Positions 1 through 64,000 of a DNA stretch of 64,000 nucleotides are shown here, piece after piece. Made by a program: the position numbers and the translations under genes. The notes under the pieces are model-generated. The model made no database searches and was not told the DNA's origin. It saw only the letters and a program-made list of their open reading frames with translations. The DNA lies in NCBI GenBank assembly GCA_963843375.1, contig CAWJKT010000007.1:1-64000 (forward strand), written 5' to 3'. The DNA comes from an uncultured Pseudomonadota bacterium. Lineage in GTDB: Bacteria > Oederibacteriota > Muellerivitia > Muellerivitales > Muellerivitaceae. Position 1 is the stretch's first letter. The number at the start of each line of letters is the position of its first letter.

Positions 1-101
1 CCGGTTTTTCCACATCTTCCAGGGAATTTCGGGGAGTGTCACACTTTTCGACCGCCTTTTTGCCCTCTCTAGACCGTCACACTATTGGACCGGCGTTTAC
101 A
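1..101 (-). mobile_element. Probable terminal end of an IS21-family-like insertion sequence (remainder outside window)
   Basis: Minus strand from 101 reads TGTAAACGCCGGTCCAATAGTGTGAC. A 17-bp imperfect direct repeat lies at 38-54 (gtcacacttttcgaccg) and 76-92 (gtcacactattggaccg). A terminal TG plus subterminal repeats is typical of IS21 ends, and it coincides with the premature stop of the adjacent ORF. Confidence 0.6.
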
Positions 102-1002
102 GGTATTGGATCGTCTTAAAGGACCTTATCTCGTTGGATATCAAGTTCTGGTAGTCCATCCGGGTCACGACCGGGAATTCCATCAACAGAAGGTTGGTCA
201 GGTTGCTCAATACATCGCTGGCTTGGTCCCGGTAGTAGGGCTCCTGCTCCGGTTGGTAAAAGAGGGACTTCATCAGGCCGTTAAATATCTCGTCCGCTTT
301 TTCTTTGTAGTCGGGGTTATAGGACTGGCTTCTTTTGATGTCCGCAAGGTCGAGGTACTTGAGGTCGCCAAGCCTCCCGTACTTGGAGGCAAAGTAGGGT
401 AGCTGTTTATTAAAGTTCGACTTCGCGTCGAAGACAAACATTCCTAATCCATACCGGACGGATTGCTCGATGATCCAATTGAGGATATTGGTCTTCCCCA
501 TTCCCGAAGATCCAATGACCTCCAGGTGGTATTTGAGGAATTCGGTGGGGATGAAGTACTTCCCCGTCACGTCAAGGTAGATGGGATATTTACCCGTCTC
601 TTCTTTCGGAGATTCCTTGTGGAGATCGGAACTCTTCTTCAGCGTGACGAAAACAAAGTAGGAGCAAAGGCCGATAAAGAACGCCATAGCCAAACCCACA
701 TCGCCCACAAAACCTTCGGTCCCAATGAAGGTTCCAAAGAAGTCGTGGACTAAGGACGTCAGAATCAAGGACGGGGCCAAGGCAAGAATGGGATTTAACG
801 GGAAGTGTTTTTCAAGAAGGTAGGTAATCCCCAGCACCATAACCGAAAGCAGGTCGAAGGGATTAAAGGCTACTGCAATAACACCGGAGAGTTCGAGGCC
901 AAGCTTTATCGCGGCATAGGTAGCGAAACCTACAAGGACGGAGGGTAAATCTCTTTCGACTTGATCCAATAACCGAACGATATCCATACAACTGCCCCGC
1001 AT
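97..1002 (-). pseudogene. VirD4/TraD/TrwB-like type IV coupling protein, C-terminally truncated
   Basis: N-terminal TM helices, HLEVIGSSGMGKT Walker A, FVFDAK and SYNP motifs. Stops at 301 aa with no Walker B region, at the putative IS end. Confidence 0.65.
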
Positions 1003-1197
1003 ACGAAAAACAAAGGGTTGTTACACCCGATTCATAAAAACCAATAAATAGAACTACACTTTAAATAATTAAAACCTAAATATAAGCTATCTCAAAAAAT
1101 CAGCAAATAAAACTACTCGTTCAAAATATTTTTAAAATTACAACAAAAACAACAAAAATCAACTATTCGGAAGGCCAAAACCATTTTCACATTTCTA

Positions 1198-2766
1198 CTA
1201 CGAGTTCGAAATTAAAGCAAAATCTCTTTTTATGTTTTTCCGCTTAACAAAAGGTGAAAGGACATCGGAGAGCAACTTTTTGCTTAACCCATCATGTTTA
1301 ATATTACGAATTATAGCTCGACACGTTAATTCTAAAAGTTTCGTTTGCTGAACTCGCTTTATCTGTTTACGATCAATTAAATCCGAGATAAAAGTTACTT
1401 TTTTATTTTTTCGTCCCAGTTGCTTTCTTAAATTAACGAGACGTTTTTCAATATGGGGATAATTTTTATTAACCTTATTAGTTTCCAAATCAGAGACTAA
1501 AAGATTCACTTTCCGGAAAGTGCTTTGAAAATGCTCATCGTCAACAAATATACCTCCTCTTAAAAAACGTTCAATTACAGCCAATGAGTGCTCTAAATCT
1601 TGATTTGCATATCTTGTAAATGAAGCAGATCTACAAGCTTTGCTCATTTGTTTACCTAGTACCGTCATTTGTTCCAGTAATTTTTCGTAATTTATCGACT
1701 CTTCAAATCCATCTCGCCTGGCATTGGGCCGCAAGGTATAATCCAAATGAAATGATCCAATGTGCCAAGCAGCGAATCTTCTCTCTGTAAAATAATCAGC
1801 CAAAAACTCCTCATTCCCAATTTCAATATTGCCCTGACGCACTGATACCCCTCTCATCAAAACAGCTTTGGGGAGTCCACCTAAAAAGCTCGTTCGAGCG
1901 ATCCACCCCTTACCAAAAACAGAACCGTCCGGGGCACGAAATTCAATTAGATCAACATTAGAAATTCGATCTTTCTTTTTGTCAGTTATCAGAAACTCGT
2001 CTTGATAAGCATTAAATAATTTTTTCCCATTAAGAAAAATGTTATGTGTGCAATAACCTGGAAAATTTTTTAAATGTTCATTAATTTTCGAAGACCAAGA
2101 AAATTTACCACTATCGAATGGGAGGGGCGCTACCCGTAAAAGATATTGAGTGATTACATCTATCGAAGTCAGTCTATCCGTATGAAACCGGCTTACGTTT
2201 AGCATGGTTACACGAAAAAAATGTTTCGGTTCTTTTTCCGATGCTTTTCGAAAAGATATCTGTGCAATCTTCGAAATTACTTCGGACAGGCTTTTGATTC
2301 CCTTTACTTCCATTGAATTCCGAAGCAAATTACCATTCCATTGAACAACACCAATATTTTTATCGCCTTTTGATCTGGTTTCGAAAATTAAAGTGTCACA
2401 ATAACTCAAACCACCAAGACGACCAATTCCTCGAAACCCGCGAAGTCCAGCACCTTCTTTATTACTTAACCCTAAGCCACCGAGCTTTTTCTCCAGTTCA
2501 CTATTTTGTACTCCCGCTCCATTATCCTCAATAATGAGCTTTCGATTTTTTCCATCCAGGAATATTTCTATTTTAGAATCGGAAAAAGTAATCAGGTCTT
2601 TTTCAATCCCCTCATCAATTGAATCTGAACTGTTCTGGATATACTCCCGCAATGCCATACACGGATCACTGTACATTCCAGCGGTAATTATTTCTAAAAG
2701 TTGCTTGCCGAAAGAAGAGGTGAGCGCTCGCGCTTTTCCCCCTTCACGAGATATAATTCGAGCCAT
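1198..2766 (-). CDS. GHKL (Hsp90/MORC-like) ATPase
   Basis: LREYIQNSSDS (N-box), IEDNGAG (G1), GFRGIGRLG (G2), PNARRDGFE; helical C-terminus. Confidence 0.85.
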   Translation of the reverse strand: MARIISREGGKARALTSSFGKQLLEIITAGMYSDPCMALREYIQNSSDSIDEGIEKDLITFSDSKIEIFLDGKNRKLIIEDNGAGVQNSELEKKLGGLGLSNKEGAGLRGFRGIGRLGGLSYCDTLIFETRSKGDKNIGVVQWNGNLLRNSMEVKGIKSLSEVISKIAQISFRKASEKEPKHFFRVTMLNVSRFHTDRLTSIDVITQYLLRVAPLPFDSGKFSWSSKINEHLKNFPGYCTHNIFLNGKKLFNAYQDEFLITDKKKDRISNVDLIEFRAPDGSVFGKGWIARTSFLGGLPKAVLMRGVSVRQGNIEIGNEEFLADYFTERRFAAWHIGSFHLDYTLRPNARRDGFEESINYEKLLEQMTVLGKQMSKACRSASFTRYANQDLEHSLAVIERFLRGGIFVDDEHFQSTFRKVNLLVSDLETNKVNKNYPHIEKRLVNLRKQLGRKNKKVTFISDLIDRKQIKRVQQTKLLELTCRAIIRNIKHDGLSKKLLSDVLSPFVKRKNIKRDFALISNS

Positions 2767-4340
2767 TTTTTCATTTCCTTATCTGTACAATTTTCTAATG
2801 ATTTTCTAATCGTTTTAATACTATTCTCACACACCGCTTCATGGAAAAATCTGAACCGTTCCCCTTGTTCCTTTAATAACCCCGCAACAAATTCCCTAAA
2901 CTCTTCTATTTTCCCTGAGCCGGTTAAATTTTTCCTGCCGTTTGCATAAATCCTTTTTTCGTGTTTATTTCTATTTCGTAAAAGCTCTTCCGGCATATAT
3001 AAATTTTGGACGAATTCTTCAAAATTATTCCCAACCGTTCTTCGGGCTAGTGTCGGCGTTGGAGATATAGCTCCGTGAGCCGCGCCTTTCATAATTTCAA
3101 TGTTTCGAACAAACCGTTTTGTCCATGCAGGGTCTTTCAGCCAATCTTTAGTTTCCACCGGAACACTTTCAACATAATCTCGTCGGCGATTTGCCTCGGA
3201 CCCTCTTTTTTCGTCAATTGGAGCATATCGCATTGGATAACTATAAATCGCGCCCATTCTTTTTCCAGTTGTGCGCATCATTTCGTTCAATTCAATATTT
3301 ATTTCAATTCTTTCGTATAAATCTTTCGGTGTATCTTTCCAGTTATAAAGCAAATAATTCGAGAATTCGAGCAACCCATATTTATGAGCTAGTTCTAGGG
3401 CCTTAACATACTGTTTCTTTTCAGCAACTCGATCAAAAGCAATTCTCACCGGGCGCACATTAAGCTGAGAAATGAGTTTGACTTTCTCTTCAGTAAAATA
3501 TGTAGCATCCATGCCTTGGTTAAAATCAATACTACGTTTTTTTTGCGATTTACCCGATGTTGTCACGCCTTTCCCATATCCCAACTCAAGAAGGTCATCT
3601 ACTGTTTTAGCCAGGGTTGGAGCGGCCATAATATTGTTATCCATTAGTTTGAGATGACTCTTATCACCAAATTCACTTCTCAGCGCTTTGATGATGTGTT
3701 TTATATCAAAGTAAGATTCGTACACAGGTTCTATTTTTGGTACGGCGCACCAGGCACATTTCATTACACAACCTCTTGACGCATACCAATAATATGTATC
3801 CCCTATTCCATAGACACGCGGGTTCAAAATGCTGTAATCCGGCGGCAAATTGTCAATATTTTCCGTTCCTTCTAAACCAATTTGTCTTGGAGATGTCAAC
3901 GAACCAACCACAGGATAAATGCCAGTCGCACTAAACAGATCCTGCGCCATCATCGACGCCATAACCCCACCAACAAATATTTTTCCAGTTGTTCCTCCAA
4001 CTGCATCTTTATAAAAGTTAATCGTCTCAACAATTTTATCGAAGTGAAATGTAAAAAGTGTGGTTATATAAACCCGGTCCCAAAGATTCGAAGTTGAGAA
4101 CATTATTTCTCTGGGCGAAGAAGAGTCTTCAAAGAGTGATGAATCACAACCGGAAACAAACTTAACTTCGTCTCCGCGTTGTTTATGAAATCTAGCCAAT
4201 TTCATCAATCCCAAGGGCGGATACCATCTAGTATCATCTTCGCCATAAGGCTTCAGGTCCTCCATTCCGTTTGTCGGAACAAGAGAATTCTTTTTTAGTT
4301 GTGTAGTTCTATAGGCAGGCTCAACTAGCAAGACTCGCAT
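2694..4340 (-). CDS. Radical SAM protein with N-terminal cobalamin-binding-like domain
   Basis: CxxxCxxC (RGCVMKCAWC); MRVLLVEP...YPPLGLMKLA N-terminus; LMDNN and DFNQG motifs. Confidence 0.85.
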   Translation of the reverse strand: MRVLLVEPAYRTTQLKKNSLVPTNGMEDLKPYGEDDTRWYPPLGLMKLARFHKQRGDEVKFVSGCDSSLFEDSSSPREIMFSTSNLWDRVYITTLFTFHFDKIVETINFYKDAVGGTTGKIFVGGVMASMMAQDLFSATGIYPVVGSLTSPRQIGLEGTENIDNLPPDYSILNPRVYGIGDTYYWYASRGCVMKCAWCAVPKIEPVYESYFDIKHIIKALRSEFGDKSHLKLMDNNIMAAPTLAKTVDDLLELGYGKGVTTSGKSQKKRSIDFNQGMDATYFTEEKVKLISQLNVRPVRIAFDRVAEKKQYVKALELAHKYGLLEFSNYLLYNWKDTPKDLYERIEINIELNEMMRTTGKRMGAIYSYPMRYAPIDEKRGSEANRRRDYVESVPVETKDWLKDPAWTKRFVRNIEIMKGAAHGAISPTPTLARRTVGNNFEEFVQNLYMPEELLRNRNKHEKRIYANGRKNLTGSGKIEEFREFVAGLLKEQGERFRFFHEAVCENSIKTIRKSLENCTDKEMKKWLELYLVKGEKRERSPLLSASNF

Positions 4341-5325
4341 TGAATTCTCCCCTTAATTTTTTATAGACTGAAGAAACCCCTTTTTGACCGCCTATACCAG
4401 CAAACATACCCGATGAATTCCATTCAATTTTCTTTCGAAGAAATCGAAGGCGATCAAAAAAATACTTTTCCGAAAATGATGATTTTTGCGAAGTCAAAAC
4501 CACATCCGAAAGCAAATTCATGAGGGCGTAAAGACCGACGCCTTTCGTCAATAAACTGTGACGTGGATCGCTCCATTCCTTCACGAAAATCTTTGCAACC
4601 GCTAGCCAATAATTAATAATTATTTCACACGCAACATCAGGTCCGCGTTTTTCAGAAATTTGAGTTTTTGTTAAGAATCGTTTGATCGCTTTTTGCATCA
4701 TTCGCAGAGAAGTTTTTCGTTTCAAACCGGAAGTTGCTTTACCACCCAGTTTGATCATTTTGAACCAAGGTGAATTTGGATCATCATTTAACTTTCTAGC
4801 AATATATAAATGTGGAGCTTCAGCAACCATATCTGTAAGTAAATTACTTTGATGAAAATCCGTGAGAGAAGAAGACAGTCCCTTCGCCTTTGTATTAATA
4901 GTGACAAACATCGCCATCTCTTCTCTTAAATCAAGGCCAATAAATGTCATAAAAGCCAAATGGACTGGAGAATCTTCCATTTCGCCTAATCGATGTTGAC
5001 AATCTACTTGGGCTAAACACTTTGCATCCCGTTTAACAATCAAAGTCGAGCCTGTTTTACCCGCCTTGATTTCCCAGTTCTTTTGAAGATCATTTCTTAA
5101 ATTAAATGTTAACGGAATGGTAGATGAACCGGATTTCGAAATATACTTTTTAAAATCAACACTATGTTGAAGATTTCGGGGGCGCTGATATCCCAAACCC
5201 GTTTCCTCATCAAGGACATCGGCAAAGGACATAGAATAAAGCAGGTGTGCAGGAGCAAAGCCCAGAAACACGCTACGGTCTCCGCACTTGCCAATTATGC
5301 CAGGTATCTTTAAGTCTTGTTTCAT
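4321..5325 (-). CDS. DGQHR-domain (DndB/DpdB-like) protein, DCQHR variant
   Basis: GYQR, VDCQHRL and F-x-x-IN motifs of the DGQHR family. Confidence 0.8.
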   Translation of the reverse strand: MKQDLKIPGIIGKCGDRSVFLGFAPAHLLYSMSFADVLDEETGLGYQRPRNLQHSVDFKKYISKSGSSTIPLTFNLRNDLQKNWEIKAGKTGSTLIVKRDAKCLAQVDCQHRLGEMEDSPVHLAFMTFIGLDLREEMAMFVTINTKAKGLSSSLTDFHQSNLLTDMVAEAPHLYIARKLNDDPNSPWFKMIKLGGKATSGLKRKTSLRMMQKAIKRFLTKTQISEKRGPDVACEIIINYWLAVAKIFVKEWSDPRHSLLTKGVGLYALMNLLSDVVLTSQKSSFSEKYFFDRLRFLRKKIEWNSSGMFAGIGGQKGVSSVYKKLRGEFNASLAS

Positions 5326-5385
5326 ATTGCAGAATTTTAATGCAATTTGCAGAAAAACTAAACATCAATTTCCAAGACTTAAATC

Positions 5386-6378
5386 TCAATTTAGCTTAAG
5401 TTTTGACATCAAATCCCCAAGTAAATTCTTTATCTTTTTTAACTCGTATTCGCACTTAGCTTTTTGGCCTGATGGCATTTCTTGAATTTCCTCTGCCACA
5501 CCTTCAGAAGCCAGTTGTAATCGGAATTTATTGAGTCGTTTGTACCATTCATTTCCAGCGCCACCCGCAATTGCCTTTTCATAACTTTCTTCGAAATCAT
5601 TCTTTTTTTTCACAAAATCCGTTAAAACTTTATCAATTGTAGCGATCTTTGTGAGCTTTTCTCTAATATCAATGGCTTTTCCTATTTCCCCATTTTTTAT
5701 TTTTTCCACAATAAGCTCGTCAAGCACCGGAAACTTATTACGCGCTTGTTTAATCGTATTGTGCTTCAGATATTCGTCGTAATAGCTCCACCGATTTGTT
5801 TCATTTTCCTTGTGACGAACCATAAAACTGTAAACCTCTATTAACCTTTTAACATCCGTTTTGTTCAATCCCATCTCAGTAGCCATTTTTTCAATATCGA
5901 TATGATGTTTCTTATGACGACGATAGAGATAACCTGCCTGTTCGTAGGGCGCCCAATCCGTTCGCCCGATAATGTGATATTGACCTAGCAAGGAAAAAAC
6001 TATCGCTTCATCAATTGTCTCGGGCAATACTTTGCACCTAACCATTCCCCACTTAACTCCATTTAAACTGGCTAACGCACGATAGGCGGCTAATCGACTA
6101 TTACCTTCGAGAACAACCATGTCACCGTTACGAACAATTAAAGGATCAGTTAATCCGCCATTGGCTCTAATCGAATGGATCAAAGTTTTCACATGATCCA
6201 TTGCTTGAAGTCGCTTTTCGATATGTGCTTGGTCCGGTATTGTTCCATCAGCCGTTATCAATGAATAGATTCTAGGATTCTCTTGGTAGTACTTCAGTTC
6301 TCCTATCGGAACATCATATATTTCTACAGGGATTTCTTTTCCATTTATCATCAATACGTCATTTGTAGAATTTGCCAT
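5386..6378 (-). CDS. ParB/Sulfiredoxin-like domain protein
   Basis: NPRI, SIRANGGLTDPLIV, VLEGNSRLAAY, then a putative HTH region. Confidence 0.75.
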   Translation of the reverse strand: MANSTNDVLMINGKEIPVEIYDVPIGELKYYQENPRIYSLITADGTIPDQAHIEKRLQAMDHVKTLIHSIRANGGLTDPLIVRNGDMVVLEGNSRLAAYRALASLNGVKWGMVRCKVLPETIDEAIVFSLLGQYHIIGRTDWAPYEQAGYLYRRHKKHHIDIEKMATEMGLNKTDVKRLIEVYSFMVRHKENETNRWSYYDEYLKHNTIKQARNKFPVLDELIVEKIKNGEIGKAIDIREKLTKIATIDKVLTDFVKKKNDFEESYEKAIAGGAGNEWYKRLNKFRLQLASEGVAEEIQEMPSGQKAKCEYELKKIKNLLGDLMSKLKLN

Positions 6379-7863
6379 TTAATGGCTCCTCTTAGTTTTG
6401 TTTAAAATACTTTTTATTAATTCACCAAAGTCATAAGAAATTTGAGTTTGATAATCTTCCAGTCGTATGTCCCCCTGACCAAGACCGGCCGCTAATTGTT
6501 TGGCATTTAGAAGCTTATCAATCCAAACATCTACCGAATCCGACATTATCAAGTTATAGATAAAACATGTTTTAACTTGTGAAATTCGATGGATCCTATC
6601 TTGAGCTTGTAAATAGTCATCCAAACTAAAAGATCGGTCATAAAAAATCGCATGATTTGCAACCGTAAGGGTTAGTCCCTCTTTTGCAGCTCCAGGAGTT
6701 GCAACAAGCACTGTAACTTCTGGATTATTCATAAATTGATCTATGGACTTATTTCTTGTTTCCATGCTCAGTTTTCCATGAATTTTGCAAGAGCCAAATG
6801 CCTTTAGCCTCCCACATAGCCAATCAGCATTTTCCGTGAAGGTTGTCCACACAATTGTTTTTTCACGACTAATCTTTATTTTTTCGAGAAGGTCAACCAG
6901 GTATGGTATTTTCCCAGGTTCCGCCCGATAACTATCGTCAATTAATTTTGGATTAGACGCAATTTGTACCAATCGCAACAATCGTTTCAAAACATCTTCC
7001 GATGAATCTTCTTTAGGAATTCCTTCTTTTACAATTATCGCCCTTAAATCCTCTCGGATTTTTTGGTACAGTTCATATTGAACCGTTTCCCAATCCACAA
7101 TAATGTTCTCATATTTCTTTTCGGGCAACTTGATAACACCAGAGGATTTTGTTTCCCGAACAGAAAAATCGGATATTTTTTTTTGCAAACCCGAAAGGCT
7201 TTTTTCAAAATCATCTTTTTTTTGATCGTCCAAAAATAAATCATTGGTCAAATTATTTTTTCTTTTAAAAACGTCAAAATCTTCTCCGAGACTTTTCCCT
7301 CCGTCAAGAAACTTAATCTGAGCCCACAAATCAAACGGTCGATTTGCCATTGGCGTCCCAGTCATAATAACTCGACGTTTAAACAACTTAGAGAGAAGAA
7401 AAAAAACTTTTGTAATCTCAGAATCAGGATTTTTTATTTTGGCCGATTCATCAAGTATCGCAGCAACGTCTCTAGTTTTAAGAAATATAAGGAATCGGTC
7501 CTTCTCACTCTTTAAGACCTCATAGTGAGTCAGCATTATTCTTGCGGGACTGTTAAAAACAAAAAAGTTACTCTTTTTATTTTCGCCGAGGACTTTTGGG
7601 GTTATATGAGTATGAAGTTTCAACTCTTTTTCCCAATTTTTGATCAACCCCTTTTTAGTGACCAAAAGAATCGTATCCACCTGCTTCCGTTCTAACCAAT
7701 AGAGGCTAAGATCGATTGCCATTTTCGTTTTTCCCAAACCCTGCTCATGAAATATTGCCGCATATTCAAGATCACGGATTTCTTCGACCGCTTTTTTTTG
7801 AAAATCTAAAGCGTTTAATTTAGGGCTCGAATTCGGTTCAGAAACCCTTTTTATTTTTTGCAC
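6379..7863 (-). CDS. SNF2-family (SF2) helicase/ATPase
   Basis: EQGLGKT, ILDES, MTGTP, EGLTL and QAQDRIHRI motifs. Confidence 0.9.
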   Translation of the reverse strand: MQKIKRVSEPNSSPKLNALDFQKKAVEEIRDLEYAAIFHEQGLGKTKMAIDLSLYWLERKQVDTILLVTKKGLIKNWEKELKLHTHITPKVLGENKKSNFFVFNSPARIMLTHYEVLKSEKDRFLIFLKTRDVAAILDESAKIKNPDSEITKVFFLLSKLFKRRVIMTGTPMANRPFDLWAQIKFLDGGKSLGEDFDVFKRKNNLTNDLFLDDQKKDDFEKSLSGLQKKISDFSVRETKSSGVIKLPEKKYENIIVDWETVQYELYQKIREDLRAIIVKEGIPKEDSSEDVLKRLLRLVQIASNPKLIDDSYRAEPGKIPYLVDLLEKIKISREKTIVWTTFTENADWLCGRLKAFGSCKIHGKLSMETRNKSIDQFMNNPEVTVLVATPGAAKEGLTLTVANHAIFYDRSFSLDDYLQAQDRIHRISQVKTCFIYNLIMSDSVDVWIDKLLNAKQLAAGLGQGDIRLEDYQTQISYDFGELIKSILNKTKRSH

Positions 7864-7865
7864 AT

Positions 7866-8276
7866 TCAGCCCCTGAGATTTTCCAAAATAAAAGTGCGGA
7901 CATTTCTTGTATCCGTTTTAACTTGAATATTCTTCACTAAATTTCTTGCAAGACGTGTTACCGGCCAGGGAACGGCCAAAACAAAGAGTGACGGGTGATT
8001 TAATTCACAGAATTTTAAAAAAGCTTTGAATTGGTTAATAGTATGAACCGTCTCAACATCCCTTAACGTTTTCGCTTCTCCGATTATCATGTTAAATGAA
8101 TTAGTTTTTGGCACAAACACATCCGGACAATGATCTGAGATCAAAGGTGGTTTTTTCATACGATTAGAATTGGGACTATCCACAAGTATTGAGCCCGAAT
8201 CACCCGATAGATGAGTAACCGATATCCAATTGACTAATTCATTTACTAATTTTATATGACTCTGTGATTCGGCCAT
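7866..8276 (-). CDS. Small PD-(D/E)xK nuclease-fold protein
   Basis: PDVF...IIGEAKT motif in 136 aa. Confidence 0.6.
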   Translation of the reverse strand: MAESQSHIKLVNELVNWISVTHLSGDSGSILVDSPNSNRMKKPPLISDHCPDVFVPKTNSFNMIIGEAKTLRDVETVHTINQFKAFLKFCELNHPSLFVLAVPWPVTRLARNLVKNIQVKTDTRNVRTFILENLRG

Positions 8277-8277
8277 G

Positions 8278-9300
8278 TCAACCTTCTGATGAGATGTCCT
8301 TGCAAAGCTGGTTTAATTGATCGCAAGCTTCTCGGATCTTTTCATTCTCACTCGAAGTTATATCAGCACGAAGTCTTTGAACTTCCCCAAAAGGCATATT
8401 ACGAATTCTTTTACTAATTTCCTGGGTTAACTGTTCCAAGGTCGCATCTTTTAAAGCCGCATCAGGCGTTGGTATATCTAAGACTCTGACCGCCTCCTTA
8501 GTGCCATCTCGTAAAAAAACTTCTTTGCTTTTTGGATTTTGAAGAATTTTTGGTAAATCTCGAACTGTAATTAAAGGAGAAATTAATCCTTCGTGAACCC
8601 ACTTAGCAAAATCGGTTTTGGTATATTTTGATTGTAAAACTGAGTTTAAAATTCGAGGGTTTTGCAGTTCCACGAAAGCACTAAATCTGGTCGGATCAAA
8701 CGAATCTTCATCAACAATGGGCCGGTAATATTGCTCCATATCCTGGTACGCCCCTATATAACCCTGAACCTCTTTCGCTCTCCCTCCACAAAAATCAACT
8801 ATCTGACCCATGGTCAGATGCTCTCCGTTTCTCAAAAAATCTAAATATTTTGCTTTTGAGTACGGGTCCCATGGGCGCGGACCAACCAAATGAGCTTGTA
8901 ATCTTATTGCATCAATATGTGCTTGAGGAAGATCGGCATAAACAATTGTCGGTATTTTTTTCCAATTGTTTGAGTTCTTTTCCTTTTCCTGCGTTTTAAA
9001 TTCCCTATAAATTAATACTCGTGTATTCCCTTCAATAACCGTAATTTTATTTGTTGATGTTTCTTTATTTGCAATTACGGGATTTATTATTCCTCCACTA
9101 GTTTTTATAGACTCCCTTAATGAATAAAACGTTGTTCCATCTGATGCGGTTCCGTCGCCCGCACCTAATGCCAGGCTCATTTGTTCGGCGGTAAGACTAG
9201 TTCCATACATTCCAACATAATGTGAAATTCGAGGATTATTCATGTCCAAGGCAATTTGATCAACATCCAACAATTCATATTTAAAATCTCGGCTTATCAT
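8278..9300 (-). CDS. ParB/Sulfiredoxin-like domain protein (paralogue of 5386-6378)
   Basis: NPRI, SIKTSGGIINPVI, VIEGNTRVLIY, HLVGPRPWDPY; GGAGG RBS upstream. Confidence 0.75.
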   Translation of the reverse strand: MISRDFKYELLDVDQIALDMNNPRISHYVGMYGTSLTAEQMSLALGAGDGTASDGTTFYSLRESIKTSGGIINPVIANKETSTNKITVIEGNTRVLIYREFKTQEKEKNSNNWKKIPTIVYADLPQAHIDAIRLQAHLVGPRPWDPYSKAKYLDFLRNGEHLTMGQIVDFCGGRAKEVQGYIGAYQDMEQYYRPIVDEDSFDPTRFSAFVELQNPRILNSVLQSKYTKTDFAKWVHEGLISPLITVRDLPKILQNPKSKEVFLRDGTKEAVRVLDIPTPDAALKDATLEQLTQEISKRIRNMPFGEVQRLRADITSSENEKIREACDQLNQLCKDISSEG

Positions 9301-9456
9301 TTGGCCTCCCTAACAAATATTTAACCCGAGGATTTTACCCATTTTTCGTGCATATCCACAGGACATTGTTTAGGTCAGATAGATGTTAATCGGGCCATTT
9401 TTCCTATGTTAAAAACATAAAAAAAATTATTTCAGAAACCGGTTTTTAAAATTATT

Positions 9457-10485
9457 TTACTTCTTGACCTTTGCGGGTGAATTAGCATTGAACCCATTCA
9501 ACATATTTTGACCGTAAGTTTGGAGCCATTTAAGGCTACCTGGGGGCATGCCTATCGGAATTGTTTCTGCGGTTTGTGGTTTCCAATTTAATAATCCATC
9601 TCTACCATCACCAACTGAAGAGATTTCTAAAAATGAATCAGGATAGAACTCTGGAGAATGTTCTTCTTCGTTTTCAAATCTACACAGAATCATCCAATGA
9701 ATCATTGGGCTCATTCCGCCACTTTTCAAAGGGGTTCCCTGATAAAGATATAACGGAAAAAAGAGCGACGAAATATGTGGACTTTGAAAACCTTTGCAAA
9801 GCAAATCATACATAAAGGTTTTGATAGCCCAAGAATATTTACCGCCCAAAGGCCCCATGGCGGGTACAGGAAGTGCATTTATAGCTTCACATTTATCTTT
9901 AAATTTTTGAGACTCGCTTAAAAGACCTTTTTTTAAAAAACGTTCTTTTTTCAATGCATCAATTTGGTTTCTAACAGTTATAAGCAAAATAAAGTGAGAG
10001 GAACCGCCCATAGTTTGAAAACATTCTTTTTGATCTCTTAAAATTTGCTTAATCGCTTCAAAGCGAAGAACTTTTTCCGTTCCAGCAAAAGTAGAAACCC
10101 TACTACCTATTTCGTCACAAAAATCCAAATTGTAGAGTGTGACAACTTTATCTTGAGAGTATTTTTGATAGTCGAAGTCTCTTCGTTGAATAATAACTTC
10201 TTCCATGCTTCCCAGATATGCATAGCCAGGAATTCCAGCCAACATCATATTTTTTCTCAAGGCTTCTACATTTGCACGCCCATCAGAACCACCTCCAAGC
10301 GGTTCGAAAGCGACAACATGATCAATCATGTCCCTCCACAACTTTATATCGATCAAATCAATACCCGGTAAACCCATATATCTATATTTAACACCATACT
10401 GCTTATGAAGATATTGGAGTACCGGTGTATTCCATCGAAGTCGAACATTATCTTTGGATGAATTATTTTGAAAAGGTTTTTTCAT
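9457..10485 (-). CDS. Putative SAM-dependent methyltransferase-fold protein
   Basis: YMGLPG glycine loop, VVAFE acidic strand end and YNLDFC resemble Rossmann methyltransferase motifs I, II and IV. Confidence 0.5.
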   Translation of the reverse strand: MKKPFQNNSSKDNVRLRWNTPVLQYLHKQYGVKYRYMGLPGIDLIDIKLWRDMIDHVVAFEPLGGGSDGRANVEALRKNMMLAGIPGYAYLGSMEEVIIQRRDFDYQKYSQDKVVTLYNLDFCDEIGSRVSTFAGTEKVLRFEAIKQILRDQKECFQTMGGSSHFILLITVRNQIDALKKERFLKKGLLSESQKFKDKCEAINALPVPAMGPLGGKYSWAIKTFMYDLLCKGFQSPHISSLFFPLYLYQGTPLKSGGMSPMIHWMILCRFENEEEHSPEFYPDSFLEISSVGDGRDGLLNWKPQTAETIPIGMPPGSLKWLQTYGQNMLNGFNANSPAKVKK

Positions 10486-10487
10486 AA

Positions 10488-12098
10488 TTAAAACTTCTCG
10501 TCAAAATAATTCCGTAGCTCCTTTAACATGCTTTGGTAATTCTTTTTCTCAAGATAAGGAATCAAAAACTCCTTCTCCAAAAGCTTTAATGCTTTTTGAA
10601 CATCTGCCGTTAATTGTATTCCTGCATATTCAAAAACAGAAACAAGGTCGTTATTAGTACTTTCTTTAAGGCTAGCGGCAACCGCCGAAAGCTTAGCTTC
10701 CGTTTGTATAGACTTCGCCACATCTTCTTCCAAGCGTCTTGATGACTTCATGTTTTCTAGCAAAGTATTTTTCACAAGAGAAATACAATCCTTCAAGCTT
10801 TTCATAACATCGTTATATTGTTCCTTATGGTCCTCCAAATCTTCGAACCGCTTTTTCCGTCCCTTAAGCAGATGTTCCAAATGAATAAGTTCGCTATTAA
10901 ATGTGAGCATTTTCTCTTTGTCTCGGCGGCTAGTTAATATTTCTTTAGCGATTTCAGAAACTCTACTTGTCACATCAGTTAACACATCGAGGGCCTTGCT
11001 CTCCTCTTGAATTACGTTTGCCCAATCCGATAAATCTTTAATAAATTTCGGAAGCACAAGTTCAAGAAACTCCAACCTTGTTGAATTGCTTTCAAAGTCA
11101 CTTCTTGCTGCATTTGGTAAAAGATTTAGATTTTGAATTATTATTTCACCGGTTATACGTCTATTAAAAACCGGCCTTTTGAAAAAATGTTCCAGATACG
11201 AACGATTGGCTATTGAAAACCCAAACTTCTTTATTAAAAGTCCGCGCAGGGCGGAATTTTTCAAAACACTTCGTTCATCATTAATACAAACCCATGCAAA
11301 ACCATAATCTTTTTTCCCATGTTTCAACTTGAAATATTTCGGCCTGTGAACCCCACCTTGTGAAAAAATATCATTTGTATAAGGCCGGTAAAGATCCTGT
11401 TTTCTATCATGTATTTGGAGGGTTAACGGAACGACTCGATAATCTTCATCCTCAAATCTTTTTTCAACTTCAGCTCCGAATTTAAATTCCGGGTGAAAGG
11501 GTAGCGGAACAACATCTTGTAAATATTTTTCAGTGGATTCCCAATTCAAATAACTCGATTCACCAGTCATTCCACTCATGATGACTTTTGTGCCATGATC
11601 TTTTATGGTGTCTTTATCATCAACTTCAACATAGACATTGCCTTCTAGGAGTTTTTCAAGATAGAGTTTGGACGGAAGACCTTTTTTTCTCCGCTCTTGT
11701 TCTTCGGCTAACCTTGTACGGATTGTTTTAAAGTCAAACTTAATGTAATTTCCACTGCTTTCGTCTTTAGATTTAGTATAGACTTCCAGCAAATCGCACA
11801 GATTAAAAGCAGAATAAATTCCGATGCCACGAAACCCCACGTTGATTTTCGGATTTTTATCCGAAATGCCCAATCTTTTTGCCCGACTTGCTTCGTCTTT
11901 CGTCATTCCTTTACCATCATCGACAATTGCCACCGTTGACGGACCAATTATTAATTCTATTTTTTTTGATGCTGCGTCAATAGAGTTTTGAATATATTCC
12001 CTAAATGCATCGAGCGTGTATTTATATAGTCCCGTGGTTAATATCGGAAGTATTTCAGCCCCTATGTCTCTTTTCGAGAAATGCAATCTATCGGCCAT
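10488..12098 (-). CDS. GHKL (Hsp90/MORC-like) ATPase (paralogue of 1198-2766)
   Basis: FREYIQNSIDA, DDGKGM, GFRGIG, PNAARSDFE; coiled-coil C-terminus. Start set at ATG 12098 behind a GGAGA RBS. Confidence 0.85.
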   Translation of the reverse strand: MADRLHFSKRDIGAEILPILTTGLYKYTLDAFREYIQNSIDAASKKIELIIGPSTVAIVDDGKGMTKDEASRAKRLGISDKNPKINVGFRGIGIYSAFNLCDLLEVYTKSKDESSGNYIKFDFKTIRTRLAEEQERRKKGLPSKLYLEKLLEGNVYVEVDDKDTIKDHGTKVIMSGMTGESSYLNWESTEKYLQDVVPLPFHPEFKFGAEVEKRFEDEDYRVVPLTLQIHDRKQDLYRPYTNDIFSQGGVHRPKYFKLKHGKKDYGFAWVCINDERSVLKNSALRGLLIKKFGFSIANRSYLEHFFKRPVFNRRITGEIIIQNLNLLPNAARSDFESNSTRLEFLELVLPKFIKDLSDWANVIQEESKALDVLTDVTSRVSEIAKEILTSRRDKEKMLTFNSELIHLEHLLKGRKKRFEDLEDHKEQYNDVMKSLKDCISLVKNTLLENMKSSRRLEEDVAKSIQTEAKLSAVAASLKESTNNDLVSVFEYAGIQLTADVQKALKLLEKEFLIPYLEKKNYQSMLKELRNYFDEKF

Positions 12099-12297
12099 TA
12101 TTTTTTCTCCAAAATTAATTTGATTGGCGATATCTACTAAAATACGTACGCTTGTTATGTCGATGAAGCTCCATAATAAACACAATCCTTGCCAAAACAA
12201 CAAAAACACAATGATTACCTTGGCTCCCAGCTTAAGATTTCCGACCTGTTTCCATATCGAACCTGAGAAAAGCGATTATCGAAAAAGAGTGCTGCAC

Positions 12298-12334
12298 TTG
12301 ATGAATGTCAGAAACCAACCTATAATTCTGACAT
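12298..12334 (+). promoter_or_regulatory. Sigma70-type promoter overlapped by an inverted-repeat operator
   Basis: TTGATG(12298)-17 bp-TATAAT(12321); perfect IR ATGTCAGAA (12305-12313) / TTCTGACAT (12326-12334); AAGGAG RBS follows. Confidence 0.7.
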
Positions 12335-12347
12335 AAGGAGTTTAAAC

Positions 12348-12959
12348 ATGAGTCCAGTAATTCAAACCATACTCAAATCTTCCCAAACTCGGCCCGAGGG
12401 GAGTGTCTTATCGCCTAAGGAATTCTTGGGCCAGAATAGCCGCGCCTCTGTAGACCAGGCTTTTACCCGTTTGACCAAAGCGGGTAAATTGATCCGGGTT
12501 AGCCAGGGCGCTTATGTAGCACCGGTAGAAGGACGCTTTGGAACCCGGCCTCCGGCTCCCGAAACCGTCATTAAGTCTATGGCTGTAAGAAATGGCGAGG
12601 AAGTAGCCTCCAACGGGGCTGTTGCGGCAAACTCCCTTGGCTTAACCACCCAAGTCCCTGTCCAGGAAGTTTTTGTTACCACGGGGCGCAGTCGGACTTT
12701 ACGACTCGGAAAAAGAACAATCAAATTCAAACACGCGCCACGCTGGCAGTTGGCTTTGGGAAACCGCCCAGCAGGTATGGCTGTTCGAGCTTTAGCCTGG
12801 GTAGGCCCATCGCACGCCCCAGAAGCCCTTGTTAAAATTCGTCAAAAGCTTCCCAAGGAAGAATGGAAAGCAATGGTTGAATCGCGTGCTTTTTTCCCTG
12901 GATGGATCGCGAAATTACTTGGCGAAGCCGAACAACATACGGTAGGCAACGTTAGATAA
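12348..12959 (+). CDS. DUF6088/AbiEi-like type IV antitoxin-type DNA-binding protein
   Basis: SRASVDQAFTRL...GKLIRVSQGAY wHTH; GAVAANSLGLTTQVP motif. Confidence 0.8.
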   Translation: MSPVIQTILKSSQTRPEGSVLSPKEFLGQNSRASVDQAFTRLTKAGKLIRVSQGAYVAPVEGRFGTRPPAPETVIKSMAVRNGEEVASNGAVAANSLGLTTQVPVQEVFVTTGRSRTLRLGKRTIKFKHAPRWQLALGNRPAGMAVRALAWVGPSHAPEALVKIRQKLPKEEWKAMVESRAFFPGWIAKLLGEAEQHTVGNVR

Positions 12960-12968
12960 AATAACTCT

Positions 12969-13760
12969 TTAGGGAATTTGTTGAAGGACCCCATTTATAC
13001 GTTCGTAAGCATCCCGAATCGTTCTTTCCCGTTGCACTTCATCATATTCACTAAGGAATTCAGCTACGGCTTTGGGACCCCTCGCGTCAATGGCTGAAAA
13101 GTTTTGCCTCAACTTTTCAACTCCCTCTTTTACCCCCGGATTCCCCATTTGCTTTTTAAACTGATGGGCCAATCCCAATCCTGATTGGTAGTTTTTAACA
13201 CAGAAATAAATATCGTACGCGTCTTTGGATTCGAATCGATCCATGAAACTGATGGCTTTCATTGAAATAAATGAAACCAGGGACGCCGCCAGGAATCTCA
13301 CCACTCCCTCGTGTCCATCCGGGAAAATGCCATTGGTTCTGATTTCCACCGGCTCCTCAAAGGCCAATTCGCACCCATGGACAGCTTGGGCCAAATCATC
13401 CTTGGAATGTGAATCTTCACCAGTTAGTAAATCCACCTGGATCTTATACTTCTTCCCATTCTTCTCAAGAATCCGGTGGAATATAAAAGGCTTATCATTA
13501 CTTTGTTTGTAGTTGTTTTGAATTAATATGGTTTCAATCATTGCCAAATCCGAGCTTTGAACAGTCTCACGATCAATCGCCAAATCAACGTCAGTCGTAC
13601 CAACATGCGGTACCTCAGCTGTTGGAAACATGACCCACGGAACCGATCCGCCAATCAAAACAATATGGTCATGGTAGACATTCAATATTTGCATGAGCTC
13701 AAGCATCACCGACCGCGCGGCCTCCACTTCCCCTTTTTCAAAATCTCTTTTCATTGCCAT
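12969..13760 (-). CDS. Nucleotidyltransferase, AbiEii-like type IV toxin
   Basis: LIGG...GTTDVD Pol-beta-type motif; K...KDAYD C-terminal motif. Confidence 0.75.
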   Translation of the reverse strand: MAMKRDFEKGEVEAARSVMLELMQILNVYHDHIVLIGGSVPWVMFPTAEVPHVGTTDVDLAIDRETVQSSDLAMIETILIQNNYKQSNDKPFIFHRILEKNGKKYKIQVDLLTGEDSHSKDDLAQAVHGCELAFEEPVEIRTNGIFPDGHEGVVRFLAASLVSFISMKAISFMDRFESKDAYDIYFCVKNYQSGLGLAHQFKKQMGNPGVKEGVEKLRQNFSAIDARGPKAVAEFLSEYDEVQRERTIRDAYERINGVLQQIP

Positions 13761-14824
13761 GTAGGTCTGATTACCTCTTCCAAAAGGGCTTCGGCGGCTT
13801 CTTTACCTCTGCCTTTGTTTCCGATCAGCTCTAAATATACCTGTATCGGCGAGGCAACAGGTATTCCATTAAAAAATTGAGCTCCATAAAAAACGCCTTC
13901 ATCGGCGGGTTTAATAAGGGTGAAATTAGCTCCACTATCCACTTCTTTTAAACCAAGTGCCGCTGCCACAAGATCAATGTCTTCGGCGTAAGCTGTTTCA
14001 CCGTTGTATCTGGTAAACGGGTAATAGAGTTCAGCACCCGTAAAGCTCGTCAGAGCATAGGTTTGATGCCGCCGATCATGGGCTTCCTGCAACAACCCTT
14101 CCATTTCATTCAGGCTTCTCATCGTATAGAAACCCCTGACGGCATCTTGATCTTTTTTATAATTCTGCGCCCACTCCATCAATAACGCTTCGGGCTTCAC
14201 CAAAGAAAGATTTGCGCGTTCCGACTTAATCCATTCCCTGTCTTGCAGATGTTTTTTTACATGGGCCACATGGGCCAAACTCACTTTTGCTTCATTCGCC
14301 AAATCCTGCATTTTCCAAAACTGTTTAGGATGAGTCAGTAGAACCCGAAGAACCCTTGCCGCCCTAGGCGTATAAAGGGTCATTAAAAAAGTACGGCGCC
14401 CAAAAGGATTTTTTTGGTTCCTGACTTTGAGGAAAAGACCGTCAAATTCCAAGCGGCAATTACCGGCCAAGTCCACCGTGCCGATTCCAGCTTCTTTGCA
14501 GATCAGATCAGCTTCATCGGAGACATAAGGGGCGAACATAACACCGTAGGCTTGGGGTTCGCGCGCCAAATAGTTTTTAAACCGTTCCACGGCAATCCTG
14601 GCTTCGCGGGGCTGGCCGTTGCCAAACACTTCCCCAAGCACACTGTATTTTCGTTTTCCATAAGTGAACGAAGCGGTTATATCCGCCTTTTGAGCGGTAT
14701 CTTTGTGGGCAATAATATGCAGATCGGGGATGGGCCCAGCTTGATTCAGGCAATTCTCTAGCGATCTCATTGCGTTTATCTGTAAATCACTATAGTTTTT
14801 CATTAATATAGGCTTTTTTAACAT
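13751..14824 (-). CDS. AbiEi-like type IV antitoxin / transcription regulator
   Basis: HTH (LANEAKVSLAHV), GANF and ASPIQVYLEL...GRGKEAAE motifs; overlaps the start of the toxin gene. Confidence 0.75.
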   Translation of the reverse strand: MLKKPILMKNYSDLQINAMRSLENCLNQAGPIPDLHIIAHKDTAQKADITASFTYGKRKYSVLGEVFGNGQPREARIAVERFKNYLAREPQAYGVMFAPYVSDEADLICKEAGIGTVDLAGNCRLEFDGLFLKVRNQKNPFGRRTFLMTLYTPRAARVLRVLLTHPKQFWKMQDLANEAKVSLAHVAHVKKHLQDREWIKSERANLSLVKPEALLMEWAQNYKKDQDAVRGFYTMRSLNEMEGLLQEAHDRRHQTYALTSFTGAELYYPFTRYNGETAYAEDIDLVAAALGLKEVDSGANFTLIKPADEGVFYGAQFFNGIPVASPIQVYLELIGNKGRGKEAAEALLEEVIRPTWQ

Positions 14825-14867
14825 ACGTTAAAAATATAACTATTACAAAAAATTGTCAATATATGCC

Positions 14868-17345
14868 TTAATTTATATGTCTATTTCTCAGCCGCAAGGC
14901 GTTTGTAATGACCGAGACCGAACTTAAGCTCATGGCCGCCGCCGCAATCATGGGGTTCAAGAGCCAGCCAAAGAAGGGGTATAGAAGACCCGCCGCCAAT
15001 GGAATCCCAAGAGCATTGTAGATAAAGGCGAAGAAAAGGTTTTGCTGGATGTTATTTAAGGTAGCCCGACTTAAGGCCCTGGCTTTGACAATTCCCTGAA
15101 GATCCCCTTTTACCAGAGTCACACCTGCGCTTTCCATCGCGATATCCGTGCCGGTCCCCATGGCAATGCCCACCTGTGCTTGGGCCAAGGCTGGAGCGTC
15201 ATTGATGCCATCCCCCGCCATGGCAACGATCCTTCCCTCGCTTTGGAGGCGCTTCACCTCCTTAACCTTTTCTTCCGGCATCACTTCCGCAAGAAATCCA
15301 TCTAATCCTAATTTCTTCGCAACGGCTTGGGCTGTGGATTTATTGTCCCCGGTCAGCATAATGATCTTTACGCCTTCCTGACTTAGTTTCTTTATGGCTC
15401 CTTCCGTTGTTTTCTTTACCGGGTCAGCGACTCCTAAAAGGCCGGCGAGTTTTTGGCCCGAAGAAAGGAACATCACGGTCTGCCCGTCCTCTTGAAGCTC
15501 TCGGGCTTTTGATTCCATGGTGCCCAACTCTATTTTCATATCCTCCATTAACCGGCTGTTTCCTAAAGCCGCCTCCTGGCTTCCTACCCTTGCGAAAATA
15601 CCCTTGCCGATCCTCGCCTGGAAATCCGAGGCTTTGCCGCCTTCTACTCCCCTCTCTTGGGCTCCTCGAAGGATGGCTCCTGCCAATGGATGTTCGCTCC
15701 CTTTCTCCATGGTAGCCGCAAGCTCCAAAAGTCCTTTTTCATCCCATCCCTCTGCTGGAACAACGGAAACAAGTTTCGGCTTTCCCTCCGTCAGGGTGCC
15801 GGTTTTATCCACCACAAGGGTATCCACTTTTCGAAACAACTCGATAGTTTCCGCGTCACGGAAAAGAATCCCCATAGAGGCTCCCTTACCCGTAGCCACC
15901 ATGATCGACATGGGAGTAGCCAAACCAAGAGCGCAGGGACAGGCAATGATAAGTACCGCCACTGCGTTAACGACTGCGTGAGCGAAACGGGGTTCGGGAC
16001 CCCAATAAGCCCAGGCGACGAAAGTTATCACTGCGAAAAGAATCACCAGTGGCACGAAATATCCCGATACCACATCCGCTAGTTTCTGGATGGGGGCCCG
16101 GCTACGCTGGGCCTCCGAGACCATAGCCACAATCCGGGAAAGGAGAGTTTCCGAACCCACTTTCTCGGCCAACATCAGGAATGAACCGGTCCCGTTGATC
16201 GTTGCGCCCACGACTTTGCTACCCGCCGTCTTTTCCACGGCAATGGGTTCCCCTGATACCATCGACTCATCCACCGAACTGGTTCCTTCCAAAACCACTC
16301 CGTCCACCGGAACCTTCTCACCGGGCCTCACCCGCAACCGGTCGCCGGGATGGACTGATTCCAAGGGTACGTCCTCTTCGGAACCGTCACTTTTGACCCA
16401 GCGCGCGTTTTTCGCGTTCATCCCCAAAAGCTTTTTCAAGGCCATACTGGTGTGGCTCCTCGCTTTGAGTTCCAAAACCTGCCCTAATAAGATCAAAGTA
16501 ACGATGACAGCCGCCGATTCAAAATAGACCTCCACTTCCCCGCCTTCTCCCCGGAACGAAGGCGGAAAAAGACTCGGAAACAGGACGGCAACCACGCTAT
16601 AGCCGAAAGCTACCCCCACCCCCATACCAATAAGGGTGAACATGTTGAGACTTCGGTTTACCACCGATTGAACCGCCCGGACATAGAAAGGCCATGCCGC
16701 CCAAAAACATACGGGTGCGGCCAACCCGAATTCGATCCAAACTTTGAGCTCATGCGAAAGAAATTTGGACAGGGGCATTCCAGGCAATAGGTCCGCCATT
16801 GCTAAAATAAAGATGGGGATAGTCAAAACCACAGAAAGCCAAAACCGGCGGCTCATATCAGCCAGTTCAGGATTGTCTTGTGGTTCCGCCGTCACCCGCA
16901 AAGGTTCTAAAGCCATGCCGCACTTAGGGCAGGGACCAGGATGGTCCAACCGCACTTCAGGATGCATGGGGCATGTATAAATCTCCCCAGCAGATGGCGT
17001 TATCGGTTTAGAAACTTCAACTGGAATAGGTGATGGTTTCAGGTATTTTTCTGGATCGATCCTGAATTTCTCCAGACACCCCTTGCCGCAAAAGTAGTAA
17101 GTTTTGCCCTTGAACTCGAAAACATTCTTGGCCCCTTCCGGGGCTACCTTCATCCCACAAACCGGATCGATTTCCTTCGGCTTGGATTCAACCGCGGGTT
17201 CTTTTAAAACCAAGTCCATCCCGCACTGGGGACATTTGCCCGGATGATCCTGTTTCACGTCCGGATGCATTGGGCATGTGTAAAAACCGCCAATCTTAAC
17301 GGATTCGGTTTGTTCCTTGCTTTTTTCACTAAAATGACTGTCCAT
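14868..17345 (-). CDS. copA: Cu(+)/Ag(+)-translocating P1B-type ATPase with HMBD and YHS domains
   Basis: YTCPMHP twice, [35 protein letters not shown] and MSLSS. Confidence 0.93.
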
Positions 17346-17468
17346 AACTTCCTTCTCTTTCTTTAAATGGTGTTCATTATTAGGCTTCTCGCAATGAGTG
17401 GGTCAATGGGAGATCTTAAATAATTAATTTTTCATCATTACTCGACCTAAAATCCAAAATACTTCGCT

Positions 17469-17502
17469 AAAAATAAAAGGGGGCGGCTATCTGCCACCCC
17501 CT
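17469..17502 (-). terminator. Intrinsic terminator
   Basis: AGGGGGTGGC-agata-GCCGCCCCCT stem followed by TTTATTTT, downstream of the gene ending at 17519. Confidence 0.7.
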
Positions 17503-17518
17503 CAAACCTCTCACAATC

Positions 17519-17875
17519 TTAAAAGTACATATAAGCTTCGTACTTGTCCAAATGACTTTCGATTTCACCCAGACAGTCCTTGCAGGCCAGCGTTATCTTC
17601 TTGCCGTTCGACAAGGTTACTTCCATCCGGTTGAACTTATTGAAAAGCATATTGGGCATAGAGGGACAGCTTCTATACCAAACACCGGATTGAACAACGG
17701 AATTAAGATTTACAACCGTTGTCTTGGCCCCTTTCGGCCCGATTTCATATCCCGTATGGATACTTGAAAGCGGAACTCCGGGAGCGACCGGCATGGCCGG
17801 GTGGTTACCCGCAAAGGCAGAAGCAACGGTTCCGAACATAAAAGCCAAGGCTAAAAGCGTGTATTTTGTTTTCAT
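17519..17875 (-). CDS. Exported TRASH/YHS-like metal-binding protein
   Basis: Signal peptide (ASAFA); CP...ACKDC motif; GAGGAGG RBS. Confidence 0.6.
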   Translation of the reverse strand: MKTKYTLLALAFMFGTVASAFAGNHPAMPVAPGVPLSSIHTGYEIGPKGAKTTVVNLNSVVQSGVWYRSCPSMPNMLFNKFNRMEVTLSNGKKITLACKDCLGEIESHLDKYEAYMYF

Positions 17876-17962
17876 CTGAGTCCTCCTCATTTTCTTGAAA
17901 GTGGTTATGACGCGCGCAAACGGGGCGTCGGTCTACCAGCACACCGAACTTTCAATGAAGAA

Positions 17963-18370
17963 TCACAGTCGAAGGACCTGGGAGTATTCCGGGTGGTAAA
18001 GAATTCGAATTTTAGGGCGCGAGACTAAAAATCTATCACCGTTTACGGCCAGGAAGGTTTCATTTGACGGAAGAAAAACCAACGCGAGACCAACGAACTT
18101 GGCCTCCCGTGTCTTTGAGACAACGGCGTGATTCGTGTAATTACAACAGGAGTGGTTACAGCAAGGAGCTGTCTGGTTTTGCTGACAGTTTGACGCAGAT
18201 AATGACAAACCGTCTTTACACCCGTCCACCATCGCTGGGCAAAAACAGGGGGTAAGAAAGCTCGTCACCGCCACTACTAAAAACATGCGACTAAAGGAGA
18301 GCATAGCCTTGCTCCTTTTTGAAAGGTTACGTCTGATTCCGCCATTTATCAATCCAGTCTCCCTATTCAC
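17963..18370 (-). CDS. Cys-rich exported leader-type protein (start may be further downstream)
   Basis: Hydrophobic segment, TPCFC, CCNHSCC; ends VLRL. Confidence 0.55.
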   Translation of the reverse strand: MNRETGLINGGIRRNLSKRSKAMLSFSRMFLVVAVTSFLTPCFCPAMVDGCKDGLSLSASNCQQNQTAPCCNHSCCNYTNHAVVSKTREAKFVGLALVFLPSNETFLAVNGDRFLVSRPKIRILYHPEYSQVLRL

Positions 18371-18667
18371 CTAATACATTAAGCTCTCGTATTTTTTCAG
18401 GTCTTTCTCAATTGGCTCTTTGCACTTTGGACAACACATCATGATTTTCTTGCCGTTGGAAAGGGCTGCTTCCACCCCTTGGCCGGTCCCGATTGTTTTT
18501 CCTGTGACTGGACACTTCTTGGCGTTCAAACCCTTTCCAAAGTTGGCCACGTCGGTACCTTGAAACCTGCTACTCGACATGTCCATGGAACCAGACGGGC
18601 TATCGCAATCCATAATCGACCCGAAAGTCAGGGCAATAACCACCAAGATCAAACCCAGTTTTATCAT
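18371..18667 (-). CDS. Small exported TRASH/YHS-like metal-binding protein
   Basis: Signal peptide; CPVTG...CCPKC; GGAG RBS. Confidence 0.7.
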   Translation of the reverse strand: MIKLGLILVVIALTFGSIMDCDSPSGSMDMSSSRFQGTDVANFGKGLNAKKCPVTGKTIGTGQGVEAALSNGKKIMMCCPKCKEPIEKDLKKYESLMY

Positions 18668-18754
18668 CGTTCACTCCATATTCACCGACACCGTTCCAAG
18701 TGGAACGAAAACCCAAAATCTGAAAGATTTTCGTTCCACCAGTGGCTACTCAGT

Positions 18755-19051
18755 TCAGTACGGAGACCCAGGCTTTTTCTCCACCAAATCCATGCCACAG
18801 TTAGGACATTTCCCCGGTTTGTCGCTGGTGTAGCCATCCATCGGACAAACATAAGTTATTTTTGCCGCTGTTGTTGGTGTCGTTACGGCTGTTTTCTTCT
18901 TTGCTTTCTTAACCTTATGTTTCACGACCGGCGTAGCGCCTACTCCCGGAGTCGAAACTCCTGGTGCAGTGCTCGTAGAATCGTCCGCCCAAACCGCATG
19001 GGCGGCCATTAAGAACGCTATCCCCACCAACAAACTTAATAACCTTTTCAT
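18755..19051 (-). CDS. Exported heavy-metal-binding-domain (HMBD) protein
   Basis: Signal peptide AVWA; YVCPMD...PGKCPNCGMDL. Confidence 0.8.
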   Translation of the reverse strand: MKRLLSLLVGIAFLMAAHAVWADDSTSTAPGVSTPGVGATPVVKHKVKKAKKKTAVTTPTTAAKITYVCPMDGYTSDKPGKCPNCGMDLVEKKPGSPY

Positions 19052-19120
19052 AATCTTGCTCCTTTGTTTTAATTCCCAAATTTCCATCACGGAAACAAGG
19101 GCACATCGCGCTCTACCTCG

Positions 19121-22100
19121 TTACCCTACTTTCTTCACACAAGCCCAAAACCATTTTCCAAACCCCGTCAGTTCCCTTTTTTCAACTCGGGGTCTTACTT
19201 CGGTGTACCACTTCCAAATCACGAAAAGGACCGGATAAACCAAAAGTTCCAAGGCAAAGGAAGTAAATACCCCTCCGACCATGGGGGCCGCAATGCGTTT
19301 CATGACGTCGCTTCCGACACCATTGGAAAAAAGAATCGGGACCAAGCCCATCCAGGCCGCTCCTACCGTCATCATCTTGGGGCGAACCCGTTGGACCGCC
19401 CCACTCAAGGCCGCTTCCTTCAAGTCCTTGAGGCTCTTCAATCGGCCCTTTGCCTCGAATTCCCGATAGGCGATATTTAGATAAAGCAACATGACGACAC
19501 CTGTTTCAGCGTCCAATCCGGCAAGGGCGATCATCCCCACGGCCACGGCTACCGACAGGTTGTAGCCTAATATCCACAAGAGCCAGAAAGCTCCCACCAG
19601 AGAGAAAGGAACCGCCAAAAGAACGATGACCGTCTCCGTGAAGGATTTGGTGTTGAAATAGATAAGCAAGAACACCAAAAACAGGGTCAAGGGAATCATG
19701 ACCTTGAGCCGTTTGGCCGCCTGTTCCATGTATTCGTATTGGCCGCTCCATACCAGGCTCACCCCTGGAGGCAGGCTTACTTTCCTTTCCACTACTTTCT
19801 TGGCGTCCGCCACCCAGCTTCCGGGGTCCCTGCCGGACAGATCCACATAGACGTATCCCGCTAGAAGGCCATTCTCATCCCGGATCATGCCGGGACCTGT
19901 GTTCAAGGCCACGTCGGCTACCTGGCCCAATTGGATATGTTGTCCCGTGGGTGTCACCAATGGAACCCGGCGGATTTTGTCCGGCGTGTCGCGGAAATCC
20001 CGGCTCAAACGGACTGTGATCGGAAAGCGAGCCCGGCCCTCGACCGTCTCGGTGACCATATCACCACCGACCGCAGACTGGATGAATTCATTCAGGTCGC
20101 CCACACTCATGCCGTAACGGGCCAATTGGTCCCGCTTGGCCTGGATATCCACGAAATACCCACCCGTCACCCTTTCGGCGAAAGCGCTTCGAGTGCCGGG
20201 GATATCGTGGACGGCCTTTTCGATGTCCTCGCTGGCTTTTTCAATTGTTTGAAAATTATCCCCCAACACCTTGATGCCTATGGGAGTGCGGATACCCGTG
20301 GAGAGCATGTCAATACGGTTCTTGATGGGCCCAATCCAGTCGTTGGTGAAGCCCGGTACTTGCAAGGCTTGATCCATCTGTTGGATCAGTTTTTCATGGG
20401 TCATGCCCTTAGGCCATTGGCTTTCGGGCTTGAAAACGATGGTGGTTTCCACCATTGATAGTGGTGCTGGATCAAGCGATGTTTCCGCCCTTCCCACCTT
20501 GCCGAACACACTCACAACTTCCGGGAAAGCCTTTAGGATGCGGTCCTGCATTTCAAGCAATCGTCCAGCCTCGGCAATGGAAATCCCCGGCAGGGTGATC
20601 GGCATGTAAAGCAGGGTTTCCTCCCACAAGGGCGGCATGAACTCACTACCCAAACGTGCCACCGGAAGAAAGGTCAATAACATGATCCCAAACGCCGAGA
20701 ACAGGACTGTCAAGCGATGATCCAATACCCATCGGGCCACCGGCGCATAAGTCTCTTGGAGAATACGGTTTACCGGATTTTCCGCCTCCGGACGGATGCG
20801 TCCCCGGAGTAAAAGGGTCATCAACATCGGGGTCACCGTAATGGCAAGGAACGCGGCGAAGAACATCGAGAAGGTCTTCGTAAAGGCCAGGGGCTTGAAC
20901 AGCCGCCCTTCCTGCCCTTGAAGCGCGAAAACCGGCAGGAATCCCGCCGTGATAACGAGCAGGGTCATGAATAAGGAAGGGCCGACTTCGGTACAAGCGT
21001 GGATAATTACATCCGTTCGGTTTTGTTTTTTGTTCCCCTTTTCCCACTCTTCCAGCCTTTTGCAGGCGTTCTCCACCATGATGATCGAAGCATCCACCAT
21101 TGCTCCGATGGCGATAGCGATACCCCCAAGGCTCATGATGTTGGAAGTTACCCCGATGTACCGCATACAGATGAAGGAAATCAGGATCGCAACCGGAAGG
21201 GTGACGATGATGACAAATGCCGAGGGCAAGTTCCAAAGAAAGACCAGGCATACGATGCTGACGGCGAGGGCGAGTTTCGCCAGTTCTTCCATGAGGGTGT
21301 TGACCGAATCCTGGATCAGTTCCGACCGGTCGTAAACCGGCACTACCTCCACGCCATTGGGAAGTGAAGGTTTCAGTTCTTCCAGCTTTTGTTTGACCCG
21401 CTCGATGACGTTCATGGCGTTTTCGCCGTAACGCATGGTGACGATTCCGCCCACTACCTCGCCTTGGCCGTTCAAATCCGTCACGTTGCGCCGCAAAGCC
21501 GGTCCCAATTGCACTTGGCCCACGTCCCGCAGGAGGATGGGAACTCCCTGCTTGTCCCGTCCGACAACTACTTCCTGAAGGTCCTGGAGGCTATGGATAT
21601 ATCCCAGTCCCCGCACCATGTATTCGGTGCCGTTTAATTCTAGGAGTCTTCCCCCCACCTCCTGGTTGGATTCCCTTACGGCTTTCACCACATCAGCGAA
21701 AGGAATATCGTAGGCCGCCAATGCGGCGGGATTCGCTTCAACTTGGTACTCTTTTGTTTCACCACCAACGGTCGAAACCTCCGCCACACCCGGAAGGCTC
21801 TGGAGGACAAACTTTAGGTTCCAATCCTGATAAGCCTTTAGGTCTTGTAAGCTGTGTTGGCCGGTCTTGTCCACCAGGGCATACTGGTATACCCAACCTA
21901 CCCCTGTCGCATCCGGCCCCATTTCTACCTTTGCCCCCTCCGGCAGGCTTCCCTGGATTTTCGAAAGGTATTCCAATACCCGGCTTCGAGCCCAATAGAC
22001 ATCTGTTCCCTCATCGAAAATGACATAAACGTATGAAAACCCGAAATCAGATTGAGCCCGGATGGCTTTTACGTGCGGCGCTCCCAACAACGCTCGTGAA

Positions 22101-22303
22101 ATGGGATAGGCCACCTGGTCCTCTAAAATGTCGGGGCTTCTATCCCACTGGACAAAGACCACCACCTGGGTATCCGACAAATCCGGGATAGCGTCCAAAG
22201 GCACGGTCTTGAGGGCCCATATTCCCCAACCAATAACGAACAATAGTCCCAAGGTCACGAAAACCCTGTTCCTTCCGCACAACTCGATGACTTTAGCGAT
22301 CAT
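19121..22303 (-). CDS. cusA: CusA/CzcA-family heavy-metal RND efflux permease
   Basis: DAIPDLSD, AIGAMVDA, RIDMLSTGIRTP, MKRIAAPMVGG; 1060 aa. Confidence 0.93.
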   Translation of the reverse strand: MIAKVIELCGRNRVFVTLGLLFVIGWGIWALKTVPLDAIPDLSDTQVVVFVQWDRSPDILEDQVAYPISRALLGAPHVKAIRAQSDFGFSYVYVIFDEGTDVYWARSRVLEYLSKIQGSLPEGAKVEMGPDATGVGWVYQYALVDKTGQHSLQDLKAYQDWNLKFVLQSLPGVAEVSTVGGETKEYQVEANPAALAAYDIPFADVVKAVRESNQEVGGRLLELNGTEYMVRGLGYIHSLQDLQEVVVGRDKQGVPILLRDVGQVQLGPALRRNVTDLNGQGEVVGGIVTMRYGENAMNVIERVKQKLEELKPSLPNGVEVVPVYDRSELIQDSVNTLMEELAKLALAVSIVCLVFLWNLPSAFVIIVTLPVAILISFICMRYIGVTSNIMSLGGIAIAIGAMVDASIIMVENACKRLEEWEKGNKKQNRTDVIIHACTEVGPSLFMTLLVITAGFLPVFALQGQEGRLFKPLAFTKTFSMFFAAFLAITVTPMLMTLLLRGRIRPEAENPVNRILQETYAPVARWVLDHRLTVLFSAFGIMLLTFLPVARLGSEFMPPLWEETLLYMPITLPGISIAEAGRLLEMQDRILKAFPEVVSVFGKVGRAETSLDPAPLSMVETTIVFKPESQWPKGMTHEKLIQQMDQALQVPGFTNDWIGPIKNRIDMLSTGIRTPIGIKVLGDNFQTIEKASEDIEKAVHDIPGTRSAFAERVTGGYFVDIQAKRDQLARYGMSVGDLNEFIQSAVGGDMVTETVEGRARFPITVRLSRDFRDTPDKIRRVPLVTPTGQHIQLGQVADVALNTGPGMIRDENGLLAGYVYVDLSGRDPGSWVADAKKVVERKVSLPPGVSLVWSGQYEYMEQAAKRLKVMIPLTLFLVFLLIYFNTKSFTETVIVLLAVPFSLVGAFWLLWILGYNLSVAVAVGMIALAGLDAETGVVMLLYLNIAYREFEAKGRLKSLKDLKEAALSGAVQRVRPKMMTVGAAWMGLVPILFSNGVGSDVMKRIAAPMVGGVFTSFALELLVYPVLFVIWKWYTEVRPRVEKRELTGFGKWFWACVKKVG

Positions 22304-22346
22304 TGTGATTTCCCCTGTTGATACTTTTTAGAGTTATATAAGTCAT

Positions 22347-23294
22347 TTATTTTTCCTGCGATTCCATAGCGGCAAAGTTAGCCTCAAGTTTAGAATCCGC
22401 ATCAACTATGAAATTGGCACCCTCCACCACTGTTTCCCCCTCGTTCAGGCCCGATAGAACCTGCCACTGGTCTTCTCCCTCAAATCCCATCGTGACTTCC
22501 TGGGGCGCGAAAGTTTCAGCCGATTTTTTCACGAAGACGTACCGGTGAAGTCCCGTGACCATCACTGCGTCTACAGGCACCGATAGCATGGGTTGGGAAG
22601 CCGCTTCAATTTCAACATTGGCGAAAAGTTCCGAAGTCGGGGCCTGGGGGATGTTGATCCTTACCCGGCGTACACGGGATTGGGTTCCGTCATACGGGTA
22701 AACTTGGGCAACACGGCCTTCCAACCGGGGTCCCGACCCGCTAAAAGCGGATACCCATGCCATTTGGCCCACCTTCACATAGGGAATATCCAGCGCGTAA
22801 ATATCGGCAACCACATATTGGCTCTTTCCTGAAGTGGCTTTCCCACTCGCGGCGAAATCACCTGCTTCTTCCGCGAAATCATCCGATCCTCCGCCATACC
22901 GTCCCACGGTGCGGATGACCCTCACGACCGGCTGCTTTTCTACCATGGCGGTCCGCAAACCGATGAGTTGCTGTTTGAAGGGGGATAAATCAACCGCTGC
23001 CAGTCCCTTCAGGGATTCCGGTAATCCCGTTGCTTCACCCGGAACAGAGGCGCTTTCCTTTTCGCCGCCAACTCCGCCCTCTTTCTTGATAAGCGTCATG
23101 CCGCAAATACCGCAATTCCCCGGATGGTCCTGGTGGAACCAGGGGTGCATGGGGCAATAGTAATAATCCGATGTCTTGGCGGCGGACTTTGATTCCCCTC
23201 CCATTGGTTGGCGCTCAATACACCAGCGGGTGGCTCCAATGACCACGAACAAGATCAATAAGATGAGGATGAACATTCCTTTTCGATTTTTCAT
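22347..23294 (-). CDS. cusB: CusB-like periplasmic adaptor, apparently internally shortened
   Basis: TM anchor, YYCPMHP HMBD, VRVIRTVGR, C-terminal GLNEGETVV..ANF..DADS; AAGGAG RBS. Confidence 0.75.
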   Translation of the reverse strand: MKNRKGMFILILLILFVVIGATRWCIERQPMGGESKSAAKTSDYYYCPMHPWFHQDHPGNCGICGMTLIKKEGGVGGEKESASVPGEATGLPESLKGLAAVDLSPFKQQLIGLRTAMVEKQPVVRVIRTVGRYGGGSDDFAEEAGDFAASGKATSGKSQYVVADIYALDIPYVKVGQMAWVSAFSGSGPRLEGRVAQVYPYDGTQSRVRRVRINIPQAPTSELFANVEIEAASQPMLSVPVDAVMVTGLHRYVFVKKSAETFAPQEVTMGFEGEDQWQVLSGLNEGETVVEGANFIVDADSKLEANFAAMESQEK

Positions 23295-23298
23295 GCCG

Positions 23299-24594
23299 TT
23301 ACTCCTTTTCATTTCCGGGAACCGGGAGGTTCCCAATCTGGTAGTCCAGTTCCGCCAAGGCTTTGCCATAATCCGCCTGAGCCTTGTAGTAGGTCTTCAA
23401 CGTGTCGATATACATGTTGTAGTTGTCCACGAAGTCCGGGAGTTGTATCTCTTCGTTTCGATAGGCCGCTTGTGTTGCTTTCCACGCCTTCTGCGTTTGC
23501 TCCAACAACCCGCCCTCTTCGTACAATTTCCAAAGCCGCCAAGCCGATTGCGCGTTGACATAGGCTTCCTCGACCATGTGGGTCGTTTCGTTCTTGGCCC
23601 CGGTTAACTCGTACTTGGAGGCTTCCACTTGGTCGTTCGCTTGGTCGGTAGCCTGGGTTTGCTTGATGGGGAAAAAAAGCGGCACGCTTACGCCGACCCT
23701 GAACCCGTAATAGGAAAAACCGGTGTCTTCGGGATTACGTGTGCCCGAAAGGGCTACCGTGAAATCCGGCAGGTGGCTTAGGGCCATTACATGCGCTTCG
23801 GCCCCTGCCTTATCCAGTTCCCTTTGGGCCGCTTCGACCATCGGATTATGATCCATCGCCGTTTGGATATAGTCCTGGACAGTCCCGTCCAAGCCGGGCA
23901 GGGTTGGTATTTCCTTTAGGACATAAATCGTCTCGTGGGGCAGGCTGAAGAGGTGGTTGAAATTGACCTTTGAGACTTCTAAGGCTTGGCTGGAGGTGAA
24001 AAGATCGTTCGTGGCGTTGGCTATTTCCATCTGCGCCCGGACGGTTTTCATGGAAAGCCATTGGCCCGTCAGTTCGCGAGACTTTAACAACTCGCTCAAG
24101 GACTTCCACTGTTTTTGGGACTCATCTAGGACGTCATAAACTTTTTGCCGGTAATAAAAATCCCAAAAGGTCTGCCGGGTCTGGAGCAGGATTTCACGAC
24201 GCATATCCCTCGCCATGGCCTTTTGTTTCCCTGTTTCAGCGTTATCCACGTCCACCTGAGCAAAACTTTTACCGGGGAAACCCAGATTTTCCTCAACCTG
24301 CCACATATTCGTATTGGGGAAGGTATCGTCGATCATGAACGTGGGATCGGCAGGGGCCAGTGTTTGAAGACTTTGCTTTCCTGCCGCATCCACGCGCTTA
24401 TCTGCCGCGTGGATATGCGGATTGCCCATCAAAGCCATTTCTTCCGCCTTGGGAAGGGTTAGTTCAATGGTGGTTGGGGCGGTCAAAGAACCCATTTCCA
24501 TTCCGGCCATGTCTTGGGCCCATAAAGACCCACAAAAGCCAAGAACGGCTAAGAACAGGGTTGAGAAAATAAATTTTGAACTTTTCACGGTCAT
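23299..24594 (-). CDS. TolC/CusC-family outer-membrane factor
   Basis: Signal peptide, two OEP-like repeats, VSVPLF; upstream of cusBA. Start at ATG 24594 behind AAGGAG. Confidence 0.85.
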   Translation of the reverse strand: MTVKSSKFIFSTLFLAVLGFCGSLWAQDMAGMEMGSLTAPTTIELTLPKAEEMALMGNPHIHAADKRVDAAGKQSLQTLAPADPTFMIDDTFPNTNMWQVEENLGFPGKSFAQVDVDNAETGKQKAMARDMRREILLQTRQTFWDFYYRQKVYDVLDESQKQWKSLSELLKSRELTGQWLSMKTVRAQMEIANATNDLFTSSQALEVSKVNFNHLFSLPHETIYVLKEIPTLPGLDGTVQDYIQTAMDHNPMVEAAQRELDKAGAEAHVMALSHLPDFTVALSGTRNPEDTGFSYYGFRVGVSVPLFFPIKQTQATDQANDQVEASKYELTGAKNETTHMVEEAYVNAQSAWRLWKLYEEGGLLEQTQKAWKATQAAYRNEEIQLPDFVDNYNMYIDTLKTYYKAQADYGKALAELDYQIGNLPVPGNEKE

Positions 24595-24673
24595 CACTCC
24601 TTTTTGTTTGCGAACGCAAAACAGCAACAGATGAGTTCTTTTGAACCCATCTACGCAAAATCAAAAGGAGTGA
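24594..24673 (-). promoter_or_regulatory. RBS-sequestering RNA stem between the leader ORF and the tolC-like gene
   Basis: mRNA UCACUCCUUUU just after the leader stop is perfectly complementary to AAAAGGAGUGA (SD up to the start A); inner hairpin AGAUGGGUUC/GAACUCAUCU. Confidence 0.7.
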
Positions 24674-24674
24674 A

Positions 24675-25043
24675 TCAGATTCTTAAGGCGAGAAGACCTC
24701 GGGGAGGTGAAGCGGAAAAACTGCTAAAGGCGGGAAAATCAACAGCCTTCGCCAATAAGAAAACATCGGCAGAGGCAAACGAAACAACTGGCACAGCCAC
24801 CAAATCCGAACCATGAACCGCCACGACCACGGACGATTGGTTCATCGTTTTGCACAACGGGCTCTGGGATTTGGATTTCGAAGTTTGGCAACACTTCATC
24901 CCACTCATTGAGTCAACTTCACAAGACTTCATTTGCGAAGTGCCCACTTGAGCAGAGGCACTGCAAATACCACACGGCGTCAGGGCGACAATGACGCCAA
25001 AGATTAAAAAGGCTCGTTTGAGAGCAACGACAGCTTTTCTCAT
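24675..25043 (-). CDS. Cys-rich exported leader-type protein
   Basis: Signal-like segment, TPCGIC, CC; ends SPPRGLLALRI; TTGACA...TAGTAT promoter-like sequence just upstream. Confidence 0.65.
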   Translation of the reverse strand: MRKAVVALKRAFLIFGVIVALTPCGICSASAQVGTSQMKSCEVDSMSGMKCCQTSKSKSQSPLCKTMNQSSVVVAVHGSDLVAVPVVSFASADVFLLAKAVDFPAFSSFSASPPRGLLALRI

Positions 25044-25232
25044 GGGTTGATACTACACCTTATCTTGAAAAATTGTCAAACAATGGTGAAAACAAGCCAA
25101 TGTTTCCCAACTATCCACGTAATACGGGAAAGCGCCGAAAAAGGTTTCACCGCTAATATCTTCTGAGAAATGAGCCCTAAGAAAGGATTCTGACCTCAAT
25201 AGACTTTTTGAAATCTGCATATGAGAAATACA

Positions 25233-25346
25233 GCCACAAAAGACACCAATAAGACACCGGCAAGACACCCAACGCAAACACACTAGACTTTTGACCTTCC
25301 GCGCTTTCATGCTTTTCACAGGTGTCTTATCGGTGTCTTTTGTGGC
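25233..25346. repeat. 26-bp inverted repeat built from AAGACACC units
   Basis: gccacaaaagacaccaataagacacc (25233-25258) versus ggtgtcttatcggtgtcttttgtggc (25321-25346), one mismatch; a further AAGACACC at 25262-25269. Confidence 0.85.
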
Positions 25347-25477
25347 CGTCTACCCCCATAAAAGGCCATCATTTACCGTCAAAAAGAAAAAGCCCGAATT
25401 GTCCCAAAGACAACCCAGGCTTTTCTTGTTGTGAACCAACGAAAAAATGATGCAAAAACATAAGCTATTTAAAAAAA

Positions 25478-25564
25478 TGGTGCCCGAGGTCGGACTTGAA
25501 CCGACATGACCGTGAGGTCGATAGATTTTGAGTCTATTGCGTCTGCCAATTTCGCCACTCGGGC
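25478..25564 (-). tRNA. tRNA-Leu(CAA)
   Basis: GCCCGAG acceptor stem, ATAGA-CTCAAAA-TCTAT anticodon arm, long variable arm, GTTCAAGTC T-loop, encoded CCA. Confidence 0.96.
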
Positions 25565-25731
25565 GGAGTGCCAAGACCCCAAGGAAGGAGCAAGGATGCG
25601 TATTTTAAGAGAACCATCTTCAAAGTCAATAGAAGACAAACAGCCCAAAAATAACAAAAATTTATTTAAACCTCGAGCACCACATCCACCCATTCGGCGA
25701 ACATTCCGTAATAACAACTATTAATAATATT

Positions 25732-26757
25732 TTAGAGACCGTTCCAAAAATCTTCCAAATCAGGAGGCATGGAATCCTCCAAAATTACTCGTTCGCCGGT
25801 GATCGGATTACAAAACTCGATTTTGAAAGCATGTAGCGCCTGACGGGGCAACAACACCTTTTCTTTTAACCAGTCATCCCACCCTTTATCGATGAAATGC
25901 AAAAAGGTTTCCTCACCTCCCGAATAAAGTTTATCTCCCACAATGGGAAAACCGCTGGCTTCTAAATGAACTCTTATCTGATGCGTTCGTCCCGTCAAAG
26001 GCTTGGCTGCCACTAGAGAAAACCCGCCTTTATCTATTTCAAAATTTGTGCGTGAAGGTTTGAATTTCAAACATTCAAAATCCGTTATGGAGGGCCTGCA
26101 ATTTTCTTGGTTAATACCTAATTTCATCCGTATCCGGCTTTCTTTCAACGGGCCAATAGGCTGATCCACCCGTCGTTTTATTGGCTCGAACTTCCCAAAT
26201 ACGATCGCTAGATAGGTTTTTTGAACTTCACCGGATTCCCACTGTTTTTGCAAAGCCTTAAGGACCTTTTTATCCTTAGCCAAAAGTATCAACCCGCTGG
26301 TTTCGGAGTCCAATCGGTGCACCAAATTAAAATTTTGTGCCTCAGCCCTGTCCCGGCGCAAAAGGTGCATGAGGGTATTTTCGAAATAGGCCCCAATCGC
26401 GTGGACTGGGAGGGGAGCGGGTTTGGAGATCGCCAAAAGGGTTTCGTCCTCATACACGACCCGGTAATTGACATTTACTTCCGGCTCTTCCCAAGCCTGG
26501 GTGGTAAAAGCCACTTCGTCCCCCGCCCGCAAAGGCTGGCCTTCCGATGGGCTTAGACCATTCACTTGGATCTTCCCCGTTTGAATGTGTTCCCTCCATT
26601 CATCGGGGTTGTGATAAGGGAACCGCTTGGACAGGAATTCCAATAAGGTCTGGGAACTTTTATGTTCCAGTCTCGTAACAAGGGTGATGGGTTTCTTGGT
26701 TTTGGGTTCGAGTTTCAATGCTTTTCCTGGAATTAATGACGGTTTCGAATCATTCAT
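25732..26757 (-). CDS. RluA/RluD-family pseudouridine synthase
   Basis: S4-like domain, VHRLDSETSG, TGRTHQIRVH, GDKLY. Confidence 0.92.
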   Translation of the reverse strand: MNDSKPSLIPGKALKLEPKTKKPITLVTRLEHKSSQTLLEFLSKRFPYHNPDEWREHIQTGKIQVNGLSPSEGQPLRAGDEVAFTTQAWEEPEVNVNYRVVYEDETLLAISKPAPLPVHAIGAYFENTLMHLLRRDRAEAQNFNLVHRLDSETSGLILLAKDKKVLKALQKQWESGEVQKTYLAIVFGKFEPIKRRVDQPIGPLKESRIRMKLGINQENCRPSITDFECLKFKPSRTNFEIDKGGFSLVAAKPLTGRTHQIRVHLEASGFPIVGDKLYSGGEETFLHFIDKGWDDWLKEKVLLPRQALHAFKIEFCNPITGERVILEDSMPPDLEDFWNGL

Positions 26758-26837
26758 ACGCCATGAACGTCTAACGCTCCTACGATATAATAAAAGCTAT
26801 CAATCGGCACCTCAATTAATCCCGGCGGGAGGACTCC

Positions 26838-27107
26838 ATGAACGAAAATTCATTCGAACCGTTATTGATGGAAATGCAAACCTTGTCCCAGAAATACGCC
26901 CTGGGGAAAATGGCCCGCCGAAGGTTTGAGGATCAGCTCAAGACATTACAGGAAAAATTGTCGTCGGAAACCATGGCCGGACGGATTAAAAGCGAAAGGC
27001 GCTCCGCCTTTTACAACGGGTTTATTGCCGCTTTCGTATTCTCAGGAATTCTTTATTTTCTTTTCAAACTTATCCAAACAGGCGCTTTGGCCCGTTATTG
27101 GGGATAA
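26838..27107 (+). CDS. Hypothetical membrane protein
   Basis: GGAGG RBS; C-terminal TM helix. Confidence 0.55.
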   Translation: MNENSFEPLLMEMQTLSQKYALGKMARRRFEDQLKTLQEKLSSETMAGRIKSERRSAFYNGFIAAFVFSGILYFLFKLIQTGALARYWG

Positions 27108-27121
27108 AAAGCTAGCCGGGA

Positions 27122-29335
27122 TTACAACATGGATTGAGGATCCATATCCACTACCCGGAAAACCCCCTTGGGAGTCTGATACCGCGAATCCAAAGTTTGA
27201 AGTAATTGCCTAATCGCTTGAGGCTTGAGAGCCTTCAACATTACTTGAAACCGGTAATGACCTCTCAACTTAAAAATTCCGGCAGGCGCAGGCCCCATTA
27301 CTTCCACTCCCAGTTTTCCAGCCTCTCTTCTTAGGATATCACCCGCCTTCTCCGCTGCCTCACGGGATTTTTTTTCTTCCTTTGCTCGGTAAACTAAAAG
27401 GCCAAGTTTTGTGAAAGGTGGATAATTTAATTCTTTCCTTAATTCCGTTTCCTTTTCCCCAAAACCCCGTGTGTCATGCCGAATAGCGGATGAGATGCTA
27501 ACGTGTTCTGGATGAAAGGTCTGTAAGTAGATAGTTCCCTCTTTTTCCGCCCGACCCGCCCGGCCGGCCACTTGGACCAAAAGTTGGAAAACCCTCTCCG
27601 CCGCCCTAAAATCCGGCAGGGCTAGCCCTACGTCCGCACCCACCACTCCTACCATGGTTACTCCTGGAAAGTCGTGGCCCTTGGCGATCATCTGGGTTCC
27701 AACCAAAAGGTCAATCTCATGTCGGCGAAAGCGGTTGAGGATATCTTCATGGCTCCCTTGGCGCCTTGTTGTATCCAAATCCATTCGTTCAATGCGCGCA
27801 TATGGAAATCCCGTTTTCAATTCTTCTTCCAAACGCTCCGTGCCCAACCCAACTTGTTGAATTGGTCCATCGCCACAACCAGCGCACTTTTCAGGAATTG
27901 GCCCCGACCAATTACAGTAATGGCATAAAAGAGTGGGCTTGGAACCACGGTGATAGGTAACCGGTATGGAACAGGAAGGACAATGTACCTGTTCACCGCA
28001 TTTCACACAAAGGGTGACAGTGTTAAAACCCCGGCGATTGAGGAATAAAATCGCCTGTTCCTTTTTATCAAGGGTATCCCGAATTGCCTCACTCAAAGCC
28101 AGTGACAAGACAGGCCGATCAGCCCCGCGCACTTTCCACTCATCCCTTAAATCCACTACCTTAATTCGGGGCAAGGGCTTTTTGTTTACCCGCTCCGGCA
28201 TGGAAAGAAGTTGGTATTTTCCCATTTGGGTATTGTGAACCGATTCCAGGGAGGGCGTTGCGCTTCCTAGTAGGGCGACCGCGTTACAGATTTGGGCTCT
28301 TTTTACCGCCGCGTCACGGGCATGATACCGGGGTGCATCCTCTTGTTTATAGGAAGAATCATGTTCCTCATCTACGACTATCAACCTCAAATTTTGGGTT
28401 GGAGCGAAAAGCGCGGAGCGAGCCCCCACCACAACCTTGGCATCACCCAGGGCGATCCGCTGCCATTCATAGGTGCGTTCCCCAGTGGAAAGGCGGCTGT
28501 GCAAAACAGCCACTTGGTTGCCAAAACGTCCCGTGAAGCGCTCTACCGTCTGGGGCGTCAAGGCAATTTCTGGGATCAACACAATGGCTTGTTGGTTTTG
28601 GGCTAGAACTTCCGTGATGGCCCGGAGGTAAACCTCGGTTTTCCCCGAACCGGTCACACCTTGTAAAAGAAAAGTTTTAAAGTTTCCTTCTTGGATCACG
28701 CCCTTTAGGGCGAAATAGGCCGCTTGTTGTTGGGGATGAAGTTCAGGAATGGGATCCATGCCAACGGTACGGCTGGTTTTCTTCGCCCGTGAGATATCCG
28801 GTGTCCCTTCCAGTTTTAAAGTTCCCAGCGAGGCCCGTTTCAGGGCTTCCGCCAAGCCGCGGGTGCGGGCCGTCAAGGGAACCCGCCCCGTCTTAAGGCT
28901 TTCCCAATTGACACCTCTTAAGGGGCCCATCTTTTCCAATAAATTCTCGACGATCGGCTGTTGCGCTTCGGCATTCAAAAGAAGAAAAGCCTTGGGATTC
29001 TTCCGGTAACCCGTGGGTAACATGGCGAAAAGGGCTTCACCCAGAGAGCAATAATAATAATCAGCAATCCATGCCCCCAGTTTCAAAAGGTCAGGAGTCA
29101 ATGAGGGCAATGTATCTAGAAGAGAGTCGATGGGTTTGACGGTTTTGATATGGAGGGGTGCCTTGGAGGTAATCCCAGTGATAAGTCCTACAGTTTGGCG
29201 GCGGCCAAAAGAAACCGAACAACGCATGCCAGGCTGGAGCAGGCCTTCCAAGGCTTCGGGAACTCGGTAAGAAAAAACCTGTTTTAAGGGAACGGGAAAT
29301 ACTATTTCTGCGAATTGCTCAGCCATTCCTGCCAC
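27122..29335 (-). CDS. priA: Primosomal protein N'
   Basis: GVTGSGKTEVY, DEEHD, Cys-rich Zn region, QVAGRAGR. Confidence 0.96.
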   Translation of the reverse strand: MAGMAEQFAEIVFPVPLKQVFSYRVPEALEGLLQPGMRCSVSFGRRQTVGLITGITSKAPLHIKTVKPIDSLLDTLPSLTPDLLKLGAWIADYYYCSLGEALFAMLPTGYRKNPKAFLLLNAEAQQPIVENLLEKMGPLRGVNWESLKTGRVPLTARTRGLAEALKRASLGTLKLEGTPDISRAKKTSRTVGMDPIPELHPQQQAAYFALKGVIQEGNFKTFLLQGVTGSGKTEVYLRAITEVLAQNQQAIVLIPEIALTPQTVERFTGRFGNQVAVLHSRLSTGERTYEWQRIALGDAKVVVGARSALFAPTQNLRLIVVDEEHDSSYKQEDAPRYHARDAAVKRAQICNAVALLGSATPSLESVHNTQMGKYQLLSMPERVNKKPLPRIKVVDLRDEWKVRGADRPVLSLALSEAIRDTLDKKEQAILFLNRRGFNTVTLCVKCGEQVHCPSCSIPVTYHRGSKPTLLCHYCNWSGPIPEKCAGCGDGPIQQVGLGTERLEEELKTGFPYARIERMDLDTTRRQGSHEDILNRFRRHEIDLLVGTQMIAKGHDFPGVTMVGVVGADVGLALPDFRAAERVFQLLVQVAGRAGRAEKEGTIYLQTFHPEHVSISSAIRHDTRGFGEKETELRKELNYPPFTKLGLLVYRAKEEKKSREAAEKAGDILRREAGKLGVEVMGPAPAGIFKLRGHYRFQVMLKALKPQAIRQLLQTLDSRYQTPKGVFRVVDMDPQSML

Positions 29336-30158
29336 TTCCCCTCAGGCGGGGGTCCATGTAATCTCTCAAACCTTCACCCAACAAGTTATAACCCAATACC
29401 GTGAAAAAAATGGCTAACCCGGGAAAGGTGATGAGCCACCAGGCGTCGGTAAGATGGTCTCTTCCCTCTTCCAGCATATTTCCCCAGCTTGGGGTGGGTG
29501 GCTGGACTCCCAAACCTAGGAAACTAAGTGAGGATTCAATCAAAATAGCCCCGCCGATCCCCAGGGTCGCCACGACCAAGACCGGCCCCAAGGCGTTGGG
29601 CAAAAGATGCCTCAGGATGATCCGGGAGTCCTTCATCCCAATCACCCTGGCCGCCTGGATGAATTCCCTTTCCTTCAAAGAAAGTACTTCGCCCCGCACC
29701 AGCCTGGCTACATCGGTCCAGGAGGTAAAACCGATGATGACCATGATGTTCACGATGCTGGGGCCCACAAAGGCGATAACCATCAGGATGAGGAAAAAGG
29801 TAGGGATGCAAAGGAGAATATCCACTAGCCGCATGAGGATGGAATCTACCAGTCCTCCATAATACCCCGCCACTGCGCCGACAAAAGTCCCTATAAATAT
29901 ATAGATGGAAACCGCAACCAAACCGACGGCCAGGGAAACCCGCGAACCATAAAGCATGCGGGAAAGGACGTCGCGGCCATATTGGTCCGTGCCCATCCAA
30001 TGGTGGAGAGAGGGCGGCAGCAGGCGGTCGGACAGGGTTTGTTGGACGGGATCGTAAGGGGAAATCCACTGGGCGCTCAGGGCGGTCAGGATCAGAATGG
30101 AAACGAAAACCATTCCCCAAAACATCAAGGGTTGCTGGAAAAACAGTTTTTTAATCAT
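29319..30158 (-). CDS. Peptide ABC transporter permease (OppC/DppC)
   Basis: GTDQYGRD, EAA-loop region, LSFLGLGVQPPTPSWG. Confidence 0.92.
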   Translation of the reverse strand: MIKKLFFQQPLMFWGMVFVSILILTALSAQWISPYDPVQQTLSDRLLPPSLHHWMGTDQYGRDVLSRMLYGSRVSLAVGLVAVSIYIFIGTFVGAVAGYYGGLVDSILMRLVDILLCIPTFFLILMVIAFVGPSIVNIMVIIGFTSWTDVARLVRGEVLSLKEREFIQAARVIGMKDSRIILRHLLPNALGPVLVVATLGIGGAILIESSLSFLGLGVQPPTPSWGNMLEEGRDHLTDAWWLITFPGLAIFFTVLGYNLLGEGLRDYMDPRLRGSGRNG

Positions 30159-31122
30159 ATCGTATTCTCGGATCCAGCCAAGCGTAGGTAATATCCGCCA
30201 AAAGATTGCCAAAAAGCGTCAGGAAGCCCGAAATGACGCCGATCCCCATCAACAAGGGGTAGTCATGGGCCAGAACGGACTCAAACCCAAGTCTTCCCAT
30301 ACCTGGCCAGGAAAAAAGGGTTTCAATGATAAAACTACCGCCGATGATCCCAGGCAGCGCCAAACCCATCAGGGTCACGATGGGGATCAGGGCATTGGGT
30401 AGCGCGTGTTTGAAGATCACTTGGAACTCGGACAAACCCTTGGCTCTCGCCGTGCGGATATAGTCCTGCCGAATGACTTCCAGCATGCTGGTACGGGCGT
30501 ATCGGGAAACGGACGCAAGACCCCCGAAAGTCGTCACCGCCAGGGGCAAGACCAAATGGGAAGCCAAATCGCAAACTTGATCCCACCAAGGCAGGTATGC
30601 CGCCTCGGTACTGGTCATTCCGGAAACGGGAAAGAGGTTCAATTTCACTCCGAATAAAAGCATCAACATGAGAGCGAACCAGAAACTGGGCATAGAAAAA
30701 CCGATAAAAGAAAAAACAGAAAGGAAGCGGTCGAACCACCGGTTTTGGTAATAGGCCCCCAAAACTCCCATGGGAACCGCCACCAGAAACAACAGTACTT
30801 CGGATAATCCCGAAAGCAACAGGGTGGCTGGAAACCGTTCGGCGATGACAACGATCACCGGCCGGTTATCCCGGAAGGTGCTTCCAAAATCCAGAAGGCA
30901 GATGCGCTTGAGCCAATGCCAATATTGGACCATCAGGGGATCGTCCAGACCGTAAGACTGGCGGAGTTTAACCAGATAGGAAGGGTCAATTTTGCTGTTC
31001 ATTCCCACATTCAATGAAGCGGGGTCACCCGGAGCCAGCTCCATGATGACGAAACTGATGAGAGTAATCCCCAAAAGAAGGGGAACCATCATCATCAATC
31101 GTCGAAAAATATACTTTCTCAT
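30151..31122 (-). CDS. Peptide ABC transporter permease (OppB/DppB)
   Basis: MRKYIFRRL, PGDP, DYIRTARAKGL, LDPRI. Confidence 0.92.
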   Translation of the reverse strand: MRKYIFRRLMMMVPLLLGITLISFVIMELAPGDPASLNVGMNSKIDPSYLVKLRQSYGLDDPLMVQYWHWLKRICLLDFGSTFRDNRPVIVVIAERFPATLLLSGLSEVLLFLVAVPMGVLGAYYQNRWFDRFLSVFSFIGFSMPSFWFALMLMLLFGVKLNLFPVSGMTSTEAAYLPWWDQVCDLASHLVLPLAVTTFGGLASVSRYARTSMLEVIRQDYIRTARAKGLSEFQVIFKHALPNALIPIVTLMGLALPGIIGGSFIIETLFSWPGMGRLGFESVLAHDYPLLMGIGVISGFLTLFGNLLADITYAWLDPRIRYD

Positions 31123-32771
31123 GGCCGGATGGAATACTTCTGCTGAGTCAAAGGAACATACCATTTGTTGACAGTCAACAATGAGGGATCCACCAGTTGG
31201 GATGGCCCATATCCCTTGAACCTTTTGTGGATGGCGGCCAGATGGTTGGGAACGACGAGGAAAGTGTAAGGCTGATCTTCGTGGAGGATGGATTGGATTT
31301 TCCAATAAATTTTTTGGCGTTTGGCCGTGTCCAGGGTCTGGCGCCCTTCCATCAGCAATCGGTCCATCTGTTTGTTGTCGTAGTCGACAAAATTATACTG
31401 GTGTTCGCCCCTTTGGCTGGAATGGAAAAGCTGGTAACAATCCGGATCCGGGGTAATGGCCCAGGCCCCCAAATAAGCGTCGAATTTCCTGGGGTCCAGG
31501 TACTGGGAAAGAAAGGTGGTCCATTCATAGACCTGCAGGTCCACTTCAATGCCCAGTTGTTTCATTTGCTGTTGCATGATGGTGGCCACCCTCTCGGCGC
31601 TAACGGCCCCCTGGATGGTAATAAGAGTAAACTTAAAGGGTGTGTCCTTGCCGGCGATGGTCTTGTGAAGAAGCCCGTCCGTGCCCATCTTCCATCCCGC
31701 TTCCTTAAGGTATTGCCGGGATTTGTCCGGATCAAAAGGCCAGGGCTTGTCCTTGGGGTCATTGGCCCAGGAATGGAGGGGGAAAGGACTGTCGCAGACT
31801 ACACCCTGCCCGTAACTGACATTCTGGATGATGGTCTGGCGATCGATGGCCATGGTCAGGGCCTGGCGCACCTTCTTGTCCTTGAACAGCGGATTTTTCG
31901 GGTTCCAGCCGACATAGCTAAAGCCAAGTGAATCGGTTTTATAGGAGTTGTAGTAATCCTTGAATTTGGGATTGTCCGTCTCTTTTACAAATTGTTCGGC
32001 CCTCATTCCGCCATGAAGCCAGGCACCCATGGCGTCGATCCCGCCGTTGAGCAGTTCCAGGAATTCAGTGGACTGGTCCGGAATGATGCGCATGACAAAT
32101 CTTTTGATATGGGGCGGCCCACCCCAATAGTTCGGGTTGGCTTCCAGGACGACCTGCTGGGCCGTTTTCCATTCGACGAACTTGTAGGGCCCGGTCCCAA
32201 CTGGATGGCGGTCGAAATCCGACTTATTGATGTCCTTGCCTTCCAGTAAATGCTTGGGAAGAATATTGTCAAAAGTTTGGGACAAGGCGGGGGCAAAGGG
32301 TTTTTTATAGGTTACCCGCACCGTATAAAGATCCATGATCTCGACACTTTTGATGTCCTGGTACATGGCCCCCGCGGGGGTATTCACCGTCGGATCGGAA
32401 TAAACCTTATAGGTGAAAAGCACGTCATCGGCATTGAATTCCACCCCATCCTGAAAATGGACTCCCTTACGCAGATAATAAGTAATGACCTTGCCGTTCT
32501 TGGAAATAGTCCATTTTTCAGCCAGGCAGGGCACGGGATTGAAGTTTTCGTCCATGCGGGCCAAGCCCTCAAAAACCAAGTTATCGATATCCCCGCCACC
32601 CGTCTCATCCACCAGGGGCGGCATCAGGTGTCTCGGGTCCGCTCCACCGGACTCAACCAGTATGTCCCCGTCCGCCACCGCCCCGTCCTGGGTATAGATT
32701 TTGGGATCCTTGTGTCCGCACCCGGTTAAAACCGCCAGCATCGTCAGCAAGACCAGTGATTTTTTGGTCAT
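31119..32771 (-). CDS. Peptide ABC transporter substrate-binding lipoprotein (family 5)
   Basis: Lipobox LTGC, PVGTGPYKF, VRQALTMAIDR. Confidence 0.92.
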   Translation of the reverse strand: MTKKSLVLLTMLAVLTGCGHKDPKIYTQDGAVADGDILVESGGADPRHLMPPLVDETGGGDIDNLVFEGLARMDENFNPVPCLAEKWTISKNGKVITYYLRKGVHFQDGVEFNADDVLFTYKVYSDPTVNTPAGAMYQDIKSVEIMDLYTVRVTYKKPFAPALSQTFDNILPKHLLEGKDINKSDFDRHPVGTGPYKFVEWKTAQQVVLEANPNYWGGPPHIKRFVMRIIPDQSTEFLELLNGGIDAMGAWLHGGMRAEQFVKETDNPKFKDYYNSYKTDSLGFSYVGWNPKNPLFKDKKVRQALTMAIDRQTIIQNVSYGQGVVCDSPFPLHSWANDPKDKPWPFDPDKSRQYLKEAGWKMGTDGLLHKTIAGKDTPFKFTLITIQGAVSAERVATIMQQQMKQLGIEVDLQVYEWTTFLSQYLDPRKFDAYLGAWAITPDPDCYQLFHSSQRGEHQYNFVDYDNKQMDRLLMEGRQTLDTAKRQKIYWKIQSILHEDQPYTFLVVPNHLAAIHKRFKGYGPSQLVDPSLLTVNKWYVPLTQQKYSIRP

Positions 32772-32950
32772 TTAAAACCCTTTCCGGAAAAATTAACCGA
32801 CCGCATATTAGGTTTCATTGCGAGGAACGAATTTCATGATGAAGCAGCCCAAGTTCATGGGTTATTTTCGAAATGAAGAAGCCTGCTTAAACCGGGATGG
32901 CTTCGTCCCATTCGTCCCCCTTTTCGGGGTCACTCAATGACAGGTTAAAA

Positions 32951-35636
32951 TCAAGCGCCGTGACACTTCTTGTATTTTTTTCCTGACCCGCAAGGACATG
33001 GATCATTACGGCCAACCTTGGGTTCTTCCCGGCGGATCGTGGCAACCTTCCCCATTTCCTGGGGCTGGCTTCCCTGGGCTTGAAATTGGTCCATGCCCGG
33101 CGGCGGAGCCATACCGGGAGGCATATTGCCCCCCAACATACCCATGGGCTGCGGCCCCGTTTGGGCAGGTGCTTGAGCCGCCTGTGCCCGGGGATCAAAA
33201 TCCGGATGTTCTTCCCTGATATTCCTAAGTTCACCCTGGGGGAACAACTCTTCCTTGGAACTCACCGTTTGAACCATGAATAAAAGCTTGAGTGAATCTT
33301 CCTTTATTTGCGCCACCATCGACTGAAACATTTGGAACCCTTCCCTTTTATATTCAATCAGGGGGTCCTTTTGGCCGTAGGCCTGCAGTCCGATACCTTC
33401 TTTCAAATGGTCCATGGATAACAAATGGTCTTTCCAAAGGTTGTCCACAACTTGGAGAATAATGGCCCTTTCCAGGGAGCGCATGACATCGGGAGTCATG
33501 GCCTTTTCTTTAACTTCATAAGCTTTGAAGATTTCATCTTTCAGGGCGTCATAAAATGAATCCCGATCCAGTTGGCGGAAACTTTCTTCCTGCCATCCAA
33601 GATCTTTCTGAAAAACTTCCTTAAACCACTTCTTCAGACCCTCGTGGTTCCATTCTTCGGGTTTGGTTTTCTCCGGCAAGTGGGTATCGATTCCCAAAAC
33701 CGCCACATCCTCCAGGATTTCCAGCATATGGGTCCGGATATCTTTTTCCCGCAAAACCCGGTTTCTTTCCCGGTAGATAACTTCGCGTTGCTTGTTCATC
33801 ACATCGTCATATTCCAAAAGGTGTTTGCGGATGTCAAAATTATGCGATTCGACGGCTTTTTGAGCCCTTTCGATGGATTTGGATACCCAAGGATGGGAAA
33901 TCACTTCCCCCTCCTCCATCCCAAGCCGAGTCATCCAGTCCTTAAGCTTGTCTGACCCGAAAATACGCATCAGGTCGTCTTCTAGGGAAACATAAAAACG
34001 GGATAAACCAGGATCGCCCTGACGGCCAGATCGTCCACGAAGCTGATTGTCGATACGCCGGCTCTCGTGCCGTTCGGTGCCGAAAACCGCCAATCCGCCA
34101 ACCTCTTTCACGCCCGGCCCCAATACAATGTCCGTTCCGCGACCGGCCATGTTGGTGGCGATGGTAACTGCGCTCGGCTGTCCGGCCAGGGAAATGATGT
34201 CCGATTCCCGGTCGTGAAACTTGGCGTTCAGGACTTCGTGCTTGATCCCGCGTTTTTTCAGGAGGCCGGAAAGCATCTCGTTCTTTTCGATGGAGACCGT
34301 ACCGACCAATACCGGCTGACCCTTTTGGTGTAACTCGATGACATCCTCGACGATGGCGTTGAACTTTTCCTTGACCGTCCGGTAAACAGCGTCCGAATCG
34401 TCTTTGCGGATCATCGGATTATGGGTAGGTATGCTCAGAACATCCAAGTTATAGATGTCCCTGAACTCGGCCGCTTCGGTTTCGGCCGTCCCGGTCATGC
34501 CCGGCAAGCTTTTTGTACATGCGGAAGAAATTCTGGAAGGTGATGGTGGCCAGGGTCTGATTTTCGGCTTCGATCTTCACCTTTTCCTTGGCTTCCAAGG
34601 CCTGGTGAAGACCGTCCGAGTAACGGCGGCCCGGCATGAGACGACCGGTGAACTCATCAACAATGACGACTTCACCATCCTTCACGATATAGTCCACGTC
34701 CCGCTTGAAGATCACGTGAGCTTTCAAGGCCTGGTTAACGTGATGCACCAATTGAACGTTCTTATGGTCGTAAAGGTTATCCACTTTCAGAAGCTTCTCA
34801 ACATGACGAACCCCGGCCTCGGTAAGAAAGGCCGACCTGGTCTTTTCTTCGGTGTCGTAATCCTTGTCCTTGCCCGCGGATAGCGAGGGAATGATCCGGT
34901 CGATCTTGTAGTAAAGATCGGTGGATTCCTCCGAAGGACCCGAAATGATGAGCGGGGTCCTGGCTTCATCCACCAGAATGCTGTCCACTTCGTCCACAAT
35001 GGCGTAATTCAAGGGTCTTTGAACGGTATAATCCAGACCCGTGGCCATGTTGTCCCTTAAATAATCGAAACCCAACTCGTTATTCGTACCGTAGGTGATG
35101 TCACAGCCATAGGCGGCCTTGCGTTCGTCGTAATCCAGCCCGTGCTTAATGACCCCGGTAGTGAGGCCTAAGAAATTATAAATATTTCCCATGCCCTTAA
35201 AGGTTCCTCGGCCCAAGCTGTCACGTTCGGCGAGGAAATCGTTGACGGTCACAAGATGAACACCCTTACCTTCCAGGGCGTTCAAATAAATGGGCAAAGT
35301 CGCGACCAGGGTTTTACCTTCACCGGTTCTCATTTCGGCTATCCGGCCAGAATGAAGGACCATGCCGCCGATCATTTGCACATCGAAATGGCGCAATCCC
35401 ATGACGCGCTTGGAAGTTTCCCGTACAACGGCGAAGGCTTCCACCAGGAGATCATCAATGGTCTCTCCATGGGTGAGGCGGTCTTTGAATTCGTCGGTTT
35501 TCTTGCGAAGATCCGCGTCGGAGAGGGCTTGGAGATGGGCTTCCAAAGAGTTGATTTGCTCGACTTTCGGCCAAAGTTTCTTTAATTCGCGGTCAGCTTT
35601 ACTGCCGAAAATCTTAGTTAAAACCGTACCTAACAT
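32951..35636 (-). CDS. secA: Preprotein translocase SecA (frameshift near 34500, probably a sequencing error)
   Basis: [15 protein letters not shown], split KLAG/MTGTA with an extra G, SEC-C motif [14 protein letters not shown]. Confidence 0.95.
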
Positions 35637-35778
35637 GATTCCTCGTTTCGATAGATAAAGGGGTGATAAAGAGGCCTAAGTATAAGGAGTTTAATGGGGG
35701 TGTTCAAGGCGGGAAAAACGACGGATAGACCAAGGTCATTTGCGGCCACAGAACCTCGAAGCATTTGAAATATGCCAG

Positions 35779-36270
35779 CTAACCGCCCTCCCCTGCTTTT
35801 GCTGGAGTCAATTTTTCTTCCATCTGTTTGATTTTCTCCCGGAGGGGCGAACTTTCTTTTTCCTGGTCCAGAGCTTTCACCTGTGATTCCTTGGACATCA
35901 TCTTTAATTGAGCGACTTGCCATTCGTTATAAGCGAGCTTTCTCTTTTCAACCGCAAGTTGGAATTCCAATTCGGCCCTTTCCTTTTGAACTTCCGCCTG
36001 GTCTCTCAAGCTTTTAGCGGCCTTAGTCCATTTCTGATAAGCCCGCTTGGCCCTCTTGTCGTAAAGAGTGGTTTCGATCTTGCTTTTGTCCCAAGAGTCT
36101 TTCAGCTTTTGGGCTTGATCCTTGGCATTGTCCAACTCCGCGGCAGCCTCGTCAAAAGCGGAATCCACCACGGACGGCGGATCGGCAAAGGCGAACGAAA
36201 GGAAACAGGAACCCGCGACCCAAGCGCCCAAAAACACGAATAAAGCCAAAATGAATTTCACTTTTAACAC
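35779..36270 (-). CDS. Hypothetical exported coiled-coil protein
   Basis: Signal peptide AFA; heptad-rich; directly after ligA. Confidence 0.65.
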   Translation of the reverse strand: MLKVKFILALFVFLGAWVAGSCFLSFAFADPPSVVDSAFDEAAAELDNAKDQAQKLKDSWDKSKIETTLYDKRAKRAYQKWTKAAKSLRDQAEVQKERAELEFQLAVEKRKLAYNEWQVAQLKMMSKESQVKALDQEKESSPLREKIKQMEEKLTPAKAGEGG

Positions 36271-36274
36271 CTTT

Positions 36275-39039
<2,765 letters not shown>

Positions 39040-39171
39040 GGAACCTCGCCGGTTGGATTTAGGCCGGGCTAGTTTAACATGTAGTTTTAAGGAAACACAG
39101 ACTGGAAATCGTCAAGGGTTGGCCGTCAATTAAAAGCGATTTCGTCGAAAGCTGCCGGCCGATAATCGGAA

Positions 39172-39522
39172 TTAGCGGACTTTCTTCTGAAGGAGATAAC
39201 TGAGGATTCTCAAGCGATTTTCCTGAATTTCGTTGTAGGCCCAAAAGCGTTCCAAATTTGAAAAACGTTCGGATTTTTTATTGAGCCGAAAGACAGACTC
39301 ACCATCGACCCGTTTCTCGAAAGTAACCAGTCCTAATTTTTCGAGTTTCCGGGTTGGTTTAGCGACATCCTCGGTCGAGCGGCCGAGAAGTTGGGCGATA
39401 CGGGCGGGGGTTTCCGCCTCCCCCAATTTTTTAGACATGAAGATCAGTAGATCCCACATAACAAAGGAATCCACAACCTCGTCGATAAAGGCCCGGACCT
39501 CGCCGGGAATGTCAATTTCCAC
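39172..39522 (-). CDS. Hypothetical winged-helix protein
   Basis: IAQLLGRS...LEKLGLV HTH pattern. Confidence 0.6.
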   Translation of the reverse strand: MEIDIPGEVRAFIDEVVDSFVMWDLLIFMSKKLGEAETPARIAQLLGRSTEDVAKPTRKLEKLGLVTFEKRVDGESVFRLNKKSERFSNLERFWAYNEIQENRLRILSYLLQKKVR

Positions 39523-39603
39523 TTCTTCAACCCCGTTTCACCGCAAATGCCAAGCGATATAGTAAACATATCAATATTCAAGAGTTTAAAGCTATACCCC
39601 GCC

Positions 39604-40020
39604 TTATTGGTTAATGATCGTTTTCTTCTCTAACTTATCCAAAATGCCGTTCACAAACTTGCTGGACTCATCCGTACTGAACCGTTTCACAATCTCAATG
39701 GCTTCGTTAATGGCCACGGATTTCGGGTATTTCCGAATCGTAAATAATTTCATAGGTTGCCAATCTCAAAATGTTGCGGTCCACTGCGGCCATGCGGGCC
39801 AAGTCCCAATTCTCAGCCAGCCCTCTTAGGTGCTTGTCGATATCGGCCAGTTTGTCCCAGGTGTTTCGCACCATGCGCAGGGCCATGACCTTGGCGGCTT
39901 CGGGCGCGCTCGCCTGGGGAAGAAAATTCTCCTCCATCTCTTTTAATTGGACCGTTCCCATATCCATTTGAAACAACATCTGGAGCGGGCCAATTCCCGG
40001 CTGCGTCGTTTCAAACCCAA
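39604..40020 (-). CDS. nusB: Transcription antitermination factor NusB (frameshifted)
   Basis: [24 protein letters not shown] and FVNGILD recovered across frames. Confidence 0.85.
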
Positions 40021-40036
40021 ATTTATAACCGTTCCT

Positions 40037-40505
40037 TCATTGGATTTGATCCAAACCGAAAGGGTTTCCAAAAGATGCAAGGCCGCCTCAGCGCCCTTGT
40101 TTTCGCTTTTCTCCCCCGCCCGGGCCAGTGCCTGGTCCAAGCTATCGGTCGTCAAAACGCCAAAGGCCACGGGTAAGCCCGACTTTTCCGAAAGCCTCCT
40201 CAATCCCGAAGATACTTCCAAGCGATATGTTCATGATGGGTGGTTTCTCCCCGGATGACCGCCCCCAGGGTGATGATTCCCTGAAACCGGCCTGTGTTGG
40301 CGAGTTTTGCATGCCACCACCGGTATTTCCCAGGCGCCTGGCACCCAGGCAACTTCGATATTTTTCTCGATCACACCTTAACGGCGAAGGTTTCCAGGGC
40401 GCCTTTCAGCAAACGTTGGCTGATCAAATCATTAAACCGGCTAACGACAATGGCAACGCGATATTTGGAGCCTTCCGGTTTTCCCTCATAAATTTTGACG
40501 GTCAC
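40037..40505 (-). CDS. ribH: 6,7-dimethyl-8-ribityllumazine synthase (multiple frameshifts; ends approximate)
   Basis: AIVVSRFN, PVAFGVLTTD, QALARAG, NKGAEAA across frames. Confidence 0.85.
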
Positions 40506-40595
40506 TTGGATTCCTTTAATTCAACCGGCCGAAAATGTCCGTTGCGCCAGAAAAAGTCAAAAGGCCAAACCGGCAGGCATTGTAGTGCATCTCGA

Positions 40596-41812
40596 CTATT
40601 TTGGTTCAGAATTCTTGCTTAAAAAATGTCCCATCTTCAATCGTTTTGCGTCCAAATACTGGGCATTAACCGAATTGGCGGGTATTTCAATGGGAACACG
40701 TTCGACCACTTTTAGTCCATATCCTTCCAAACCCACAATTTTCTTCGGGTTATTGGTCAAAAGCCGGATTTCCTTGATTCCCAAATCCACGAGGATCTGG
40801 GCACCAATACCATAATCACGCAAGTCCGCGGGAAAGCCCAGTTTTTCGTTCGCTTCCACTGTATCCAATCCCTGATCTTGAAGCTGATAAGCTTTTAATT
40901 TGTTCAAGAGACCTATTCCGCGGCCTTCCTGTCGCATATAAAGCACAAGACCCTGGCCTTCTTTCTCAATCTGGGCCATGGCCGCGTGAAGCTGCTCACC
41001 GCAATCACAACGCAATGAACCGAATACATCGCCCGTAAGACATTCGGAATGCACCCTGACCAAGTACCGGGCCTCTGTCAATGTCGCCTTTAACAAAAGC
41101 CAAACTATCGTCATCTTCCGTTTCGGCTTTATAGATTAACGACCTTCCATTCGCCCGTTTCAGTCGGCAATCGGAACCTCCAGACACCCGCCGGACTAAT
41201 TTTTCCTTCTGACGGCGATACCGAATGAGTTCCGCGATGGTAATCATCGTGAGGCTTATGTTTGGCCGTGAAAGTTCTCAGATCATCCATGCGGGCCATC
41301 GTTCCGTCATCCTTCATGATTTCGCAAAGGACCCCCACAGGCCTTAAACCCGCCAATTTGGCCAGGTCGACCGTGGCTTCCGTATGCCCGGCCCGGCGGA
41401 GCACTCCACCCGATCGGTACTTCAGGGGAAAAATATGGCCGGGCCTTACCAGATCGGAAGGTTTCGAGTGCCGGTCGGATAGAATTTGTATCGCCTTCGC
41501 CCGGTCATGGGCGGAAATGCCCGTCGTTACACCCTGGTGTGCGTCCACGGAAACAGCAAAGGCGGTGCGAAATTGATCCTGTTGTTCCGTGACCATCAGG
41601 GAAAGTTCCAACCGGTCTAAATCCTCGCCCAGCATAGGCACGCAAATAAGTCCCCGCCCTTCTTTCGCCATGAAATTAACGGCTTCCGGCGTCGCCTTTT
41701 CTGCCGCAATGACCAAATCGCCCTCATTTTCCCGGTTCTCGTCATCTACAACGACCACCATTTTTCCCTGGCGGATATCCTCGATGGCTTGTTCTACTCG
41801 CTTGGTTTCCAT
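40596..41812 (-). CDS. ribBA: Bifunctional DHBP synthase/GTP cyclohydrolase II (frameshifted)
   Basis: [43 protein letters not shown]. Confidence 0.92.
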
Positions 41813-41962
41813 TTCAACACCTTTGACCAAGAAATGCGTGTGAAAAGCAGGACGTTTGAATCTTTTTTAAATAGTTTTGATTCTTACTTTTTAATCTTCG
41901 AAAAAAGCCTTATTGGGACCGAGGGCCCGAGCCGGATAGCTTCTTGTTTTAATCCGCTCATC

Positions 41963-42394
41963 TTAGGAATAAGTATCTAAAAGCATTCCACGAATCTCAT
42001 CCAAGGCCGCTAATATCCGCATGGAATCCTGCTGGCCCGCCAAAAGAAGTTGTCCCAGGTTTTCGATGGCCTCGTCCACCTTCTGCATCGTCAAATAAAC
42101 GACAAACTTCCCGTCCTTCTTCTGACCGTGGTGTTCTTCCATCCTAAAGGAGGTATTTACGACCTTCTGCATGAACTTCTTGACCGAGGCCTTATATTCC
42201 TCGAATTCCTTGCGGCCCTTGCTGGAAAATAGTTTTTTTCCCTTTTCCTCGACCTCGACGATCATCATGCTCAGTTCCGCCTGCAAAGCGGAGTCAACCA
42301 CCCTCTTGATGCGCTCATTCAACGCGGGCGCGAACATGGGGGAAATCGGTTGGGGTTTTTCAAATTCGCCGTCACCCAGTTTTTCGATCTTCAT
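41963..42394 (-). CDS. YaaR/DUF327-family protein
   Basis: EEKGKKL...YKASVKKF...DEIRGMLLD pattern. Confidence 0.7.
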   Translation of the reverse strand: MKIEKLGDGEFEKPQPISPMFAPALNERIKRVVDSALQAELSMMIVEVEEKGKKLFSSKGRKEFEEYKASVKKFMQKVVNTSFRMEEHHGQKKDGKFVVYLTMQKVDEAIENLGQLLLAGQQDSMRILAALDEIRGMLLDTYS

Positions 42395-43000
42395 GAATTT
42401 TGCACCGTCCGATATCCCGCCGAAAGCTTCTCCACATATTTCGCTAACATGTCCGCCTCCACGTGCAAGTAATCGTCCGCCTTTTTGAATTTCAAATCGG
42501 TGTTTTGAAGGGTATGGGGAATAAGAGCCACTTCCACTTCGTCACCTTTCACCGCTCGCCACCGTCAAGCTGATCCCATTGAAGGCAATGCTTCCCTTCT
42601 CAATCACATAAGGCACAAGCGCGTCAGGAATCCGGATCTTTAAACGGGCGCCTTGACCCTCGGGGTTCCATTCGAGGATTTGACTCACCCCGTCCACGTG
42701 GCCTTGAACAAAATGCCCTCCCAAAGGTTCCATGAGGGTCAGGGGAGTTTCCAAATTGACGGCCTCGCCTTTTTTCAACAATCCAAGCACGGTGCGTTTG
42801 ATCGTCTCCGGAACCGCCTGGAAGGAAACAATGGGAGGCTTCACTTCCACCACCGTAAGGCAGCAGCCATTGACAGCAACGCTGTCCCCGACTTTTAATT
42901 TAGGAGACAAGCGGGGGGCTTCCAGCGAGAGCCACAGTTCATGACCCTGCTTTTCGGCCTTGAAAACCGTTCCTACTTCCTGAATGAGGCCCGTAAACAT
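42391..43000 (-). CDS. ribE: Riboflavin synthase (frameshift near 42550)
   Basis: MFTGLI, NGCCLTV, GGHFVQGHVDG; C-terminal DMLAKYVEK in another frame. Confidence 0.9.
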
Positions 43001-43001
43001 T

Positions 43002-44105
43002 TTACATTTTCCCCGTGAGTAAAAAATCCACACCAACTTTTTGGATTTCAATATCTTTTAAGTAAGGCGCGATGTTGGGATTTTCAATTCCTTTTCCACC
43101 CACCCAACTGGGGGCTTTTCCGCCAAAAATCTTAGGTGAAACAAAGAGAGCCACCTCATCAACCAGCTTTTCTTTCAGAAAGGACGCAAAAACCTCGCCG
43201 CCACCTTCCACTAAAAGGGAACGAACCTGAAGGGAGTGAAGGATTCTTAAAACAGCCTTTAACGATAGCATCTTTCCCACCGAAGGCACCCGAAAAACAT
43301 CCGCCCCGCGCTTCAGGAGAGCGCTTTCGTCAGCCTTGGAAGCCGATCGGGAGGTAAAAAGAATGGTTTTCGCTCGGCCTTGAAAAACCTGTGCACCTGG
43401 GCTCAATCGCAAGCGGGAATCCAAAATAACCTTTAAAGGCCATCCGTCATTACGGTGGTAACCTGGAAGCCGAACCGTCAGGGAAGGATTATCCTTCAAA
43501 GCCGTGCCGCTCCCAACCAGTATGGCATCGACTTGGGATCGCAATTCATGGGTTTTCCGGCGGGCCTTTTCCCCCGTGATCCACTTGGCCTTTCCGGAAA
43601 CGGTCGCGATTTTCCCATCCAAGCTTATGGCCGCTTTCAAAAGGATTCTGGGCCTTTGATGAATCACGCTAAAGAGGAAATCCCGATTGAGTTCTATGGC
43701 TTCTTTTTCCAACAGTCCCGTTCGCACCTGGAGGCCGGCGCCTTTCAATTTCCTGAATCCTCTGCCATTGACCAGGGGATAGGGATCCTTCATGGCCACC
43801 ACAACTTGGCGCACACCCGATTGGATAATCGCTCCTACGCAAGGCGGGGTTTTTCCGGAGTGGCTGCAGGGCTCGAGGGTAACGTATAAGGTCGCTCCCT
43901 TAGCCCTTGTACCAGCTTTCCCAAGCGCAACCCGCTCGGCATGGGGACCCCCATAAGGCTGCGTGGCCCCCTCCCCAACAATCCTATTCTTCTTGACTAG
44001 GACCGCTCCAACCCTTGGATTGGGGGAAGCGTACTTCGCTCGATTCTGCGCCAGGAACAGCGCGCGTCTCATGAATTTTAAATCCGCCTGAGCCACCTCA
44101 ACCAC
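43002..44105 (-). CDS. ribD: Riboflavin biosynthesis deaminase/reductase
   Basis: PNPRVG, HAE, LEPCSH...PPC, SLDGKIA, LVEGG. Confidence 0.95.
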   Translation of the reverse strand: MVEVAQADLKFMRRALFLAQNRAKYASPNPRVGAVLVKKNRIVGEGATQPYGGPHAERVALGKAGTRAKGATLYVTLEPCSHSGKTPPCVGAIIQSGVRQVVVAMKDPYPLVNGRGFRKLKGAGLQVRTGLLEKEAIELNRDFLFSVIHQRPRILLKAAISLDGKIATVSGKAKWITGEKARRKTHELRSQVDAILVGSGTALKDNPSLTVRLPGYHRNDGWPLKVILDSRLRLSPGAQVFQGRAKTILFTSRSASKADESALLKRGADVFRVPSVGKMLSLKAVLRILHSLQVRSLLVEGGGEVFASFLKEKLVDEVALFVSPKIFGGKAPSWVGGKGIENPNIAPYLKDIEIQKVGVDFLLTGKM

Positions 44106-44269
44106 CGTTTGAAAAATTTAGATATTGGGCCACAGTATGCAATAGGCCCCATTCCCAATCAAGGCGTGCCGCCCTTAAGGCCTTTCCGCTTTTCAAAACC
44201 AAGTTCAAAGGTTAAAATCACCACTCTTTTAAGGTCACCTGATCATTATCACCGCAAAAGGGGTTTTTA

Positions 44270-44893
44270 ATGCCGACTCTCGTTTTGGTTCGTCACGGCC
44301 AATCTCAATGGAATTTGGAGAACCGATTCACCGGATGGGTGGATGTTCCCCTGACGGAACAGGGTGAAAAAGAAGCCCACCGGGCGGGACAACTTTTGAA
44401 GGGCATGAAATTCGATATCGCCTTTACCTCCGATCTCCAAAGAGCTCAAAAAACCCTGAACATCATTCTCCAGGAAATCGGACAAACCAACCTAACCATT
44501 CTCAAAGACAAGGCCCTCAACGAACGCCATTATGGCGCCCTTCAGGGCCTGAACAAGGCTGAAACCGCAAAAAAATACGGGGATGAACAGGTCAAGATTT
44601 GGCGCCGCAGTTACGACGTGCCGCCGCCCAAGGACGATACCGGTTATTCCGAATCCCTGAAGGATACAGCCGCTCGGACCCTCCCCTATTTCGACCATCA
44701 AATCGTTCCCTGCCTGAAAGATGGAAAAAACGTCCTGGTTGCCGCCCACGGCAACTCCCTTCGTTCCATTGTCATGCACCTGGAAAACCTCACCAAAGAA
44801 CAAGTGCTGGAATTAAACCTCGATACCGGCATTCCTCGGGTCTATGAGTTGGACAAAGGCTTGAAGATTCTTTCCTCAAAAGACCTGAAATAA
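44270..44893 (+). CDS. gpmA: 2,3-BPG-dependent phosphoglycerate mutase
   Basis: [24 protein letters not shown]. Confidence 0.95.
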
Positions 44894-44904
44894 AACCAAC
44901 CTCA

Positions 44905-45801
44905 ATGACTAAAATCGGAAATTCCTCCCAATCCATGCAATTTCGCATTTTAATGCTCCTTCTTTCCTTGGGCTGTTTTTGGGGTTGTGTCCCGCCCCGG
45001 GCGGTCTTGAAACCTTCCCCCACCCCCGTGCCGACCCAGCCCCCACCCTCTCTCCAACCTCCCGTTTTATCCGACAATCAGCTTTTGGGACTTCAAAGAC
45101 CTCCCGATCTTATCCGTGACACCGATTCGGACCAATACGCCCAGCGGGCCGTCATGGAAAGTTTTTGGAAGCTAAAGCAAAAGGCGGCCCAGGAGGGTTG
45201 GCACTTGATCCTGGTTTCAGGATACCGTTCTTTTAATCACCAGCGCCATATTTGGAACCACTTTGATTCCCTCTATAAAAAAACGGATAACTTGGCCGAT
45301 AAAGACCGCGTCCGGGCGGTCATGAGCCTGGTTTCGGTGCCCGGCCTTTCCCGGCACCATTGGGGAACGGAGTTAGATATATCGGAAGCTAGTTTGCGCG
45401 GGCAATTGGTGAACGTGCACCCCGATACTCCAAACAAGGTCGTCCAGTTTTACGATTGGATGGAGCAAAACGCTCCGATCTTCGGCTTTTGCAAGGTTTA
45501 CTTGGGAAAAAGGGGGGCCGTTCGAGACGAACCCTGGCACTGGAGCTATATCCCCTTTTCCAGGGTTTACCAGAAGCAATTCATGGCGATCAAGGATTTC
45601 CACGCCATCATGAGCGACAAGGTGGCCAATGTAGGTTACTTGATGAAGAATTTTCGAAAAATATTGAAACAAGAGATCCGATCCATCAATTCCGATTGTT
45701 TCACGGGAGAACCGACCGAAAATAATCCGAACTCAGGCATAGAAAAACCGGGTCAAGAACCAATCCCTCCCGCCCCGAAGGGAGCGGAAGGCGCGGATTA
45801 A
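44905..45801 (+). CDS. M15-family D-Ala-D-Ala carboxypeptidase lipoprotein (VanY-like)
   Basis: SGYRS, PGLSRHHWGTELD, EPWHW. Confidence 0.85.
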   Translation: MTKIGNSSQSMQFRILMLLLSLGCFWGCVPPRAVLKPSPTPVPTQPPPSLQPPVLSDNQLLGLQRPPDLIRDTDSDQYAQRAVMESFWKLKQKAAQEGWHLILVSGYRSFNHQRHIWNHFDSLYKKTDNLADKDRVRAVMSLVSVPGLSRHHWGTELDISEASLRGQLVNVHPDTPNKVVQFYDWMEQNAPIFGFCKVYLGKRGAVRDEPWHWSYIPFSRVYQKQFMAIKDFHAIMSDKVANVGYLMKNFRKILKQEIRSINSDCFTGEPTENNPNSGIEKPGQEPIPPAPKGAEGAD

Positions 45802-45873
45802 GCCTATTTCCCCGACCCAGCTATCCAAGACAATATTGGTTCCTTCCCCAACCTCATGATTGAATTCCAACCA

Positions 45874-46749
45874 TTATTTCGTTAATCCAATCACCTTCAA
45901 GGGATATTTAGAAACTTGAACTTTTAAGCGATCCCCCAATCGGAATGGATAAACCAGATTGGCGCCGTCGACAAAAAGCCGACCCTCTTTCATCCGGGAG
46001 ACCACTTCCAGACTTCTTCCAGGATCCAATATCCCCTTTAATAAACGACGTGTTCCGAATTTCTTTTGATAGGCCTCACGAACCACGTACTGGAATTTCC
46101 GGGATGTAGGGGGCAGGGCTTTCCCGCCCGCCGAGAAAATGGCCGCGGTGGATCCCGCCGCCGTGCTGATCCAGATGCCGCTGGACATCTGCTCTTCCGC
46201 CGCAGTTCCAACTTTAAGAACGTATCGGGAAGTTCCAGCCGGACTCAGGGTCGTTACCAGCAGGTCGTTTAAAATCAGCCACGGGTTCTTGCGCCCATTC
46301 ACCCAAAATTCAAGGCGGGACACCGGGGTCGGCTTTAGACTTCCCTCGAGATAAGCCTTCAGAACAGCCGGAAATGTTTTCAAGTTACAGCCGCTGAAGC
46401 GAGCCACACTTCTCAAGGGATCGGAATTGACACCCAAGATCGGGACTCGAAGGACGCAATGGGAAGAATCCAGTAGCGTGCCATCTCCCCCCACGGAAAC
46501 CAGAAGTTTAAATTTTTTATCCACTCCTTTTTCCTGCTGGACTTGATGTCGTAGGACCAAGGTTACTTCCAGTCCTTCTCTTCTCAAGGTTTCCCGGACA
46601 CCCTGCAGGGTAAGGTTGTGGCGTTGGTGGCTCCCCAAAACCACATCCCAGTAACCGCTCTTTTTCAGGCTTTTGGCCAACTGTTTTTTGGAAAGGTATT
46701 GGCTATAGGCGCTTTCCTTATAAACAACCAAAACTCTTGGTTTGGCCAT
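45874..46749 (-). CDS. NAD(+) kinase
   Basis: GGDGTLL, LND, STAAGSTA..SAGG. Confidence 0.85.
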   Translation of the reverse strand: MAKPRVLVVYKESAYSQYLSKKQLAKSLKKSGYWDVVLGSHQRHNLTLQGVRETLRREGLEVTLVLRHQVQQEKGVDKKFKLLVSVGGDGTLLDSSHCVLRVPILGVNSDPLRSVARFSGCNLKTFPAVLKAYLEGSLKPTPVSRLEFWVNGRKNPWLILNDLLVTTLSPAGTSRYVLKVGTAAEEQMSSGIWISTAAGSTAAIFSAGGKALPPTSRKFQYVVREAYQKKFGTRRLLKGILDPGRSLEVVSRMKEGRLFVDGANLVYPFRLGDRLKVQVSKYPLKVIGLTK

Positions 46750-46757
46750 GATATTCC

Positions 46758-47357
46758 TTAATTCGCGAGGAATTGTTTGAGGGATACAAAACCTACTCTG
46801 ATCATCATGACCGCGTAAGCAGCCAAAAGTAGCGCGGCCAATTTGGAAATAACTCGGGTACCAGTTAGACCCATCCACTTCATCAACAGGTTTGACTGGC
46901 GGAAAATGACCCAGGACAAAAGCAGGTTCAAGACCAAGCATAATCCGATCTCAAGGATGGAAAACCGGTCTCGAAGAAGAATTAAAGTGGCGAAGACCGC
47001 CGGACCCACCAAAAGTGGGATGGCAAAAGGAACAATGCCCGTCGCCTCCGATGCCTCACTCATGGCCATCATTTTCTGGTCCCACACCACGTCCCTCAAA
47101 GCCACAACCAAGACCAAGAGACCCCCCGCCACCTGGAAGTCCCCGGTTTTTAGGCCAAGCACGCCCAATACCAGAGGGCCAAGTGGAATAAAGAGAAGGC
47201 CGACAACCCCCGCGGTCAAAATGGAGAGGTTCAACATCTTCTGCCTTCTTCCCAGGGACAGTTCGGAAGTCATTTGGATAAAAACCGGAAGGATACCCAA
47301 GGGATCCATGGCGACAAAGAGGGGAAGAAAAAGGCTAAGGAAGTCGGAGATGGACAT
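46758..47357 (-). CDS. MarC-family membrane protein
   Basis: LFVAMDPLG, FQVAGG, VPFAIPLLVGP. Confidence 0.88.
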   Translation of the reverse strand: MSISDFLSLFLPLFVAMDPLGILPVFIQMTSELSLGRRQKMLNLSILTAGVVGLLFIPLGPLVLGVLGLKTGDFQVAGGLLVLVVALRDVVWDQKMMAMSEASEATGIVPFAIPLLVGPAVFATLILLRDRFSILEIGLCLVLNLLLSWVIFRQSNLLMKWMGLTGTRVISKLAALLLAAYAVMMIRVGFVSLKQFLAN

Positions 47358-47550
47358 GGCGCCTCGAATGAAATGATCTCGTGGAATCCATTATAAGCCG
47401 AAGGGGATTCGGATGGGGCCTGATTAAATTAACGGTTTCATTGGTCGTCCAGCTTGTAGGCGATCGTCGTTTCAAGACTGCCAATCTAATTAACTGGGGC
47501 TCAACCTAAGGCTAGACTCATGCCAAGAAACGGGAACTAAAGGTTTCCCC

Positions 47551-48645
47551 TTAAGTTCCCACGGGATTGGTTGTCACGGCTGCGGTATTTTGGTTGCAAT
47601 TGGCTGCGCCATAAGTGGTTTGGTCAAACTTCATGTAGTTCAATCCTTCGTTTTGATATACAAAAATAAAACTCAACAAGGAACTGACGGGCGGCACATA
47701 GGGTGTGCAATCATAATTCGGAGCGGAAAATTGGACCCATGCGAGGGCGTTGGTAGAAAGAATTTTCACCACGAAAATATCTCCTCCGGCAATTGTCGAC
47801 GCGGCGGTGCCCAGAACGGCAGCTTTCGCCTGCAGGGTAGTGGGGTAATAAACCGCGCCAGTAGGGATTACAGGAAAATTCACCAAGTCACCGTTCCCCA
47901 GGTAAGTGAAGATGGATGGGGGAGTTACAGGAGGACCTGCGGTAACAACCGTGGGTGTTGATAAATAAGTCGACCCGGTGGTCGCGTCATACAAAGCTTC
48001 CACATCCGCCGAACCCGTATCCGCGAAAGTATAGGAATTGAATGAAAAAAGGTCGTAATAGTAACCCTCATCTAAGATAGATTCGCAATTTGTCGTGTCC
48101 GTAAGATATTGTGTATATTCGTTCACGCTGTAACAGGTATATTCGTCATAACCAATATCCTCCATGTTCAAGGTAAAGGATGTCGTTCCTTGGACATTGA
48201 CCATATCGGCGCCGACGAACTCCGGAATTGCGTTCAAACCTGGTAAAACCAGCTTGGAAGTGGCTTTTTTCAGAGTATCCTCGGGGTTATAAACATAAAA
48301 CCATTCCCCCGAAACCACCCAATTCCCAGCCTTGGGAAGATTAATAAAGAAATTCCCTACATTAGAGCCACTGTTGAAAAGAATGACGCCAGTAACCGGG
48401 GCTTCTCCGTCCGCAACCAAGTAATATTCAAAAGCGCCCTCGCTGGAATCGGGAACCGCGTCCTTCGAGATGGCTTTTAGCACTTTGGCCGTGGGTGCGG
48501 AATTCAGTATTTTCGAGGGGATCACCAGGTTCAGCACCGCCGAGTTCACGGGAACCACCGGGTTCGCGGGCTTACGGCATCCGGTCGTCCATCCCGTCAG
48601 GATTAAAGACCCGGCTAGCAGAAAGAATAAGTTTTTTTTCACCAT
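47551..48645 (-). CDS. Hypothetical lipoprotein
   Basis: Signal with TTGC lipobox; beta-rich acidic sequence. Confidence 0.65.
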   Translation of the reverse strand: MVKKNLFFLLAGSLILTGWTTGCRKPANPVVPVNSAVLNLVIPSKILNSAPTAKVLKAISKDAVPDSSEGAFEYYLVADGEAPVTGVILFNSGSNVGNFFINLPKAGNWVVSGEWFYVYNPEDTLKKATSKLVLPGLNAIPEFVGADMVNVQGTTSFTLNMEDIGYDEYTCYSVNEYTQYLTDTTNCESILDEGYYYDLFSFNSYTFADTGSADVEALYDATTGSTYLSTPTVVTAGPPVTPPSIFTYLGNGDLVNFPVIPTGAVYYPTTLQAKAAVLGTAASTIAGGDIFVVKILSTNALAWVQFSAPNYDCTPYVPPVSSLLSFIFVYQNEGLNYMKFDQTTYGAANCNQNTAAVTTNPVGT

Positions 48646-49817
48646 TTGACCCCCACATTCGTTCCTAAAGTAAACCGTTGATACGTGATGGTTTGGTTGT
48701 TTTCTCCGGCGTTGAGATTGGCAATGTTGTGATACAGCCCCGCGAGATTCCAGAATGTTCCCGGGGAAAGTTGAAAGGTGATACTTTGCTCGGCTCCCAA
48801 AAGATCTCCTCCTCCTTCATATTCATCCGTCTCCCCCAGAATCAGAGTTTGGGGAAAGCCATTAGGTTGTATCCAATCCCAGATCAGGCCCGTTTCCATG
48901 ACAACTCCCGGCCCCACCGAATAGCCCAAAACGGGGTGGATTTCCAAACGATCGCCAAAGTAGGGCCCCGGGTCCGCCTGAAGGGTAAAGGGGGAAGTAG
49001 GTAGAGCCGTTGAACCCGCACCATAAAAGCTGTAAGAAACATTTACGACCAGTTTATCCTTCCCCATTTGGCTGATCCATTGCGAGGTCAGGATGGTTCC
49101 TTCTCCCTCCGTAAAATCTTCGGCGGGGTTTGAATAGGTGGATTCCAACGGGAAAGTTTCCACTACCCGGAAACCCCATGTGTCCGCACTTGACATCCGG
49201 AATCCCAGTGTGGCGAGAGCCACCACGTTATCGCCGGGGCTAAAGGTTCCCTCCGTGGAAAGAGTCGTGTCATAAACGCTCGTGGACATAAAGCCACCTC
49301 CAATACCATAGGAAAGGTCGGCGGTGGTTCGGGAAAGCGTATAAAACAGGTTCCCACCCCAGCCCCCGCCATGGTAATAGCTGGGTTCGAATATATAGGG
49401 GATAGCTCCGACTTGTTCTTCAATCTCCCAGCTTTGGTTACCTGTTGGAAAATTGAGTGTCCCGAAGAGATTGGACCGCCACGAATTCCCCATATCCAAG
49501 GCCCAGTTTATCCCCAAGTCGGTGTCGGAAAATTGGCTCGATTTGTATTCTGAACCCGTAATGCCATTGGTAGCGTCGGAGTCTTCCACGTAATCCCCGG
49601 AGACAAAAGCGGTGGTTAAGGAAAGTGTGAAATTAGGCGAGGAAAAATAATAACCCAAGGGTATCCGCTGTTCTGTTCCGTGATAAAGCGAATTACTGGT
49701 CCAGGAATCAAAGACATAGCCGAGTTGGAGTTCCTCTTGATCGGCCCAGGCCGAACCTACGAATAAGAACAACCCCATCCCCAAAATCACACCGATCCCG
49801 GTTTTGTGAAAATTCAT
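48639..49817 (-). CDS. Putative outer-membrane beta-barrel protein
   Basis: Signal AWA, alternating aromatic/Gly strands, C-terminal GTNVGVKW. Confidence 0.65.
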   Translation of the reverse strand: MNFHKTGIGVILGMGLFLFVGSAWADQEELQLGYVFDSWTSNSLYHGTEQRIPLGYYFSSPNFTLSLTTAFVSGDYVEDSDATNGITGSEYKSSQFSDTDLGINWALDMGNSWRSNLFGTLNFPTGNQSWEIEEQVGAIPYIFEPSYYHGGGWGGNLFYTLSRTTADLSYGIGGGFMSTSVYDTTLSTEGTFSPGDNVVALATLGFRMSSADTWGFRVVETFPLESTYSNPAEDFTEGEGTILTSQWISQMGKDKLVVNVSYSFYGAGSTALPTSPFTLQADPGPYFGDRLEIHPVLGYSVGPGVVMETGLIWDWIQPNGFPQTLILGETDEYEGGGDLLGAEQSITFQLSPGTFWNLAGLYHNIANLNAGENNQTITYQRFTLGTNVGVKW

Positions 49818-49874
49818 GAAATCTCGTTCCTTAAAAAACATAATGAGAGGCCACGACGCTCTTCTAAAATCCAG

Positions 49875-50657
49875 CTAGGGAGCAAATTGGGGAAATCCCA
49901 ATTGCAAATTCAACAGGTTATGGGCTCCCAAACCTGCGACTCCGTCGCCCTTAATTTGGCCCGTGACCCCGTTAATCCCGCCGGGAAGATCGGTGAGGGG
50001 GTTGTTGAAATCATCCGAGCCTGTTCCGTTAAAACCGTAAAAAGGGTTGGAGGTGATAAAGCCCACGCCCGGGTTTCCGGTAACCGGCGGCGGATAAGGA
50101 TTGTTCCAAATTCCATTGAGGTAGGAGCCCCCCTGTCCGCCATGAAATTCCTGAGTCTTCCCATTCGAGGTGGACCACACCGTTCCTTCTTTAACCACCA
50201 CATCCACCTTTCCCGTGGCGGGATCATAAAACACTGAGTACTCGGTTCCCCGGACGCCGCAAACTACCCCGCCCGCCTCAATCTCAAAGGAGGACTTGGA
50301 AGAAGCCAACTTTTTGACCGAGGCGAAAAGACGCCCCACGAACAACTTGAATTCCATCACCTTATCCTCAGCCGAAAGCTTTTGAAGTTTTAGGAGTTGA
50401 AAATCCGTATTGGGACTGATGTTAAGTTCGGAACCATCGAACAACTGAAGGGTGGCTTTGGAATCGGCCTTCGTGACAATATGTTCCCCTTCCACAACGG
50501 TTGACTTTAACTTCGCCAGGACTTTTTTGCCTTTTTTATTCTGAATCTGGACTTTACCGCTTAGGGACGTAATAACACCGTGGGTGGGCGCGGTATCCGC
50601 CAAGGCCAGTCTGAAAGCCAGGGCGAATATCAGGCTCAAAAAAGAAATTCTTTTCAT
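49875..50657 (-). CDS. FecR-domain protein
   Basis: G..IVT..DS.A.L...DGS, GVRGTEY, VKEGTV. Confidence 0.82.
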   Translation of the reverse strand: MKRISFLSLIFALAFRLALADTAPTHGVITSLSGKVQIQNKKGKKVLAKLKSTVVEGEHIVTKADSKATLQLFDGSELNISPNTDFQLLKLQKLSAEDKVMEFKLFVGRLFASVKKLASSKSSFEIEAGGVVCGVRGTEYSVFYDPATGKVDVVVKEGTVWSTSNGKTQEFHGGQGGSYLNGIWNNPYPPPVTGNPGVGFITSNPFYGFNGTGSDDFNNPLTDLPGGINGVTGQIKGDGVAGLGAHNLLNLQLGFPQFAP

Positions 50658-50781
50658 AACAACTACCCCGTGATTATAAATTTCGGCCCCAAATCTGACC
50701 CTGTGCGGTGCATTTTATATGAAACAGGGCAAAATAACATTGAAACATGGGGAAAAAGAAGGGTCAGAAATAAGCGAAAAC

Positions 50782-53052
50782 TTATTTGGTTTTCATGACA
50801 AAAACCCCATCCCAATTGCCGCCAGGGGGGTCCTGCTTGAGTTGGGTGCATCTTTTGATAAAAATTTCGGCGGGGCCGTCCTTGGGATCCAAGTCCAAAC
50901 AATTCCTAAAACATTTGACCGCCTCATCCCATTTCTGAGCGCGGTAAAGCGCGAGACCTTCTTGGAAAGCCTTCACTTTCATTTCCTTGGTACCGGCGCC
51001 CTTCAGTCGATGGTCCACCAATTCGTAAATGCGAATGGGTTCATTTTTGCCCTTCACCTTAATCAAGTCCAGTTCGCGGCAAAGCATATCGTTCTTTACC
51101 ACCTCATAAGTACTCTCGGCGATGATGATCTCAACATGATATTCCTTGGTGGTTCCTTCCAGACGGCTCCCCAGATTAACCGCATCACCGATCAGGGTAT
51201 AGCTTTTCATGGACTCAGACCCCACAAACCCAACGACCATCGGCCCGGTATTCAAGCCAACCCCGATCTCAAGCTTTTCCTTCCCTTCCAATTCCCACTT
51301 GGGATGCAAGACGCTATGAAGCAAATCCACCATGCCCAGAGCCGTGCTGCAAGCCCGATAGGGGTGATCCAGTTGGACGGTCGGCGCCCCCCAGAAAGCC
51401 ATGATGGCGTCACCGATGTATTTATCCAAGGTGCCCTCGGTCTGGAAGACCAGGTAAGTCATCTGGGTGAGGTATTCGTTGAGGACTTCAACCACTTCCT
51501 TGGGTGAGTGCTTTTCCGAATAAGTGGTGAAACCTCGAACGTCGGAGAACATGACCGTCAGGTTTTTTTCCTCACCGCCCAGTTCGATGCCGGCCGGGAG
51601 CTTCAGGATTTCCTCCACGACCGAGGGCGCCACCATGGTTTGGAACATTTGTTTCATATAACGGCTATGGCGTACTTCGGTTCGGAACTTATAGGTGGTC
51701 AGCAAGCCGAATGTGAGCACAAGAGCCGCGCAGGGGTAAGCCAGGTTGAGAACATAATTGAGCTGGCCGAAGACCACACAGGCCACGGCGAAATAAATGA
51801 TAAAGGCCAGAACGAACCAAACGGTCCCCATGATGGGTGTTAACCGGGGTATCAGGTACCACATGAGCATGGCCGCGATCACGATAAGAATCAGCGTCGA
51901 ATACTCGGGGGCCTTCACAAGGAAATTTCCCGAGATGGCGTTTTCCAGGATGTTGGCGTTGATATCCATCCCCGGGGCGGTGTGAGTAAAAGGGGTGGGT
52001 CGCAAGTCAAAGAGCCCGGTGGCCGTCGCCCCGAATATCACAATCGAATCCTTTAATTCGGCAGTCTTGACCCGGCCGTTTAAAAAGTCGCAGGCGGAGT
52101 AAGAGGGGAAAGTGGGGGTAGGCGGATCCTTGGCATAATTAATGAAAGGACCGCAAAAATTGATGAGAGACATGCCAAGGTCGTTGACATAAATTTTACG
52201 GTTTCCCACCTGCGCGTAGTCCCCTACGACAAACTTGATCGGATCCTTGGAACCCATGAAGTAACGGGCAATTTGGAGGGATACGTGGGGAATCAGTTTT
52301 CCCTGGTAGCAAAGCACCGTCGGGTAATAACGGTAAATGCCGTCCCAATAGGGGAATACGGTCGTGTGGCCCGAGTCCAGAGTGGATTGCTGGAGCAGGG
52401 GTATGGAAACCAGCAACGACTTGGCGTTGATCAAATCGTCCGTAAAACCGCCAAACAACCCTGCGGGGGTGAAGTGGAGTCTCACCGGGTCCGGGGTAGT
52501 CCCCTCGGTTTCGGAGACATAGGGCTCGATCAGGAGGAAAACATTGCCCGCTTCCTTGATCGCCGCCGCCAATTGGGCGTCCCCATTTTCGGATTCCTGG
52601 AATTTCTTGACATCCCCCAATACCTTTTCCCGGATGGAATGGGCCGTCTTGGAGGAACCATTGATGGAGGACCCCAAAACTTCATCCAGTTGGGCGAGCA
52701 TTTTTTCCTGAGTACGCTCGGGTTCAGGAAAAAAGACGTCATAAAAAATGTATTTTACGCCCGCCTCTTTGAGAAGACGGATGATTTTGGCGTGGATCGC
52801 CCGGGGCCAAGGCCACTGGCCTATTTCCTTCAGGCTTTTTTCATCCACCGTGATCAGTTTGATCGGGGCTTGGGGGACCCTGCTGCCGCGAAGGGTAAAA
52901 CGGAAATCGATTGTTTTATTTTCCAGCAAAACGAAAAATTGAAGATCGCGGTTTTCAAAGGCGAAAAGAAGAAGAATAACCCCAAAGGCCATCCAGAAGG
53001 AGGTGCTTTTCTTGTAATTGACTTTGATTTCTTTGGCCTGAATCTCGGGCAT
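50782..53052 (-). CDS. CHASE2-domain class III adenylate/guanylate cyclase
   Basis: GQWPWPR CHASE2, three TM helices, FSDVRGFT, DKYIGDAIM, GDAVNLGSRLE, C-terminal TPR. Confidence 0.92.
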   Translation of the reverse strand: MPEIQAKEIKVNYKKSTSFWMAFGVILLLFAFENRDLQFFVLLENKTIDFRFTLRGSRVPQAPIKLITVDEKSLKEIGQWPWPRAIHAKIIRLLKEAGVKYIFYDVFFPEPERTQEKMLAQLDEVLGSSINGSSKTAHSIREKVLGDVKKFQESENGDAQLAAAIKEAGNVFLLIEPYVSETEGTTPDPVRLHFTPAGLFGGFTDDLINAKSLLVSIPLLQQSTLDSGHTTVFPYWDGIYRYYPTVLCYQGKLIPHVSLQIARYFMGSKDPIKFVVGDYAQVGNRKIYVNDLGMSLINFCGPFINYAKDPPTPTFPSYSACDFLNGRVKTAELKDSIVIFGATATGLFDLRPTPFTHTAPGMDINANILENAISGNFLVKAPEYSTLILIVIAAMLMWYLIPRLTPIMGTVWFVLAFIIYFAVACVVFGQLNYVLNLAYPCAALVLTFGLLTTYKFRTEVRHSRYMKQMFQTMVAPSVVEEILKLPAGIELGGEEKNLTVMFSDVRGFTTYSEKHSPKEVVEVLNEYLTQMTYLVFQTEGTLDKYIGDAIMAFWGAPTVQLDHPYRACSTALGMVDLLHSVLHPKWELEGKEKLEIGVGLNTGPMVVGFVGSESMKSYTLIGDAVNLGSRLEGTTKEYHVEIIIAESTYEVVKNDMLCRELDLIKVKGKNEPIRIYELVDHRLKGAGTKEMKVKAFQEGLALYRAQKWDEAVKCFRNCLDLDPKDGPAEIFIKRCTQLKQDPPGGNWDGVFVMKTK

Positions 53053-53142
53053 GGCTGCATTCTATGTTTGACCCAACCAAGGGTCAAACAGTTTTGAATT
53101 ATCAGCTTTGGATTTTAAGCGAATATAACAATGATTTGAGGT

Positions 53143-53940
53143 TCAGGAAGACGCCGATCGATATCTTTGAAGGCCCTTCTGCCAGATCCAAACGGTGAAG
53201 GCCATGAACGACAACCCCAAGGCAAATCCGTAAAAAATCCAACCGCTTTCCAGCTTATGAATGAGGACACCGGCGGGAAAATTGGAAACGATCAGCATGG
53301 GGATCACGGTGAGAAGAACCCGGCGGATAAGCCAGGGATAAATGTCCCCGGGATAGCGGGAAAACTGGCCGAATTGCCAGTAAAGCTCCATGAGGTTGTT
53401 GGAGCGCCCGATCCAAAAGGTCCAAACCGACAGGGTGAAAAGCATGGCGTAATAAATGAGGATGCTGTTGACCACGAGAGCGGCGAAAAGAACGGCTTCA
53501 CCCAAGCCCACCGTGGTTCCCATTTTATGAAGGGCGAAAAAGATAACCGCGATTCCGATGGTACTGTTGACCAAGGAGGAATAATCGGTATAACGCAGGG
53601 ATACCAGGAATTGGCTGTTGATGGGCTTGATGAGATTGAAATCCAAGTCGCCCTGGCGGATCTGGTCGGTCAGCCGGGTGCAGTTGTCGTAAAAAAGGGC
53701 CTCAAAAAGCTGAGTGATGACATGATTGGTTCCGGCCAGAACGACCATTTCCCACATGCTCCATCCCGCGATGTCTTTTGTCTGTCCGTATATGACTTTG
53801 ATATAAATAAATTGCATCACGAGCCACATGAATTCCGTGAAAAGGCGGACCAGGAAGTTGGTTTTGAACTGCATTTCCCGAACCAAGCAGTTCTTCATCA
53901 TCAGTCCGGTCAGCCGGAAGTATCTTCCCAAGGTTGTCAT
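53143..53940 (-). CDS. ABC-2-type transporter permease
   Basis: GDLDFNLIKP, YPGDIY; ends YRSASS. Confidence 0.85.
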   Translation of the reverse strand: MTTLGRYFRLTGLMMKNCLVREMQFKTNFLVRLFTEFMWLVMQFIYIKVIYGQTKDIAGWSMWEMVVLAGTNHVITQLFEALFYDNCTRLTDQIRQGDLDFNLIKPINSQFLVSLRYTDYSSLVNSTIGIAVIFFALHKMGTTVGLGEAVLFAALVVNSILIYYAMLFTLSVWTFWIGRSNNLMELYWQFGQFSRYPGDIYPWLIRRVLLTVIPMLIVSNFPAGVLIHKLESGWIFYGFALGLSFMAFTVWIWQKGLQRYRSASS

Positions 53941-53941
53941 T

Positions 53942-54778
53942 TCACCCCCCCACCGCCGAATAACGTTTCAGCCCCAATTTCCACATGAACTGGCTGACGG
54001 TGAAAAAAATCCCGATCCATAAAAACCCGATCCCCAATAACTGGAGCAATTGGCCTTGGGGAACCTTGCCCATCAAAATGACGCAGGGCCAATAACCTTC
54101 ATATCCAAAAGGGGACAGGAATAAAAACTGCTGCATGGACGCGGGTAAAATATTCAGCGGGATCATTTGGCCCGAAAGGAAAAACTCGATCATCATGACC
54201 ACAAAAAGAAAAGTGGAGATTTCCAGGAACCAAAAAGCGAGTATCCCGATCATGAAACAAAAAAGCATGCCGATGGAGAAAGCGATAAACAGCGAAACCA
54301 CAAAGGCCCCCCATTCCCAAATTGTGGGAATGTGGCTGAAAAAATGGCGCATCAGGAAAAAGATGGGCGGAAAAGTAAAAATAGCCACATACCAAAAAAC
54401 CAGTTTGTGGGCCAGCCGATACATCACCTGATACCAGAGGTAATCGATAGGACGGATTAGATAGCGGTTCAAAAGGCCGTCCTTGATGTCCTTGCTGATG
54501 TCGGAAGTCGTTCCGGGAACGCTGGAAAAACCCCTCGCAACATACATAAAAGCGTAATAGGCGATGATATCCTGATAGTTCATTCCACGGATGGTGGTAT
54601 TGGTTTTATATACCGCATACCAAAGAAAAATGGTGGTCACCAGAGGAAGGAAGCGGAAAACGGCCCCGAACACGTAATTGGCCCGGTAGGACATGTCTTC
54701 CTGGGTACGGGTGCTGAGAATGACCCAGTATTTGTGGAATGGGGATTTGGATGCGGTTTCGGCAACAGGAATACCCAT
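53942..54778 (-). CDS. ABC-2-type transporter permease
   Basis: IKDGLLNRYLIRP; ends YSAVGG. Confidence 0.85.
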   Translation of the reverse strand: MGIPVAETASKSPFHKYWVILSTRTQEDMSYRANYVFGAVFRFLPLVTTIFLWYAVYKTNTTIRGMNYQDIIAYYAFMYVARGFSSVPGTTSDISKDIKDGLLNRYLIRPIDYLWYQVMYRLAHKLVFWYVAIFTFPPIFFLMRHFFSHIPTIWEWGAFVVSLFIAFSIGMLFCFMIGILAFWFLEISTFLFVVMMIEFFLSGQMIPLNILPASMQQFLFLSPFGYEGYWPCVILMGKVPQGQLLQLLGIGFLWIGIFFTVSQFMWKLGLKRYSAVGG

Positions 54779-55761
54779 TAATTCTCCGATCCTTTAAAAA
54801 CCTTCTCAATCACTTCCTCGATGGGTACCTCTTCAATATTGATATCGTCCACGTCAAATTGGGTCAATATCTCATTTGAGGCTTTTTTGACGTTGTCACG
54901 CGTGACTTTCAAGATCGCCTTGGCTTTACTATACTCCAGCACTTCCCCCAAGGCGGCCAGTTGTTCCCGGCTGATCCCCCCGGCCTTGAAAGTGACTGAA
55001 ATAAGCTTGGTTTGGGAAAATTTCTCTACAACGTCATCCAACCGCCCATCAAATATTTTTTTGCCATGGTTGATGACGACCACCCTTTCGCAAAGGGCCT
55101 GAATGTCGTTCATATAATGGCTTGTCAGCAGAATCGTTGTTTTCGTGCGCCGGTTGTAATCCTTGATGAACTCCCGGATGTTCTTTTGGGCCACTACGTC
55201 CAAACCAATGGTGGGCTCATCCAGAAACAAGACCCTTGGGCGGTGCAAAAGGGCGGCGATCAACTCGAATTTCATGCGTTCACCGAGTGAAAGTTCGCGA
55301 ACCATGATCCCCAAGAGCTTTTTCACTTGCAAAAGCTCGGTCATTTCATCCAGGACCTGCTTGTAGTCCCCGTCGGAAACACCGTAGATTTCCTTATTAA
55401 GGTAGAGAGATTCTTGGGCTGGCAGGTCCCACCAAAGCTGGTTCTTTTGGCCCATGACCAGGGCGAATTGCCGGCGATATTCGTTTTTTCTTTCCCATGG
55501 CGTAAAGCCCATGACCTTCGCCGTACCGGCGGTGGGAAAAAGGATCCCCGATAGCATTTTTAGAGTGGTGGTCTTTCCCGCGCCATTAGGCCCCAGAAAA
55601 CCAACCAACTCACCTTCCTCGATATTAAAGGAAACCCCATCCACGGCCCTCACCTGGGTGTATTGGCGGTTGAAAAGGCCCCTCACCGCTCCGCCCAAAC
55701 CAGGCAGGCGCTTTTGAGTTTGGTAGATTTTGCTTAAGGTCTCCACTTCAATGATGGGCAT
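54778..55761 (-). CDS. ABC transporter ATP-binding protein
   Basis: GPNGAGKTT, LSLGERMK, LDEPT. Confidence 0.93.
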   Translation of the reverse strand: MPIIEVETLSKIYQTQKRLPGLGGAVRGLFNRQYTQVRAVDGVSFNIEEGELVGFLGPNGAGKTTTLKMLSGILFPTAGTAKVMGFTPWERKNEYRRQFALVMGQKNQLWWDLPAQESLYLNKEIYGVSDGDYKQVLDEMTELLQVKKLLGIMVRELSLGERMKFELIAALLHRPRVLFLDEPTIGLDVVAQKNIREFIKDYNRRTKTTILLTSHYMNDIQALCERVVVINHGKKIFDGRLDDVVEKFSQTKLISVTFKAGGISREQLAALGEVLEYSKAKAILKVTRDNVKKASNEILTQFDVDDINIEEVPIEEVIEKVFKGSEN

Positions 55762-56017
55762 CGGAAGGCGTCCTCTTTCATTTTGGCAAGCGGCACCCTA
55801 TTCATTTACCCGAACTATTAAATTAAGAATAAGGCGGTCCGGTTCTCAATAAATTTTTAAAATCGAGGAACCGGACGGTTATTATAAGAACCGTGTTCCA
55901 AAGAATCCAACCCCTTAAACAAACAAATCCATCGCCGAGACTCCGGGACCGTAAAAAACTTTAGAATGAATTATGTTTTCTCCGTTCCCTTTCGTCTCTA
56001 TGGTAAAGTCTTTGAAA

Positions 56018-56653
56018 ATGTCCAACCCGAAAACTTCCAAAATCATTCACGAACTCCAACGTCTTTATCCCGACACGCGGTGTTTTCTCCACTATAAGAC
56101 CCCCTTCCAACTTCTTTGCGCGGTTATTCTCTCGGCTCAATGCACCGATGAAAGGGTGAACATCGTAGTGCCCGGACTTTTCAAGGTTTTTCCCACACCC
56201 AAAAAACTGGCTAAAGCCAAAATGAAGGACGTGGAAAAACTCATCAAATCCACCGGGTTCTACCACAACAAAGCCAAGAACTTAGTCGGTGCCGCTCAAG
56301 CGCTATTGGGACTGTATAAAGGAAAGATGCCCAAGACCATCGAAAAAATGCTGGAGATTCCGGGCGTTGGACGAAAGACAGCCAATGTGGTCTTGGGGGA
56401 AGTCTATGGCATCTCGGAAGGCATCACCGTGGATACCCATGTAACCCGCCTGAGTAACCGCCTGGGTTGGACCCAACACCAGGACGCCGTCAAAATCGAA
56501 CAGGATTTAATGAGGATTATTCCCAAGGTGGAATGGCTTCATTTCTCCCACCGCTTGATTCAGCACGGCCGCAAAGTCTGCGACGCCCGCAAACCCCTCT
56601 GCAATGTGTGCACCTTGTCAAAATGGTGTCCCTCGGCAAAAGGGATGAACTAA
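56018..56653 (+). CDS. nth: Endonuclease III
   Basis: LSAQCTD, PGVGRKTANV, VDTHV, 4-Cys FeS motif. Confidence 0.95.
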   Translation: MSNPKTSKIIHELQRLYPDTRCFLHYKTPFQLLCAVILSAQCTDERVNIVVPGLFKVFPTPKKLAKAKMKDVEKLIKSTGFYHNKAKNLVGAAQALLGLYKGKMPKTIEKMLEIPGVGRKTANVVLGEVYGISEGITVDTHVTRLSNRLGWTQHQDAVKIEQDLMRIIPKVEWLHFSHRLIQHGRKVCDARKPLCNVCTLSKWCPSAKGMN

Positions 56654-56820
56654 AAAAATTCCGACCTCGCGGTGAAAACCGACCAAGGAGTCGATTTAGG
56701 CGGGAGGTTATTCCCCGTTTCAAATCGTTAAACCGGCGATTCGAAACACTGAATCGAATGATTAGACCATTCAGGCCAATCGGGATAAAATTAACTGAAA
56801 TCGCTTATCTCAAAGGCCCT

Positions 56821-58035
56821 ATGAAATATTACAGATTGTTTACAATCTTAACTGTCTTCCTCATTTGTTGGGCCTTGGAGCAGTCAATTCATTGTTGGTC
56901 ACAGACTCCCACTCCCACCTGCGTGCAATTCACGGACACCTACGGGAGCTCATCGAGCCTGAATAATTACAGCTACTACGACGTGAATTGGAATCCCTCC
57001 ACTGCGGCGGGGCTTTACTACACCGCGGGGACCAACGAATTGGAACAAAACCCCGTGGGCACCACGGGTTATTCGTACTTGACGGTCAACAGCGGCGAAT
57101 TCCCCACGACCCTCTCGAGTTACACCGTGGAAGGGGATTTCATGCTGGGAACCGGAGGCCAGGGAGTTTTCGGACTTGTGTTCCTTTCAACTCCTTCAGC
57201 GGCGGAAGGTTATATCTTCCAGTGGAACGGACTCAATAACCGCTGGGAGATCGAGAAGCAGTATGCCCCCAGCACCTATTACTACGTGGCGACGAATCCC
57301 AACCCGGCCTATACCTTGGGGACTTGGGTCCATTTGGAGGTGGTGGTCTCCGGGGGTGTCATGAACGCTTATGAGACGCCCGAAACGGGTCCTGGGGTGG
57401 GGCTTGGGACGACAGTACAAATCTTCAATGATGTGACGGATCCGGGGACGACCGCGCCTTACACTTCCGGGGCGGTAGGAATCCGCAGTTACAACGTGGT
57501 GGCGGGAAATACCCTGTATGTCGCCAACTTCACCGCTTTTACCTGCCTGCTGACGACCACTCCAACTCTTACCAACACCCCGACCAACACACCCTCTCCC
57601 ACAATAACATTCACTCCGACATTAACCGCTACCGCCACCCCTAGTTCCACGACTACCAACACTCCCACACCCACTCCAACCTTAACACCCTGTGGGTACC
57701 CCGGGAACACCTGCACCCCCACCAACACACCCACGCCCACACCCATACCGCAGGACCTCTTTTACATCTCGGAAAATTCCTTCACCGCTTCCAACCCGGT
57801 TTCAATCGAGGTGGTTTACACTGAATATCCTGGGCCCTTTAACCTGATGATCTACAACTCGGCGGGGGAACATGTCCGCACCCTGGTTTCCCAACAGTTA
57901 ACCGCCCCCGTCAGCCAATGGTATAGCTGGAATGGAATCAATAAGTATGGAGATAAATGCGCGAGCGGGGTTTACATTATTTATTTGACCGAACCCTTCA
58001 GTTTTAAAGTAAAAAGGGTCATCCTCATAAAATAG
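56821..58035 (+). CDS. Exported protein with beta-sandwich domain, Pro/Thr linker and FlgD-Ig-like C-terminal domain
   Basis: Signal peptide; TPT repeats at about 57553-57750; IYNSAGEHVRTL...WNG.N..G...ASGVYI. Confidence 0.75.
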   Translation: MKYYRLFTILTVFLICWALEQSIHCWSQTPTPTCVQFTDTYGSSSSLNNYSYYDVNWNPSTAAGLYYTAGTNELEQNPVGTTGYSYLTVNSGEFPTTLSSYTVEGDFMLGTGGQGVFGLVFLSTPSAAEGYIFQWNGLNNRWEIEKQYAPSTYYYVATNPNPAYTLGTWVHLEVVVSGGVMNAYETPETGPGVGLGTTVQIFNDVTDPGTTAPYTSGAVGIRSYNVVAGNTLYVANFTAFTCLLTTTPTLTNTPTNTPSPTITFTPTLTATATPSSTTTNTPTPTPTLTPCGYPGNTCTPTNTPTPTPIPQDLFYISENSFTASNPVSIEVVYTEYPGPFNLMIYNSAGEHVRTLVSQQLTAPVSQWYSWNGINKYGDKCASGVYIIYLTEPFSFKVKRVILIK

Positions 58036-58161
58036 CTTTATTGTTCCTCGAAGCCGATTCGACTCAATAATTGGCAAAATCCGCTTTAATTTGGGCCTTG
58101 TTTTTGGAAGCCAGTCACGTGTTAAAATAGTTTCGTCAATCTTCCAAAAGGATCGTTCGAA

Positions 58162-58488
58162 ATGAAGCACATCCAAAACGACTTCATGCGGGTTCAACTT
58201 CAAAACGCCATGTTATCCCAAGAGTTGGCGGAATCCGCGAAACTTCGGCAAGCCGAGAGGGCGCGGGCCAAGGCCGCAGATGCCGTTGAAAAGCTTCATG
58301 ATCAAACCAATGACCAAGCGGTAAATAAAGTAAAGGGATTAACCGAGGAAAAATCAGGCGAGCAAAAAGAACGTCCCCAAGGCTCCCGGACATGGCGCTA
58401 TCGCCCGGATGGAACCATCGAGGAAGAGGGCGGCAACGCGGGAAATTCCGCCACCTTTAATATTCCCCGAATCGATATCAAAACCTAA
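58162..58488 (+). CDS. Hypothetical protein
   Basis: AAGGA RBS; charged helical ORF filling the gap between genes. Confidence 0.5.
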   Translation: MKHIQNDFMRVQLQNAMLSQELAESAKLRQAERARAKAADAVEKLHDQTNDQAVNKVKGLTEEKSGEQKERPQGSRTWRYRPDGTIEEEGGNAGNSATFNIPRIDIKT

Positions 58489-58507
58489 ACTAGCCTTTAG
58501 CTTTTAT

Positions 58508-59248
58508 TTAATCTCCGTTCATCCCTGTTCCCGAACCGCTTGGCGATCCAGAGCCCAGGTGATGTCTTCCATGATGTCCTCCCCTTTTTGCGCCCGGGGT
58601 CGTCGTCGCGCTGGGTTTCGCGACAGGCAAGGTTTCAACCTCCTCGGTTCCTGTTCTTAACAAGTCATCCCCAAGCGCCCCATTAGCGTCACACGAATGA
58701 TAGTGGCCGTCATCCAGGAAAACTTGAAACCCGTTCGAAACATTGGGGTCCTGCCACCACCAGAAACCCTGATCGAAATAAAGCCAGCGCTGGGTGTAGC
58801 TATCATGCCACCAAAAGCGTCCCGACCGCCAAAGGATCCAATGAAAGCTTCCACCGGTGTGCCACCCATACCAATCCCGATTACCTTCCCGACAGTGGCA
58901 ATAGTCCCAACCCTTGAAAGGATGCCAATAATATCTCCCTGATGACTTGTCCATTTTGTTGACCACCGGAATTTGCTGCAGAGTTTGGTGATCGGTCAGG
59001 TCCATTAAGGCGGGGCCTCGGGGAGCCGTGTCTTCGTCATTGGTGAGATTCATGGCAATGCCTTCCACTTTGTGGGGAGGACGAGGAAGGGTATAGAAGG
59101 TTTTATCCGGGATTTTTTCTTGGGGACTCAGGACCAGGGGCTTGGCCATCGTAGGCGTGGAAGTCTCGGTGGGAATAAGGTCATAAGCAAAAGCGGTCCC
59201 GGTTCCCCACAGAAGCAAAGCCGTCCCTACCCAAAACCCGCCGCCCAT
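58508..59248 (-). CDS. Hypothetical exported Trp-rich protein
   Basis: AAGGAG RBS, AFA signal cleavage site, Trp/Tyr/His-rich core. Confidence 0.6.
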   Translation of the reverse strand: MGGGFWVGTALLLWGTGTAFAYDLIPTETSTPTMAKPLVLSPQEKIPDKTFYTLPRPPHKVEGIAMNLTNDEDTAPRGPALMDLTDHQTLQQIPVVNKMDKSSGRYYWHPFKGWDYCHCREGNRDWYGWHTGGSFHWILWRSGRFWWHDSYTQRWLYFDQGFWWWQDPNVSNGFQVFLDDGHYHSCDANGALGDDLLRTGTEEVETLPVAKPSATTTPGAKRGGHHGRHHLGSGSPSGSGTGMNGD

Positions 59249-59357
59249 GGAATCTCCTTTGAAAACAGACTCGGTTTTTGGACGCCCCCGCGCCGATAAA
59301 AGAGTTAGCCTTTTTGAGGTTAAAACTTGACACATAAAGCAAAAGTCATGCGTCTAG

Positions 59358-61583
59358 ATGGTCATGGAATCCAATATTTCTCTAAAACAAACCGCCGCTC
59401 ATCCCGGGGACCAACCACCCCCTTCCACTCCCGGTTCCCGGGAATGGGCGGCCCTTGTTCTTATCCTCTTAGTGGCGGCCGTCCTTCGCCTTTGGAAAAT
59501 CGACCAAAACGGAACCGGTAATCCCTACTACGCCTCGGCCGTTCGAAGCATGTTGATGAACTGGCACAATTTCTTTTTTGTGTCTTTCGATCCCGTCGGG
59601 TTTGTGACGGTGGACAAGCCCCCAGTGTCCTTGTGGATTCAAACCGCCTTCGCCAAATTGTTCGGTTACAGGGGCCTCACCCTCATTCTTCCTCAGGTCC
59701 TGGAGGGGCTCGGCACCATAGTCCTCGTATATCATCTTGTGCGGCGCCGCTTCGGCTCCGGCGCGGCACTTTTTTCCGCATTGGTCATTGCCCTCTCGCC
59801 CGTCAGCGTCGCCGTGGATCGATACAATAACACGGATGCCTGCCTAGTTGCGGTCATGCTTCTATCGGCCTGGGCTTTAAGCCTGGCCGCCGAAACCGGA
59901 AACCGAAAGCTTTTGTATCTGGCCTTAATCCTGGTGGGAGTGGGTTTCAATACCAAAATGATGGCGGCTTTCGTCGGGCTTCCGGTTTTTTACCTGGTTT
60001 ACCTGCTGGGATCGCCGCGATCCTGGTTACACCGCCTGGGAGATTTGACCATTGGCACCCTGATTCTGCTGGTGGTGGCCTTGTCTTGGCCAATGGCGGT
60101 GGATTTAACCCCACCGGAACAGCGGCCCTTTGTGGGAAGCACTCAGGATAATTCCATGGTCAGCCTCTCCTTGGGTTGGAACGGATTCCAAAGATTACTG
60201 ACTAGGGGACGGCGCGGCTTTCCCCAAAACCAAAGGCCGAGAAATGCTCCGGCATCTGTCACCGGAACAAGTACTTCCCCCGTCACGGCTACCGCCGATA
60301 CCACCAATCCATCCCCTACCATCTCAACGGCGAATTCGGGTACGACCGCGGCCGGGCCGTCTTCCCAGGGCATGGGCCGCCGAAGGGGCGGCGGCATGAA
60401 TACCGGGACCCCCGGACCGTTGCGGCTGGCGGATAAAAACATGGCTGGACAGATCGCTTGGTTTCTTCCCCTGGCCTTACTGGGTTTCTGGGCCGAGGCC
60501 CGGCGAACCCGCCTCTTCATTCCCTTGGCGCCTTCCCATCAAGCCCTATTGTTTTGGCTGGGCTGGTTTTTCACCTACGCGGTAGTTTTCAGTTTTATGC
60601 GAGGGGCCATGCACGCCTATTACCTCGTCATGTTAGTACCGGCTATAGCCGCCCTCGCGGGAATCGGGATACAAGCCCTCTGGTCCTATTTTCAGGAAGG
60701 CCATCGTGCCTACTTGTTCCTGGGTCTGATCCTGACCACTGCCTGGCAGGCTTTTATCGTGGATCAATATCCCGACTGGAAATCCACGCTTTTGCCAATT
60801 CTATTTTTGGGTGTGGGCTTGGCGGTGGTTGGGCTTTTCTTTTTGCCGTTCCTGAAGGTACAAAAATCCCAGTTGAGTTCGGGCATTCCCCTGAGTTTAG
60901 GACTTTGCGCGCTTTTCCTTTGTCCTTCCTTTTGGGCCCTGACACCTGTTTTAGGCTCGGGTCAATCAGTCGAGGCCAGCCCGGATTTGCTCTCAAGGGG
61001 TCAAGGAGAGGGAATGTTTCAGGGATTCGGCGGGCACTTGAACAATACCAAACTCATGGATTTCCTGAAGACCCATTGCAAAGGCGAGCAATATCTTTTG
61101 GTATCGCAAAACAGCCAGTTGGTGGCGCCGATTATCATTGAAACCGGTGAACCGGTGGTGGCTATTGGCGGTTTTATGGGTGGGGACCCCATTCTCACCG
61201 TCAACCAATTCGCCCAAAAAGTAAAGGACGGACATTTCCGCTATATGCTTCTCCAGGGTCCCGGGCCTAACCAAGGCCGGGGTGGGAACAATGGCCGGGG
61301 ATTTGGCGGCAACGGTGGAGGTTTTGGCGGGGGCTTCGGTTTTGGGCGGGGGGGCGGACAGCAGGCCGAAATCGCCAAATGGGTTAGGGAAAATGGAAAA
61401 CCGGTCGACCCGGCCCTTTGGAAACCGGCCATTCCCCCGGCCCCTATCGCCAGCCAAAATCCAACCCAGTCACCGGGTGGCACCCAAGGGTTCCAAGGGG
61501 GCTTTGGCGGCCGCCGGGGCGGTCTGGCTAATCTCCAGCTTTATGACCTGCGTCCCGACAAAGAGACAAAAACCTCCTCTTAA
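59358..61583 (+). CDS. GT-C glycosyltransferase (ArnT/PMT, GT39-like)
   Basis: NPYYASAV.SM, VDKPP, GFNTKM, IGGFMGGDP; many TM helices. Confidence 0.88.
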   Translation: MVMESNISLKQTAAHPGDQPPPSTPGSREWAALVLILLVAAVLRLWKIDQNGTGNPYYASAVRSMLMNWHNFFFVSFDPVGFVTVDKPPVSLWIQTAFAKLFGYRGLTLILPQVLEGLGTIVLVYHLVRRRFGSGAALFSALVIALSPVSVAVDRYNNTDACLVAVMLLSAWALSLAAETGNRKLLYLALILVGVGFNTKMMAAFVGLPVFYLVYLLGSPRSWLHRLGDLTIGTLILLVVALSWPMAVDLTPPEQRPFVGSTQDNSMVSLSLGWNGFQRLLTRGRRGFPQNQRPRNAPASVTGTSTSPVTATADTTNPSPTISTANSGTTAAGPSSQGMGRRRGGGMNTGTPGPLRLADKNMAGQIAWFLPLALLGFWAEARRTRLFIPLAPSHQALLFWLGWFFTYAVVFSFMRGAMHAYYLVMLVPAIAALAGIGIQALWSYFQEGHRAYLFLGLILTTAWQAFIVDQYPDWKSTLLPILFLGVGLAVVGLFFLPFLKVQKSQLSSGIPLSLGLCALFLCPSFWALTPVLGSGQSVEASPDLLSRGQGEGMFQGFGGHLNNTKLMDFLKTHCKGEQYLLVSQNSQLVAPIIIETGEPVVAIGGFMGGDPILTVNQFAQKVKDGHFRYMLLQGPGPNQGRGGNNGRGFGGNGGGFGGGFGFGRGGGQQAEIAKWVRENGKPVDPALWKPAIPPAPIASQNPTQSPGGTQGFQGGFGGRRGGLANLQLYDLRPDKETKTSS

Positions 61584-61598
61584 GATTAAACTACACCC

Positions 61599-62963
61599 AT
61601 GACGCCTAACAATTTCTCATCCAAGACAACCCTTGTGCTTGAGACCGGGGCAAACCTGAATTTACTGGCTGCCAAGCTTAATCAAGTTTTCGCCCAAGAC
61701 AACCCGTTGCCCGCAAAAATCCTGTTGGCCTCTCCTCCGGGTCAAAAGGAAAAAGTCTTATTGAGGCTTTCCATTTTTTTAAAAAAAATCGAAGTGCTAG
61801 AAATCAATTCCCTTTTACACGATCTTCTTCCCCATCTCACCACACCCTTCGTGGCCTACCTGCCTGCCAACGCCCCCTATTCCCCGCCTCCGTTGGAGGA
61901 GTGGAACAGAGTCAAGCAAGAGACTTTTTTCATCCGGCCCTGGATACCGCCGGTCACTTTGAGCAACACCGAATGGGCCCGCCTGGTTTATATGTCCTTT
62001 GGATGGATTTCGACCCGGGCCTTGTTTCAACATTTGGGAATGGAAAGTACCTTGACTTTACTCGACTTGGAAAGGGTTTCCCGGAAATCGGCCTTTTCCC
62101 TTCCCTACATTTCAGCTCCAGCAAGTTCCTCCACCACCAACCAGTTGGATTTATTTGAAGGCCCCCCCAAATTGTCCCCGAAATCCCGAGTTTTGGCCTT
62201 GGTTCCTCATTTCAATTGCGAGCAATGGCTAGGGCAAGCCCTGGATTCCCTCTTGGGCCAAACACGCCCGCCCAACGCCATTGCCGTCTTGGACGACGCC
62301 TCGACGAATGGGCCTCTTGAGATCATCCGCCAATATCCAACAGTGACTCTTTTGCGGTCCCCTGAAAACGTGGGGCCTTACCGCCTGTTGCAGACGGTGA
62401 TGGACCAAACGGACTTTGACGCTTATATGTTCCAAGACGCGGACGATTGGTCCAGCCTGGACCGGTTGGAGGAATTGCTTAATGAAGCGGAACGCACGGG
62501 TGCCGAATGGATCGGCACGCAGGAACTCATGTATTTCGAGGATATTATCCATGCCTGCCGCTATCCCCTGGACCTGAACTCCACCCCACAAGCCTCCATC
62601 CGCCACCCCTTCTGTTATCCCGGCAGCGTGATTTCGAGAGATTTTTTAATGCGATTGGGTGGATTCGCCTCGGGCCTTCATTTCAGCGGCGATTTCGAGT
62701 TATTGACCAGGGCTGTCTGGGCCGGAAAGGTCGTCAACATGGACCGCTATACTTATTTCCGCCGAATCCGGAAAAATTCACTGATCACCTCCGAAAGTAC
62801 GGGGCTGAGCAGCCCGGCTCGCAAGGAAGTGGATACTTTGATTGAGACAAGAAAAGCCGAAAACCTAGCCAAGGTGATGAAGAGCGGAACGCCCAATCTG
62901 GAACCGTTAAAGACCGCCGGGCACGTTGCTTTCGAGCACTTGGCGGGACCGAAGTTGCTGTAA
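61599..62963 (+). CDS. GT2-family glycosyltransferase with N-terminal extension
   Basis: VPHFN, LDDAS, FQDADD, GDFE. Confidence 0.82.
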   Translation: MTPNNFSSKTTLVLETGANLNLLAAKLNQVFAQDNPLPAKILLASPPGQKEKVLLRLSIFLKKIEVLEINSLLHDLLPHLTTPFVAYLPANAPYSPPPLEEWNRVKQETFFIRPWIPPVTLSNTEWARLVYMSFGWISTRALFQHLGMESTLTLLDLERVSRKSAFSLPYISAPASSSTTNQLDLFEGPPKLSPKSRVLALVPHFNCEQWLGQALDSLLGQTRPPNAIAVLDDASTNGPLEIIRQYPTVTLLRSPENVGPYRLLQTVMDQTDFDAYMFQDADDWSSLDRLEELLNEAERTGAEWIGTQELMYFEDIIHACRYPLDLNSTPQASIRHPFCYPGSVISRDFLMRLGGFASGLHFSGDFELLTRAVWAGKVVNMDRYTYFRRIRKNSLITSESTGLSSPARKEVDTLIETRKAENLAKVMKSGTPNLEPLKTAGHVAFEHLAGPKLL

Positions 62964-63054
62964 ATTTCGAAACCCATTCTCTATTACTTTTCCATTGCCA
63001 TTTTCTAATATCGTCGTTCGGATTAAACCGTTTATAAGATTTTGATATTTCATC

Positions 63055-64000
63055 TTATTTTGAGTGTCGGGCGCGAAATCCATCCATAAACTCCAAGAGT
63101 CGGTTCACATCCTCTTGCGTCACGGCGTTATAAAGGGAGGCCCGAAGCCCACCCAGTGAGCGGTGGCCTTCCAGACCGTAAAAACCGGCGGCGGTGGCTT
63201 CCTCCAGAAACGTCTTATCCAGTTCCGGGCTGCCTAGGCGGAAAACAACGTTCATAAAGGACCGGTCCTTCTTGGCCCCATGAATCCGGAAGAAGTCGGG
63301 ATGTCGGTCCAGCAGGCCATAGAGGGCCAGGGCTTTTTTTTCGTTGAGGACTGCCATTTTTTGGAGGCCTCCGATTTTGTTCCTCAACCATCGGGCGACC
63401 AGCAAGGCGACATAAATGGAGAAAACAGGCGGGGTGTTATAGATGGAGTCCATTTCCGCGTGGTTGCGGTAATCAAGCATGCTGGGAATGGAGTTAGGAG
63501 CGCCCTTTAGGAGGTCATCCTTGAGGATGACCAGGGTCAGTCCCGCCGGGCCCAGGTTCTTTTGGGCGTGGGCGTAAACAAGGCTGTAGTCTTTGATGTC
63601 AAAAGGGTAGCTTAAAAAATCCGATGACATGTCGCAGACCCGTTTGACGCCCTTCAATCCCGGCAGAAAGTGAAATTGCAATCCTTCCACCGTTTCATTG
63701 GAGACATAGTGGAAATAAGCCGCTTGAGCGTCATAGGTCAGTTCACTCGCCTCGGGCAACCGAGTGTAGCCGCCACCCTCGCCATCATAAAGAACCCGCA
63801 CCGGCCCTTCCAAACGCGCGTCCGGAATGGACTTGGCACTCCAGTACCCAGTCTTTAGGTATTCGGCTGTCTTTCCCTTCCCACGCAAAAGTAGCATTGG
63901 AATCATGGAAAATTGGAGGCTGCTGCCCCCCTGGAGTTGGAGAACATGGTAATCAACAGGGATATTCAGTATTTCCCGAAAGAGGGCTTCCGATTCCTGG
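63055..64000 (-). CDS. serC: Phosphoserine aminotransferase (5' end outside window)
   Basis: SNETVEG, DMSSD, AQKNLGPAG, YNTPP, GHRSLGGLRASLYNA. Confidence 0.95.
   Translation of the reverse strand, partial: QESEALFREILNIPVDYHVLQLQGGSSLQFSMIPMLLLRGKGKTAEYLKTGYWSAKSIPDARLEGPVRVLYDGEGGGYTRLPEASELTYDAQAAYFHYVSNETVEGLQFHFLPGLKGVKRVCDMSSDFLSYPFDIKDYSLVYAHAQKNLGPAGLTLVILKDDLLKGAPNSIPSMLDYRNHAEMDSIYNTPPVFSIYVALLVARWLRNKIGGLQKMAVLNEKKALALYGLLDRHPDFFRIHGAKKDRSFMNVVFRLGSPELDKTFLEEATAAGFYGLEGHRSLGGLRASLYNAVTQEDVNRLLEFMDGFRARHSK

Follow-up and report, generated by a model that had tools for sequence, protein, structure and literature searches.

A widespread, unnamed gene system with a probable role in marking or policing DNA by undescribed chemistry

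Among the described systems closest to the locus reported here are Dnd and Dpd, in which DndB and DpdB are thought to couple DNA modification to nucleotide levels or to limit it. According to the accessible text on the CxC-ABC (Pbe) systems, these draw in phosphorothioation or cytosine methylases, and other modifications may also be mediated by them (Rakesh 2024, PMC10853773). Prokaryotic operons that resemble restriction-modification (R-M) systems and contain MORC or paraMORC ATPases have also been described (Iyer, Abhiman and Aravind 2008, PMC2292703). The accessible parts of that paper report GHKL+S5-type ATPases, sometimes two, with SWI2/SNF2 proteins, restriction-fold nucleases and methylases, and sporadic lateral spread. 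Two further accounts, accessible in part, place radical SAM enzymes in immunity: Ophion, a validated anti-phage operon of radical SAM, PHP and PRTase genes, shows that a radical SAM can serve as an anti-phage component (10.1101/2025.09.30.679545), and a three-gene neighborhood of a cyclase-like effector, HSP90 and radical SAM has been interpreted as toxin-antitoxin-like (10.64898/2026.10.19.760177).

Here, we analyzed a 64-kb stretch of DNA (the window) in which nine intact minus-strand open reading frames of 136-548 aa fill positions 1198-12098. They form three modules: A, a GHKL ATPase with a methyltransferase (MTase); B, ParB-nuclease-SNF2-ParB; and C, a DGQHR-radical SAM-GHKL core. All three are intact within one 10.9-kb block, and the locus is the fullest among the copies examined. 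The genes are numbered G1 to G9 in order of transcription.

97..1002, minus strand: truncated VirD4/TrwB-like coupling protein gene, outside the system, ending at an IS21-type end
1198..2766, minus strand: G9, module C core, 522-aa GHKL ATPase that falls in the radical-SAM-associated clade (HATPase_c_3, 47.7 bits)
2694..4340, minus strand: G8, module C core, 548-aa radical SAM enzyme (CxxxCxxC; B12-binding-like N-terminal Rossmann domain)
4321..5325, minus strand: G7, module C, DGQHR/DndB-family protein, 334 aa (TIGR03187, DndB Pfam)
5326..5385, no strand: 60-bp gap at the module B/C border, in agreement with the border from locus comparison
5386..6378, minus strand: G6, module B, ParB-like protein 2, 330 aa (NPR34, EGNSR91)
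6379..7863, minus strand: G5, module B, 494-aa minimal SNF2 ATPase/translocase (SNF2-rel_dom and Helicase_C both exceed the cut-off)
7866..8276, minus strand: G4, module B, small probable PD-(D/E)xK nuclease, 136 aa (conserved residues)
8278..9300, minus strand: G3, module B, ParB-like protein 1, 340 aa (NPR22 and EGNTR90 motifs)
9301..9456, no strand: AT-rich 156-bp gap at the module A/B border, in agreement with the border from locus comparison
9457..10485, minus strand: G2, module A, 342-aa protein with a stand-alone class I SAM-dependent methyltransferase fold (model, Foldseek)
10488..12098, minus strand: G1, module A, 536-aa GHKL ATPase that falls in the MTase-coupled clade (HATPase_c_3, 49.5 bits)
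12348..14824: AbiEi (plus strand), AbiEii-like and AbiEi_2 (minus strand) toxin-antitoxin genes, a separate system on the same island

The co-oriented, AT-rich gene array of the preliminary description is borne out, with six of eight junctions overlapping or separated by 0-2 bp (from G1 to G9: 2, 156, 1, 2, 0, 60, -20 and -73 bp). The two wide gaps coincide with the A/B and B/C borders. GC content is 37.7% in the operon and 50.4% in the rest of the window; GC3 is 0.30-0.36, compared to 0.57-0.66 in three flanking genes. We placed the start of G1 at ATG 12098, preceded by a GGAG ribosome-binding site, instead of GTG 12209, where the mechanical open reading frame begins. Contigs from public runs span G1/G2 (X1, possibly the source sample itself), G2/G3 (X1, X2), G3/G4 (X2, X3), G5/G6 (X3) and G7/G8 (X1, X2); no piece bridging G4/G5, G6/G7 or G8/G9 is among the 32 of 143 public-run pieces listed. 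The low-depth run X6, with zero cover over 10001-12500, was left out of this support. Promoter and terminator scans stayed at chance level (25 found, 31 expected).

No named system had been recognized here at first, and PADLOC-DB 2.0 agrees, yielding no full-length match to required components. It returned nothing for G2, G4, G8 and G9, and only domain-level matches for the remaining genes, spread over ZorD, DpdE, DrmD, DpdB, MzaB and PDC-M38A. Profile searches likewise upheld the reported absence of DndC, DpdA, PglX/PglZ and a canonical methylase. The initial domain labels stand for both GHKL proteins, SNF2, DGQHR, radical SAM, the MTase fold and ParB-like G3 and G6; that of the G4 nuclease is a lead only. 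We found no description of the gene set in the literature within reach of our search, which mostly excluded subscription papers; the supplements of PMC10853773, PMC2292703 and 10.64898/2026.10.19.760177 could list such neighborhoods.

The inventory and lateral spread of the MORC/paraMORC operons recall our locus, and G1 and G9 keep the GHKL ATP-binding motifs of the MORC family intact. However, the GhXhhpXXRhl S5 motif occurs in 0 of 40 G9-type and 0 of 20 G1-type sequences. Of the marks of paraMORC1-5 (ExxxH, fused REase, TIR or HxH tails), ExxxH is absent from the C-terminal part of operon-type GHKL proteins, which may or may not belong to one of these five families. The G2 methylase is not of the Dcm or Dam type, and the accessible text of PMC2292703 makes no mention of radical SAM, ParB or DGQHR partners. 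The locus resembles Dpd in its DGQHR protein (as DpdB), its SNF2 protein (as DpdE) and its form, a multi-gene island with putative non-methyl DNA chemistry. In contrast to Dpd, the nine proteins include neither the DpdA transglycosylase nor DpdC in profile searches. G7 scores 74.8 bits against the DpdB model NF041060 (cut-off 300), so that only the general DGQHR domain passes, G5 covers less than half of DpdE, and G8 is not QueE-like (Z 8.2). As in Dnd and Pbe, a DndB-family regulator lies next to a putative writer and an ATPase, and core relatives directly follow PbeA-PbeC in five distinct loci. Unlike these systems, the operon has no DndC (TIGR03183 was not found in the 80%-complete genome), no ABC ATPase and no DndE; a GHKL ATPase and a radical SAM stand instead, and G8 lacks auxiliary-cluster cysteines. 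Likened by gene content to Ophion as partly accessible, the operon shares the radical SAM but lacks PHP and PRTase, and its partners are wholly different. The PAACC-HSP90-radical SAM neighborhood, compared by its one-sentence description only, likewise joins an HSP90-like protein, a radical SAM and an exchangeable third gene in an immunity context, but our operon has no cyclase. For BREX and DISARM, PglZ, BrxC and DrmA/DrmB/DrmC have no match in the operon, and only the shared SNF2 resembles DrmD/BrxHI.

G8, which occupies the writer position in an architecture reminiscent of predicted paraMORC restriction operons and of Dnd/Dpd, is a member of an uncharacterized, strongly conserved radical SAM family. 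The CxxxCxxC motif of G8 (191/195/198) is present in all 74 full-length metagenome relatives, and C191, C195 and C198 are the only conserved cysteines among 54 sequences. CxxxCxxC is also kept in all 38 radical SAM frames listed for the related loci, so that no inactive twin was seen there, although the profiles used might miss such copies. Methylthiotransferases such as MiaB, RimO and MtaB bind an auxiliary cluster with three extra conserved cysteines, which are absent from these 54 sequences. The predicted model (pLDDT 85) is closest to AprD4 (Z 16.6), MgmA (Z 16.1), TsrM (Z 14.6) and MtaB/MiaB (Z 14); viperin-like folds (Z 8.5-8.7) and QueE score lower. These closest folds act on small molecules, proteins and tRNA, none on DNA, which argues against G8 marking DNA. 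We found no sequence relative in the PDB.

In the model, the CxxxCxxC motif and a B12-binding-type Rossmann domain ahead of the TIM barrel make up a cobalamin-type architecture, and G8 may use this cofactor. The Pfam B12-binding score is 19.3 bits, below the cut-off of 32.1, and AprD4, the top fold match, has a B12-binding-type domain yet is not known to depend on cobalamin. In addition, a search of the host genome, which is 80% complete, returned no cobS, a point against the reading favored below.

G7, the neighbor of G8, scores 138 bits against TIGR03187 (cut-off 59). All 33 members of its cluster carry DCQHR, compared to DGQHR in four other neighboring DGQHR clusters. The ATP-binding motifs of G9 are intact. 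A 1359-aa protein fuses DGQHR, radical SAM and GHKL domains; it may be an artifact, since it occurs as one sequence on a single contig and its radical SAM tail looks frame-shifted.

In module A, the motifs of G1 are intact (REYIQN33, DDGKG60, GFRGIG88), and its best PDB profile matches are MORC3, HtpG/TRAP1 and MutL. G1 and G9 are paralogs within one GHKL family. The predicted model of G2 (pLDDT 89) matches only class I MTases in Foldseek, with Trm1 as the top VIA match (Z 12.6, rmsd 4.0, 223 aligned), and shows the class I Rossmann SAM-binding fold of DNA methyltransferases. In the latter, motif IV is canonically (D/N/S)PP(Y/F) or PC; in the G2 family this region reads NLDFC or variants across 91 relatives, G2 has no DPPY/NPPY or PC catalytic motif, and profile searches found no methylase family match. 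Among the 91 distant relatives, each of K11, R15, Y36, G38, P40, D46, W50, G92, D121 and Y248 is kept by 87 or more. C123 was considered as an m5C-like catalytic cysteine, a role weakened by its retention in only 74 of the 91. None of the best 150 G2 relatives has a fused target-recognition domain, which argues against a DNA-marking role. G2 is a distant relative of the PP_RS20740 family (NF047698; 30.8 bits, cut-off 200), which 21 of 24 distant G2 relatives match weakly (best 61 bits). Neither G2 nor the distant MTase of locus L005 has a match in plasmids. Complex modeling, one of the checks proposed for the operon, gave support for the G1-G2 pair (0.49 versus 0.00 for the best control; contacts agreeing to 93% or more, with a partner pLDDT of 79 or higher). 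This is a weak pass, because scores of at most 0.60 were given by only 18 of 157 solved complexes and by both of the two mismatches, among 215, that passed.

The module B proteins G3 and G6 are paralogous (hhalign 99.3%). G3 falls near Atlas clusters carrying ParB_N (0.98) and matches ParB-like phrog_620; G6 matches TIGR00180 weakly and ParB-like phrog_620/723. In G5, Walker A, DESAK, TGTPMAN and motif VI are intact, and the protein aligns with the SNF2 half alone of the ZorD, DpdE and DrmD models. G4 has no match in Pfam, NCBIfam or PADLOC. PD51-52 and E67-A-K69 are conserved in 11 relatives, H7 and GEAKT66-70 are conserved too, and its nearest named Atlas clusters are PD-(D/E)xK (0.87-0.88), making a putative nuclease a lead only.

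The GHKL proteins sort by partner. A quick tree of 81 rows, which left out L006, L109, L115 and L121, separates MTase-coupled (19; support 98), PIN-coupled (4) and radical-SAM-associated (58) clades, its loci having been fetched with the same anchors that label the clades. Eight of the 58 rows in the last clade mostly do not lie next to a radical SAM gene. The GHKL proteins had first been assigned to restriction; this tree and the G1-G2 model point to dedicated partners of the putative writer enzymes and not to restriction alone, offering a testable model for the role of bacterial MORC-like ATPases.

A role in defense of some kind is likely for this operon. Its specific form, which we favor tentatively at a little under an even chance, is a mobile, modular mark-and-restrict system against phages or plasmids. 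The GHKL (MORC/MutL-like) clamps would each carry one enzyme. G9 would close on DNA or a client and position G8, which would chemically mark the DNA of its own cell by radical methylation or rearrangement, not by auxiliary-cluster sulfur insertion. The DCQHR protein G7 would link this marking to nucleotide levels or limit it. The second clamp, G1, would bear the non-canonical MTase G2, which may add a second methyl mark or perform a precursor or finishing step. Finally, the ParB-like proteins G3 and G6 would load onto DNA, the SNF2 motor G5 would scan, and G4 would cut mark-free DNA. The analysis itself shows intact genes, their folds and catalytic motifs, linked modules, GHKL clades sorted by partner, mobility and a defense neighborhood; from these we infer DNA as the substrate, self-marking, the order of these steps, the use of cobalamin, cutting by G4 and the resulting protection.

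If G8 does modify DNA, it would represent a new DNA mark and a new radical chemistry on a polymer, and account for CxC/Pbe systems without a known writer. A wider version, which we regard as doubtful, posits a new class of epigenetic defense that makes the GHKL clamps interchangeable enzyme carriers, with the cobalamin-type radical SAM and non-canonical MTase writing a novel mark directly on chromosomal DNA that swappable restriction arms (ParB-SNF2-nuclease, PbeAC, HerA-NurA) would read. It would add a self-marking chemistry beside methylation, phosphorothioation and deazaguanine. Candidate marks include a C-methylated sugar or base and a methylated backbone.

The operon might instead provide abortive or signaling defense, a rather unlikely alternative. 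Upon infection, the radical SAM would make a modified nucleotide or small molecule (viperin- or Ophion-like) or hit invader DNA; the DGQHR and ParB proteins would produce, sense or degrade nucleotides; and the GHKLs would act as Hsp90-like switches that keep their client enzymes (radical SAM, MTase, PIN nuclease) off until a trigger arrives. The best G8 folds, with their small-molecule or protein substrates, fit this scheme, as does the pairing of the same GHKL family with a nuclease of the PIN_8 type, a domain typical of toxins. Divergence is also far faster in the GHKL partners, with a median identity of 34%, than in the radical SAM, with 56%. Ophion (10.1101/2025.09.30.679545) and the cyclase-like effector-HSP90-radical SAM neighborhood (10.64898/2026.10.19.760177), compared by description only and both partly accessible, add precedent. 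However, the partners are overwhelmingly DNA-acting (SNF2, ParB, PD-(D/E)xK, PbeA/C, HerA-NurA, BglII-like), MORC3 tops the PDB profile matches of G1, and viperin-like folds score far below the best folds of G8.

The nine genes had been proposed as a single system, but they are not one fixed unit: none of 133 related loci carries all nine, the nearest being a Dehalococcoidia locus with eight, permuted. Co-occurrence across phyla does hold, but as shuffled modules, without a fixed order. From the MTase anchor, 22 of 25 genome loci have a GHKL gene immediately upstream, and a radical SAM relative occurs in 21 of 25, with a 22nd just beyond the edge of L006. From the radical SAM anchor, for which the best 80 of 142 loci from metagenomes were used (56 clusters at 85%), 41 of 49 dereplicated loci have GHKL immediately downstream and eight lack it there, and a DGQHR-type gene lies directly upstream in 32 of 45. 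From the ParB1 anchor, all six plasmid records are within the 12 that have radical SAM and G9 matches, and four of five viral-collection loci have radical SAM and GHKL; one locus, L124, lacks a radical SAM across 19.8 kb, which argues against linkage. The locus in G061 unites all three modules in the order C-B-IS21-A, and a Roseomonas plasmid has module C followed by inverted module B. Cultured carriers of modules B and C are Rhizobium, Mesorhizobium and Roseomonas plasmids.

Around the core, the MTase and ParB/SNF2 modules are optional and exchangeable. The closest radical SAM relatives lie in 22 long loci after dereplication, of which none has the MTase and five have module B; where a radical SAM adjoins an MTase elsewhere, its identity to G8 is only 33-39%. 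The operon copy therefore looks like a recent mosaic. Pairwise divergences correlate more strongly within modules (rho 0.82-0.88) than between them (0.46-0.65), in a comparison whose kin are not independent of each other and which left out 12 duplicate or fragment loci as well as L042, L077, L015 and L118. Cores that are nearly identical (radical SAM at least 85%) have differing upstream modules: Pbe in L064, BrxD-like and HerA in L053/055/060/061, and a long DGQHR in L043/062. This variety fits an autonomous core in a hotspot and a writer with swappable restriction arms equally well.

These patterns could also reflect a patchwork of two or three independent small defense or selfish units (A, B and C), gathered in mobile islands and adjacent by chance. 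The lack of all nine genes in any other locus, the wide gaps at module borders, the weaker between-module correlation and the differing neighbors of near-identical cores all favor such a patchwork. We nevertheless consider it improbable: A and B each meet the radical SAM from their own anchors (22/25 genome, 6/6 plasmid and 4/5 viral loci) even though it occurs in only about 1% of the genomes searched (3/301; 1/60 relatives), all three modules are reunited, permuted, in G061, and G1 and G9 are paralogs of a single family.

Relatives of the operon sit among defense genes. Co-oriented PbeA-PbeC-small gene sets directly precede the core in five distinct loci (L034, L064, L073, L076/077, L099) whose radical SAMs are 52-70% identical. 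At 1e-30, 18 of 62 scanned neighboring proteins (from 99 candidates) match PADLOC, a count without a background control, including Druantia, type I/IIG/III R-M, Cas9 and Lamassu. Several neighbors form whole R-M systems that bring methylases of their own, which counts against the mark-and-restrict reading.

The nine genes are horizontally acquired. The operon was not found in the 30 same-family genomes searched, and the MTase profile finds none in 98 other genomes of the phylum; along with AT-richness, this mobility favors the mark-and-restrict reading. The flanks are as initially reported, a truncated conjugation gene on one side and AbiE-type genes on the other. The VirD4/TrwB-like frame is cut at the onset of a 92-bp repeat (window 10-101), which on contig C11 immediately precedes an IS21 istAB pair. 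A 62-bp copy of a tRNA-Leu 3' end, also on C11, was not assigned as the island att site because it adjoins a different integrase-bearing stretch.

Repair or reversal, in which the radical SAM would remove a lesion or phage hypermodification by spore-photoproduct-lyase (SPL) logic together with clamp, motor and nuclease and without a self mark, is quite improbable: in L060-L062 the core is followed by GMT-wHTH genes and by radical SAM genes of the SPL family, the Bacteroidota version comes with HerA-NurA pairs, and PP_RS20740 is linked to furfural tolerance in the accessible text of PMC9630843, but the distribution is rare, patchy, mobile and next to defense genes, G8 has no SPL family match in Pfam, and PP_RS20740 kinship is remote (30.8 of 200 bits).

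A viral fold search with G8 returned nothing beyond unnamed radical SAMs of the B12 type, with 9-12% identity. Phages carry short proteins related to G8 (phrog_9298), which favors the mark-and-restrict reading, and these are sited in early-gene regions; in LoVEphage, a G8 relative sits between PAPS reductase and Dam genes.

We re-examined the ORFs, junctions, base composition and flanks of the nine-gene operon. The interval 1198–12098 is occupied by nine minus-strand ORFs, G1 to G9 in transcription order, which encode a GHKL ATPase, a methyltransferase (MTase), a ParB-like protein, a small nuclease, an SNF2 protein, a second ParB-like protein, a DGQHR protein, a radical SAM enzyme and a second GHKL ATPase. 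Successive gaps are 2, 156, 1, 2, 0, 60, −20 and −73 bp, and GC content is 37.7% compared with 50.4% for the remainder of the window. The operon is flanked by AbiE genes and, at its opposite end, by a VirD4-like gene truncated at an IS21-type end. The preliminary description of the operon was accurate. Of the eight junctions, five are spanned by public contigs among the 32 of 143 pieces listed; the 156-bp gap is spanned by contigs of two studies, and one of these studies may be the source sample.

Comparing related loci anchor by anchor (G2, G8 and G3) divides the operon into module A (G1–G2), module B (G3–G6) and module C, the core (G7–G9), with the 156-bp and 60-bp gaps as the A|B and B|C borders. 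The G2 anchor recovered 25 genome loci; Acidobacteriota, Chloroflexota, Planctomycetota, Bacteroidota and Fibrobacterota are among the groups represented. A GHKL gene lies directly upstream in 22 of these and a radical SAM relative within 21, with one more just outside locus L006; the loci without one are L008, L009 (a 5.4-kb contig) and L012 (a 2.5-kb contig). Five of the radical SAM relatives are short and distant (26–27% identity) and keep the cysteine motif. Starting from G8, we grouped the best 80 of 142 metagenome loci into 56 clusters. After this dereplication, GHKL is the next gene downstream in 41 of 49 loci with enough DNA, a DGQHR-type gene lies directly upstream in 32 of 45, and the 22 long loci contain the ParB/SNF2 block in five cases and the MTase in none. 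For the G3 anchor, all six plasmid records fall among the 12 that also have G8 and G9 relatives, and both relatives occur in four of five viral-collection loci.

The earlier proposal of a nine-gene system held for co-occurrence in distant phyla but not for a fixed unit. None of the 133 loci compared, many of them short or redundant, has all nine genes. A Dehalococcoidia genome (G061) comes with eight, in the order C-B-IS21-A and without G7, and eight distinct loci combine B and C with seven genes. Pairwise identities correlate more strongly within modules (rho 0.82–0.88) than between them (0.46–0.65); because kin are not independent, we use only this contrast. Radical SAM proteins beside MTases elsewhere are 33–39% identical to G8, whereas those in B+C loci reach 58–67%, which argues that module A probably joined the present copy separately.

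Several variant arrangements were also seen. A six-gene variant, mostly from Bacteroidota (L014–L018, L021, L022, L024), has the conserved order NurA-HerA-GHKL-GHKL-MTase-long radical SAM (~650 aa). Directly upstream of DGQHR-radical SAM-GHKL, L053, L055, L060, L061 and L093 carry one or more BrxD-like ATPases, a PLD protein, HerA and two unassigned genes. An SPL-family radical SAM gene follows the core in L060–L062, with a GMT-wHTH gene in L060 and L061. Another group (L063, L095, L097, L098, L101–L103, L105) consists of a small membrane protein, a 458-aa DGQHR protein and a radical SAM protein, with no downstream GHKL where the sequence is long enough.

The two GHKL ATPases, G1 and G9, are paralogs (hhalign 100%, 450 columns), and both keep intact ATP motifs. 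The top PDB match of the G1 profile is MORC3; the published MORC signature was not found in GHKL proteins of the G1/G9 type. A quick tree of 81 rows resolved three supported clades by partner: a radical SAM-associated clade of 58 rows, an MTase-coupled clade of 19 and, from alphaproteobacterial plasmids, a clade of four that pair with PIN_8 nucleases. Eight of the 58 lie in or beside HerA-NurA operons, mostly non-adjacent to the radical SAM gene. On the plasmids (L107, L108, L131, L132), a PIN_8-GHKL pair replaces the GHKL-MTase module. One 1359-aa protein (P0241), known from a single record, joins DGQHR, radical SAM and GHKL; its second joint looks frame-shifted, so the fusion is possibly a frameshift artefact. 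A modeled G1–G2 complex scored 0.49, whereas the best-scoring of three controls reached 0.00; contact agreement was at least 93%, and the pLDDT of the partners did not fall below 79. We regard this as a weak pass, because scores of 0.60 or below were obtained for 18 of 157 solved complexes and for both passing mismatches among 215.

G2 has the predicted fold of a class I methyltransferase (model pLDDT 89; Trm1 Z 12.6). Across 91 distant relatives its SAM-pocket residues are near-invariant, and motif IV is NLDFC or a variant of it instead of DPPY or PC. We saw no fusions among the best 150 of 263 relatives, since all are 454 aa or shorter. The ParB-like proteins G3 and G6 are paralogs of each other. 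G4 is a probable small PD-(D/E)xK nuclease, offered as a lead only, and G5 is a minimal SNF2 protein. G7 is a DGQHR protein whose own subfamily has DCQHR in 33 of 33 members. G8 shares its architecture with cobalamin-type radical SAM enzymes, with fold matches to AprD4 (Z 16.6), MgmA (16.1) and TsrM (14.6); a search of the 80%-complete host genome did not find cobS. Across 54 sequences, a single CxxxCxxC provides the only conserved cysteines, which argues against G8 acting as an auxiliary-cluster sulfur transferase. Short phage relatives of G8 sit in early regions. In LoVEphage one lies near PAPS reductase and Dam genes; no such neighbors appeared in three further phages examined. In the temperate phage Marinitoga camini virus 1 (L126:4959–8785), a short relative is convergent on HerA-NurA.

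The system is rare and patchy. None of 30 same-family genomes matched, and among 60 relatives there was a single distant match; the MTase was absent from 98 other genomes of the host phylum, and 3 of 301 genomes matched in the phylum of G061. It is present on plasmids and proviral contigs; plasmids of cultured carriers include pNL1 of Novosphingobium aromaticivorans and one from Rhizobium WSM1325. At 1e-30, PADLOC matched 18 of 62 neighboring proteins (62 scanned of 99 candidates; a raw count, no background control), including Druantia, R-M, Cas9, Lamassu and PbeC proteins and one generic kinase. In five distinct loci PbeA and PbeC of Pbe (CxC-ABC) systems, followed by a small gene, lie co-oriented directly upstream of the core. 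Such systems are described as recruiting phosphorothioation or cytosine methylases, with others suggested to mediate different modifications (Rakesh 2024, PMC10853773).

Some role in defense is likely. What we observed are the folds, motifs, linkage and mobility; substrate, mark and protection in the following readings are inferred. The reading we favor, tentatively, is a mark-and-restrict system: G9 would place G8 to modify self DNA, with G7 as a putative regulator; G2, with G1 as its carrier, would perform a second or linked methylation; and module B would scan and cut unmarked DNA. It speaks against a tight link between writer and reader that the upstream module differs among cores sharing at least 85% identity and that several neighboring systems carry their own methylases. 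An abortive or signaling system with Hsp90-like switches would be a less probable account of the operon. That it is a patchwork of independent units seems unlikely, and repair or reversal of modifications more unlikely still.

As the preliminary description had supposed, no described system matches: PADLOC gives only scattered domain-level hits, and the literature searched yielded no published description of this gene set. ParaMORC R-M-like operons, the general kind, were predicted in 2008 (PMC2292703). An HSP90 and radical SAM neighborhood mentioned in one sentence of a 2026 preprint (10.64898/2026.10.19.760177) may be a relative. This window contributes an operon in which all three modules are intact, a permuted match with eight of the genes, and GHKL clades that sort by partner; if G8 does write a DNA mark, the system would be categorically new.

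Further features of the window:
10–101: 92-bp repeat, also on source-genome contigs C5, C8, C9, C11 and C14
14868–24627, minus strand: heavy-metal resistance block (CopA-like P-type ATPase, CusA-like RND pump, HMBD protein, outer-membrane factor)
25478–25564, minus strand: tRNA-Leu(CAA)
32951–35636, minus strand: SecA split between overlapping ORFs of 395 and 518 aa that lie in different frames

The repeat truncates the VirD4-like gene and probably caused an assembly break; on C11, IS21 istAB comes after it. The split SecA is a frameshift or assembly error. In a same-genus genome (G001), tRNA-Leu(CAA) stays together with the right-hand housekeeping block, and 1.77 Mb separate both from the copper-efflux block. 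Given that arrangement, positions 1–25.4 kb look like an island adjoining the tRNA. The source genome has a second small island (G000:C11:49900–58900, L140) with an integrase, IS21, a RelE/HTH pair, a DUF4143 ATPase and AbiEi, ending in a 62-bp duplicate of the 3' end of tRNA-Leu.
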